From Azolla caroliniana (Eukaryota; Plantae; Polypodiophyta), in NCBI GenBank assembly GCA_043228905.1, contig JBHGNT010000007.1:3720001-3784000 (forward strand): a stretch of 64,000 bases of DNA. Direction: 5' to 3'. Under the pieces are notes generated by a model. It did no database searches. It was given only the letters and a program-made list of their open reading frames with translations, and was not told where the DNA came from. Positions 1 through 64,000 of the stretch are shown piece by piece. Numbering within the stretch: position 1 is the stretch's first letter; each line of letters begins with the position of its first letter. The position numbers were made by a program, and so were the translations under genes.

Positions 1-271
1 GAAGAATCGAGTGTTGCCTTCCTCTCTATAGGCAACACCTTCAATTCCTAACCGGAATCAGACCAAAGGACTGTGGTACGTGGCGGACAAATCGCTTTTA
101 CGGAATTGATTAACACCCTACAGATTACGTAAGAGGAAACCTTAGCTTATGCATACACGATAGGGGGAGATAGTTTACTTAACAATTATTAAAAGTGAAC
201 AATGACAATCATAGACCCAACACTGTTTAGATTACGAAATGAGTAATGATTATAGTTACACAGCTATCTGA

Positions 272-904
272 TGTCGTGAAGAAAATCGGCCATAGGCGGA
301 TTCGAAGAGAAAGGCGCGTGAACCGGCTCTTACACGGATGGACGCGTAACTTGATATTTTGAACCCGATTCATAAACAGATCGGTGGGTGAAATATGAGG
401 CGGCACGCATTTATCAGGGGATTGTGTGTATCTCTGTCAGACGGAGGGAAGGACAGGGAATAAAAAGGGACTTGACAAGAGAGAAGGTTATCGCGCACGA
501 GGAGGTAGAAGGAGAGGGCTGCAGAACGGAAGGAGGGAGCTCTCTCTGCGACTCGAATCGTCGCTCTCTGCGGGTGTCGAGAGGTCGCTGCCACTGCTTC
601 GTGGACAGCCCGTGTGCTTCCAACAAAGTCGTGCCCCTTCCCCTTTTGTTTCTTGGAGTCGGTGACCGTCGTCGGTGTGCGTGAGTAGGGTCCCCGTGTC
701 GGGCCCGTCGCCGCTTTGTCGGTTGTAACTGACGGAGTTTGAAATCTCTGTCATTATAATTAAGTGTTACATTCTGTTTCTCCCTTCCTCGCTTCTACGT
801 GTCGGTGAATCTTTCTCTCTCTCTGTATCTCTCTCTCTCGCTCCTCGGTCCAAGACCCCCGTGGTCCCCCCCTTTTCTACACGTACGCGCGTAATAACGC
901 GACA
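272..904 (+). repeat. 5' LTR of Gypsy element
   Basis: TG...CA termini; repeated at 5800-6432. Confidence 0.93.
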
Positions 905-910
905 TATATT

Positions 911-928
911 TGGTGAACCCGACGTGAA
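911..928 (+). promoter_or_regulatory. Primer-binding site complementary to tRNA-Trp 3' end
   Basis: TGGTGAACCCGACGTGAA is the reverse complement of the plant cytosolic tRNA-Trp 3' end as I recall it (...TTCACGTCGGGTTCACCA); it lies 6 nt after the LTR. Confidence 0.8.
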
Positions 929-951
929 AAGGGCGGCAAAGGAGTCGAAAG

Positions 952-3207
952 ATGAGGGGATCAGAGCTAGCAGAGGCGATGGCGTTGGCCGTCGACCGGC
1001 TGGTGAGCGCTCGTGAGGGAACGGGTACCCTCGATAGAGCCATTGAATCGATCGTCGGCTCAATAGGCCGTTTCGGAGGGAAAGACGCCACAAGTTATTT
1101 GGAGGCTTACCGGGCCGAAATGATCATGAGGGATATCCCGGCGGACAGGCAGTTGTCCGGATTCCCTCGGGTGGTGACGCCAGGCATCCATGCGGAGGTG
1201 CTGGCCGGATGCCAAATTTGGGAGGAGTTCGAGCTGCAGCTCCTCGAGAAGTACGGGTTTGATGACTTGCTCCGGCTGTCGAGGCGAGACTTCATGGTGT
1301 GGGTGGAAAGCCCTGAAAAAGGGAGGAACACGTCGGTGCTCCTGCAGGAGTTCGAAAAACGGTTCGCGTGGCTGTCGACGCTGGACCGGACGGTGCTCGA
1401 AACGAGTCGAGTGCTGCTATTTGTCAAGTCGGTGGATGCGCTCGACAGGGAAAAGGTGGGTCCCCTACTGGAAACGGACGAAGGGCTCACGACGGATTGG
1501 GCCGTGGTAAAACGGGTCTGTAGCCGTTTCGACAAACGGCGCGATTGGAGCGACGGAAGCACGTCGGGGTCGGGGCCGGTCCCAGGGAGGAGCCTCGAGG
1601 AGCCGGTTGCGGTGCTGGCTGGGAGGAAGGAAGAGACCCGAATCTGGCCGGAGTCGGGGTCGGCATCAAATGACGTGGTCAGAGGCACGTCCGGAGGAGC
1701 GGCTCTGGAGGAGCTAACACAGATGGTGCGCGACCTGTAGATCGCACAGGCCTGAAGAGACAGCGGTGAACAACCTCGCGACCGGAGGCCGCCGGCTGAG
1801 CAGCGGTGCATGTGGTGTGACGCGATCGGTCACATTCGGAAGGACTGCGCGGACTTCGCCGACGCACTCAGGACCAATGTCGTGTACCTCTGGAACGAGC
1901 GGGTGCACGCGAGCGAGACCCGGAGAGCCCTGGAACTGAATACGGGGCGCGGCGGCATGAAGAGGTTGATGGAAGAGGCCGCGGTACGGCACGTCGAAGC
2001 CGTTAACTACTCAGTGTCGGCGTGAATTCGGGTTGGGGGTGATGAGACCCAGAAGGCGAAGGACTCCGGATTCTGGCCGCTAGTGATGGAAGGCCTCTCC
2101 GGAGTTCGGCTGAGGAGGGAAGAGGCGGACCGCGCGGAACAACGGGTCCAAGAAGTCACCGGTTGGGACGATCCGGTGGAAGAGAAAACGGGCTTCGTAG
2201 AAGCCACTTGCCAGAACTACGAGGTTCTGGTGGAGGACAAACGGGCAAGAAAAGCTGGAGGGGTCGGGGCCCCGAGGTATGAGACCCGGTTCGGGCCGAA
2301 ACCGACCGGTGCCAGCAACCCAGGCATGCCGGATGGGAAGAAGCGGGCAGGGTTTCGGTTGAGCACCGAAATCGAGAGAGCAATGGACCTACGGAAGGTC
2401 CTTGAAGAGCGAATCCTCGACAATAAAGTGGAGTTGTCGTTGCGGGAGGTGCTTGGAATCGCCAAGAGGGAGTTCCACGACTCTATCGTAGACTTGGTGA
2501 AGCGTAAGATGCTCTCGACGGAGCCGGAACCGGAGAAGCCGGTGGAGGTGCGGAGCACGCACCTGGATGACGAAGCCCTGGAAGACGAGCTGGCGGGAAG
2601 CCACTACACGAAGCCGCATTGGGCCAGGGCAACTACGGAAACCCCTGTACGGATCAACAACGTTCTGGAACCGGTGGTGGCGTTGGTAGACCATGGATCC
2701 GAAATGAAGCTGATGTCCATGGAGTTCTACAAGAAGGGTAAATGGCCGATCAACACCAAGCACGACTGGAAGATACGGGCAGCGACGCGCGCCACGGAAG
2801 AACTACATGGGGCCTGTCCGAACGTACGGGTGAAAATCGGCGATGTCGAGATCGACCAACACTTCTTCGTGCAGGAGACGTCCTCGCATCCGGTTATACT
2901 AGGAGAGCCATATATCACGACGGCACGGATGGAGACCAAGGTGTTGGACAACGGTTCAGCCTATGCAAGAGTCAAAAGCCAGGACGGGCGCCACTCGGTC
3001 CAGTTCCTAACGGTGAGACCAAACCACGAGCGTAATCGCGAGGCCCTCAGCAGCGAAGCCCGAGGGGATTTTTTGAGAGGGCTATCAAGGCGTGGGGCCG
3101 CGATAGTCCGGATTCCCGGGAACAACCCCACAAATGTACAGTACGGAAGAAGACTTGTACCATGGATAGGAGGTTTTGGTTCTCCGACAACGGAGGTTGT
3201 ACTATAA
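952..3207 (+). pseudogene. Gypsy gag-protease, interrupted by in-frame stops
   Basis: ORFs 952-1740, 1810-2025 and 2083-3207 share one frame. Zn knuckle CMWCDAIGHIRKDC; aspartic protease motif ALVDHGSE...ILGEPY. Confidence 0.85.
3066..3131 (+). promoter_or_regulatory. Putative -1 ribosomal frameshift signal between protease and RT
   Basis: Heptamer G_GAT_TTT (3066-3072), 6-nt spacer, stem GGGCTATC/GATAGTCC. Loop GTGGGG can pair with downstream CCCCAC. The -1 frame is open into the pol frame (3162). Confidence 0.6.
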
Positions 3208-5730
3208 CCAGCGTCAACGGCCGGGAGAGGAAGCGAGCGGAGGAGCGGCTCAAGGGATGCGGAGTCCTCTTCCCCGACGAAGACATCAACGGCGCCGTGG
3301 AGGCGGTCTCTTTTGATGACACCTTGGGAGAACTACGAAAGGTGATCGATGAAAACCTTAGAGAAGACCGAACCGTTCCGGTAGGATAGATGGGAATGTT
3401 CGAAGTCATCGCGGACTTCGGGGAAAGGATCGGGTCGGATCGGACGGCCCGCGTGGATACAAAATCCAAGACTGTGGACTGGAAGGTGAGGCCAGTCGCG
3501 GCACCCTTGCCGGAGGGTGGCGAGGAGCGGATGAAAGGGGTCGCGTCGGACCCAAGTTTACGGAGTCCGGCTGGCATAGGGCACTGGTTCACCGACATAA
3601 CGCTACGGGAGCTCAAGCTCGGAGGGGGCGGCTTCCTACTACCGACGGAGGAGGACCGGTTTCGGAGAATGCTCGGAAGGCACAGGAAGGCTTTCGCATT
3701 CTCACCGGAGGAGATCGGGTGCGTAGACCCGACAGTTGTCGAACCGATGGTGATCTTCACGGTACCGCATGCACTGTGGAATCTCAAGCCGATTCCGGTG
3801 CCAAGAGCTCACATCCCGAAGTTGATGGAGCTCCTAAAGCAAAAGGTGGAGATGGGCATCCTCGAACCGTCGAGTGCCTCGTATTCGAATCCGTGGTTTA
3901 CGGTGCTGAAGAAGAACGGCACGTTGCGCTTCATCCAGGACCTACAACCGGTCAACAAGGTGACCATCCGTAACGTAGGGATCGGACCGACCATAGACGA
4001 GTTCGCGGAGGCCTTCGCTGGAAGGTCGATCTATTCTGTCGGTGATCTGTACTCGGGGTACGATCAGTTCCAACTAGTTGTGGAGAGCAGAGACGGGAGG
4101 TGATTATCGAGACGGACTGCCTACCGATACTCGGCATGGTTTCCGGATGCGCGACGCCAGACCTAGCAATGCTCCGGTGGATAGCGTACATTAAGTCCCT
4201 GAACCCGGAGATACGGCACATCTCTGGAAAGGACCTAGCAATGCTTTCGAGGGCAAAGTTCAACGACGAAGACGGCATGGTTTCGGAGGACGAAGAAGTC
4301 GGCCAGGACTTCTTCGGGTCGGCTAACGTAACGACAAGAAGGAAAGGGAACACTCTGGCGCTTAACGAATTTGACGAAAGCGGGTACGACGGGGAGGGGC
4401 TCCAAATCGGGAGGTTCCTACGGACGATGACGCCGGACGCAACATGGGCGAGAGAGGAGGTGAGCCGGATAAGGAGGAAGGCATACCGATTCTTCCTGCG
4501 GGACGGGTGCATATGGAGGCACCCAAAGAAATGAAGCGTCATTCCACTCCGAGTAGTGGCAAAGAAAGAAGAACAGGGGAAACTACTGACGGCATTTCAC
4601 GAGAGCCCATGGGCCGGACACCGCGGGACGTGGGCCACTTTCAAGAAGTTGAAGGAGAAGTACTGGTGGCCGGGGCTGTACCAGGACGTGCATCGGTTCG
4701 TGACGACTTGCAAGAGCTGTCAGATGCACTCCGTAGTCCAACACCGGGACAAGCTTCACCCGACCTACCCGCCTACGGTCCATTTCAAGTGGATGGTGGA
4801 CTTGGTGACGATGCCAATGGGGCCAAGACAGATGCGATACCTGGTGCTTGCACGGGAAGACTTAACGAACCAGGTGGAAGGCCGTGCACTACAAAGCAAG
4901 ACAACCACGGCGGTATGCTGGTTCCTGATCGAAGAAGTAGTGTGTCGGTACGGGTGCGTCGGGAAGATCGTGGCGGACCGGGGAGAGCTAGATGCGCGGG
5001 AGGCCGAGGAGCTGTTCGACCGGCTGGGTCTCAAACTCTCCCTCACCATGGCGCACAATCCAGAGGTGAACGGAAAGGTGGAACGAGAGCACGGACCGAT
5101 TGTAAAGGCGTTGGTGCGTGCATGCGGTGGGCAGGTCGGGAATTGGCCGCGACTCCTTACGCGCTATGGGCGGACCGGACTACGCACAGTTCGGTGACAG
5201 GGTTTATGCCGGCGGAGCTAATGTACGGACAAAAGCCGATCATGCCGGTGGAACGGACGGTTTCTTCGTGGGCGGCGGTAGATTGGAAGGACGAAATGAG
5301 CCGGGAGGAGTTGCTGGCGGCGCGGATTCAGCAACTCGAGCGGAGGCCGGAGGACGTGATACAGGCAAGGGAAAAGCTGCGAGCAGCGAGGGAGCGTAAC
5401 AAGACCCGGTTCAACCCGACTCACCAGTTGCAACCAAAGAAGATCGAGGAAGGCGATTGGGTCTTGGTATACGACAGCAGCCTCGACAATCAGCACAAGG
5501 TGGTGCGAAAGTTTGCCAGAAGGTGGTTCGGGCCCTACATGGTGACGAGCACAAACGATAATGGCACGTACCACCTCGCGGAACTCGACGGGACACGGTT
5601 AGCGGTGCCGATGGCTGGGAAGCGGATCAAAGCTTTCAAAAAGCGGTTCAAAGACGAGCTGGAGCCTGCGAGCGCGAGCGACAGCGACGATCAGTTCGGG
5701 CCCAACGGAGAATCGGACAGCAACGAGTGA
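3162..5730 (+). pseudogene. Gypsy pol (RT N-terminus fused to RNase H C-terminus; integrase)
   Basis: YSNPWFTVLKKNGTLRFIQDLQPVN...DLYSGYDQF jumps at ~4093 to VIIETDCLPILGM, with no YxDD. Integrase H-H-C-C (HESPWAGH...CKSCQ), core DLV/DRGE/E and a GPY-like WFGPY are present; stops and frameshifts throughout. Confidence 0.88.
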
Positions 5731-5799
5731 GGCCGGTTTTCTTCGGTATCTACCTGTCTTTGGCGCATGCCGATGGATGCGCGGTTTGGTGGGGGTGGA

Positions 5800-6432
5800 T
5801 GTCGTGAAGAAAATCGGCCATAGGCGGATTCAGAGAGAAAGGCGCGTGAACCGGGTCTTACACGGATGGACGCGTAACTTGATATTTTGTACCCGATTCA
5901 TAAACGGATCGGTGGGTGCAATACGAGGCGGCACACATTTATCAGGGGATTGTGCGTATCTCTGTTAGACGGAGGGGAGGACAGGGAATAAAAAGGGACT
6001 TGACAAGAGAGAAGGTTATCACGCGTGAGGAGGTAGAAGGAGAGGGCTGCAGAACGGAAGGAGGGAGCTCTCTCTGCGACTCGAATCGTCGCTCTCTCCG
6101 GGTGTCGGGAGGTCGCTGCCTCTGCTTCGTGGACAGCCTGTGTGCTTCCAACAGAGTCGCGCCCCTTCCCCTTTTGTTTCTTGGAGTCGGTGACCGTCGT
6201 CGGTGTGCGTGAGTAGGGTCCCCGTGTCGGGCCCGTCGCCGCTTTGTCGGTTGTAACTAACGGAGTTTGTAATCTCTGTCATTATAATTAAGTGTTACGT
6301 TCTGTTTCTCCCTTCCTCGCTTCTACGTGTCGGTGAATCTTTCTCTCTCTCTGTATCTCTCTCTCTCGCTCCTCGGTCCAAGACCCCCGTGGTCCCGCCC
6401 CTTTCTACACGTACACGCGTAATAACGCGACA
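5800..6432 (+). repeat. 3' LTR of Gypsy element
   Basis: Copy of 272-904. Confidence 0.93.
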
Positions 6433-6768
6433 ACGGCTATTTGCCATAATTGTATCTGATACACTGCAGTATGATTAATTACTTAAATAACCTCCAACTT
6501 CCCTCCTTAACCTCCTCTATCTCTCTCCTTATATAGGTGTTCTTCGGTGCACTCCTTCTCCTTCCGTGTTTATGGTTGTGTGTATTTCGGCTGCTTCTTA
6601 TTGCTTTCGGTTGTTTACCTACTGCTACCTAATACTTATTACGTTTCACATATGTTACTATTTTGGCACGCCCGTGCGATAGTGCCTCGGCACGGTGAAC
6701 CCAAAAAATCAAAATACACAATTCGTAACAAACGAAAATTTCAAAAAAGAATTTGGTATAATTTACAA

Positions 6769-8083
6769 TTAATCCTCGAGCAAAATGTCGAGGATTCCCT
6801 CTGCCTGCTTTGTCTCGGCGGTATCATCTCTTGGAATGGTCGCGGGGTTGGGTCGTGGTGCGTTGGTTTGTTTGGCCGAAATTTCTATTGCAAGCTCTGT
6901 CCTGTCGTTGCTCTGTAATGTCGGGTCGGATGGGGTGTGGTTGTCCGACTGTATTTGTTGGTCGTTGACTGCGTCCAGTTGGGGTTGGGCGTTATCGTTG
7001 AAGGTGTACTCTGTTTCGATCATCAACAACATTTGATCATCGTTGAATTCCTCAAGGAGGGTGCCGATGGCTTTGGTGTGGGCATCGTCTAAGGCATGAA
7101 AGTCCTCAGTAAGGTCTTCTCGGGTCATTTGTATGCTATTGCCATCCATCTTGTAGAAGCCTTTTCCTTCTTTCTTGCGGTTTTCAGCATCTGCCCGTAG
7201 GACTTGCAATTCCTGCTTGAGCCGACCATTGCTTCCAACCTGTAGCTAGTGTTTCCTCGACCTTTCTATTTAATTTTTGCCGCTGCTTCATGACTAACGC
7301 ATGGATGCGTTCCTCCCGTTTGTTGTACATTCTTTGAAGAGCCAACATCTCTTGCTTGGTTTTTTCTATGTCGAGCCATAATTTTGCCGTAAGAATTTCG
7401 CAAGATGTGTTGAGGGAATTGACCCTGGGCGCTGCTTCCTCCATTATTCTGTCGATTTGTTGGCCAAACTGTGTTTGAACCTCTACCAATTCTTTTCGGT
7501 TCTTTTCTTTCCTCTATTCACGTTCTAGGATACTATTTATTTGGTGTCGGTGGAGCTCGTCAAATAGCCCGATGCGTTTGTTTTCAGCGTCTTCGTATTG
7601 TTGCAAAAATCGTCTTGAGCGCACTTGCATTTCCATGCAATTTGTGCGGCGGCAATGTCCTGTATGGACATAATAGAGTCGGCCGCTTTCTTTTCTGCCT
7701 CCTTGACCTTAACCGTCTGTTCGTGTAGTGCTTTCGTCAATTCGGCTTCCGTGTGCATGGCTTGCTCCTTGCTTTTGACGGCCTCCGTTTGGGCGTGCTC
7801 GTAGCATTCTTTCGCTATTTCTGCAATGGCCTTGTGCACGATGATGTCTTCTTCGTAATGGCGAATGGTTTCGCCAATATCCTTGACCTTAGCCGTCTGT
7901 TCGTGTAGTGCTTTCGTCAATTCGGCTTCCGTGTGCATGGCTTGCTCCTTGCTTTTGACGGCCTCCGTTTGGGCGTGCTCGTAGCATTCTTTCGCTATTT
8001 CTGCAATGGCCTTGTGCACGATGATGTCTTCTTCGTAATGGCGAATGGTTTCGCCAATATCCTTGACCTTAGCCGTCTGTTCG
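6769..8083 (-). pseudogene. Disrupted coiled-coil ORF of unknown family (probably TE accessory ORF)
   Basis: ORFs 7537-8019, 7184-7489 and 6769-7209 join through frameshifts and one stop into more than 400 aa of E/K/A/Q-rich helical sequence with an acidic tail. The 5' part is replaced by a Copia fragment. Confidence 0.5.
7700..8083. repeat. 180-bp tandem repeat (about 2.1 copies, 60-aa unit)
   Basis: Sequence lines 7741-7920 and 7921-8083 are essentially identical; period 180. Confidence 0.95.
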
Positions 8084-11000
8084 GATGGTCATCATCTTCG
8101 CGACCCGCGCAAACGTCTCATTGTAGTCGATGTCGTGTTTCTGCGCATAGCCTTTTGCCACTAATCGGGCCTTGTATCGGTTGACTAAGCCGTCGGTGTT
8201 GTACTTGACCTTGTACACCCACCTACATCCGATCGGCTTCACACCCTTCGGTGCGTCAACCAGGTCGCAGGTTTCATTTTCTGCCAATGCGTGCATCTCT
8301 TCCTCCATTGCGGCGTGCCAATTCGTGTCCTTAGCCGCTTCTGCATAGCTCTCCGGCTCACGCACTTCCGCTACATGGGTCATGTACGCATAATGATGCG
8401 CCATGTACTCGTTGTATCCGAACTGCACAACTGGGTTCTTCTGGCGGGTAGATCGGCGTAATCAGTCATTAACCGATGTCAAGGTCTTCTCGGCCGACGC
8501 GGACTTCGCTCTTGAAGACCCGTCACCACTTCCCTCGGAGTCGGACTCGCGTCGGTCTGACTCGTTCCTATCCGTGCCGAAATCCGACACCTTCTTCTTC
8601 CCTTTCTCTTTCCACGTAAGCCGTCTCCTCGGCTTCCTGCGCGGGGAATGCACGACCAAGTCTCCACTACTCGCCAGCTCTTCATTGGACTGGTCGAACC
8701 GACTCAGTCGTCCATTCGGTCCGCTTACCCGAAACGAAATCAAACTCTCTTCGCGGGTCCTGATTTCAGGCTCATCCGGAGGCATCTCAGTCTCGCTGAC
8801 CTCATCGTCAGAGCTCGGATTGGAGTTGAGATCTGGAGTCGGAGGCAAGTACCAGGACGCAGACTCATCAAACACAACATTGTGGCTCACACGCGCTTGT
8901 TTGGTGCGCGGGTTATAACACTTATAACCCTTCTGCTCGTCCGAGTAACCGACCAAGATACATTTCTCGGCCTTTGCGTCCAGCTTCCTCCATTTCTCCT
9001 TCGGCACATGCACATACGCAATGCTACCGAAACCTCGTAAGTGTCGCAAGTTCGGCTTCGTTCCGAAATATAGCTCATGCGCCGACGCTTTGTCTCTGAT
9101 CCGGTTCTGAATGTATATTGCGGTCCTTACCGCCTCGACCCAGTAGAACTTGGGCAATCTCTTTTCCTCCAGCATTGCTCGTGCCGCTTCTGGCCAATAA
9201 ATTTGGGCAATCTGAACACCACTTGTTTCGATTGCAGGTCTTGAAGCCGTTGGTAGTTGACGTGGCCTATCCGCTTGTGCCATAAGTCGATGTCCAACTC
9301 GACTTTTTGTCCCTTCGCGAACATTGCGGTGCCACCGTCATAAGAGTCGAGGATGAACATCCTCCCATCTCTATGCCCTTGCGCAATAACACGGCCTTCT
9401 TCCTCAATGAAGCACCCAAGGTGTGTAAACCGGACCTCCATCCCTTGGTCGATGATATGTCCGACCGACACCAAGTTCTTCGTGATTGTCGAGATGTGTA
9501 GCACGTTCATGAGTTTCCCTTTCTGCCCGACATGGCTCAGGGGAACTTCTCCGACATTCGCGATCGGATGCGGAGTGTAGTCTCCGGTTGCGACTACTCC
9601 CGGTTGCATCGGTTTTTCTAGGTACGAGAACCACTCCTTATGGCTTGTCATGTGATTTGACGCACCGGAGTCGACGTACCACACCTCATCAGATTTCAGA
9701 GTGATCTGCTTCATCGAGTTTGATTCGTGTCTCGTCACGAAGACTGACCCTTTTTCGACTTCTCTGGATCCTTCGACGTAGTGTGATCGTTGCCGATTTC
9801 CTTTGTCGGTCAGTCCGGAACCTGATCCGAACCCGGTTCTCTCCAAATCGGCACACTTTCTCCAGCTCTCGCTCTCCCTGTGGCCTTTCTTGCTACAGTA
9901 CCAGCATTCTGCGGCGGATTTCCCTTGCCGGTTCTCGTCGCCTTGACTCCCCCTCTTTCCGGAGGGTCCGGAATTGTTGTCGGCATCACTTCGGTGCCTT
10001 CTTCCTTGATCCCGTCGGCCGCCTCCATTGCGCACCGACTCGCCTCGTCCGCCACGACCACGGGGCCTATCTCCCTCCGTGTACAACATCTTGTTGTCGG
10101 CATGCGTGTTCGTCGACGCACCCGTGTGGTTCTCCTCTATAAGGAGCATCGACTGTAAGTCGAAAAACGATGGCGTATTCTCCCGTGTACACACAGCAGT
10201 TCAGAACGCTCCGAACTTCGACGCCCCGAGACAAACCTGGACCATCTCGCTTTCCTCGATGTTCATATCGATGGAACCTAAGGAGTCGCATATGTCCTTG
10301 ATCTTCGAGGTATAGTCAACCACCGACAAATCGCGTTGTTGTAGGTTGCTCAGCTCCTGCCGGAGTTGAAGCTTCCTAGATGTAGTGCTTGCGGCGAAAA
10401 TCTTCCTCAGATTTCCCCAAGCATCCTTCGGCGTTTTTGCATCCCAAATGTAGCTTAAGAGTTGTTCACCCACACAAGACGCGAAGCACTACAGTACTCT
10501 ACTCACCGATTGTTCCCAAGTCGGGAAGTCTTTGTGTGTCGACTTGGGTGTTGTGTCATTTGCTCCATCGACATAGCTCCAGTAACCGTGTCCGAGCAAG
10601 TACTTGTGCATCTTGTAAGACCAAGACTCGTAGTTGTTTCTGTCGAGCTTCTCTGTTGGAAGCGAGCTAGCCATGCCTCTATCCATCGGTTTTGCCTGTT
10701 CTTCTTGGTTGGTTTTTCTTTCAAGCTATGTCGGCTGCAGAGGTTCTCAACCCTCGCGCTCTCATACCATGTAAAAGATTATGTGCAGAAGCAATAGAAA
10801 ACCAAATACACAGAAAATACGCAGGTTTAATGGAGAGCTTGAGTATGCACAGTACGTGGGAGAGACAAAGAGAGAACACACAAGAAATAAAATTCAAAAA
10901 ATACTAACTTTATACATACATCGTGCTCAGTGAGCACCTTTTATACAAGCCCTGACAATGGGCTGACACAAGTACTAACAGTACTTGACTGCTCATAAAT

Positions 11001-11202
11001 GAGCCTCGACACTTACTCCCAAAACTATTCCTTACGAGGAATATATCTCTAACGGCCTTTTGGTTTACGCACCGATATGGCCTTCCTACACACCGGTCTG
11101 CGTACCAGTTTCCAACCAATCTGGCCTAACCGATCAGTTCCAACCGATCCGGTCCCCGGCTTGCTCAGCCGATCCGGTCGATGTTGAGCTTGTCTCTCAA
11201 CA
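8084..11202 (-). mobile_element. Ty1/Copia element, 3'-truncated within RT
   Basis: 5' LTR 10770-11202; iMet-type PBS TGGTATGAGAGC (10758-10769). Gag DRNNYESWSYKM, protease WYVDSGASNHMT, GAG-pre-integrase WHKRIGH, integrase with internal deletion near 9190. RT stops at ETFARVAKMMTI; no 3' LTR. Confidence 0.9.
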
Positions 11203-12412
11203 TGATTTAACCCCTTTCACGTAAACCCATGTCAGACAATGATTTATGAAATTAGTATTTTCCCTTAGACAATACAACTAAATCTTAGTGGGACATAGCT
11301 CTTACATGTTGCTCTATTCCCTATTTTTCTTCATACATTAGCCAAGGTGAAATGAAGCCTCATTGAAAACATGACAATGTTAGTAAGAGAGAGGATTTAC
11401 TAGATGATAAAAGTCATAACTCATTACATGTGAGAGAAATGAGTATGAGGGAACAAATCAATAAATAATACAAATCACTCTATAGTACAAATGTTGGAAC
11501 GATATAAATCGTTACAATGTTGGCATCTTTAAATGGATGTTCAAACAATTCATTAAGATTGATCTTGCAAAATAAAACAAAGGGTGTGGTTACAATAAAT
11601 GTGTTGTTTATGCACACTGCTTGATGACTTCATGTATCTCTGTGTTCCTCTTTTTAATACTTCAAACCACGGTAGTGACCCAATATGACTATATTTAGGT
11701 TTTAAACATTCGTACCTTATAACAAATCCCCAAGTGTTTATCATACCACATACATTTACATTTGATGTTCCCCATTAAAGTTTTACCGTACCATGCAAAA
11801 ACATTTTGCCATTTTTAAATCATGTCAACGATGCTTGTTATAAATATGGTTGTATTGACCAGATAGTTAAATGAAAGGAAATTATGCAATTATGCATCTA
11901 ATTTGCAATACAATTGTCACATTTACTCATGTCATCAAACCCAATCATAACTTTGTAATGTCCTAATTTGGCAAACAACCTTATAGTTGTTTTAGATGTT
12001 GGTGTCATCGATGATGCAAAAATGAAATCCTTATGAAAGTATTGTTGGAACTCATAGGAGATTGTTTGAGAATGGCGAAAAGGTTGTCATACCATGAATC
12101 ATTGCATAGAGTGCTTGAATATATCCTCAATAAACGTATGTGGCTATTTGTTTTCAAAGACAATACCACAGTCTACTACCTAAATTGAAACTTCTCATTA
12201 CTTACATTTATGTATTGGGTAAGTTATACATTTATTGAATGTCTCAATCTAGGGTTGGAATATGAGTACACATGCAATCAACAATTTGGACTTAGGTAGA
12301 CCTTAATCAAATCTTAATGCCAATACCATGAACAACTTACAACTAATATGTTGTCACCTTAAGCTTTGGCAAGTGGTATCCTAAGTCAACAAGGAAAATG
12401 TACAAGTTGAAC

Positions 12413-13393
12413 CAATGTTGCCTTTTGACGGCTAACATTGCTTGTCATGAGAATGATATTCCAAAAATTTTGCCTGTCAAATGGTTGTTTGTCAAAAAAA
12501 TTGCCCTTCAAAAAATAAATGTATCAAATATTCGTACTAAACAATATATTATACCCTTCTTCAATGTGTGGCCCATTCAATGAGACTCGCATTAAATCAT
12601 CTAAATGTTCTATATTCAATCCATTTCTTTTCATCTCTTTGATGAGATTTTGCTTAGAGAACCCTCTCTCACACGAAACCATGATAGATGGAATAACCAC
12701 AGTAGCGTGCTATAATTTCATCAAATGAGGGAAACTATCTTGCCAATCCTTCATTTTGCAAAACATACGCCAAGCTTCATGCACAGTATAGCCTTCACAA
12801 TTTAAATGTAAAGTGTCAACAAACCTATAGAGTTCATTTCACAAGCCTTTGCATCATGTAACATTTGAAGACATGCATTGACATTAATGATCAATTATAA
12901 CTTGTGTGTGAGAGACAAGGTGGGAAAGAAAGAAAGAACACAGTACAACTTGATCAAAGCAAGGGAGAGAGTCAGAGCGAAATCAAGAAAGAAGTAGAAG
13001 CAAGTGGAGAGAGAGAGAGAGAGAGAGAGAACCAAACAAACAAAAGAGAGGAATGGGCTAAAAATAGAAGAAGCCCTAAGTTTATTTTCGCACTATGCAT
13101 ATGTCCAAACACTTCTTCGCCTTTATCATATCACATAACATATGTTTACACATTTACCCTTCTCAAATAAAACTATATGCTATAGCCTATGAATTGTAAT
13201 TTGTAACTACTAATACATGTACTATTGTTTTGGCCTTAGCAAAATTTGACGGTATTAACAAATTTTAAACCTTCATTTTTACGTTTTTATAAATATATGC
13301 CTGTCAAGATTGACGGTTTCATTTTCAGATTAACCTTCATATACGGTTAAATCTGCCAAAAACGGTCAAAACGGTCGTCAAAAGGCAACAGTA
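12413..13393 (-). mobile_element. hAT DNA transposon deletion derivative
   Basis: Inverted repeats TGTTGCCTTTTGACG (12416-12430) and CGTCAAAAGGCAACA (13376-13390). Minus strand ~12560-12850 translates to FPHLMKL*HATVVIPSIMVSCERGFSKQNLIKEMKRNGLNIEHLDDLMRVSLNGP, a hAT C-terminal dimerisation domain. No intact TSD. Confidence 0.75.
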
Positions 13394-13502
13394 TGTACAA
13401 TAGTATCAAAAGCAAACGTTCATAGCAAGTTGGAGTCTTATCACATGTGGAGAAGTAGGTGTTTAAAGGTTCATAAGTTTTGTTGACAAAGTTTTACAAA
13501 AG

Positions 13503-13731
13503 CATGTTGTGAAAGTGAGGAGTTTCAAATATAGAAAAGCGTATTATCAAAATGAAAAGACACTCACAGAAAATAACATAGAGATTCTCTTTGATGTCGC
13601 GAGAGGTATAGGAAACATGTTGTGAAAGTGAGGAGTTTCAAATATAGAAAAGCGTATTATCAAAATGAAAAGACACTCACAGAAAATAACATAGAGATTC
13701 TCTTTGATGTCGCGAGAGGTATAGGAAACAT
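13503..13731. repeat. 113-bp tandem duplication (2 copies)
   Basis: CATGTTGTGAAAGTGAGG...GGTATAGGAAA repeated at 13503 and 13616. Confidence 0.92.
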
Positions 13732-14854
13732 TGTGATAACAATCAGATCATAGTGATTATCTAAAGTTGATGTATGGTTAATTAAGGTAGGCATGAGTGA
13801 GAGTGTGGACGTGGAAGTGCATGAATTCATACATATGCAACGTGCACAGTTGCTTATTTATTCACACACCTAATTTAACTACCAAATCACGAGCTTGAAA
13901 GATCGGTGTGTGCTATATTCAATTGATATGAGAACAATAATTGCACGTAAAGAGTATATGTGCAAGTGAAGGGGGCAGGTAAGCAACTCCATTGATTTTT
14001 GAAAGCTACACTCAAAAGACAAAGGAAAAAACAAAAACCGTAAAATAGTATTAAAATATTGTTGTGTGTGTGTTGGGGATGCGGTCATGAATAGAGAGCA
14101 AAACAAAACAAAAATGAAGTTAATAACAATAATCAGAGGGTAGTGGTTTCTATGGGAAGAGAGAGAGATGGGTATGTCGTATAGCAACAACAATGGCAAT
14201 GATGATAAGCTTCAATCAATGGTTATCATTAAGTTAATGATGATAATGTATAGAACCAACATTATGACGACAATGATTCACGTATAGCACCAACAATGAC
14301 AATGATGAATTTGGTCTTCCAATTTAAGTCTATGGATAAAAACAAACAATCTATCAATGCATGAATGTTCCACATGTATGCGATGCGACCAAAATCTATG
14401 TACAAAAACAAAAGTAGAAGAGATCTCGGAGTTGCATCATTTGACTAGAGCGTTCAATCAAAAGAGCAAATATATGATGCCAAAAACTGATGGACGATTG
14501 CCATCACTTTGGCCAGGACCATCAACTACTAGTGCTAATTCCCAAAGAGGAAGCGGTGAAATGGATGGACTTTAACAACGCCATGAGCCCTGAAAAAACT
14601 CCTACCATTGTATGGTTTGTTGGTATCTTTCCCTCAAATGTTGGTCATCTCAGCCTCACTTTCAAGACTCATTACAAATGTGCACTCTCATTATCGTAAA
14701 CTAATCCTACTGTTGTGTTCTGAGCGTAGTGGTTTTGTACTTTCTCAACATTGCCTTATTATAGGAGCAACTCGATTAGTCCTCACTTGTTTGTTGGGAA
14801 GCAAGTACATAGCTTTGAGTGCGCGGATGGGCACAAGTTATAATAACATGGTAC

Positions 14855-15163
14855 TAGGGATCAGCAACGGTTCGGTTTAGGCTTAGCCGGTTTGGCCTGA
14901 TCCAAGCCAAACGGTTTAGCCTAAACCGTTTACAGGATCTCAAACCTGAGCTGAAACGGCTTGGAAACCGGTTTCCAAACCGGTTTAGAAACCTCCCTCC
15001 CTCTCTCTCTCAGATGATCCACTATATACTATATACTATATACTGTACATTGTACAAGCTCTCCCTCCCACTCTCTCTCACGTCTGTGGTCTCGACTCGC
15101 TCCCTCTCTCCCTCTCTTTCTCCCCCTCTGTGTAGTCTCTCTCTCTCTCTCCCCTCTATGTAG

Positions 15164-15228
<65 letters not shown>

Positions 15229-15490
15229 GTCTGTGTAGTTCTCCCTCCCTCACACACTCTCTCTCTCTCTCCCATCGTCTGTTTAGTCTCCCTCACTCTC
15301 TCTGTCTCTCTCTTTCCCCTTGTCTCTTGTTTGGCAAGGCTCAAGCCGAGCCGAGCCGAGCCGAGCTCAAACCGAGCTCAAACCGTTAAGGCAAGTTCAA
15401 GCCTAAACCGAGCCGAGCCGAGCCACTAAGCCATTTTCAAGCCGGCTAAGCCAAATGGTTTAGGCTTGAGCCGAGTCGTTGCCATCCCTA
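14855..15490. mobile_element. Non-autonomous hAT (Ac/Ds-like) MITE
   Basis: Termini TAGGGAT.../...ATCCCTA; 8-bp TSD CATGGTAC (14847-14854, 15491-15498). Subterminal AAACCG/CCGAG repeats; empty site in the paralogous block at ~53957. Confidence 0.92.
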
Positions 15491-15567
15491 CATGGTACCC
15501 AAGGGTATTGTTGGGCATGGGTCCACTCACACATATATCTATGAATCTATATATCTATATAATCTTA

Positions 15568-15604
<37 letters not shown>

Positions 15605-15789
15605 TAGATTGTATGTATACAATTAAGATAGATCGATAAAGATAGAGAGATTTGGGTATAATACCACGGATAAGTGATAGATGGAGATGTATGTATTATG
15701 TATAGAGAATAGAACCCCCAACTACTCGCACTAAGATTTCTTCCTTTCTTGATGACCTCGCATTTACTGCATACCGCGTTGCACACACA

Positions 15790-15799
15790 TATAAATATA
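15790..15799 (+). promoter_or_regulatory. Likely TATA box of GRP gene 1
   Basis: TATAAATATA about 130 nt before the ATG; positionally conserved upstream of the other copies (~26999, ~54430). Confidence 0.5.
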
Positions 15800-15918
15800 A
15801 CTGAAAAAAGCAGCCTCCTCTCCACCACACCACAGTGCACACAACACAATACGCTCACTCTCAAACCAAACCGTGTAAACCGTATATGAAACCCTCTCTC
15901 TTCTTCTCTGCACCAGCA

Positions 15919-16635
15919 ATGAAGGTGGCCATGCTCCTCCTCCTCCTCCTCCTCGCTGCTTCTTCTTCTTCTTCTTCTTCTTCTGCTTCCTCTAAACTCT
16001 CCCCTACCGCCACCAAGTTCGAGACGTACACAATCTTCCAGGAGCCCGCTACCCCCGTGGCCTCCACCCAGAGCAGCAGCAGCAGCAGCAGCTCCTCCGC
16101 CTCCCCCCTCTACGTCTCCGAGTACGCTGTCTGCGCCCCTAGCGCCGGCAAGGCCTGCTCCGGCAAGGTCATACGATGCCCTGTTTCCTGTACGGACGGC
16201 TACTACGGCGGCAGCCCAAAGGGAGATTACAACGGCGGAGGTTATAACGGCGGCGGAGGGTACAGCGGCGGAGGATATGGGTGGAGATTTGGCAGAGGAG
16301 GGTACGGAAACGGTGGGGGCTACGCAAACAACCGCGGCGGATACGGAAACGGCGGTGGATACGGTGGTGGAGGCGGAGGAGGAGGAGGAGGAGGAGGAGG
16401 AGGAGGAGGAGGCGGCGGATACGGAAACGGCGGTGGAGGCGGAGGCGGAGGAGGAGGCGGATACGGAAACGGCGGTGGATACGGTGATGGAAACGGCGGT
16501 GGTTACGGTGGAGGCGGTGGGGGAGGTGGAGGCGGCGGCGGCGGCGGCGGAGGAGGTGGCGGCGCAGCTGGCAACCAGCTCTTCGCTTGCTCCTACGCTT
16601 GCAACAGCGGCTGCACGGCTACCTGCGCCGCTTAA
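15919..16635 (+). CDS. Secreted glycine-rich protein with 8-Cys scaffold (238 aa)
   Basis: Start MKVAMLLLLLLLAA (signal peptide; ATG conserved in paralogs), Ser-rich linker, C-x7-C-x6-CP-x2-C, 132-aa GGY/GNG-rich loop, C-x3-C-x3-C-x3-C end; single exon. Confidence 0.88.
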   Translation: MKVAMLLLLLLLAASSSSSSSSASSKLSPTATKFETYTIFQEPATPVASTQSSSSSSSSSASPLYVSEYAVCAPSAGKACSGKVIRCPVSCTDGYYGGSPKGDYNGGGYNGGGGYSGGGYGWRFGRGGYGNGGGYANNRGGYGNGGGYGGGGGGGGGGGGGGGGGGGYGNGGGGGGGGGGGYGNGGGYGDGNGGGYGGGGGGGGGGGGGGGGGGGAAGNQLFACSYACNSGCTATCAA

Positions 16636-17767
16636 AAATGAATGAATGCAAAATTGTAATTTGTATGCGTTTGATTCTTCTTCTTCTTCTTCTTCTTTTT
16701 ATGATGTTTTTGCCCAATGGGTTGTTATTATCATCATCATCATTATTATTGTAACTCCTTTTTTCTTTTTCGTTTTGCAATGAATATTCATTCATTCTAA
16801 TGTTAACGACTCAAGAGCCAGACCTCGTCTTCTCCATACATGCCCATGCCCATGCCCATGCCCATGTCCATGTCCACGTGTGTATGTCTGTTATTCGTTA
16901 ATTGTCTTACCTCTTTGTCTCTCTATATTTGTGCCTACCGTTATTTGGGGTATGTATGACTCTTTCGTCACACACACTTCAACACACGTTACAATCGGCT
17001 ATTTCATCAACCCCTCCGCATCAATATCTACTTCAATAGCTCATAATTTGAATGGAGGTGGATCATGTGAATTTCAAACTCTTGACTATCACAAAGAGAC
17101 AACATTGTGTACTGAATAACCTTTGCCTCTATTATGGTGTGACTAGACTCATTGTTCGTGTTTGGCCCATGAAGGGGAACCAAAGGGGGACATCAACATT
17201 TGGTTTTTAGTGGGCATCACTAAACAGTAGGGAAAAGATATGTCAAATTGTAGTAGGTGCCTTACATTTGGACATCATACATAAAAACCATTGTAGATAC
17301 ATACTCTTCCCTCCTTGGGGCTATGCTTGTTTTCTTTAGGGCCTATCTGGGTTGCTTCCCCATTCATTCCGTCCTCCTTATAGATTATTTGATGCTCTCA
17401 AGGTGGCTTCTTTATGTCATTATGCTCATTTCAAGTGTATTTCGCCGCTAGTTCTTAATATTTTTAACAAACCCTAATTGTGCGAAGAAAACTAGTGAGT
17501 TGACATGTTGATCAATCTATTGGTAGGAATTATGGTTTATTTGTAGAGCTCTTCATAAGTTTTGCCCCATATACACATAATTTATGATGATACATACATA
17601 CATACATATATAGAAGTTAATTCATATTAAACCCTTCTTGCAGTTTCAAAGAAATATTTGGCTACTTTCATAATTTCAAAGCAGAGTCTCGCGAATCGAT
17701 CTATTCTGTGTTTCTCGCGAATTTGATATTGTATTTTGGTCTATTATGGTAACTTGGTGGCGCTTGC

Positions 17768-20700
17768 TGAAAGAGTTTCACTCCGATTCGAAATCAGAAA
17801 TTGAACTTAGACGCAAACAGAAATGAGAAAGAACACACAATTTACGTGGAAAACCCTGATTCAGGGAAAAAACCACGGGACAGAGATTTCACTATGAGAA
17901 ATGACAGAATACAATCACAGAACAATGAAACCTGATTTGGTATGAGCATATACTGAAACCACGATTTCAGTCAAGCTCTTCAAACTCTAGCACGCATGCG
18001 ACTATTCCTTTCGAAGCTTTCGAAGCTTCTCTGTCTTTTCTCTTTTGCTTCACACTTCTTTTCTTCTTACTTAGCTTCTGAGTACGTATACTCTTGCACA
18101 GCCACCACTGTGCAGAAAACCAGTCGTTCTCAGATTTACAACGCACACACAACTCGTTTTCCTCTCATATATATATATCTCACACCCTCACATACGCTAT
18201 GTAGGTTTTCCCCCTTTTCTCACTATTTCACTCTTAGTGAGTTATCCCACATACGGGCGCACTACCAGGCCTGTCAGCATATATATACTAGGTCATTATC
18301 TTCTTTGTATGTAGAAGACATATGTATATGTATATGTGTGTCAATTCGATTGAGTACGAATTTGACTCTCTCACCGAATTCGATCAGCTAACCCCCCGAT
18401 TCGGTTCTTCGCAACTGACTATCTTTTGCTTTCCGAATTTCGACCAAATTCGGTAAATCGGTTTTTCGGCCGATTTCAATAATTCGACTCTTTTCGGCTT
18501 TTCGGCCGATTTCGACCAGTCGACACTCAAGTCGACTTTTCGGCCGACTCCCCCGCAAGGAGGGACGCCTTTACACAACAAACTCCCCCTTCACTCCTGT
18601 AGGGGGAGAACCAATCAAGCCAATCTTATTCCTGCACGCAACAAGTTTTTCCATAGGCAAAACTTTTGTGAGCATGTCTGAGCCATTTTCTTCAGTGGGG
18701 ATCTTAGATAGAACAAACTCATTTTCTTCCACTCTTTCTCTTAACCAATGGTACCTTCTTTGAATGTGCTTTGTACGAGAGTGGTAGGTAGCATTTTTAG
18801 CCAGATGGATAGCACTTTGATTGTCACAATGAAGTAAGTACTTGTCTTGCTTCAATCCTAGTTCATTCAAGAACTCTCTCATCCAAATTAGTTCTTTTCC
18901 GGCTTCCACTGCAGCCATATACTCAGCCTCGGTGGTAGACAAAGCCACAACCTTTTGCAATCTTGATTGCCATGACACAGCTCCCCCTGAATACATCATC
19001 ACATACCCTGATGTGGATCGGCTAGAATCTACATCACCCGACATGTCAGAATCTGTAAAACCTTCTAGTACAGGTTTCCCGGAGCCATATCTAAGACATA
19101 CATTCGAAGTTCCCTTGAGGTATCTAAGAATCCATTTCACAGCTTCCCAATGCTCCCTTCCAGGATTTCCCATGTATCTACTAACTGTCCCGACAGCGAA
19201 TGCAATGTCCGGCCTTGTGCAAACCATAGCATACATAAGGCTACCAACCGCAGAGGCATACGGCACTCTTCTCATCTCTGCCTTATCTTTCTCAGATTTC
19301 GGACATTGTCCTGAATTTAACTTACAGTCCATTGGCAATGGAGATCCGACTGATTTTGCATCGCGCATATTAAACCTTTGCAAAACTTTTGTCACGTATT
19401 TCTCTTGTGACAGCCATAGCAAGTTTTCAGTCCTGTCCCGGACTATATGCATTCCCAAAATCTGTTTTGCCGGTCCTAAGTCTTTCATGGCAAATGATTT
19501 GCTCAATGATTTCTTCAAGCTTGCAATCTTTTTGACATCCTGTCCAACAACCAACATATCATCCACATACAACAACAGAATAAGAAAGTCACCCTCATTA
19601 TACCTTTTCACAAATACACAATGATCGGCTTGTGTTTTGTGGAATCCATGTTCCAACATGAAGGACTCAAATTTCTTATACCATTGTCGTGGAGCTTGCT
19701 TTAAACCATACAAGCTTTTCTTCAACCTACACACGAGATTTTCTTTTCCTTTTACCTCAAAGCCCTCCGGTTGTTGCATATAGATTTCCTCTTCTAGCTC
19801 ACCATGCAAGAAGGCTGTTTTAACATCTAGTTGTTCGATTTCAAGATTCATACTAGCTGCCATACTCAAGACAGTCCGAATAGAGGTCATTTTTACAACT
19901 GGGGCAAAAATCTCATCGAAGTCAACACCCTTTTTCTGTTGGAAACCCTTTACGACGATACGGGCCTTATACCTGGGTGTACTACCATCTTCACCAGTCT
20001 TTAATTTGTAGACCCATTTGTTTCTAAGTGCCTTCTTACCATCAGGCAACTCCATCAACTCATAAGTTAGGTTCTCATGCAAGGAATCCATTTCTTCTTG
20101 CATGGCATTATACCATTTCTCCTTGTGTGCATCAGTCATGGCCTCTTCATAGCATTCTGGTTCCCCTTCATCAGTCAAGAGAACATATTGACTGGCTGGA
20201 TATCTAGAAGAGACCTTCCTTTGTCTTCGTGGATATCTTCTCCCTTCAATAATTGGCTGATGGCCGTTTTCTTCCAGCAACTCATCTTCCGACTCAGACT
20301 CGTGTGTGTCAGTCAGATGTTGGGTGTCGACCGACTCAGATTGTTGTTGGGTATCGACCGACTCAAATTCAATTTCATTAGCCGATTGTTGTGTGTGAGT
20401 CGGATCGACTAGTATTGACTCCATAGCAGTGATCGATTTGGGAGACAACTCTGGTCTTTGTTGCTCCCAGTCCTCGATTGTCTTGTCTTCCATGAATATG
20501 ACATCTCGACTTCTTATCACTTTCTTGTCAAGGAGATCCCACATTCTGTACCCGAACTCGTCTTCCGAGTACCCCAGGAATATACAAGGTTTGGACTTGC
20601 TGTCCAGTTTTGACCTCTGATCTTTAGCAACATGTACATAGGCCAAACATCCAAACACCTTTAAGTGCTGATAAGACACATTTCTCCTTGTCCACACTCT

Positions 20701-23448
20701 TTGTGGTACATCCCCCTTCAAAGGCACTGATGGAGACCTGTTTATGAGATAAACAGCAGTCAACATTGCTTCAGCCCAATATGATTTTGGCAATTTTGCA
20801 TGTGCCAACATGCTTCTTACCCTTTCCATTATGGTCCGATTCATTCTTTCTGCTAGACCATTTAGCTCAGGTGTCTTCGGCACCGTATACTCAAGTTTGA
20901 TGCCTTGAGTCTTGCAATACATTTCAAATTGGCCTCTATATTCGCCACCGTTATCTGTCCGGACAGCCTTCAGCTTTTGTCCGGATTCTCTTTCTGCCCT
21001 GGCATGAAACTCTTTAAAGACCGACAACACTTGGTCTTTAGACACCAGCACATAAGCCCACACTTTCCTACTAAAGTCATCAATAAATGTGACAAAGTAT
21101 TGTCCTCCACGATGAGATGGGGCATCAACATAACATACATCGGTGTGCACCAACTCTAAGGCATGCTCTCTCCTCATTGGAGGCCTAGAGTGAAACGCTG
21201 TTCTATTTTGCTTTCCAGCGAGGCAATCCACACACCTTTCCAAATGCACTCCTTTCACCTCTGGTAGGAAATCCTTTTCCGCAAGGATATGCATTCCCCT
21301 TTCACTCATATGTCCGAGCCTTTTATGCCACAACTCACCATCTGAGCCAGCCACTACATTTGCTTCCTCTCGACACAACTTCCCATGCATTACATACAAT
21401 GTGTTCTGTTTTTGGGCTCGAGCCACGATCAGGCTCCCTTTACAGAACTTCCATGAACCATTTTGGAAGCCACCGCTGTACCCTTCATCGTCTAGCCGTC
21501 CAGCCGATATCAAGTTCAACCTGACATCCGGAACATGACGTACATCCTTCAACATTAACCTGCAGCCTGTAGATGTTAGCAAGCACACAGTTCCTATGCC
21601 CACAATCTTGCATTCCCCGTCATTTCCCATCTTTACATGACCATAGTCACCCGCTGTGTAGGATGAGAAACATTCTCTTTTGGGAGTTAGGTGAAATGAT
21701 GCACCGGAATCCACTACCCATGAGCTCTCAGCACTTGCAAGATTCACACTATCTTGTTCACATATGAACAACATCTCTTCCTCACTAGTTGCGATGGCTG
21801 AGGTATTTTTATCATCGGAGATTTTTCTAGGTTCGGTCTCATCAGCCATGCCTTTGTCCTTCCTAAGATGTCGACAATTCTTTTGGAAATGACCAGGCTT
21901 CCCACAATAAAAACATGTTGGTCTTCCTCTAGATTTCGACCTAAACCTATCCCCATTTTCTAGACTTCTATGTTCTCTTCTACCTCTACTAAATTCTTGG
22001 GTCACATTAGCCTCCGATTGAGATAAAGTACTTTTATCCTTTCTTCTTGTCTCTTCATTTAGAATACTCGTTTTTACTACTTGCAAGGATAAGTTGTCTT
22101 CTTTACATGAAGTGCTGAGTGTTACTATTAGGTTTTCCCAACTATCGGGTAGAGTACATAATAATAGTGTGGCCTGCATACAATCATCTAGTGGGAACTT
22201 TGATGATGCTAATTGATTCACTAGTCCCATAAACACACTAATGTGCTCTACTATACTCTCCCCATCTACATACTTCAGTCTCACTATCTTCCTCATCAAG
22301 AAGGTCTTATTTAAGGCATTTTTCCTTTCATAGAGGGCGGAAAGCTTATGCCATAGCTCGAAGGCATTTGTGTCACTCGCTACATGTTGTAGGACACTAA
22401 TGTCTACACATTGTCTTATGGTCGCCACTGCCTTCCTATTTAGGATTCTCCACTCCGAATCTATTACCCCCTTTGGTATATCCTTGTTTTCTATGGGCTC
22501 ATACAAGTCTTTTACTATTAGGAGATCTTCCATTTTGATCTTCCAATCTGAATAGTTCTGTGCGTTCAAGACAATCATCCCAGGAAAACCACTCACGCTC
22601 CCTTCCATCTAGAACCTTCCGCTCTGATACCAGTTTGAAAGAGTTTCACTCCGATTCGAAATCAGAAATTGAACTTAGACGCAAACAGAAATGAGAAAGA
22701 ACACACAATTTACGTGGAAAACCCTGATTCAGGGAAAAAACCACGGGACAGAGATTTCACTATGAGAAATGACAGAATACAATCACAGAACAATGAAACC
22801 TGATTTGGTATGAGCATATACTGAAACCACAATTTCAGTCAAGCTCTTCAAACTCTAGCACGCATGCGACTATTCCTTTCGAAGCTTCCGAAGCTTCTCT
22901 GTCTTTTCTCTTTTGCTTCACACTTCTTTTCTTCTTACTTAGCTTCTGAGTACGTATACTCTTGCACAGCCACCACTGTGCAGAAAACCAGTCGTTCTCA
23001 GATTTACAACGCACACACAACTCGTTTTCCTCTCATATATATATATCTCACACCCTCACATACGCTATGTAGGTTTTCCCCCTTTTCTCACTATTTCACT
23101 CTTAGTGAGTTATCCCACATACGGGCGCACTACCAGGCCTGTCAGCATATATATACTAGGTCATTATCTTCTTTGTATGTAGAAGACATATGTATATGTA
23201 TATGTGTGTCAATTCGATTGAGTACGAATTTGACTCTCTCACCGAATTCGATCAGCTAACCCCCCGATTCGGTTCTTCGCAACTGACTATCTTTTGCTTT
23301 CCGAATTTCGACCAAATTCGGTAAATCGGTTTTTCGGCCGATTTCAATAATTCGACTCTTTTCGGCTTTTCGGCCGATTTCGACCAGTCGACACTCAAGT
23401 CGACTTTTCGGCCGACTCCCCCGCAAGGAGGGACGCCTTTACACAACA
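17768..23448 (-). mobile_element. Intact Ty1/Copia element (Tnt1/Tork-like)
   Basis: 813-bp LTRs 17768-18580 and 22636-23448 with 2 differences seen. TSD CTTGC both sides, PBS TGGTATCAGAGC (22621-22632), PPT at 18581-18590, single uninterrupted ORF. Confidence 0.97.
18571..22608 (-). CDS. Copia Gag-Pol polyprotein (1345 aa)
   Basis: CFYCGKPGHFQKNC knuckle, VVDSGAS protease, integrase D-D-E (HTDVC/RTDNGGEY/AERMN), RT LYVDDML, RNase H DSD...DNQSA. Confidence 0.97.
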   Translation of the reverse strand: MEGSVSGFPGMIVLNAQNYSDWKIKMEDLLIVKDLYEPIENKDIPKGVIDSEWRILNRKAVATIRQCVDISVLQHVASDTNAFELWHKLSALYERKNALNKTFLMRKIVRLKYVDGESIVEHISVFMGLVNQLASSKFPLDDCMQATLLLCTLPDSWENLIVTLSTSCKEDNLSLQVVKTSILNEETRRKDKSTLSQSEANVTQEFSRGRREHRSLENGDRFRSKSRGRPTCFYCGKPGHFQKNCRHLRKDKGMADETEPRKISDDKNTSAIATSEEEMLFICEQDSVNLASAESSWVVDSGASFHLTPKRECFSSYTAGDYGHVKMGNDGECKIVGIGTVCLLTSTGCRLMLKDVRHVPDVRLNLISAGRLDDEGYSGGFQNGSWKFCKGSLIVARAQKQNTLYVMHGKLCREEANVVAGSDGELWHKRLGHMSERGMHILAEKDFLPEVKGVHLERCVDCLAGKQNRTAFHSRPPMRREHALELVHTDVCYVDAPSHRGGQYFVTFIDDFSRKVWAYVLVSKDQVLSVFKEFHARAERESGQKLKAVRTDNGGEYRGQFEMYCKTQGIKLEYTVPKTPELNGLAERMNRTIMERVRSMLAHAKLPKSYWAEAMLTAVYLINRSPSVPLKGDVPQRVWTRRNVSYQHLKVFGCLAYVHVAKDQRSKLDSKSKPCIFLGYSEDEFGYRMWDLLDKKVIRSRDVIFMEDKTIEDWEQQRPELSPKSITAMESILVDPTHTQQSANEIEFESVDTQQQSESVDTQHLTDTHESESEDELLEENGHQPIIEGRRYPRRQRKVSSRYPASQYVLLTDEGEPECYEEAMTDAHKEKWYNAMQEEMDSLHENLTYELMELPDGKKALRNKWVYKLKTGEDGSTPRYKARIVVKGFQQKKGVDFDEIFAPVVKMTSIRTVLSMAASMNLEIEQLDVKTAFLHGELEEEIYMQQPEGFEVKGKENLVCRLKKSLYGLKQAPRQWYKKFESFMLEHGFHKTQADHCVFVKRYNEGDFLILLLYVDDMLVVGQDVKKIASLKKSLSKSFAMKDLGPAKQILGMHIVRDRTENLLWLSQEKYVTKVLQRFNMRDAKSVGSPLPMDCKLNSGQCPKSEKDKAEMRRVPYASAVGSLMYAMVCTRPDIAFAVGTVSRYMGNPGREHWEAVKWILRYLKGTSNVCLRYGSGKPVLEGFTDSDMSGDVDSSRSTSGYVMMYSGGAVSWQSRLQKVVALSTTEAEYMAAVEAGKELIWMREFLNELGLKQDKYLLHCDNQSAIHLAKNATYHSRTKHIQRRYHWLRERVEENEFVLSKIPTEENGSDMLTKVLPMEKLVACRNKIGLIGSPPTGVKGEFVV

Positions 23449-24020
23449 CTTGCTACTCAACCCAAGCACAATGACCAATTCTGTTAGTCAATGTTTCCTT
23501 CTGTAGTTAGTTGATTTAATATTGTGGCACCACCTGCTCATTAGTATGGTAAACTAACATTTCTTCACTATTGCGGCATCGCATCACTGCCTGCTTTTCA
23601 ACTAAGCACAATGATACTTCTATGAATTTTTTTGCAGTTCCTCTCATAGTAAGTTGAATTACTATTGAACACTATCAATGAATCCTACCAAGGTACTTGT
23701 TTTTTCAGTACTATTTTGCCTTGTATCTTTCAATTTAGGAAGACCTCTATACACATGAACCCTAGAAAGAATTAACCCTTCTTCAATGTGGATGGGCAAT
23801 TAGGATATTCATTTAAAGATTCATACATAACTGGTTGTTCAACTGTAAATTACATTGCTCTAAGTATAGAATTTTGTCTCTGTCGGTTTTGTTCAAATTG
23901 TTTGTTTGAGTTCACACACAAAGAAACTTCTTGAATTTGTTTTTTACATCAGATGAGATCATGTTACATAAATTCTGATTTCTAATGATTCTGTTTACAT
24001 GTTTGTTCCTTCTCTCTCAG

Positions 24021-26178
24021 GTGGAAATTTTATTGTTGAACTTGTTTGCTTACAAGAGATTATGTAGTTATGCTTGAACTGAATGCCCATGCTAACACAG
24101 AAGGCAATTTTCCACTATGATGGTATTTCTGCTTTTGAAGTTCTTCAAGCCATTTGTAAGAAGCAAAATGTCAAGAAGGCTATTCAAAGGATATTTTTCA
24201 TGCAGCAGGAAGGAATTCCTCCCCCAGAAGATTTTGTTTGCTCGCTTATTGAGAATTGCACAAGAAAGAGGGATATTATATCAGGTAAGAAACTGCAACT
24301 ACTATTACTAAAAGATGAACTCAATCCCCCTACATCTGTGGTGGGTGATCACCTTATATGTTTTTTTGCATTTTCTAATAATTTGCAAGATGCAAGCAAG
24401 GTTTTTTCTAGTATCTCTAAACCAAAAATTTACACATGGAATGCAATCATCACAGCACATTCAAACCTCAATAGTAATAAAGAAGCTCTTCAGTTATATG
24501 AGGAAATGCTAAATTCTGGTATAAAGCCAGATAAGTTTATGTTTCTTCCAGTGTTGAGAGTATGTTGTAGTGCAACCACCATCAGTAAGGGTAGATTAAT
24601 ACATGATCAGATCATTAGAACTGTCCTAGAGCTAGATGCATCTATCAGAAATGCTCTTATGAACATGTATATGAAATGTGGCAATATCAAAGAGGGTGAG
24701 AATTTATTTATCAGTTCACCAAATAGAGAGTTGGTATCGTAGGGGACTATGATTTCTGGGTATACCCAACATGGTTCTGGACTCGTGGCTCTTAAATGTT
24801 TTGAGAAAATACCAGTTGGGCTTGTCCTAAATACAGTGATATATTCTTGTGTGTTGAAAGCATGTGGAAGCATAGGTCCCCTTGTAGAAGGAAGGCTTGT
24901 TTATGATGAGATTCTAAGAAGTAAGCTTGAGTTGGATGTGGGTATGGGAAATCACCTTGTGGAGATGTATGTGAAATGTAGGAGCTTAGAAGAAGCGGTC
25001 CGGATGCTTGCAAGCTGGCCAAAGAGAGATATAGTTTCATGGGGCATATTAATTGCAGGATTTGCAGAATGTAAAAATGTTCCTGGTGCTCTGCAGTTGT
25101 TGGAAAAGATGTTCCAACAAAACGGTTTGAAGCCAGACCGAGTTATATTTATGTCCCTTTTCCAAGCTTGCAGTAATACAGAGACTGCTGAGCAAGGGAA
25201 AATCGTTCATGATTTAATGATTAAGAGTGAATTGAATTTGGATATTATGGTTGGAAGTACTCATGTTGATATGTATGCCAAATCCGAGAATTTAGATGAG
25301 GCATGTAATGTGCATAAAACCTTGCCTTATAGGGATGCTAGATCATGGGCTATACTAATTTCAGGATATTCCCAGCATGACTGTCCACACTTAGCTCTTG
25401 ACTGCTTTGAGAAAATGCCGAGGGATGGTATAGAGCCAGAGAGTCATGTGTTTTCATGTATTTTAAAATCTGTTGCATTGCAAAATGGAAGATTGCTACA
25501 CTTTCAGATCATAAAGCATGGGCTCAAAATGGATGCAATCGTTGGAGGCAGTCTCGTGGACATGTATGCGAAATGTGGGAATTTAGTGGAAGGGTGGTAT
25601 ACCTTGAACACCATACATCCTCAAGATGTTGCCTCATGGAATGTGTTAATTTCAGGTTATGCACAACATTGTGAGATTACATTAGCTCAAGAATGTCTTC
25701 AAGCAATGCAAGCTTAGGGTTTGAAGCCAGATAGCATAACTTACATTAGTATACTTGCAGCGTGTAGCCATGCGGGGACAGTGGAAGATGGTCATTGGTA
25801 CTTCACATCTATGGTGAGAGATCACATCACACCAAATGTAGAGCATTTCAATTGCATGATTGACCTTCTTGGTCGTTCTGGCTACTTAAATGACGCACTA
25901 AAGTTGTTGAGCTCGATGCCTATCATAATTAATACTACTGGATGGACATCTCTACTTGCTGCATGTAGACAATTTGGAAACTTGAACTTAGCTAAGGAAA
26001 ATGCTTTCATCAAATTATGCAACTAGATCCTGATAATGGTGCCGCTTTCATTCTGATTTCAAACTGCTATGCTGATTTTGGGTTGTGGGAGCATGTGGAG
26101 GAACTATGTGGCAGCAGTAATACCACATGGAAAAACAAAAAATCTTGGATAGAGGGTGATGATATATATCATATATGA
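24021..26178 (+). pseudogene. PLS-class PPR protein with E domain (RNA-editing factor type), pseudogene copy A
   Basis: PPR motifs (YTWNAIITAH, LVDMYAKCG, HFNCMIDLLGRSG) and E-domain (WTSLLAACR...AAFILISNCYA). In-frame TAG at 24740 and 25715, frameshift near 26000, acceptor TCTCAG at 24020, no DYW domain. Confidence 0.88.
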
Positions 26179-27111
26179 TCCAGTAAGGCATCTGTACCCC
26201 AACCATCGAGTTGGTTCATTGGATCCATCAATACCATTGTGTTTCATATTGTTTGGCTTAAAGTGGAACTTCTGAGTTGGAGAAATTGCTCAAGTAACAA
26301 AGATAGTCTCCATTTTTTTAATAGATCAGAAATTATGTGAAGTTTCAAATGAACCAGTTACCAATGATGCCCGTCTCTATGGTATGGAAGTTAAATGAAG
26401 CTTCTCTCTTGTAGGAATTATTACTCTAGATGACCACCATATGATGTATTGAGTTGAAGGATGACTGGAATTATCCTTATAGATGATAGTGAGGAATTGA
26501 TATTGGCAAACAAAAAATAGAGGCGTATTATTATGGTTCATGATCATGGTATATATCTGATCCACACAAGAAAGAGGGTACATTTCCAAACTCTAGTTAA
26601 CGTAGCGCAAATGGCTATGAAAAACAGCCTAACAAGACCTTTCTTTGGTGGCAGACATTTGTGCTTAAATGATGAAAATAAATGGGGAGGGCAGAAAAAT
26701 TATATGATGTAAAAGCCACCTAATACATTGTGCCACATATACATGCATATTAGATTTGAAACTAGGCAAACAACATGAACGTATAGTAAGAATTTACTTT
26801 TGCAAACTTTGAAAATTAAGAATTTCACATATTTTGGCACTATCATTGAGAGGGCCCTTATCTATGGAGGTGCTTGTGAAATGATGGAGATAAAGAGATT
26901 TAGGTATAATACCAAGCATAAGTGATAGATGGAGATGTACTAAGATTTCTTCCTTTCTTGATGACCTCACATTTATTGCATACCGCGTTGTATACACATA
27001 TAAAAATAACTGAAAAAGGTTTAGCTGCCTCTCCACCACACAACTCAATACACTCACTCTCAAACCAAACCAAACCGTATATGAAACACTTGTCTCTTCT
27101 ATGCACCAGCA

Positions 27112-27669
27112 ATGAAGATTTCCATGCTCCTCCTCCTCCTCCTCCTCCTCCTCCTCCTCGCCTCTTCTTCTTCTTCTTCTTCTTCTTCTTCTTCTTCTTC
27201 TGCTTCCTCTAAAATCTCCCCGACTGCCACCAAGTTCGAGACGTACACTATCTTCCGGGAGCCGGCTACCCCCGTGGCCTCCACCCAGAGCAGCAGCAGC
27301 AGTAGCAGCTCCGCCTCCGAGTACGCTGTCTGCGCCCCTAGCGCCGGCAAGGGTTGCTCCGGCAAGGTCATACGATGCCCGGCCGCCTGTACGGACAGCT
27401 ACTACGGCGACGGGGGAGAGGGAGACTACGCAAGCGGAGCTTTTAACGGGAGTAGGTGGCTATCTGGCGAAAGAGGGCACGGAAATAACGGGGGATACGC
27501 AAGCGGCGGTGGTGGATACGGAAGCGGCGGCGGCGGTGGAGGCGGAGGAGGAGGTGGAGGCGGCGGCGGCGGCGGCGGCGGCGGAGGAGGTGGCGGCGCA
27601 GCTGGCAACCAGCTCTTCGCTTGCTCCTACGCTTGCAACAGCGGCTGCACGGCTACCTGCGCCGCTTAA
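27112..27669 (+). CDS. Secreted glycine-rich protein with 8-Cys scaffold (185 aa), paralog of 15919-16635
   Basis: Signal peptide, near-identical Cys blocks, 77-aa Gly-rich loop. Confidence 0.88.
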   Translation: MKISMLLLLLLLLLLLASSSSSSSSSSSSSASSKISPTATKFETYTIFREPATPVASTQSSSSSSSSASEYAVCAPSAGKGCSGKVIRCPAACTDSYYGDGGEGDYASGAFNGSRWLSGERGHGNNGGYASGGGGYGSGGGGGGGGGGGGGGGGGGGGGGGGAAGNQLFACSYACNSGCTATCAA

Positions 27670-28625
27670 AAAGCAACCTCATTTTTATTCATGAATTAAT
27701 AATTGCAATAGTAGTCATTTCATTTGTATGCGTTTTGCTTCTGCTTCTTCTTCTTCTTTTATGATGTTTAGGCCCCCAATGGGTTGTTATTATCATCATC
27801 ATCATCATTATTATTATTATTGTAACTCCTTTTGTCTTTTTCGTTTTGCAATGAATATTTTCAATCATTCTAATGTTAACGACTCAGAACTCGGTCTTCT
27901 CCATCCATGTCTATGTGTGTGTGTGTGTGTTATTCGTAAATTGTCTTACCTATTTGTCTCTCTCTATTTGTGCCTACTGTTTTTTGGGGTTTGTATGACT
28001 CTTTCGTCACACACACTTCAACACATGTTACAATTGGCTCTTTTGTCACATACACACTTCACAATACTCTCGCCATAGTTGGACGCATGCCACCCTTTTT
28101 GTCATTTGTTTTGGAACAAGGCCATGCCAAAAGGTATAACGTAATCCGGTGTTGCAGTATTCCGTGTGCACGTGTTAGAGCGGGTCGGACCATGGGGGTC
28201 TCGGACCAAGGAGTCGGAAAGGAATAAGGGAGGCTCTTGTTACGGTTCGGTGAGTTTCTTCGGATCGGTCCGGATAGCAATGCCGGTTCAGGTCCATCGG
28301 GAAGTCGAGAAGTAGCGGCAAGCGCACGGGCTTGCGGATTCGGGTGTGCACGCAACAAGGGTCGGAACGGGACTTAAGATGCGAGCTTGGGCACAGTTAA
28401 CACGCAACAAGTAAGAACAACACAGAAACCCCAACATGAGAGGGAACTCAATCGACAAGTGATTAGCAGAGAACCATTGAGTACAATTGGGCACGGCCGG
28501 TGACAAAGCCAAGCGCTCACGAGAGACACTCGCACACACTCACACACAAGGAAACGGGATGGAGAACCTTTAATTGAGAGCTCACGGGTTTCCTGTGCGA
28601 GCAGAGGTTTCCTTCTAGAACCGGG

Positions 28626-28676
<51 letters not shown>

Positions 28677-28680
<4 letters not shown>

Positions 28681-28818
28681 AGATGGATGTAGCTCAGTTG
28701 GTAAGGTTGTCCAATGGAGACCAGGTGGTCATGGGTTCAACCCCTGCATTCCACAATGGCATCTAGTGAATTATGAGATATATAAAAAGTATATAATAGA
28801 GAGGTGAGGAAGTTGGGT
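28677..28818 (+). mobile_element. tRNA-derived short element (partial copy) next to (GA)n
   Basis: A box TAGCTCAGTTGG, B box GGTTCAACCCC; homologous to reverse copies at 53344-53537 and 61347-61558. Confidence 0.75.
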
Positions 28819-29066
28819 GAATAGAGAGACAGAGACCGTGGATAGAGCCGACAACCACCACAAGCAGAGACCTGACAGGAGGCTGACGGAAAAGAAAGAA
28901 GAAAGGAAGAAGGAGAGAGAAGAAGAACAAAAGGATACATCAATACAACAAGAAGAAGAGGATGGCGTCAACGAGAGATCTAAGAAAGATACATAGAAGA
29001 AACAGATAGAGAAGCGAGCGAGATAGAAGTAAGAGAGAGGAGGGGAATAATAATAATAATAATAAT

Positions 29067-32000
29067 TGTAAAGAATCAAAAGATGGATTCTTGTGAAGCG
29101 GAATAGGTGTGAACTATGTGTGTGTATGAGTGAGAGAGAGAGACAAGGAGTAAGACAGAGTATACGCAAGGTAGTAGATTATATTAACAAAGGAGAAAGA
29201 CTCAACACTATACAAGGTGGGAGGAGGGTGCTTTATATAGTCACCCTCTCTCTTCATTAACTACAAGATTCATGGAGCATGGGGAATGTGAAAGCTCATA
29301 AGTTATGTGTCATAGAATATGATTCTATGACTCATACTAAATGCTAGAATACAAAGTGGTGACATAGTGGTGACTCTTGAACGTTGGAGTGTCTATTCAC
29401 TCTCAAGGTGAGTTCACACACTAGACCAAGTTGAGCTTGATTCTCAACACGCCCCCTCAAGCTCAAGTCTGGTCGGTTTCAGACGGTATCCAAAATACGC
29501 TTCGACTCGCATTCCGGAATCCACGTCGATTCACATTTATGCGGAGTTGCGGAATCTGTGCATTAGCTTGCATTGTGCGTAGTTGTGAAGTCTGTGCTTC
29601 AGCTTGCGTCTTGCATTGTGCGTAGTGTCTTGTGTACTCCCCCTCAAGCTTGGTAGGTCAGGAATCGTCAATCCGAGATCGGTCATGAATTGCCATAGCT
29701 TGTCGGCTCCTAAAGCTTTAGTGAAGATGTCGGTCGTTTGAAGATTGGTGCTAATATGTTGTTGGTCAACATCGCCAGGTAGAACGCGCTCTCGGATGAA
29801 GTGATAGTGCACTTTGATATGCTTTGTCCAAGCGTGGAACACCGAGTTCCGAGCCAAATAAATACTGCTCATGTTATCGCAGTAAAGGGGAATCAGATCC
29901 TTGATGGCAACGCCCAAATCCTTCAAAATCCTCTTGAGCCATACGGCTTCACATGCAGCTACGGCTGCGCCCCTGTATTCCGCCTCCGTACTCGAAAGAG
30001 CGATGGTAGGCTGCTTCTTGCTACTCCAGGATATTGCTCCGCTGCTGAGGGAGAAAACAAATCCGGAGGTTGATCTTCTATCGGCTTTGTAGCCGGCCCA
30101 ATCGGCGTCTGTGTACCCCTCGAGTCGTATTGGCATCGCGGTCTTGTAGAGGATGTTGCAATCCATTGTGCCGCTCACATATCGTAGAACTCGCTTAACG
30201 CAATCCAAGTGAGTATCACGCGGTGTTTGCATGAATTGACTAAGGAGACCGACCGGATAATATTGGGTCGAGTGATCGTGAGGTAGATGAGACTCCCGAT
30301 GAGTTGCCGATACTGAGTCGGCTCACACACTTTGGTGTCGGAGTTCGCATCTAGTTTGAGATTGTGATCGAGCGGGGTTGTTGCGGATTTGCACTCAGCC
30401 ATCCCAAACTTGTATACCAAGTTGAGGATGTAATGTCGTTGACAGATCATGATTCCGGTTGGAGTCCGAATTACCTCGATGCCGAGGAAGTAGAGGAGCT
30501 CCTTCATGTCCGTCATCTCAAACTTGTCGGAAAGGAGGGAATTGACTTTATTGATTTCGACGAGATGCTCACCTCCAATGACTAGGTCATCCACATATAA
30601 GATGATGACAATAGGACTTGCGGAATCACTTCGTATGTAGAGGGAGTTGTCCGATTTTGACATACGGAAGCCAATTTGATGAAGATAGTGCGTTATCTTC
30701 GAATGCCAAGCACGCGGTGCTTGCTTGAGGCCGTAGAGGGGCTTCTTTAGTCGGCATACAGCTTTCGGATGGGTGCTGGAGTTGAAGCCAGGTGGTTGTA
30801 TCATGTACACCTCTTCTAATTCGCCTTGTAGAAAGGCGTTCTTGACGTCCATTTGATGGAGGTGCCACCCTTTCGTCGTGGCAAGCACAATTACGGTCCG
30901 CACCGTCGTCATCTTTGCCACCAGGGCAAAGGTCTGCTCGTAGTCAACTCCGTGAGTTTGGGCATAACCTTTCGCTACAAGTCACGCTTTGTAGCGGTTG
31001 ACGGAACCGTCAGCGTTGTACTTCACTTTGTAAATCCATCTGCATCCGATCGCCTTTTTGTGTTGTGAGGTGGGAACGAGATCCCACGTCTCGTTCTTGC
31101 GTAGTGCCTGCATCTCCTCGTTCATGGCTTCAATCCATCGCGGATCCTTGGCTGCTTCGGAAAATGTTTCTGGCTCGCGTATTGTCACCACCTTCATCAT
31201 AAAGGCATAGTGATATGCCATGTAGTCGTTGTAGCCGAATCGGCTGACCGGATTCTTTTCACGGGTGGAGCAATGAAGCTTTTCATTTGCAGAGATGAGG
31301 GCTTTCTTAGCTCGATTTGTACATCGAAGCCGCCGAACTCACTGTCGAGTGAGTGAGTCGACTCATCGTCGTCAAAGCGATCGCCTGCGTATTCCGCCAT
31401 TTTCGCCTTGCCTTTGTCCATCTTCGGGCTAGGCCGTGATGTGCTTTGATCGCTCAAAGGCTCTTGTGGTCCGCTCAGTCGGGTCGTGATCGGAATTTCT
31501 TCGAACATGCGCGTAAGGTGATCTTCATCCTCTATCTCTTGTTCGGCAGATTCCGGGTCGAGTGGAGTGGGAGTTGGAGTTGTCGCTGGTGCGTACCAGG
31601 ATGCGGACTCGTCGAAAACGACGTCTCGACTTACACGAGATTTTCGAGTTGAGGGGTTGTAGCACTTGTACCCCTTTTGCTCCAATGAGTATCCTACGAG
31701 CATACATTTCTCTGACTTCGGATCGAGCTTTTGATGCTTCTCGTCGGGGATGTGCACGTACGCAATGGAGCCGAATATCTGAACATGTGATAGGTTCGGC
31801 TTCTTTCCGAAGAATCTTTCGTGCGGAGTGACCTCGTGCACGCTGGATGTTGTTCACCGGTTCATTAGGTAGACGGCCGTATTTGCAGCTTTGGCCCAAT
31901 AAGACTTGGGCATATGCTTCTCATTCATCATTTCCCACGCTACTTCGAGGATGTGCCGATTTTTGCGCTCGGCTACTCCGTTTTGTTGCGGAGTGTGTCG

Positions 32001-34102
32001 ACAAGTGAATTCTCGCCGAATTCCTTCCTTTCGGAGATACGCCGTGACATCGTCCGAGAAGTACTCCTTGCCGCCATCCGATCGAAGACAACGTACATGT
32101 CGGCCCGTGGCTTTCTCGACTTCATTCTTGAATGTTTCGAAGTGTTCAAACACTCTTTTGCCGCATCGGGTAGATCCAAGTGTGCCTAGAGAAGTTGTCA
32201 ATGAAGAGCACGTAATATCAGCATCCACCGAATGTAGCCATTTGCGTCGGTCCCCATACGTCAGAATGGACTACGTCAAGTAGACCTTTGCTCACGTTCC
32301 ACTCTTTTGGGAATGGGTGTCGGTGTTGCTTGCCGAATTGGCACGCTTCGCATACACCTTCAATCTCCTTCTCTTTGATTGTTGGGAGTCTGATGACGAC
32401 TCCTTTCGATTTCATTGCTTTGAGCTTTTGGAGATTTATATGGCCAATCCGCTTGTGCCATAACTCTATGTCGGAGTCGGCTTTCATGCCCTTTGCGAAC
32501 ATGGCCGATTTCATCTCGTACGAGTCGAGAATGAACATTCGGCCCTCTCTTCGTCCCTGTGCGATGAGTCGGCCCTCTTTTTCGATGAAGCAACCGCCTT
32601 GATTAAATCAAACTTGCATCCCTTGCTCTACAATTTGGCCGACGGAGACCAAATTCTTCGTAATGGTCGGTACATGCAAGACATTTTTAATGTAATTTTT
32701 CTTACCTTCTTTTCCGAATGGAACATTGCCGATGTGCCGAATCGGGTGCGTAGTGTTGTCTCCGGTTTCAACATAGCCGGGTCGGTCCGGCTCTCGAAGT
32801 TCTCGGAACCATTCTTGATGTGATGTCATATGGTTCGAGGCACCGGAATCGACGAAGCATACGTCTTCCAGACCAGAGGCACTAGTTGAGGTAGAGGCCG
32901 ACATAGAGTTTGCTCTATGTTTCATCATGAACATTCCGCCACGGTCGGAGTTGTGCGCATACATTCCGCCACGATCTTCGTAGTCGGAGTTGTGCCCGTA
33001 ATTTGTGAGTTGTCGGCTTGTGGAAGCCGTTTTGCGCATCTTCTTTCGGCACTCTTCTTCGTGGTGGCTGAGCTTTCCTCAATATCCGCATTCGGTTGCG
33101 TTTTGACGGCTCGGGCCGGAGTGGAAGCTCCCCCTTCTTGTGAAGGTTCCTCGTTAGCTTCCGTTTTGTGGTCGAAATTGGGAGTTGTTGTCGTAGGTCG
33201 GACCTCGTCCGACTTGTCCTTGGCCGAATCGGCCTCTCGCTCGTCCGCGTCCTCTTCCTCCATTCGAGTGCGTGTAGAGCATGTGACCTTCCGACTCATT
33301 GCTCCTTGTACGCACGTGGTTTTCTTCGACCAATAGCATTGATTGGAGCTCAAAGAAGGAGGGAGATTTCTTCCTTGCTAGAACGGCAGTTCGCATCGTG
33401 TCGAACCGTGGTGCGAGGCCACCGAGGCACATTTGCACCATCTCATCATCATCGATACTTACGCTTATTGAGCCGAGCGAGTCGCAAAGCTCCTTGATCT
33501 TCAAGGTGTATGTCGTGATGGACATGTCCCTTTGTTGAATGTTGTTCAACTCTTGGCGGAGGTGAAGATTCCTCACGGTCGTGTTGGCGGCGAAAATCTT
33601 TCGTAGATTTTCCCACGCTTCCTTTGGTGTCTTGGCTTCTCGAATGTAACCAAGCATGTGCTCGTGAACACATGTCGCCAAACAATCCATCATGCGGCTT
33701 GCGGCTTGATCCCATGTTGCATATTCGGGAGCCGTGTCGACGGGTCGGTCTTCGTGCGCTCCTTTGATGTAGCTCCAATAGCCTTGTCTGACAAGGTATT
33801 GGTGCATCTTGTACTCCCAAGATGCGAAGTTGTTTCGATCCAACTTCTCGGTAAGGAGAGCGCTCCCCATTTGAGTATTCATTATGTAGATTCTTCTTCT
33901 TCTTCTTCTCTCTTCGAATGCGAGCTATGTAGCGAAGCTACGATAGCGATGAGCCGGTTCTTGGTCGTCGGCGTGGAGCACAACACACGATCACAATGAG
34001 GAGAATGGGCTAGATCGAACTACCAAATCGCTCTGATACCATGTAAAGAATCAAAAGATGGATTCTTGTGAAGCGGAATAGGTGTGAACTATGTGTGTGT
34101 AT

Positions 34103-34155
<53 letters not shown>

Positions 34156-34455
34156 AGTAAGACATAGAGTATACGCAAGGTAGATTATATTAACAAAGGA
34201 GAAAGACTCAACACTATACAAGGTGGGAGGAGGGTGCTTTATATAGTCACCCTCTCTCTTCATTAACTACAAGATTCATGGAGCATGGGGAATGTGAAAG
34301 CTCATAAGTTATGTGTCATAGAATATAATTCTATGACTCATACTAAATGCTAGAATACAAAGTGGTGACATAGTGGTGACTCTTGACTGTTGGAGTGTCT
34401 ATTCACTCTCAAGGTGAGTTCACACACTAGACCAAGTTGAGCTTGATTCTCAACA
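29067..34455 (-). mobile_element. Full-length but decayed Ty1/Copia element
   Basis: LTRs 29067-29449 and 34042-34455 (differ mainly in (GA)n length). TSD ATAAT, PBS TGGTATCAGAGC (34030-34041), PPT at 29450-29463; gag-PR-INT-RT-RH fragmented by stops and frameshifts. Confidence 0.93.
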
Positions 34456-36107
34456 ATAATAAATAAATCAATAAAAAGAAAGGACAAGAGAGAATGATAG
34501 GGGTATCAAACATAATTATAAAAACATGATGGTACATAATACAAATTTCAAAATCAAAGGGCATTGTCATTAGTTTAGAAAATTTGAGGCTACAATACCT
34601 AAATTTAAAAACTCATCGACCTAAAGAAAAGGACGTGATGAACCACGACAATTCACACAAAATTAAAGGAAGGACACACATACACACAACGTGCTTTTGG
34701 ACCCATAATGAAGTTCGTGAACCAACAAAACGGGAATGTTTGTGTCGATGAAGTCGTTGTCCGAAGGAGATGTTCGAGTCAAGCGCTCCGATCTAGGGAG
34801 TCGATCATTGAGACGACCGATGGAAATTCCGGTTGAAGAAAGATTATGATTAAGGCATGTGGGATCGACGTGCAAGGCACTCTCTCACGGGTGTGCCATA
34901 TTGTGTTACCGTATGAGATGTACGGGTGATTGATAAGTGAGGGTGAAAGATGCAATGTGTTGATATGTATGTGTAACGTTATACGATTATGTGTGAATGT
35001 AAGTGTGAGTGTGGTTGATACAAAGAGGTGTGAGTGAGTGACTAGGTGTGAATGCCAAGGGGGCTTGCACCCTTTTGTACCTATTTAACCCCTTATGGGG
35101 AATGAATGAAGAATGATCATTTCTCTCTCTCCCTCTCTCTCTTTGACATCCTTCTCTTTCTCTTTCTCTTCCTTTACGTTGAAATAGAGCCATTCTAGGC
35201 ACCACCCCCCAACCTGTAATGCTTCTCAATGCACACCCCGCAATCATCATCAATCATCATCATTATCATAAATATTAACCCTACGTTCTCATCCCGATCA
35301 TAGCCACAATGATGGTGAGAATGTAGGGCTTGACCCACTTCATGTGAGGTCACTCCTAGGACACACATATCCAACATCCCCCCCTCATTACATGGATACG
35401 AGGCCACCATGAGATCATTCTTACGAAAGGCATTCGTAATGACGTAACCATGTGATGGGCCACGTGAGCCTACCACGAAAAGAGGGCTCATTTGGCTTGA
35501 CCATTAGGTTGCACTTTGGCGTATACCATGGTAATTATGAGACTTGAGGTTAGGTAACATACCAACATAGTTTGTGGTAAACGAGGCGGAAATAAGGACT
35601 CTTGACATATATGTTTACTTTTTAAACAAAAGATATATGAGCAAATACCCCGCATATCTCTTATACGCATAAAATATTAAACATTCAACACGAGCAACCT
35701 ATTTGGTTAGCTCAAGTGTTTAATGCATTTGTTCTCGAGTTCTCGAGTTCAAATATGACCAAGACCATACAACATTATTGATACATATGACTATAATACA
35801 TGTTTAGACTTTAGGTCTAAGTGCACTTCGGAGTCCTCGTAATAGGACTTAAAGAGCCGAAACCACATACGTGGGCACAGAAACATAGTTTACTGTTAAC
35901 ATTTTTTTCTTGTATAAACTATTCATGATGCGAACAGGTTGAGCCTTCGGCAACCGCCATGAAAAAAATCGATATAGAGATCAGGGAAATACACCCCCAT
36001 GGTTTTTAAAACACCTTTGTGCTACCATAGCAACCTGATCTTGAATCTCATCTCATACGTTTAGAGGGGTATTGGCGTGAGATCATGATATCGAGAATAA
36101 CGACCCG

Positions 36108-36690
36108 ATGTCATCCGCTCAAGTGGAAGGAACTCAAGGAAATCCTCCTGGAGCAATCTCCATTGAGTCGTATTTCTTACAAATACAAAATTTCCTTAGT
36201 TCAATCGAAGAAGCAATCTGCACGTGGCTAGGCCGATGGGAGTCTCATTTTGAGCTCTATCCCATGCCAGATAGTACGAAGATTGCATATGTCGACCAAG
36301 AACTAGGGGGTAAGACCGCTGCTTGGTGGCGTGGGCTCCGAACTTTGGGGAAATTGCCCGATACCTCGACATTTTTTGTCACAGTTTTTAAGGGCCAATT
36401 TCTACAACCTCCCTCTCAAACCGAGGCAGCACAAGCTTTAATGAACCTCTCTAGCAGGAAGTTTTCCTCGCTAGAAGACTATGTCCACCATGCTAGAACC
36501 CAAATCCAAAAATCGGATCTAGAAGGGGACAATTGGTTAATAGCTTGTTTTGTTAATGGCATCCCCAATTCGGACTATCACGGGATAGTGCACGATAATG
36601 ATCCAAAATCCTTTGAAGAGACCGTTGAAATAGTTCTTCGCTATCAACGCACTTCGAAGGACCATAACAAACCCAACGATGCGCTCAGGA
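36108..36690 (+). pseudogene. Ty3/Gypsy gag fragment
   Basis: Retrotransposon gag pattern ELGGKTAAWW...FKGQF...SLEDY...FVNGI...PKSFEETV; truncated by the next element. Confidence 0.7.
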
Positions 36691-38062
36691 TCGGCGGATG
36701 ATCGGAGCAGTGAAGTGTCGGTATCGGCGGATGATCGGCGAGCATGGAAGGCTATGCCTTGAGAACCGGGGGAGGTGCGTGGAGAGCAACGGGCTACATG
36801 CCAGGAAGAGGAAGCACGGCGTCCCAGAAGGCATGCGAGGCCAAGCGGGCCAAGAGGACGAGAGTCGGGATGAAGCGGTAACGGGAGTCGCGAAGGACAC
36901 TGACATGGTGGTCGGGATGACGGTATGCTCTACGGCGAGAGAGCATGGCGAGCGAGGGGGAAGCGAGGAGCGCGTAATGAGGTCGCCGAGGGACCGAAGA
37001 ACAAGCGCATGTTCGGGAGACAACAAGGGCACACGGAAAGAGCCTACGGAAGGTGAGCGCGGAACGGAGGGAATCGGCACGAGGTGTTCGAGACGAAGAG
37101 AGGATCGAGCCAGAGATAGAACATAAGCGGTACGCGAGGGGCGAAATCCGGCGAGCAAACGGGGTGACCGAGGGCCTAATCAGAGGACCTACGTGGCGGA
37201 CAAAGTAAGAGTGACCGGATCGGCAATGGCGTTCGGGAGGACCGACCGGGAGGAAGGCGCGTGCGGTGGATATGGCAGTTCGGATGGAGTCGATGTTTCG
37301 GGGACACACGGTGGACGTGGTGGATTGGTTGGAGTCGTCGGCTCGAGGACGTGCGACGGATACGGTGGAACGGGATGCTACGATGGTTCGTGTGGAAGGG
37401 ACAGGCATGCTCGAAATGGAAATGAAGCTGAGCAAGGCCAACGAGGACACGGCGGACCTCGGTTTTATCGCCATGGCCGAAAAATCTCACCTCTTCTCCT
37501 TTCTTGGCACATACCAATGGATGTGCGGTTTGGTGGGGGCGGATGTCGTGAAGATTTTCGTCCATAGGCGGAAACCGGGGTGGAATAGGCAAATCGGTGG
37601 TGTGCACCATGTGCACAAGTATACTAAGAAATGGTGTATAGAAATAAGAGGGAAAATGCTATCCCACATTGTACGGTCCCTCCCTCCTTGGGCTATAAAA
37701 GGAAGGGAGGGGTCACTTATGAGGGGTTGCCTATTTTTGAGGGAGAAAGGCATACCACTTAGCTCGAGGGTTTCCTATTTGGTTTTAGGGTTTCGGTTAG
37801 GGTTTTCTTCTTGGGTTTTCCTTTAGGTTTTTTGATATAGTCGTTTGGTGCGGCCATGGCGGCCACCATTGTAAAGCGTTTGTGTTTCCTTAAGCTAACT
37901 TGTTGAGCATCTTGCCCGTCTATTCTACGTTATTGTCTTATTCTTTCTCAACTCCTCTTGAGCTAAGCTTCCATTTTGTGTCTTATTCTTTCTCCTCCAC
38001 TCCCTAGTCCAAGACCCCCGTGGTCCCGCCCCTTCTACACGCAAGCGCGTAACAACGCGACA
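36690..38062 (+). mobile_element. 3' part and 3' LTR (37544-38062) of a Gypsy element related to 272-6432
   Basis: Same pre-LTR motif GGATG(T/C)GCGGTTTGGTGGGGG and same LTR termini TGTCGTGAAG / GTCCAAGACCCCCGTGG...CGCGACA, with a divergent LTR middle. Confidence 0.8.
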
Positions 38063-41000
38063 ACGCCGAGAGACCTAAAGAGGAGTGGGAGAACTTAAAG
38101 AAGAATCTGTTCACCACCAACACGATCGCCCGCAAGCTTCAACTCCAACAAGAGTTGAATAACATTTGACAAAAAGACATGTCTGTGTCGGACTACACTG
38201 CCAAGATCAAGAGCATTTGAGAATTACTTGGCTCCATCAACATAAACGTCAACGAAGACGAGATAGTTCAAGTATGATTTGGCGGCCTCGCACAACGATT
38301 CGATCCATTACGGACGGCAATCTTGGCAAGAGAAAACCCTCCTTCATTCTTCGACCTCCAATCAATGCTATTGGTTGAAGAGAACCACGTCCGAACAAAA
38401 AGCGAGACGTCGGAAGGACAAATGTTCTTCTCGAATTCGGACGGTGGTCGAGGACGAGGTCGCGGCGGTAGAAGAGGTCAATTCGACCCATCACACGAAG
38501 GGAACTCAAACCTTCACGGAAGACATCAAGGAACCTTCAGAAGAAGGGGGAGCTTCCACGCCGAACATGGTCGGCAAACAAGGCCCGCAACTTGCAATTA
38601 TTGCGGCAAAATCGGCCACTATGAGGCGGAGTGTCGAAAAAAGAGAAGTGAGTCGGCTTCAACAAGTTGACAACTCACAAACTACGCATCGAACTCCAAC
38701 TACGACAATTGTAGCATAATGTTCACGAATCACGCTTCGAATTCCGACTACAATGATCGTAGTGAAATTTTTACAAATTACGCCACGAATTCCAACTACG
38801 ACAACCGTGGCGGAATGTTCATAATGAGGCATAGAGCGAACTCTATGACGGCCTCCAACTCCACAAACACCTCCAATTCGGAAGACGTATGGTTCATCAA
38901 TTCCGGCGCCTCACATCACATGACATCCCACAACGAGTGGTTCAATGACTTGCGTACAACGGATCGATCGGGCTACATAGAGACGAGAGACGACACCAGG
39001 CATCCCATTCCGCACATCGTTAATGTCCCATTCGGGAAAGAAGGCGAGCAAACTTGCCTCAAGAATGTCTTGCACGTGCCCACAATAACGAAGAATTTGG
39101 TCTCGGTCGGCCAAATCGTGGAGCAAGGCATGCAAGTCCACTTCAACAACGAAGGTTGTTTCATCGAGAAAGATGGCCGACTTATAGCGAAGGGGCGAAG
39201 AAACAGTTAAATGTTCATCCTCGATTCGAACAAGGTGAAATCGGCAATGTACGCTAAAAGTCTCAAAACCGAGACAAGCATCGAGTTGTGGCACAAGAGA
39301 ATCGGCCACATAAACCTCCAACGGCTTCGAGCAATGCAAACAAAGGGAGTCGTCATCGGACTTCGGACATTCAAGTCGAAACGAGTCAACTAAGTATGCG
39401 AAGCATGTCAACTCGGCAAACAACATCGACTCCCATTCCCAAAGGAGAGCCATGCGAGCAAAGGCTCCTCGACATCTGACACTCGGATGTATGGGCACCG
39501 GCACAAACGCCGACGATCGGCGGATGTTGATTCTACGTCACCTTCTTCGACGACTACTCACACTATGCGTGGATCTTCCCGATGAAGAAGAAGAGCGAAG
39601 TGTTCTCCCACTTCCAAAAGCTCAAGGGGCAAGTTGAAAAAGAAACCGGTCGTCACATTCGATGCCTACAATCAGATGGAGGAAAGGAGTACTTCTCCGA
39701 CGAATTCACCTCCTATCTCCAAAGTGAAGGCATTAGAGAGAATTCTCATGCCGACACACACCCCAACAAAATGGAGTAGCCAAAAGGAAGAATCGGCAAA
39801 TACTTGAGATAGCACGAGCCATGATGCATGAGAAGCACATGCCGAATTTCTATTGGGCCGAAGCGGCATCCATGGCCGTCTATCTCATGAACCGGTGCAC
39901 CACCAATGGAGTCCATGAGCTAACTCCATACGAGCTCCTCGTCGAAAGGAAGCCGATCCTATCGCACCTCAAGGTGTTTGGAAGCATTACGAATGTACGC
40001 ATCCCGAACGAACAACGATAGAAGCCCGACACGAAGTCAGAGGAAGGCATCCTCATAGGATACTCATCCGAGAAGAAGGCATACAAGTGCTACAACCCTT
40101 CTACCCGAGCAGTTCGGGTAAGTTGAGACGTAGTCTTCGACGAGTCTGCATCCTGGTACGCACCAGAGACAACTTCGACTCTGACTCCGCTCGACCCGGA
40201 ATCCTCTGAACAAGAGGTAGAAGATGGAGATCGCTTCGAACACATGTTCGAAGAAAGTCTAATTACGGCAAAGCCTAGTGGGCCACAAGAGCCCCTACGC
40301 AACCCAAGCATGTCGCGGCCAAGTACAAACTTGGACAACAGCAAAGGTAAGATCCCCGAATACGAAGTCGACCACCCCGACGACAATGATTCGGATGGAT
40401 CGGCTCCCTCACTAGACAATGAGTTTGGTGTACCCATCATGCGGACACCCGGAGTAAAGAAGGCATTCACATCGGCGAGCAAAAAACTTCGACGCTCTTC
40501 TAGAGAGAAGAATCTCGTCACTCGGCTCAGCTACAACGAGTATATGGCCCATCATTACGCCTTCACGATGAAGGTAGCACCAGACAAGAGCCCGAGAGCT
40601 CTACAGAAGTGGCTTGTAACCCACGATGGGTGAAAGCAATTGGCCAATTTCGCACAACAAGCCCTCATCACAAGCTTGAGGGGGAGGAACCGAAGCTGAC
40701 AAAAAAACGTTGACGCCAAAAGAACCAATACCAACCATCCAAAATCGAAGCCGATTCAACTGAATCGAAGATCCGAACGTCAAAAGCCAAAGCGGACATC
40801 GGATGCCCCGTACTTGAGCTTGAGGGGGCGTGTTGAGAGATCAAGCTCAACTTAGTTTAGTTAGTGAGTCAACCATGTAACTTCGTAGTTACCCAAATAG
40901 AATCTAGTTAGAAATGTTGACCATAATACCTTAAATAGGACCTTGTACTTCGGTGGGATATTCTAGATCCTCCACTCCTAAGTACATTTAATATAGGACT

Positions 41001-41279
41001 TACACTTTTGTACCTATATTATCCTCACACATGTGCACCCTTGCACATGAAATCAATATATACCTCATTGTAGGTATTTTTGTATTTGATGATGATAATG
41101 CTAATTTAATATTGTTACTCATCCCCCATCTTGTGTTGTTCATAAGTGTCTCTCTCCCTCTCTCCCTCTCTCTCTCTCTCTTCCTCTCACACACATATCA
41201 CGTTATCTTCCGCTTATAAACTAATCACATAATTAGGTACTAATTAATCCTTGTTTAATTACTTACCTAATTCTCAACA
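38063..41279 (+). mobile_element. Ty1/Copia element, 5'-truncated, RT-RNaseH deleted
   Basis: Gag (RENPPSFFDLQSMLL, CNYCGKIGHYEAEC), protease and integrase present; jump near 40640 to the 3' region. PPT CTTGAGGGGGCG; LTR 40831-41279. Confidence 0.85.
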
Positions 41280-42289
41280 TCGGTGAAGTTGAACTTCGGT
41301 ATGTTCATACGGATCGACAGGTTGCCGACATCTTCACTAAGCCGCTCGGATCGAACAAGTTGCAACACTTTTCTGAAATGTTGGGTCTACAACATCTCAA
41401 CGTGACGCACTTGAGGGGGAGAATGGATGGCACCGAACAAGGAGCTAGAGAGGAAGAAAGAACCAAGTGGGGAGATGAGCAGAAAGAGGAAGCCGAATCG
41501 ACCGAAGGAGTCGGCATATCACAACGAGTTGGAGCTAGCGGAGGAGGTGGCAGAGTCAAGAAGGACAGAGCCAACCAGAAGAAGGCCAAGACCCGAACGT
41601 GGTCCGATGTGGTGAAGGGCCTAAAAACGGAAGACAAGTTAGAGACTACTAACTCGGACAAGAGCTAGAACGAATCGGAGGAAGCCGATTCGGTTCAACA
41701 GTTGGATTCAGAAGAGCCAGATCAACTAAAGGCCAAGTGGACGAGAAGGCAGCGGAAGTTGACACCAACACGGAGGAACCGATGGGTCGACAAGCGCTAG
41801 AGTCATAGCAGCGAAGGAGCTGAGATGGGCCTGCTAAGCAGACATGCCGACCAAGGAAGTCGAGGTGTGCAGAACCGAACGGATCGTGGGAAGCAGAACC
41901 GGACCGGACGAGGAGCGCGAGCAAGGCGGGAGGACACTAGAAGGTGCTGGAGGAAAGGACCCACTGACACCACGATCCGACCTCAAGTTGAGCTTGAGGG
42001 GGAGTGTTGAGCGAGCAAGCTCAACAGTATCCGGATCAATTGAACAAGCTAGAGCCGGATCAGGGAGCCGGATTCAAATGTGAACCGGAAGGCTAGTAGT
42101 AGCCTACACTCCTAAACTACTAGGTAGTCAGAGTGCTCGTAGTTAGTGTCAACCACCCATATGAGCATTGAAGTACATACTACTTCTGTCAGTCCTTTTG
42201 AGGACTTGTATAAATAGTGTTGTTTAGCACATTGTATGTAGAGAGTTTTAAAGAGTGATACAGTGTGTTAGTTTTAATAGAGTTTATGT

Positions 42290-42386
<97 letters not shown>

Positions 42387-42490
42387 GCGTATGCTAAATA
42401 CTCTCAAGCTTCCATTGAACCTGTGTTTTTATTCTCTGCTGCTACCCGACTAAACCGGTTTTGTCAAACTTCCGCACGCTAACTTTTACA
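41280..42490 (+). mobile_element. 3' end of another Copia element
   Basis: RNase H end GEVELRYVHTDRQVADIFTKPLG; PPT before 42005; LTR 42005-42490, whose termini match the LTR at 10770-11202. Confidence 0.82.
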
Positions 42491-42888
42491 AAGATGTTAT
42501 AAAAAATGCTTCTATCTTGCAAAAACCAGATTGCGTGTCATGAATAATAGACGGCAACACTGATCTTAGTCTAAGAGAAATGGTTTTAACCATAATCTTG
42601 TTCACATCATTAAGCAATGTTATTGGCCTCCACTTGGCGACTTCATCACACTGGGCATCGGACTTAGGGATCATATATATGATTCCTTCCATCCATTCTG
42701 CAGGCATGCCACCGCTTGAAAATATTAAATTAACCGCTCTAGTAAGTAGGGGACCCAGAAAATCCCAATAATGCAAATAGAAGCCAATTCCTATTCCATC
42801 TTTTCCTGGACAAACATCCTTTCCTAAAGATTTAGTTGCAGAAAAAACCTCCTCCGGTGTGAATGGTTCCAATAAATGAGATGCCATT

Positions 42889-43157
42889 TGTCAAAAAGAA
42901 CACGCTCAGATGAACAGCGCTCGGCCACAACCGAGCCTAGAATCAAACACAGAAAACGGGTATTGAATGCACGACACAGTGAAGAGAAGAGAACACAGGA
43001 TGTTATCGTGGAAAACCCAAACTAGGGAAAAACCACGGCAGCCCACAGACTGCAAACTATCACTATATCAGAATGTACAATAGTAAAGCACCGAGGCAAC
43101 GGCCTCGAGCTTGTTATCTTCACCACAGGCGGCGGTTACAACAGAGGCAACAACCTC

Positions 43158-43207
<50 letters not shown>

Positions 43208-46200
43208 CACAGTTACGCGCTCAAATCTTACACCAACAAGAATAACGACAACTGACTATACAAAGTTTGCCCTAAGTCATATTTATACTAATATGACTTT
43301 TCGGCTATTTACAAATATAGCCCCGATGGCCTCTCAGGAAACATATTTACGAATATGTCCCTTCATCCGGTGAGCACTTCTCACCGGGTCTTCACCATCC
43401 GGCTCTTGCCGGGTACTCCTCATCTGGTTCTCACCGGGTCTTCCGTAGCCGAGTACTCCTCATCCGGTTCTCACTTCCCATCCGGAGGGACCTATTTCCT
43501 AACAAACTCCCCCTTCACTCCGGCATGGGATGTCTTACTAGTCCGATCCGCTTCCGACATGCATCCAGCCTGTCGGGTACCAGTACTTTGGTCAACATAT
43601 CTGACCCGTTCTCGGCCGTGTGGATCTTCGTTAGCGTGAACTCTCGATCTTCTACTCGCTCCCAGATCCAGTGATACCTACGCTGAATGTGCGTCGTCCT
43701 AGAGTGGTACGCTGCGTTCTTAGCAAGGTGCATGGCACTTTGACTATCGCAATAGAGCCGATATTCATCTTGTCGGATACCGAGCTCTCCGATGAAGTCC
43801 TTCATTCATAATATTTCCTTGCCGGCTTCCACAGCCGCCATGTACTACGCCTTTGTGGTTGACAACGCAACCGTCTTCTGCTGCCTCGACTGCCATGAAA
43901 CAACTCCCCCTGTGTATGTCATTACATACCTGGATGTAGACCGGCTGGTATCCACATCAGCCGACATGTCCGAATCGGTAAAACCGTCAAGTTGAGGTTT
44001 TCCAAAGCCGAATCGGAGACACATGTTCGAAGTGCCCTTCAAGTACCGGAGTATCCATTTGACCGCATTCCAGTGCTCCTTGCCGGGATTGCTCATAAAC
44101 CGGCTCACCACTCCAACTGCGTATCCTATATCCGGTCGGGTACACACCATTGCGTACATCAAGCTCCCGACGGCAGAGGCATATGGAACCTTCGTCATAT
44201 TAGCCTTCTCTGCTTTCGTCTGCGGGCTTTGCTTACCGGATAATCTGCAGTTTGCCAGGAGCGTCGATCTGACCAGTTTCGCTTCTAACATGTTGAACCG
44301 TTGAAGCACCTTTGTCACGTATTTCTCCTATGAAAGCCACAATTGCTTCGTTGGCCGGTTCCAGATGATATGCATCCCCAGCATCTGTCTTGCCAGACCC
44401 AAGCCTTTCATTGCGAAAGTTCGGTTGAGAGCCTTCATCAGCATCCATATTTTGGCTTGGTCCCGTCTGACGATCAGCATCTCATCCACGTACAGAAGGA
44501 GTATCAGGAAGTCGCCTCCTTCGAATTTCTTCACAAACACGCAGTGATCGGCCTGCGTCTTGTGGTACCCTTGATCGGTCATGAAGGAGTCGAACTTCCG
44601 GTACCATTGTCGAGGAGCCTGCTTCAGTCCATACAGGCTCTTCTTCAACCGGCAAACCAGTTGCTCCTTCCCTTTCTCCACGAATCCTTCCGGTTGCTGC
44701 ATGTAGATCTCCTCTTTGAGGTCACTATGAAGGAATGTTGTCTTCACGTCTAGCTGCTCTACCTCGAGGTCCATGCTTGCCGCTATACTCAGTACCGTCC
44801 GGATGGAGGTCATCTTTACTACCGGGGCAAATATCTCGTCGAAGTCCACGCCCTTCTTCTGCTGGAACCCCTTCACCACGATCCTGGCTTTGTATCTCGG
44901 GGGGTTGCCGGCATCTCCCGGTTTCAACTTGTACACCCACTTATTTCAGAGTGCCCACTTTCCTTTTGGCAACTCCACCAATTCGTACGTATGGTTCTCA
45001 TGCAGGGAATCCATCTCATCCTGCATGGCACTTAACCATTTGCGGTTGTGGGTGTCATCCTTTGCTTCTTCGAAGCTTTCTGGCTCCCCCTCATCGGTTA
45101 GCAGCACATGCTTTGCATCCGGAAATCTCCGGGGGGGGCTTCTCTCTCTAAGAGGATATCTCCGTCTTTGGGCTTCGGTAACCGGCTCCTCCATTTGCTC
45201 TTCATCCGAATCTGATTCGGGGTCTTGGCCGGTTTCGATTTCTACTTCCTCTACTTCTTCTTCTGCCAATTCGGTATCCTCACCATAACCGGCTGGTTCC
45301 TCGAGTGCTAATCGGTCTCTTGCCGGTTGGGTCTGCTCATCGTAGAATCAATCCTCACCAGTCGACTCGGAGTTCATTATCTTCTTCTCCGACTCCCAGT
45401 GGGCGAGCGTCTTGTCCTCCATGAAGATAATATCTCGACTCCAGAATACCTTCTTGTCGACCAGGTCCCACACTCGGTAGCCGAACTCATCGTCGCCGTA
45501 ACCGAGGAATATGCATGGCCGGGTCTTCGGATCTAGTTTTCCTCTCCGGTCCTTAGCTACATGCACATACGCAAGACATCGAATACCTTCAGATGCCGGT
45601 AGGACACTTGCTTACCGGTCCAAACTCTCTGTGGCGTGTCTCCGTCCAAGGGTACTAAGGGTGATCTGTTTATCACATATGTCGTCGTCAACAGTGCCTC
45701 AGCCCAAAACTTCTTGGGTAGTTTTGCATGCGCCAGCATACTCTGGACCCTCTCCATTATGATCCGGTTCATCCTCTTGGCCAGCTCGTTTAGTTCTGGC
45801 ATCTTCAGCACGGTAAATTCAAGTCGGATTCCCTTCGAGCGACAGTACTCCTCGAACTGCCCCCGGTATTCACCTCCGTTATCTGCTCGAACCGCCTTCA
45901 ATTTCCGGCTGGTTTCTCTTTTCACTCTCGTGTGGAGCTATTTGAAGACGGATAACACCTGATCCTTCGTCTTCAACGGTGTGGCCCACAGCTTCCGACT
46001 GTGGTCATCTATAAACATCACAAAGTACTGCGATCCTGCATGTGACTTCGTGTCCACTTAACACACATCAGTATACACCAACTCTAGTGGTGCATTACAT
46101 CTCATCAATGGCCTTGGTCGGAAGGAGGTCCGGTTTTGCTTACCGGCCAGACAATCAATGCACTTCTCCAAGTGCACGTTCTTCACTGGAATGAGGTTGT

Positions 46201-48182
46201 CGTCTACGAGCCTCTTCATCCCCTTCTCGCTCATGTGACACAGCCTTTTGTGCCATAGCTCACCTGTAGTGTCGGATGCCACGTTCACTTCCTCCGGACA
46301 TAACCGGGCATTCATCAGGTACAATGTGTTTACCTTCCGGGCCCGAGCCACAATCAGGCTCCCTTTGTTGAACTTCATAACACCGTCCCGGATGCTACCC
46401 GTGTAGCCTTCATCATCTAGCCGACCAGTTGATATCAGGTTCAGACGAACCTCTGGAACGTGTCGGACATCCTTCAGCAGCAGCTTGCATCCGGTTGGTG
46501 TTGTCAACCACACGTCTCCTATGCCGACAATTCGGCATGTACCTTCATTCCCCATTCGGACACAGTCGTGATCACCGGCTGAGTAGGATGAGAAGCATTT
46601 CCGGTCCGGGGTAAGGTGGAACGACGCTCCAGAGTCGACCACCCAGGTCATCTCGTCGCCGGCAAGGTTTAGCTCACTCTCCTCGGTGATGAGCATCAAC
46701 TCTTCTTCACTTGCTGCGATTGCCGTCGTTCCCTTCCGGCCCAGCCCCCTCCGGTCTTTACCGTTCCGGTCCGGTGTTCGCTTCGAATCGGTACCGTCGG
46801 TTTCCTTGTCTTTTCGGAAGTGGCGACAATTCTTCTGGAAGTGTCCCGGCTTGCCACAATAGAAGCAGGTAGGCCTCCCCCTTGACTTTGATCGTGTCCC
46901 CGACTTCTCCCGGTTTTGGAGACTACTGTTCCTTTGTCTTCCGCGTTTCGATTCGGTAAGGAGCGCTTTGGAGTCGCGGCTCGTATCCTTATCTTTCTGA
47001 CGCACCTCCTCATCTAGCAAGCTCGACTTCACTCTTGCTAGGGATAACCGTTTTCCTTCCGGCCCGGCGTTGCCCAAAGTGACAACCAACGTCTCCTAGC
47101 TATCTGGGAGGGAACCAAGTAGGAGTAGCGCTAGTACCTCATTGGCGAGAGGTACTTCCAATGATGTTGCCTGGTGAATCAGCCCCTGGAAGGCATTCAT
47201 GTGCTCCGCCATGCTAGAGCCATCTTGGTACCCGAGTCTTACTAGCTTCCGAAATACCGAAACCTGATTAACATCATTTTTGTTTTGAAACATAATGTTG
47301 ATCTTCTCCCAAAGCTCATGAGCCTTGCTCTCTTCATTGAAGTTGTTGTATAGACTCATGTCGATGAAGCACCGTATGTACGCCGTTGTCTTCATGTGCA
47401 TCACCTCCCATATCGTGGCGTCGATTTTGTCTAGTCTCTTGTCCCCGAACTAAACTGGCAACCAAAGATCTTTAACCATGAGCATGTCCCTCATCTTCGA
47501 CTTCCACACCGAATAGTTGGAGCTAGTGTGCTTGAACATACCTCCCAACGAATCGTCCATTTTCTGTGTCGTTTCGCTCTGATACCACTTTGTCAAGAAG
47601 AACACGCTCTGATGAACAGCGCTCGGCCACAACCGAGCCTAGAATCAAACACAGAAAATGGGTATTGAATGCACGACACAGTGAAGAGAAGAGAACACAA
47701 GATGTTATCGTGGAAAACCCAAACTAGGGAAAAACCACGGCAGCCCACAGACTACAAACTATCACTATATCATAATGTACAATAGTAAAGCACCGAGGCA
47801 ACGGCCTCGAGCTTGTTATCTTCGCCACAGGCGGCGGTTACAACATAGGCAACAACCTCTTCCTCTCTCTCTCTCTCTCTCTGTACACAGTTACGCACTC
47901 AAATCTTACACCAACAAGAATAACGACAACTGACTATACTAAGTTTTCCCTAAGTCATATTTATACTAATATGACTTTTCAGCTATCTACAAATATAGCC
48001 CCAATGGCTTCTCAGGAAACATATTTACGAATATGTCCCTTCATTCGGTGAGCACTTCTCACCAGGTCTTCACCATCCGGCTCTTGCCGGGTACTCCTCA
48101 TCTGGTTCTCACCGGGTCTTCCATAGCCAGGTACTCCTCATCCGGTTCTCACTTCCCATCCGGAGGGACCTGTTTCCTAACA
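42889..48182 (-). mobile_element. Full-length decayed Ty1/Copia element (Tnt1/Tork-like)
   Basis: LTRs 42889-43504 and 47591-48182 (about 4% different by eye), TSD CCATT, PBS TGGTATCAGAGC (47576-47587); fragmented gag-pol similar to 18571-22608. Confidence 0.93.
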
Positions 48183-48547
48183 CCATTACATCTGTCAAGA
48201 TTCGAACTCTTGACACGACCATGTTATAATCTACTATTATGAGTTAACCAAGATATCTAGTACTAGTTATGTATGTAATTGTTCCTTATTATTTTGCTAG
48301 CATCATGTGCATAGTTGCTCCCTTGTAGTATTTACACTTGGCACATGCATGCATACCTACATGCTCTATTGTAGATTCACATGCGTGCAACAAGTATGCA
48401 TGCCATGTAGTATAAATAGAGGAGTTCACCTTGAAGGAATTCAAGGTGAACAACACCAGTTATGGAGTCTTTCCTTTAGTACTATATTCTTTCTTGTCCA
48501 TTTGGTTATCTTCTTGGTTGTCTCTTGAGTTTATGATCCGTGACAGT

Positions 48548-48558
48548 TTGTTCACCTT
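48548..48558 (+). promoter_or_regulatory. Self-priming PBS
   Basis: TTGTTCACCTT is the exact complement of LTR 48443-48453 (AAGGTGAACAA), which starts 32 nt after the start of TATAAATA (48411); no TGG tRNA-type PBS. Confidence 0.8.
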
Positions 48559-48595
48559 CCCATCCTCATAGCTCTCCCTCTCATAAGCCATAGCT

Positions 48596-49612
48596 ATGTC
48601 CGACTCAACTAGTGAGTTAGGCCAAATAATGGTAGCCTTACGACAACTACAACTTGAAAATGAAGCCCTTCGAAATTCTTTACAAGAACTTCAAGTCGGT
48701 ACCTCCTTATCCTCACAACCCCCGAACCCTAGTCTCCCACAACAACCTAGCCTAGAGCCCGATCTTCTACCAACATCTAGCCTAGCTTCGTCACAGTTTC
48801 TTGAGCCTAAGGTTAGCCTCCCAGAAAAATTTGATGGAACGAGGTCGCGTTTCCGAGGGTTCATCAACCAAGTTCGACTTATCATTCGGCTACAACCTCA
48901 ACGTTATGGAGATGGTCTTCGACAAGTCGGTCTTGTGGGCACCCTTCTCTCCGGTCCGGCCCAAGCTTGGTTTGCACCATTGGTAGAAACCTCATCACCT
49001 TTATTGGAGAACTTTCCCGCCTTCCTCGCCGAGTTAGAGGCCACATTTGGAGAGACGGACCGACGACGTACAGCTCTTAACAAGATTTATGCACTCGAAC
49101 AAGGTTCACGTGCAGCTTCGGTCTATGCTTCCGAATTTCGACAACTAGCATGCGACGTCAATTGGGATGATCAAGCTTTAGTTGATCACTTTCGGCGCGG
49201 TCTTCGAAGCAATGTCAAGAATCTTCTCTTAAACTTTCCGGAGCCCACCTCGTTATCCCAAGCGATTTCACAAGCAGTCCATTGTGACAATCGTCTTTTC
49301 GAATTTCGCCAAGAAGAGCGCCGGACTTGGGTTCCACCTCATTCACTTCCACGCCACGCCCCGGTCATACAACCCCAAGCATCCTCACACTCGCCTACTT
49401 CGGCAGATGCTCCTGTCCCCATGGAAATTGATCAAACCCGATTTCGGCCATTGACTGATGCTGAACGACAATTTCGGCGGGCTAATGGCTTGTGCATGTA
49501 TTGTGGCGCCTCCGGTCATGTCGTTCGCCATTGTCCTAGGAGTACTCGCCCACAATTCCATCGAGCTAACGGACCCCAACATCCGGAAAACGACATCGTT
49601 CGGTTGCAGTAG
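48596..49612 (+). CDS. Chromovirus Gag (338 aa)
   Basis: PEKFDGTRSRFRGF, LSGPAQAW, PVPMEID, LCMYCGASGHVVRHCP. Confidence 0.92.
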   Translation: MSDSTSELGQIMVALRQLQLENEALRNSLQELQVGTSLSSQPPNPSLPQQPSLEPDLLPTSSLASSQFLEPKVSLPEKFDGTRSRFRGFINQVRLIIRLQPQRYGDGLRQVGLVGTLLSGPAQAWFAPLVETSSPLLENFPAFLAELEATFGETDRRRTALNKIYALEQGSRAASVYASEFRQLACDVNWDDQALVDHFRRGLRSNVKNLLLNFPEPTSLSQAISQAVHCDNRLFEFRQEERRTWVPPHSLPRHAPVIQPQASSHSPTSADAPVPMEIDQTRFRPLTDAERQFRRANGLCMYCGASGHVVRHCPRSTRPQFHRANGPQHPENDIVRLQ

Positions 49613-50104
49613 GAGCCATGCAACTGGACATCTCCCGTCGCCCACATTCTCTTGGTTCCATTGCCGGACCATCAGGCAATTTCACATTGGAGGTATGGCT
49701 TTCGTTTAACTCTAGTTCCATTCAGTCTGTTGCTTTACTTGATTCTGGGGCATCTTCTTGCTTCATCGACGTCACGTTTGCCCAAGTACATGGCGTACCT
49801 GTCGTTGGCCTCTCAAAACCCATTCCAGTTGAAGCCATCGACGGGTGCGTCCTCTCGTCAGGTGCAATTACTCAAGCTACAATCCCATTAGGGCTTCGGG
49901 TGGGCTCACACCAAGAGGAGCTCACCTTTTACCTCATCGCATCTCCTCGACATCCGATCGTCTTAGGACTAACGTGGTTGGAGGCGCACAATCCAATAGT
50001 AGATTGGTGCAACCGCTCGATCACATTTAGCAAGCCAAGATGCTCGTGCAAAAGTATGAAGGTAAATTCAGTTTCCTATCCTTCGGAGACGGTCGACTCC
50101 GAAT
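49585..50104 (+). CDS. Aspartic protease, reached by -1 frameshift; pol truncated at the inversion
   Basis: G_GAA_AAC at 49585-49591, -1 frame open; ALLDSGASSCF...IVLGLTWLEAHNPIVDW. Confidence 0.8.
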
Positions 50105-50800
50105 TGCCAAGTAGGGTCGCCATTCTTCAAAGGCAGCAATGATAGCAGCAAGCTCCTTGTCGTAAATGGGATAATTGATTTCGGATGCCGTAAATTTTCG
50201 GGAATAGTAAGCCACTGGGTGCATTAGGTTGTTGTCGTCTGCTTGGGATAAGATGGCGCCAATGGCAAAGTCAGAGGCATCGGTTTCGACTTGGAAGGGT
50301 TTTGTGGGGTCGGCATGTAGCAGCACCGGGGCAGTGATGAATGCGTGTTTGAGTGAGTCGAACGCATTTTGTGCCTCCGAGGTCCATAAAAATGGAGTGC
50401 CCTTATGGGTGAGAGCGATAAGAGGTTGTGCTAGGGTGGAAAACCCCTTGATGAAGCGACGGTAAAAATTTGCGAAGCCGAGGAAGGATTGCACATCTTT
50501 AAGTCGCCTTGGAGTCGCCCACGCCTGAATGACAGAGACCTTCTTCATATCCATGGTGATGCCAGTGGGCGAGATGATGTAGCCCAGAAATTCGATCGAG
50601 GTACGGTCGAACTCGCATTTCTCGCCTTTGGCATAAAGGCCATGCTCGCGAAGTTTGGCCAGAACTAATCGGACTTGGCAAGTGTGCTCCTCCATGTTTG
50701 GCGAGAAAATGAGAATATCATCGAGGTAAATGACAACAAAAAGATCAAGATATTCCCGGAAAATATCGTTCATCATATGTTGAAAAACTGCGGGAGCGTT
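50105..50800 (-). pseudogene. Inverted RT core-RNase H segment of the chromovirus
   Basis: Minus strand reads NAPAVFQHMMNDIF...YLDDILIFS...ETDASDFAIGAIL...YDKELAAIIAAFEEWRPYLA without stops. Confidence 0.93.
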
Positions 50801-50801
50801 A

Positions 50802-52118
50802 GACCCACTTGCAGGTCATTTCGAGGTCACGAAAACCCTCGAGCTAATCTCTCGGGGGTATTGGTGGCCACAACCATGGAAGCTGGTCAAAGAATACATA
50901 AAGAGTTGTGAGGTTTGTGCTCGCTCCAAAGCCATTCATCATCGGCCATACGGCTTACTACAGCCGCTTCCATGTCCTCGTCGTCCTTGGGCCTCTATCT
51001 CTATGGACCTGATAACTGATCTACCCTTGGTCAATAGTTATGACTCGGTGTTGGTCGTTGTCGATCGGTTTACAAAGATGGCTCACTTCACTCCATGCTC
51101 CAAAACCATTTCCGGAGAAGGAATGGTGCATCTCCTACTCAACAATGTAGTACGCTTGCATGGACTCCCCGATGATGTCATCTCGGATCGCGGACCCCAG
51201 TTTGTCTCTCACTTCTGGCAGCGCCTGCTACAAACTTTAGGCATCTCTGTCAAGTTGTCCTCCGCTTATCACCCCCAAACTGACGGGCAAACGGAGCGTG
51301 TCAACCAAATCCTTGAGCAGTATCTTCGGTGCTCGGTTAGTTACCAACAAGATGATTGGGTCAACTTACTTTCGCTCGCGGAATTCGCCTACAATAATTC
51401 TCTCCATGCATCGACTGGCGTCACTCCCTTCTTTGCCAACTATGGTTTACATCCTCGCTTCAACATTTCCCTTCCTACCACTTCCGTGAACCCTTCGGCG
51501 GAGGATCGTGCCCGCATTTTGGAAGAAGTACATCATGATTTATCCTTGGAGCTTAGTCTTGCTAATGAACGATACAAGAAGCAGGCTGATCGCCATCGAT
51601 CTTCCACTCCACACTTTGTCGTTGGAGACATGGTCTGGTTGTTACGTCGACACATCTCTACTACTCGTCCATGTGCGAAACTTGATTACAAGAAGTTGGG
51701 ACCATTCCGTATCATCGAGTGCATCAATCCCGTCGCCTTCCGGCTCGCCCTTCCATCCCACTTCCGGATTCACGATGTTTTTCATGTCTCCCTCCTCGAA
51801 CCCCATTATGCTTCACAACTCCCAGGACGTCAAGCCCCACCACCACCACCTGTGCAATTGACGACAGGGGAGGAATACGAGGTCGACCAAATCCTTGACT
51901 CGCGTTGGCACCGTCGACACTTGCAATACCTCGTCCTATGGAGGGGTTACCCCATGTCTGAGGCCACATGGGAACCATCGGCAAATTTACAAAATGCCCC
52001 AGAGGTCGTCCAAGATTTTCATCACCGATATCCCCACAAACCAGCGGCCGATTTGGGAAGGCGGCGTAAGAGGGGGGATAATGTCAAGATTCGAACTCTT
52101 GACACGACCATGTTATAA
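50802..52118 (+). pseudogene. Integrase plus chromodomain (intact frame, disconnected from upstream pol)
   Basis: PLAGHF...CEVCAR, SMDLITDLP/SDRGPQF/TERVNQ, GPF motif, chromodomain EYEVDQILDSRWHRRHLQYLVLWRGYPMSEATWEP. Confidence 0.92.
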
Positions 52119-53307
52119 TCTACTATTATGAGTTAACCAAGATATCTAGTACTAGTTATGTATGTAATTGTTCCTTATTATTTTGCTAGCATCATGTGCA
52201 TAGTTGCTCCCTTGTAGTATTTACACTTGGCACATGCATGCATACCTACATGCTCTATTGTAGATTCACATGCGTGCAACAAGTATGCATGCCATGTAGT
52301 ATAAATAGAGGAGTTCACCTTGAAGGAATTCAAGGTGAACAACACCAGTTATGGAGTCTTTCCTTTAGTACTATATTCTTTCTTGTCCATTTGGTTATCT
52401 TCTTGGTTGTCTCTTGAGTTTATGATCCGTGACAACATCTGTAACCTTTTGTTGAACAATTGCAAGAACAACTTGTCGCTTTTAAAGACTATCTGCCGAA
52501 AAAGATTCCGCAAACAACAACTGATGGTAATAATCCGAGCCTATATCTCGCATCTCAAATTCATCTGATGTATAGGATCCATCATGCCACTTCAAAGAGG
52601 TAATAGAAAGAGGTTTATTTTTCCGTTTAAACTGGTTAAAATATTCTTTGTTGACCCAATCCTACCTTTGTGACCAACAAGCAACATTACGGTGGTAGAA
52701 GAACATTGAGCATTCCTCTTGTTTATCTTTTAAAACGCTTTTCACTTGTTGCAAGTCAAAGCGTAACATAGATGAAGTTGGATACCTTTCCAACAGTTGT
52801 TGTACTACTCCAAGAGCACGACGTAGGTTGGCAATTTCTGAGTTGCAACGATTAAGTGATGTTGCAATTATTTTTGTGAATAGACTCTTTGTATCGAGTA
52901 TGGCATGAACCATATTGTTAAGCAGACAGTCATCTGAGAAATTGTAACTGGACCATATCTGAGTGATTGACATCCTGTGATTATCATTAGATTGCAATGA
53001 AGGAGGGATACGCAATTGCTTGGAGTATTGCCTCTTGGTAAATGTAACATGTAGCTTCAAAGGATCATGGTCAGAGATAACTGAGACCAGAATAATTCCT
53101 AGGGACCCACCGGCCTCCCAAAATACACTACCAGCATAAAATCTATCTAGTCGAGACAAATTTGTAATAGCCACACTCCCATCTGATCGAGAGAATTGAA
53201 GGGATCCTTGTATGCGTGAAAACAAGTGCACCTTCCATCATTTCACTGACATTATGTGAAAATGTTCCAAATTTTATCTCATGGACCCCTAAGGTTTATG
53301 ATAAAAC

Positions 53308-53343
<36 letters not shown>

Positions 53344-53347
<4 letters not shown>

Positions 53348-53533
53348 ATTACCTTACCCTAGTGGTAAGTTGTTGACACTACAAGCACTGCATCATATGG
53401 GTTCAAAACCCAATTTCCTCACCTCTCTATTATATACTTCATATACTCTTAATTCTCTAGATGCCACTGTGGAATGTAGGGGTTGAACCCATGACCACCT
53501 GGTCTCCATTGGGCAACCATACCAACTGAGCTA

Positions 53534-53537
<4 letters not shown>
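53344..53537. mobile_element. tRNA-derived short element with two convergent A/B-box units, inside (CT)n
   Basis: (CT)n at 53311-53344 and 53537-53586. Plus strand TACCCTAGTGG...GGTTCAAAACCC; minus strand TAGCTCAGTTGG...GGTTCAACCCC. Confidence 0.75.
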
Positions 53538-53590
<53 letters not shown>

Positions 53591-53591
53591 G

Positions 53592-53649
53592 TGTAAAGAA
53601 TTGAGTGTGATGTTGTGCAGCGGAAGAGATGCATGTGTGTGTGTGTGTG

Positions 53650-53690
<41 letters not shown>

Positions 53691-53900
53691 GTATACAAAA
53701 AACAAGAAAACTATATTAACAAGGAAAGACAACCAACAACTACAGTCTACAAAGAAGTGGAGAAGGTGCTTATGTAGTTACCTTCTTTATATGTTCTCTC
53801 ACTACAACCACCTCTCGGGTGTTCGGTAGAGTATGATCCGGTTCGGTAGATAATGGGGACAAGGACAAGTCAAATATTATTATTAAGATAATTATTAGTT
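53592..53900 (-). mobile_element. Copia LTR fragment related to the LTRs of 29067-34455
   Basis: Starts TGTAAAGAAT; shares (GA)n, TATATTAACAA(A)GGA and GGTGCTT.T.TAGT motifs; right end uncertain. Confidence 0.55.
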
Positions 53901-54594
53901 AGAAATATTTTGATAACATAACTTCAAGTGAGCGGACAAGCACAAGATATAATAACATGGTATAAGGGGGTATTGTTGTGCATGGGTCCACACGCACATA
54001 TATCTATGTATCTATATATCTATACAATCTTAATTTGCATATATATAGATACATATATGTATGTATATACAATTAAGATAGATCGATGGAGTTGAAAGAC
54101 AACGAATAGCATTCATCGAACAATGGTCATCCTCTCCCTTTCTTGAGTCAGTGGGCATCCACATAAGATGGAAATATCGCGTCCCTACAGGGATTTGTTC
54201 ATAATTATCTCATTTGTAAAATTTTATAACTAATGGAAGGAGTTTTTTTTTGGAAAAATAAATAAATAAAGATAGATAGAGAGTTTTAGGTATAATACCA
54301 CAGATAAGTGATAGATGGAGATGTATGTACGTATACATATAGATAATAGAACACCCCCAACTACTCACGCTAAGACTTCTTCCTTTCTTGATAACCTCGA
54401 TCCTCGCGCATACCGCGTTCCACACACATATAAATATAATTGAAAAAACCAGCCGCCTCTCCACCACACAACACAACCAACCATACACAATACATACAAA
54501 GTGTACGCTCACTCTCAGGCCAAAACCCAAACCCAAACCAAACCGAATCAAACCGTATATGAACCCCTCTCTCTTCTTCTTCTTTGCACCAGCA

Positions 54595-54890
54595 ATGAAA
54601 GTGGCCATGCTCCTCCTCCTCCTCCTCCGGAGGGTACAACGGCGGAGGTCATGAGCCGCGATTTGGCAGAGAAGGGTACGGAAACGGTGGGGGATACAAA
54701 AGCTACATCAGTCGGAACCGAAACGGCGGTAGATACGGTGATGGAAACGGACGTGGTAACGGTCCTGGCAATGGAAGCGGCGGCGGCGGCGGCGGCGGCG
54801 GCGGAGGTGGCGGCGGAGGTGGCGGCCACCAGCCCTTCGCTTGCTCCTACGATTGCAACAGCGGCTGCAGGGCTACCTTGCAGGGCTTAA
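54595..54890 (+). pseudogene. Gly-rich 8-Cys protein pseudogene
   Basis: MKVAMLLLLLL joined at ~54628 directly to the Gly loop (~300-bp frameshifting deletion removes the N-terminal Cys block); end reads FACSYDCNSGCRAT in another frame. Confidence 0.85.
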
Positions 54891-55110
54891 CCAGACGTCA
54901 TTTTATTAATGAATTGCATAGTAGTATGTAATTTGTATGCGTTTGCTCCTTCTTTCTTCTTTTTAATGATGTTTTTGCCCAATGTGTTGCTATTATCATC
55001 ATCATCATCATCATTATTATTATTGCAAGTCCTTTTTTCATTTTCGTTTTGCAATGAATATTCATTCATTCTAATGTTAACGTCGAACGACTCAGAACTC
55101 GTCTTCTCCG

Positions 55111-55320
55111 TCCATGTCCATGTCCATGCCTATGCCCATGTCCATGTCCATGTCCATGCCTATGCCCATGTCCATGTCCATGTCCATGCCTATGCCCATG
55201 TCCATGTCCATGCCCATGCCTATGCCCATGCCCATGCCCATGCCCATGTCCATGTCCATGCCCATGTCCATGCCCATGCCCATGCCCATGTCCATGTCCA
55301 TGCCCATGCCCATGCCCATG
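55111..55320. repeat. (YCCATG)n hexamer array, 35 units, with 30-bp higher-order period
   Basis: TCCATG/CCCATG/CCTATG units; only about 6 units at the paralogous position 16838-16878. Confidence 0.95.
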
Positions 55321-56310
55321 TGTATATGTGTGTGTTATTCGTAAATTGTCTGACCTCCTTGTCTCTCTATATTTGTGCCTACTGTTTTTTGGGGTTTGTA
55401 TGACTCTTCCGTCACACACACTTCACAACACATGTTACAATCGGCCATTTCATCAAAAACCCCTCCGCATCAATATCTACTTCAATAGCTCATAATTTGA
55501 TTGAGGTGGATACTAGGAATTTCAAACTCTTGACCATCACAAAGAGACAAGATTGTGTACTGAATAACCTTCGCCTCTATTATGGTGCGACTAGACACAT
55601 TGTTTGTGTTTAGTCCATGAAGGGGTAACCAAAGGGGGACATCGGCATTTGGTTTTAGTGGACATCACTAACCACGAGGGAAAAGATATGTCAAATTGTA
55701 GTAGGTGCCCTACATTTGGACATCATACATAAAAACCATTGTAGATACATACTCTTCCCTACTTGGGGCTATGATCGTTTTCTTTAGGGCCTATCTTCAT
55801 TTTCTTTAGGGCCTATACTAGGTTGCTTCCCCATTCATTCCGTCCTCCGTAAAGATTATTTGAGCTAATGCATCCATCACTCTTATACGTACTAACTAGC
55901 TTACCTAGTATGATGCTCCCAAGGCGGCTTCTTTATGTAATTATGCTCATTACAAGTGTATTTCACCTATATTTCTTTATATTTTTAAAAAACCCTAATC
56001 ATGCTAAGAAAACTAATGAGTTGACATGTTGATCAATCTATTGGTAGGAATTATGGTTTATTTGTAGAGCTCTTCATAAGTTTTGCCCCATATACACATA
56101 ATTTATGATGATACATACATACATACATAGAAGCTCATTCATATTAAACCCTTCTCGCACTTTCAAAGAAGTATTTGGCGACTTTCATAATTTCAAAGCA
56201 GCAGTGTCGCGAATCGATCGATTCTCTATGTTTCTCCCCACTCTCCTGTGTGTAATGAAAGCTCACCTCGCTTCCGGATCCCTGGATCAGGAAAGAGTGA
56301 AGAGGAAGCC

Positions 56311-58882
56311 ATGGAAGTCTTGAAGAGATTTGGCCAGCCTCCATCTCGCAAGGAAAACTGGGGCTTCTTCTTCTCCACTGATAACAATGGAAGGTCAGAG
56401 AGACGTATTATAAACTCTAAGGAAACTATAAAATATGTGTGTCCGAAGGTCAATCATTCTAGTAAGTGTTCCTTCTCTGATGTATAATCTCGAATGTGCT
56501 TGTATGTATATGTATGTACATATTTCTGCTCGTTCATGCAACTATGAAACACCCCTGAGTCTGTCTTTATTTCGTTAAATGTCTCTATGCTTCTGATATC
56601 TTCTCAACAATGATCTTGGTGAAACATGATCAAGAAATTATAGGTACCATATTTGACCAATTTTATGTCAATTCATCCCTTTCCCTGCAATTATATGTGC
56701 GATTTGGGCTAGGATATGCTCAATTAGTTCCTTTTTTCTTTCTTTTGGGATTGAACAGCGCACTTTTTGGAAATAACATAAACTTTGGAGCATTCATAGG
56801 GATATTTTATAGTTTTTCCCTATATATAGTATGAGAAATTTGTTTTACCTCCCCAATAAATTTGATGTTGTATTTTGGTCTATTATGGTAACCTGGTGGC
56901 GCTTGCTACTCAACCCAAGCACAATCCTTTTGTAGTTAGTTGATTTACTATTGTGGCACCACCCACCCATTAGTATGGTAAACTAACATTTCTTCACTAT
57001 TGCGGCATCGCATCACTGCCTTTTCAACTAAGCACAGTGATACTTTTATGAATTTATTTGCAGTTGCTCTCATAGTAAGTTGAATTACGATTGAACACTA
57101 TCAATGAATCCTACCAAGGTACTTGTTTTTTCAGTACTATTTTGCCTTGTCTCTTTCAATTTAGGAAGACCTCTATACACATGAACCCTAGAAAGAATTA
57201 ACCCTTCTTCAATGTGGATGGGCAATTAGGATATTCATTTAAAGATTCATACATAACTGGTTGTTCAACTGTAAATTACATTGCTCTAAGTATAGAATTT
57301 TGTCTCTGTAGGTTTTGTTCAAATTGTTTGTTTGATTTCACACACAAAGAAACTTCTTGAATTTGTTTTTTACATCAGATGAGATCATGTTACATAAATT
57401 CTGATTTCTAATGATTCTGTTTACATGTTTTTACCTTCTCTCTCAGGTGGAAATTTTATTGTTGAACTTGTTTGCTTACAAGAGATTACGTAGTTATGCT
57501 TGAACTGAGTGCCCATGCTAATACAAAAGGCAATTTCCCACTATGATGGTATTTCTGCTTTTGAAGATCTTCAAGCCATTTGTAAGAAGCAAAATGTCAA
57601 GAAGGCTATTTTTCATGCAGCAGGAAGGAATTCCTCTCCCAGAAGATATTGTTTGCTCCCTTATTGAGAATTGCACAAGAAAGAGGGATATTATATCAGG
57701 TAAGAAACTGCAACTTCTATTATGAAAAGATGAACTCAATCCCCCTACATCTGTGGTGGGTGACCACCTTATACGTTTTTTTGCATCTTCTAATAATTTG
57801 CAAAATGCAAGCAAGGTTTTTTCTAGTATCTCTAAACCAACAATTTACACATGGAATGCAATCATCACAGCACATTCAAACCTCAATTGTAATAAAGAAG
57901 CTCTTCAGTTATATGAGAAAGTGCTACATTCTGGTATCAACCCAGATAAGTTTACGTTTCTTCCAGTGTTAAGAGTATGTTGTAATGCAACCACCATCAG
58001 TAAGGGTAGATTAATACATGATCAGATCATTAGAAGTGTCCTAGAGCTAGATGCATGCCAAATCCGAGAATTTAGATGAGGCATGTAATTTGCATAAAAC
58101 CTTGCCTGATAGGGATGTTAGATCATGGGCTATACTAATTTCAGGATATTCCCAGCATGACTGTCCGCACTTAGTTAGCTCTTGACTTCTTTGAGAAAAT
58201 GCTGAAGGATGGTATAGAGCCAGACAATCATTTGATTTCATGTACTTTAAAATCATGTGCTAGTGCTGCTGCATTGCAAAATGGAAGATTGCTACACATT
58301 CATATCATAAAGCCTGGGCTCAAAACTGATGCAATCATTGGAGGTAGTCTCGTGGACATGTATGTGAAATTTGGGAATTTAGTGGACCGGTGGGATACCC
58401 TGAACACCATACATCCTCAAGATGTTGTCTCATGGAATGCGTTAATTTCAGTTTATGCACAACATTGAGAGTATACATTAGCTCAAGAATGTCTTCAAGC
58501 AATGCAAGCTCAGGGTTTGAAGCCAGATAGCACAACTTACATTAGTATACTTGCAGCATGTAGCCATGTGGGAACAGTGGAAGATGGTCATTGGTACTTC
58601 ACATCTATGGTGAGAGATCACATCACACCAAATGTAGAGCATTTCAATTGCATGATTGACCTTCTTGGTCGTTCTGGCTACTTAAATGACGCACTAAAGT
58701 TGTTCAGCTCAATTCCTATCGTAATTATCACTACTGGATGGACATCTCTACTTGCTGCATGTAGAAAATTTGCTATGCTGATTTTGGGTTGTGGGAACAT
58801 GTGGAGGAACTGTGGCAGCAGTAATACCACATGGAAAAACAAAAAATCTTGGAGAGAGGATGATGATATATATCATATATGA
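56311..58882 (+). pseudogene. PLS-class PPR-E pseudogene copy B (candidate exon 1 at 56311-56461, exon 2 from 57447)
   Basis: Paralog of 24021-26178 with stops, a ~635-bp deletion at ~58056 and a ~90-bp deletion at ~58770; donor A|GTAAGT at 56462, acceptor TCTCAG at 57446. Confidence 0.85.
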
Positions 58883-59751
58883 TCCAGTAAGGCATCTGTA
58901 CCCCAACCATTGAGTTGGTTCATTGGATCCATCAATACCATTGTGTTTCATATTTTTTGGCTTAAAGTGGAACTTCTGAGTTGGAGAAATTGCTCAAGTA
59001 ACAAAGATATTCTCCATTTTTTTAATATATCAGAAATGATGTGAAGTTTCAAATGAACGAGTTAGCAATGATGCCCTTCTCTATGGTGTGGAAGTTAAAT
59101 GAAGCTTATTACTTTCCCAAGCTTCTCTCTTGTAGGGACTATTACCCTAGATGACCAATATATGATTTATTGAGTATAAAGATGACTGGAATTATCCTTA
59201 TAGATGATAGTGAGGAATTGATATTGGCAAACAAAAAATGGAGGCGTATTATTATGGTTCATGATCATGGTATTTCCAAACTATAGTTAACATAGCACAA
59301 ATGGCTATGAAAAACAGTCTAGCAAGAACTTTCTTTGGTGGCAGACATTTATGCTTAAATGATGAAAATAAATGGGAGGGCAGAAAACTTATATAATGTA
59401 AAAACCACCTAATACATTGTGCCACATAAACATGCATATTAGATTTGAAACTAGGCAAACAACATAAACGTATAGTAAGCAAGCATTTACTTTTGCAAAC
59501 TTTGAGAATTAAGAGTTTCACATATTTTGGCACTACCATTGAGAGGACCAAATGGTTTCTCATTGGCGTTTGCTTCTTCTTCTTTATGATGTTTAGGCCG
59601 CAATGGGTTCTCATTATCATCATCATCATTATTATTATTATTATTGTATCTCCATTTGTCTTTTTCGTTTTGCAATGAATATTCGGTCATTCTAATGTTA
59701 ACGATTCAGAACTCGTCTTTGCCATTCATGCCCATGTTTGTGTGTGTGTTC

Positions 59752-59925
59752 ATCAAAGATTACTCAGTATCTTCACCAAATCGGCTTTCGAATGTTGGAG
59801 TTGGATAACGCCCTTTACGTAAGAGAATCATGTACGTGGATGATCTAGTAATTGGAGGAGAGAATCTAACTGATATCAATAAGGTTATCCCTCTTGTCCG
59901 GCACCTTCGAAATGAAAGACATGCA
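59752..59925 (+). mobile_element. Isolated Copia RT fragment
   Basis: Translates KITQYLHQIGFRM...YVDDLVIGGENLTDINKV...FEMKDM, matching RT at 30175-30921. Confidence 0.8.
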
Positions 59926-60258
59926 AATGGAAGGATCACGCATTCCACTTATAGATTCCTTTTATACTCTTGCGATTTTAGGCAGTTTCCAAAAACTTGA
60001 TACACTAGCATATAAAATGTTTAAACATTTAAATGCGTAAACGTTGATAGTTTGTAGATATGAAATGTAGTTAACTTAAAGAGAATCACAATGGTTAACT
60101 CAAGGCACAAGTTAAGATTAATTGTTTCATTATCTTGATGAGATGAGGTTCAAGAAGTGGATGTGGCATATATTGTTAGACGTAAAAAATGTTTTAAGTA
60201 TAAGAGTTAACATTATAATCTTTATTGTCATCATTTATAAATTTAGTGCTCATCAACG

Positions 60259-60410
60259 TCCATAAATTCACAACTCAAGAAATGTAGACAATATTCATAA
60301 ATAGTTTTGATAAATTCACAACTCCAAAAATGTTGACAATAAAGTCCATAAATTCACAATTCAAGAAAAGTTTTGATAAATTTACAACTCCAAAAATGTT
60401 GACAATATTA
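60259..60410. repeat. Imperfect tandem repeats of ATAAATTCACAACTC...AATGTTGACAAT
   Basis: Core at ~60262, 60310, 60348 and 60376. Confidence 0.75.
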
Positions 60411-60459
60411 ATAAACTTTCAAACTTAGAAGTGAACATTAATATATCAATTTGAACATA

Positions 60460-60990
60460 TCACATAGTTATCAGGGTATCCAAACTGCTCTCCCCTTCTT
60501 CTTTTTGAGAACTCCCCTACAAAATTTGTGCAGTAGTATCTACTCCACCTAGGCTAGCAATGATTGATTCCTCAAATAGCTTCCTAGGTTCACCAGCGAA
60601 TGGAGGAATAGGTTCATGGGATGCACATTGAAAATGTTAAGGCTTTAATCTTTATGTTAATGAAACTCACTTGCTCATCATCCTTTTTATGCGCAACAAT
60701 ATTTCTAAATAGCTTCAATGTAGACGCAGATGTAGTACACATTAACAATTTGAAATGAAGATTGCTTTAGCTAAACATAAACTATATTGATTTCGAAAGG
60801 CATAGCAAACAAAGTCATAACAATTTACCGGAGCCGAAGAACAAATCTAGTATCCAATCTCCTTTATTGAAGAACATTTCAAATAACAAATATTAGACTA
60901 GGCTAGTTTTGTAAATAGCAAAAAGGGTAGTTGGTATTTAAACCAACCTTTTGTAACTTAGTTACTGTTGGATGTATTTCTTGTCTTGTC
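60460..60990 (-). pseudogene. Relic of N4-cytosine/N6-adenine DNA methyltransferase (beta-class, N6_N4_Mtase-like) C-terminal half
   Basis: Manual translation: ...KTSLV*YLLFEMFFNKGDWILDLFFGSG (to 60829), 90-nt GT-starting gap (60828-60739), then TTSASTLKLFRNIVAHKKDDEQVSFINIKIKAL. This fits the pattern GDxVLDPFxGSGTTxxAAxxLGRxxIGxExD. Catalytic (D/S)PPY not seen. Confidence 0.65.
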
Positions 60991-61016
60991 TACTACTGTC
61001 ATGGTATAGCATGGTA

Positions 61017-61083
61017 TGGCTTCAAAAGGATTTGAACCCATGACCCTATGTCACATGAGTTGAAGCCTTACCATTAAGTTATA
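61017..61083 (-). mobile_element. Degenerate tRNA-derived SINE head
   Basis: Minus strand TAACTTAATGGTAAGG...GGTCATGGGTTCAAATCC (A/B-box-like). Confidence 0.5.
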
Positions 61084-61312
61084 CATTCTAATATAAAGAA
61101 TGTTGTTTTCATTTATTATTTCACCTAGGAAATCCATGTATATTCTACATTTCTCTGGAACATTCTAGAAATGTCAAGAATACTCTGAAGCACACTATAA
61201 AAAGAGGCACATGGCATTATTGAGAACCAATTCGGTTCAACCCTAGTCTTAAGCCTCATAGGTGTTCTTGTATCTTTCTTCATATAATATAATATACTTC
61301 TTGTGGTCATCA

Positions 61313-61346
<34 letters not shown>

Positions 61347-61350
<4 letters not shown>

Positions 61351-61558
61351 CTTATCGTAATTAGCTTACCCTAGTGGTGAGTCGATAACACTACAAGCAC
61401 TGTGTCTTAGGTTCGAAACCCAATTTCCTCACCTCTCTATTATATACTTCATATGTATCTCTATTTCACTAGATGCCACTGTGGAATGTAGGGGTTGAAC
61501 CCATGACCACCTGGTCTCCATTGGGCAACCTTACCAACTGAGCTACATCCATCTGGGC
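61347..61558. mobile_element. tRNA-derived short element with two convergent A/B-box units, inside (CT)n
   Basis: (CT)n at 61316-61346 and 61558-61577. Plus strand A box 61367-61377 and B box 61410-61421; minus strand A box 61545-61534 and B box 61501-61491. Confidence 0.78.
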
Positions 61559-61579
61559 TCTCTCTCTCTCTCTCTCTTT

Positions 61580-62460
61580 CCATAAATCAATGTTTACTAT
61601 TAAAACAAGATGATAATACAACCCTTGCTATCTTCACTACTTCATAAATAGTGATAGTGCAAGGGAAACCCTCTCAAGTGTTGTAAAACTAGATGACATA
61701 AGTCTATCTCCTCTTAGGACAATATCCCCATACAACATAGTTGTGAAAATTGCCAAATCAATTTCCCTTTCATCCTACGAAGTTGTTGTGTTATCCCATG
61801 AAGTCCATCAAACAAGAACTCATTTCTCATGGTCCAATTAAACCACATCCCCCAATATCTAAGGTAATTAAAAACCACCTTATACGATGGTGTGGGCATA
61901 ACTTTATCCTCATCCATAAAAACCCATTTATAAGGTGACAAAATCTTTCCTGTTATCAATGCCCAAATTTGTGACATAATCACCCAAATGGCCTTAGCAA
62001 CCGAACATGTAATGAACCTATGTCTGGCATCTTCTTCAACCACTGTACAGAAAAAACATATCCCATTCGAAATATGTCTTCGTTTTAAAGTCATCGCCAA
62101 AGGCAACCCACCAACTATGGCACACCAAAGAAACACCTTTGCACAAAATGGAAGATGAGACTGCCACCCTGTACTAAAACTCTACACTACCACTTTACAT
62201 TTCTAGTAATGCTCCATGTATCCAACACCTTATTTGCTAACAAAGCTCTATCTTCAACCAACTTATGGTACACATAATTAGTGTGCACCACATAAATCGC
62301 TTTCCCATTACCAAATGACCAATCTTTCCATGCTTCCTCGACCACCAACTCTAGAATTGGGGAAACTAATCTAGGCAATGCCAATATTGATTGCCAAATA
62401 TACCCATATCCACGTGGTATATGAAACTTATTTCTGATTGTTCGAATGACTATCATTTTC
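61580..62460 (-). mobile_element. L1-type LINE 3' end (zf-RVT region and 3' UTR)
   Basis: KVFLWCAIVGGLPL...CFFCTVVEEDARHRFITCSVAKAIW...WFNWTMRNEFLF. Confidence 0.8.
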
Positions 62461-62464
62461 CTAT

Positions 62465-63745
62465 AAGGTGCACTTGGCTGATGGAAGAGTACAATACATC
62501 AATGGGGCGATTTATTCATTAGGAATTTCTATTAATACTTATATAGAGGAAGTAGACTTCCATATAATGAATCTTTGTACCACTTATGTAATACTGGGTT
62601 ATCCCTGGTTTTACAATAAAAACTCTTCTTTATCTATTGATTGGGTTCACCATTCCATTACCTTTGTATTGGACGATTGTACTTATTTTATTCTCCATCA
62701 ATTGTTTCCTCTTCATCTTTCAATTGTTTCCTCTCCATCAATATCCGAGTTATCTTGTTCTTCTTTATTTTATTGTGTACTTGATCCGAACATTCACATT
62801 TATAATATCGATAGTGCCTCGGGTCATTTACCATATTTTGAACAACTCAATGAATCTTAAATTATTTTCGTGATGTTTTTCCAAGTGAACTACCACATGG
62901 GTTACCTCCTAAACGTAATATAGACCATCGTATAGATATTGTACTTGGCGTTGCACCAATAAGTATACCTCTGTATCGCTTAAGTCGATCTGAAGAGGAT
63001 GAGGTATCTAAGCAACTCACGAACTATTTACAAATGGGTTATATACGTTATAGTATATCTCCATGGGGTGCACCTATTCTCTTGGTAAAAAAGAAAGAGG
63101 GCACATGGCGTATGTGTATTAATTACCAACGCTTAAATAAAGTGACAATCAAGAATTAATATCCATTGCCCCAGGTTGACAATCTGATTAACTGTCTCCA
63201 AGGAGCTCGATATTTTACGAAACTTTATCTCTATATAGGCTACCATCAAATTCGTATAACTGAGGAAGATGTTCCTAAAACGGCATTTCGTGCATGCTAT
63301 GGCCATTATGAGTTTCTGGTCATGCCTTTCGTTTTGACCAATGCTCCGGCCACATTTCAACAAGAAATGAATTACATTTTCCGAGAACAATTTGGAAAAT
63401 TTGTCGTTATTTTCTTGGATGATATTCTAGTTTATAGTCGTACATTAGAAGAACATGCTAAACATGTCCGCTTCGTTTTACAAACATTGAGTGACAAGAA
63501 ATTCTATGCGAAGATCTCAAAATGCGAGTTCTTCAAGAAATCAATTACTTATCTTGGACATCTCATAACCAAACGAGTTGAAATTGATCCTTCTTGCATC
63601 GAGAAAGTCAAACTTTGGCCCACTCTTTGGAATATTTGAGAAGTTCGATCATTCCTTGGTTTTGTCAAGTTTTTGCGAAAATCTCTTCATAATTACTCCC
63701 AATTGACAACGTCATTTACTGATCTTCTCAAAGGTCAAACGCGTT
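62465..63745 (+). mobile_element. Decayed Ty3/Gypsy pol fragment (protease end and RT)
   Basis: [71 protein letters not shown]; stops and frameshifts; no LTR seen. Confidence 0.88.
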
Positions 63746-64000
63746 GTTGTGCCTTTCGGCATCAGATCGTTTGCGTGAGTCGGGCGGCAACCACTAGGGT
63801 TTTGGACTAAGAGGAGAATTTTTTTAGACAGATAGGAATGTTAATAGATTGTAAGAAAGAGATATAGAAACCTTGTGAATCCCATGAGTGTATTGTATTA
63901 GATTAATCGACCCTTATGAAAAAAATCAACAAAACATTACAATTTGCTCCCCCACCCTTATATATTGATGGGAAAGACTAAGTATATCTTACTACATGCA

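What the first reader, a model, noticed from the sequence alone, without database searches (positions are those of the whole stretch)
60460..60990. Hidden intron-containing relic of a bacterial-type N4-C/N6-A DNA methyltransferase
Seen: the minus strand, not covered by the ORF track, reads HPTVTKLQK...(frameshift)...KTSLV*YLLFEMFFNKGDWILDLFFGSG. A 90-nt AT-rich gap starting GTAAAT splits the Gly codon, and the reading resumes TTSASTLKLFRNIVAHKKDDEQVSFINIKIKAL, followed by a frameshifted acidic tail. Knowledge: this is the SAM-binding motif I region that lies C-terminal in beta-class amino-MTases (N6_N4_Mtase family). Such enzymes are rare in eukaryotes; 4mC writers of bacterial origin are known from bdelloid rotifers and Marchantia sperm. 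Inference: a eukaryotised (spliced) amino-MTase family exists in this genome, possibly transposon-borne given the adjacent short tandem repeats, and intact copies elsewhere could write 4mC or 6mA. This copy is dead: it has a stop and frameshifts, the acceptor AG is missing and the catalytic motif is not visible.
Basis: partly seen in the sequence, partly recalled or inferred. Interest (0 to 1): 0.85.

Follow-up and report, generated by a model that had tools for sequence, protein, structure and literature searches.

The report
Dead plant transposon's DNA methyltransferase tail
This is the broken tail end of a gene carried by a many-copy plant jumping gene, likely of a fern. Intact relatives encode a conserved bacterial-type DNA methyltransferase that is predicted to bind a row of palindromes in the element and likely puts methyl-adenine on its own DNA.

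Summary
The fragment is real. It holds the SAM-binding end of a beta-class amino-methyltransferase (Pfam PF01555), split by a 90-nt phase-1 intron. The intron is GT-AG in 23 of the 24 related loci where both flanks were found (of 46).

It is not a host gene. It is the right-hand 970 bp of a non-autonomous cut-and-paste transposon. A near-complete 8.6-kb relative (L008) has inverted ends, a DUF7869 (Sola-like) transposase, a phased palindrome array and, head-to-head, a spliced gene with a weakly supported ParB-like domain plus the methyltransferase. Intact copies show dN/dS under 0.09 and the catalytic motif DIPY (19 of 21), not the SPPY of Marchantia and rotifer 4mC enzymes, so 6mA is likelier.

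This copy has lost its first ~870 codons, the acceptor AG, 56 and 21 nt, and the tip of its inverted end. One correction: 'HPTVTKLQK' and 'KTSLV*' are not methyltransferase sequence. They belong to an unrelated repeat abutting the fragment.

The same architecture is published for a brown-algal Sola1 element; my searches found no land-plant report. The scan already noted this family many times elsewhere in this genome. Activity and target are untested.

The parts
60894..60976 (.). It has hairpins and a CTAG near 60897 on the minus strand, so a Helitron-like end is a guess only.
   Evidence: Summed contig depth about 15,000-96,000 vs 600-5,000 over the fragment in run X1; loose ends with variable flanks at 60897-60899 and 60976; no homology to close relatives beyond 60893
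60884..60893 (-). Remnant of intron 3, fused to the middle of exon D by an internal deletion typical of this non-autonomous subfamily
   Evidence: Same fusion in L039, L041, L043, L046; 4 contigs of run X4 continue past 60893 with that intron sequence
60829..60883 (-). 3' end of exon D: FEMFFNKGDWILDLFFGS-G, SAM-binding motif I (family: IEMFSNEGDWILDLFSGT-G)
   Evidence: Pfam PF01555; tblastn with intact exon
60739..60828 (-). 90-nt phase-1 intron; GT donor kept, acceptor AG changed to GT
   Evidence: GT-AG at this position in 23 of 24 scorable loci, 82-94 nt; AG in L039, L041, L046; the A and G alleles each in 6-11 contigs per run in 4 of 4 runs
60460..60738 (-). Last exon E: end of the methyltransferase fold plus acidic tail, up to the natural stop. 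It carries a 56-nt frameshifting deletion at 60638/60637, a 21-nt deletion near 60580 and a TAG at 60519-60517.
   Evidence: the 56-nt deletion is shared with L041, L043, L044, L046
59943..60459 (-). 3' non-coding part of the element, with short degenerate tandem repeats (about 60213-60407)
   Evidence: Aligns to L041, L044, L046 at 72-77% including gaps; repeats
59924..59942 (-). Inner 19 nt of the right terminal inverted repeat; the outer 14 nt are missing here
   Evidence: Conserved end followed by unrelated flanks across the related loci; left-end match in L008 and L046; missing tip not found elsewhere in the window at <=2 mismatches

Best explanation
The stretch is the dead right-hand end of a non-autonomous copy of a plant DNA transposon, likely Sola-like, whose intact relatives carry a spliced bacterial-type amino-methyltransferase gene that likely marks the element's own DNA with methyl-adenine through a predicted ParB-like domain and a palindrome array.

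Shown by sequence: intact elements have inverted ends, a DUF7869 transposase and an array of TCGATAC-N3-GTATCGA palindromes spaced mostly 32 or 40-41 bp. The methyltransferase gene is read in the opposite direction and is under strong purifying selection. This copy belongs to a subfamily of internally deleted derivatives and was further cut at both ends.

Inferred: the N-terminal domain is ParB-like and binds the phased palindromes; the methyltransferase (motif IV DIPY, motif I FSGTG, beta order) writes 6mA nearby; the mark helps the element stay transcribed or mobile against host 5mC silencing; deleted derivatives were moved in trans because they kept the ends and, in L046 and L039, the array.
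For: - Homology and intron. Ceratopteris gene models read through the spliced joint as FSGTG-TTLAC.
- Multi-copy: 20-36 contigs of run X1 carry variant alleles at single positions of the fragment; 46 related loci.
- Element anatomy: L008 has both inverted ends, an 829-codon open frame matching PF25273 at E=1.8e-53, 10 palindromes, then the gene. L046 is a 3.6-kb derivative of the window's subfamily with both ends, a transposase remnant and 10 palindromes.
- Flanks after the right end differ between loci.
- Methyltransferase: PF01555 41.8 bits, above the 26.7 cut-off. DIPY aligns to CcrM DPPY ahead of motif I. DIPY in 19 of the 21 loci where the motif was found.
- Selection: 17 loci (14 distinct sequences) have open exons C-E of identical length; pN <= 0.064 in all 91 pairs; dN/dS 0.008-0.088 where dS is estimable and above 0.1.
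- Subfamily: the window groups with L039, L041-L044 and L046, apart from intact copies (95/100, 99 columns only).
- Precedent: PMC12477816 and 10.1101/2025.02.11.637652.
Against: - No activity, target base, binding or expression was observed.
- ParB support is weak: no Pfam hit, PHROG ParB-like E=0.11, no PDB sequence hit at E<=10. ESM Atlas points to fungal DUF3723 rather than a named ParB.
- DIPY departs from the usual DPPY, and PF01555 enzymes have switched between 6mA and 4mC repeatedly (PMC8885841).
- CpG observed/expected in intact elements (0.70-0.98) lies inside the range of the window's LTR elements (0.50-1.18), so there is no sign of escape from 5mC.
- All 46 loci come from one series of ENA assemblies with unnamed hosts and include duplicates.
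- No target-site duplication could be read.
- The window holds none of the palindromes.
Confidence: 0.6

Rival explanations
1. Same transposon origin, but the family protein is a catalytically weak or dead methyltransferase fold that acts as a sequence-specific binder or scaffold at the palindromes (VANC-like anti-silencing factor or transposition helper), with no new DNA mark.
For: Motif IV is DIPY rather than DPPY. Purifying selection covers the whole protein, including the N-terminal domain (91% mean column identity). The Iyer review calls DIRS1-borne methyltransferase domains likely inactive (PMC4738411).
Against: Asp, Pro and Tyr of motif IV and motif I are both kept in beta order across copies whose synonymous sites are saturated.
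Confidence: 0.2
2. The intact enzyme writes 4mC rather than 6mA, for example at the TCGA in the palindrome, and so parallels the Marchantia and bdelloid enzymes.
For: PF01555 covers both chemistries. The palindrome contains TCGA twice. The bdelloid enzyme's closest bacterial relatives include TCGA-specific N4C enzymes (PMC8885841).
Against: The known eukaryotic 4mC writers have SPPY or TSPPY. The named best matches among solved structures are adenine enzymes (CcrM, MboIIA, RsrI, DpnA), though all are weak (E 0.003-0.5).
Confidence: 0.15
3. Pseudogene of a domesticated host methyltransferase gene, like Marchantia DN4MT1, with no transposon role.
For: Two Ceratopteris genes are annotated as ordinary protein-coding models. 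Spliceosomal introns and low dN/dS also fit host genes.
Against: This copy runs into a terminal inverted repeat shared with a transposase-bearing element, the flanks are unrelated between loci, and derivatives carry both ends.
Confidence: 0.04
4. Chance reading or bacterial contamination.
For: The window's own Pfam score is below the cut-off.
Against: E=3.5e-22 to intact relatives; conserved GT-AG intron; plant PPR and LTR context; the best phage matches are only 26-43% identical.
Confidence: 0.01

Closest known systems
Accessory gene of Ectocarpus Sola1-1_Ec32 (PMC12477816; passages read)
   Same: A ParB-like domain plus an N4C/N6A methyltransferase, about 1,100 aa, on the strand opposite the transposase of a Sola1 element; the authors propose self-binding and self-modification.
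   Different: Brown alga, 21.5-kb element. The passages read mention no palindrome array, introns, selection or catalytic motif. Sequence relationship to the plant family was not tested (sequence not in hand).
Plavaka accessory genes PAG2/PAG3 of red algae (10.1101/2025.02.11.637652; passages read)
   Same: A transposon-borne PF01555 methylase, a ParB-like domain, and tandem arrays of inverted repeats proposed as its binding sites.
   Different: EnSpm/Plavaka transposase. The methylase is fused to SET and ParB to a 2OG oxygenase, in separate genes; here the two appear fused in one gene.
Beta-class amino-methyltransferases, PF01555 (CcrM, M.RsrI, M.MboIIA)
   Same: Motif IV before motif I; aligned residues at both motifs; above the Pfam cut-off in intact copies.
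   Different: DIPY for DPPY, spliceosomal introns, a long N-terminal extension and an acidic tail; only weak sequence similarity.
Marchantia DN4MT1a/b and bdelloid N4CMT (10.1101/2021.02.12.428880, passages and part 2 of the main text; PMC8885841 and PMC10406627, passages)
   Same: Bacterial-type amino-methyltransferases in eukaryotes; N4CMT is PF01555, beta order and has introns.
   Different: They are host genes with TSPPY or SPPY and shown 4mC activity. This family is transposon cargo with DIPY. No direct sequence comparison was possible.
DAM-carrying DIRS/LTR retrotransposons (10.64898/2026.05.21.726589; abstract and part 1 of 3 of Results)
   Same: Transposons carrying prokaryote-like adenine methyltransferases, with raised 6mA on the elements.
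   Different: Retrotransposons and a DAM domain as the authors name it; the parts read mention no ParB or palindrome array.

Membership tests
Beta-class amino-MTase (PF01555) | Profile score above the Pfam gathering cut-off | tested here: met
   Intact relatives 34-41.8 bits vs 26.7. The window fragment alone scores 19.2, below the cut-off.
Beta-class amino-MTase (PF01555) | Motif IV (D/N/S)PP(Y/F) N-terminal to motif I FxGxG | tested here: inconclusive
   Order met; the motif is the variant DIPY in 19 of 21 loci. Motif IV is absent from the window copy.
Beta-class amino-MTase (PF01555) | Rossmann-type fold | tested here: inconclusive
   Single-sequence AlphaFold model pLDDT 33.5. ESM Atlas features of homologue P0009 give PF01555 in all top clusters; structure TM by query <= 0.39.
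Beta-class amino-MTase (PF01555) | Methyl transfer to adenine or cytosine N | not testable with these tools
   Needs assay.
Eukaryotic 4mC writers (DN4MT1, N4CMT) | SPPY catalytic motif | tested here: not met
   0 of 21 loci; DIPY 19, DIPH 1, DIAY 1.
Sola DNA transposons | DDD transposase | tested here: inconclusive
   The L008 frame matches DUF7869 at E=1.8e-53 and shows DGMDQ, DN..ENKN and GHTHxxID motifs. That these are Sola motifs is recalled, and also stated in earlier scan notes; no Sola reference sequence was compared.
Sola DNA transposons | Terminal inverted repeats; size mostly 2-9 kb (PMC10741241) | tested here: met
   26 bp of perfect match seen between the L008 ends (the contig starts inside the left repeat; about 33 bp inferred); element about 8.6 kb.
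Sola DNA transposons | 4-bp target-site duplication (AWWT for Sola1, PMC3845634) | tested here: inconclusive
   No locus has both flanks. The right flank begins TT in 17 of 19 loci, which does not obviously fit AWWT unless the terminus is drawn differently.
ParB + amino-MTase transposon accessory proteins (Sola1-1_Ec32 type) | ParB-like N-terminal domain | tested here: inconclusive
   PHROG ParB-like E=0.11; the IGGSHS motif resembles the ParB GxxR motif (recalled); Pfam and PDB blank; model pLDDT 37.9.
ParB + amino-MTase transposon accessory proteins (Sola1-1_Ec32 type) | Gene on the strand opposite the transposase inside one element | tested here: met
   L008: transposase 387-2873 (-), array 3657-4052, gene 4441-7706 (+), right end near 8627.

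The most novel reading that the evidence does not exclude
Ferns, and perhaps other seed-free plants, harbour an abundant, long-conserved DNA transposon family that runs its own epigenetic system. A ParB-like reader docks on helically phased palindromes in the element and a fused bacterial-type enzyme writes 6mA (or 4mC) there. This would be a sequence-targeted, non-5mC mark in a land-plant genome, which deleted derivatives such as this subfamily exploit in trans.
Probability: 0.4. Interest if true: 0.85.

Novelty: new member of a known kind. Interest (0 to 1): 0.55.

Why it matters
The copy itself is inert. The family matters because genuine 6mA in land plants is disputed, and one review notes few N6A methyltransferases there (PMC4738411). 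This gives a concrete candidate enzyme, a candidate binding site and a predicted location for the mark, all testable with long-read data and a simple expression assay. It also extends to vascular plants a self-modifying transposon design so far described in algae and only as a prediction.

Tried and rejected
- No whole genome was held, so copy number and target-site duplications could not be counted.
- Word-indexed protein searches for longer relatives found nothing; this is weak evidence.
- No RNA holder was listed among 11 runs; this is no evidence on expression.
- Alignment A2 misaligned non-overlapping fragments and was discarded.
- Both AlphaFold models were too poor to use (pLDDT 33.5 and 37.9), so no fold search was run.
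- The CpG/CHG depletion test did not separate intact elements from LTR elements.
- pN/pS of the window against three subfamily copies was about 0.4-0.55, on only 8-14 differences each: suggestive of relaxed selection, not conclusive.
- Phage and viral searches gave only distant stand-alone methylases (4 records at 26-43%; 1 of 63 candidates at 36%), so no donor is named.
- I first took HPTVTKLQK for the family's YPAVTRKLRH, with a 14-nt deletion explaining the frameshift, and rejected this.
- The original Sola paper was not held. References 50-51 of PMC12477816 were not seen (one search showed 53-76). bioRxiv supplements were closed, and the Ectocarpus and Bostrychia supplements, which were not seen, may list plant relatives.
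- Literature searches (listings only, except the papers cited) showed no description of this family in ferns. Subscription journals and Repbase are not covered.

Full report
Setting. The window is plant nuclear DNA: Copia and Gypsy frames, PPR genes and CT microsatellites. The only named relative among the 13 hits of the productive protein search is a Ceratopteris richardii gene model, so the host is likely a fern; this is an inference.

Observation. On the minus strand, FEMFFNKGDWILDLFFGSG and TTSASTLKLFRNIVAHKKDDEQVSFINIKIKAL share one frame across a 90-nt insert, 60828-60739, that splits a Gly codon. Read through with X, the stretch hits PF01555 at E=0.0012, 19.2 bits, below the 26.7 cut-off. 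A search of 1.84 billion representatives gave 6 hits, all short unnamed ENA frames of the same family. One of them fetched 46 loci from metagenome-type assemblies (46 of 342 candidates). These come from one accession series and include duplicates, so they are not independent samples.

The intron. Both flanking motifs could be located in 24 of the 46 loci. Of these, 23 have GT and AG at the same phase-1 position, with lengths of 82-94 nt; by eye these are 17 of 18 distinct intron sequences. The close relatives L039, L041 and L046 keep AG; L043 and L044 do not. In four public DNA runs the A and G alleles stand in 6-11 contigs each, and in three of the four runs most of the laid depth does not show them. 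The loss is therefore shared with many copies. The Ceratopteris model P0013 reads FSGTG-TTLAC across the joint (its paralogue P0024 reads the same); these are gene predictions, not transcripts seen here.

What the window holds. Against the exons of intact L005, the window matches only the last 1.2 exons (E=3.5e-22) and nothing of the N-terminal or catalytic exons. Its lesions are a 56-nt frameshifting deletion shared with L041, L043, L044 and L046, a 21-nt deletion, a TAG at 60519-60517 and the lost acceptor. The reading ends at the family's own stop, 60462-60460. A 99-column tree groups the window with L039, L041-L044 and L046, apart from the intact copies (95/100); the nearest is L043 at 92% (38 distinct rows).

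Homology to the close relatives stops at 60893. In L039, L041, L043 and L046 an internal deletion fuses intron 3 to the middle of exon D, and the window keeps 10 nt of that intron remnant. Four contigs of run X4 continue past 60893 with the same intron sequence. Beyond lies a repeat of much higher summed depth with variable flanks at 60897-60899 and 60976. HPTVTKLQK and KTSLV* are therefore foreign DNA.

The element. Downstream, the window follows L041 and L046 to 59924. There the related loci share a conserved end, after which their flanks differ; the window lacks the last 14 nt of it, which were not found elsewhere in the window. L008 begins with the reverse complement of this end, 26 bp matching perfectly. 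It then carries an 829-codon frame on the minus strand (PF25273/DUF7869, E=1.8e-53), ten TCGATAC-N3-GTATCGA palindromes at 3657-4052, the methyltransferase gene on the plus strand and the right end near 8627. Palindrome spacings are mostly 32 or 40-41 bp in L006, L008 and L014, close to three and four helical turns. Palindromes occur in 14 of 46 loci and not in the window. L046 is a 3.6-kb derivative with both ends, a transposase remnant, the array and a broken methyltransferase. No locus shows both flanks, so the target-site duplication is unknown. The Sola label rests on recalled motifs and earlier scan notes; size and inverted ends fit the description in PMC10741241 (passage).

The intact protein. 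Its exons give an N-terminal region of about 560 residues, a short exon, the catalytic exon, exon D and exon E. PF01555 scores 41.8 bits. DIPY aligns to the DPPY of CcrM ahead of motif I, the beta order (E=0.003). The motif pattern was found in 21 of 46 loci: DIPY 19, DIPH 1, DIAY 1; L046 reads DIVY and was missed by the pattern. Seventeen loci (14 distinct) have open exons C-E of identical length, with pN at most 0.064 in all 91 pairs, synonymous sites often saturated, and dN/dS 0.008-0.088 where dS is estimable and above 0.1. The ParB reading is weak: PHROG E=0.11, ESM Atlas hits to DUF3723 clusters at 0.96, blanks in Pfam and PDB and an unusable model.

Mechanism. Shown: transposon cargo, conserved catalytic and SAM motifs, long purifying selection, a phased palindrome array between the two genes. 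Inferred: the N-terminal domain binds the array, the enzyme writes 6mA there, and the mark favours transcription or mobility; deleted copies are moved in trans. I put this at 0.6, a binding-only role at 0.2 and 4mC at 0.15. A CpG-depletion test gave no support for escape from 5mC.

What is known. [quoted passage not shown] The Bostrychia preprint (passages) describes a PF01555 gene, a ParB gene and inverted-repeat arrays in Plavaka elements. Marchantia DN4MT1 has TSPPY and bdelloid N4CMT has SPPY, so this family is not filed with them. Eight paper searches listed no fern description. The scan's own notes record this family repeatedly in this genome (217 notes fit 'methyltransferase', 8 shown). 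They gave me the ParB, palindrome and Sola leads and three papers, and are not counted as support.

Verdict. This is an ordinary dead fragment of an unusual family: a new land-plant member of a kind described in algae, with a directly testable prediction. Interest 0.55.

Noticed in passing
window 54939-55124 and 59566-59738: Two direct copies of a ~180-bp sequence (about 86% alike; the first runs into a long CCATGC/CCATGT array at 55110-55321) flank about 4.4 kb that holds a broken PPR gene at ~57760-58790. It could be a mobile unit or a duplication carrying a PPR copy.
   Followed up: no
window 60894-60976: Very abundant short repeat with two hairpins; other copies carry about 14 nt more at 60927/60928, completing an AGGGCA/TGCCCT hairpin. 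Class unknown; Helitron-like end is a guess.
   Followed up: partly
window 53343-53542 and 61355-61554: Two copies of a very high-depth ~200-bp repeat bounded by CT microsatellites; possibly a SINE- or MITE-like element.
   Followed up: no
window 18574-22608 (-): Uninterrupted 1,345-codon Copia polyprotein frame, with a 36-bp tandem repeat recurring at 18458 and 23326, suggesting a young element with LTRs.
   Followed up: no
window 61600-62200 (-) and 63085-63640 (+): LINE 3' remnant (zf-RVT) and a Gypsy reverse-transcriptase remnant upstream of the finding.
   Followed up: no
L020 177-1756: A right terminus of one copy is followed by a palindrome array and a methyltransferase gene with a large in-frame internal deletion joining exon A to exon D: a second kind of deleted derivative.
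   Followed up: no
L002, L014, L008 and L046 arrays: The palindrome differs by subfamily in its 3-nt centre and outer arms (AACTCGATAC with ATT/AAT or GGC/GCC centres; AATTCGATAC with TGA/CGA centres), while the TCGATAC core is fixed. This might track changes in the binding domain.
   Followed up: no
P0023 (Logan): A distant homologue (44-46% identity) reads through the last-intron position without an insert, so it is either a spliced transcript or an intronless lineage.
   Followed up: no
L003 1253-2074 and L027 578-1009: Element copies lie next to a plant-type short-chain dehydrogenase gene and a UTP13 exon, showing that these 'metagenome' contigs are eukaryotic host nuclear DNA.
   Followed up: no
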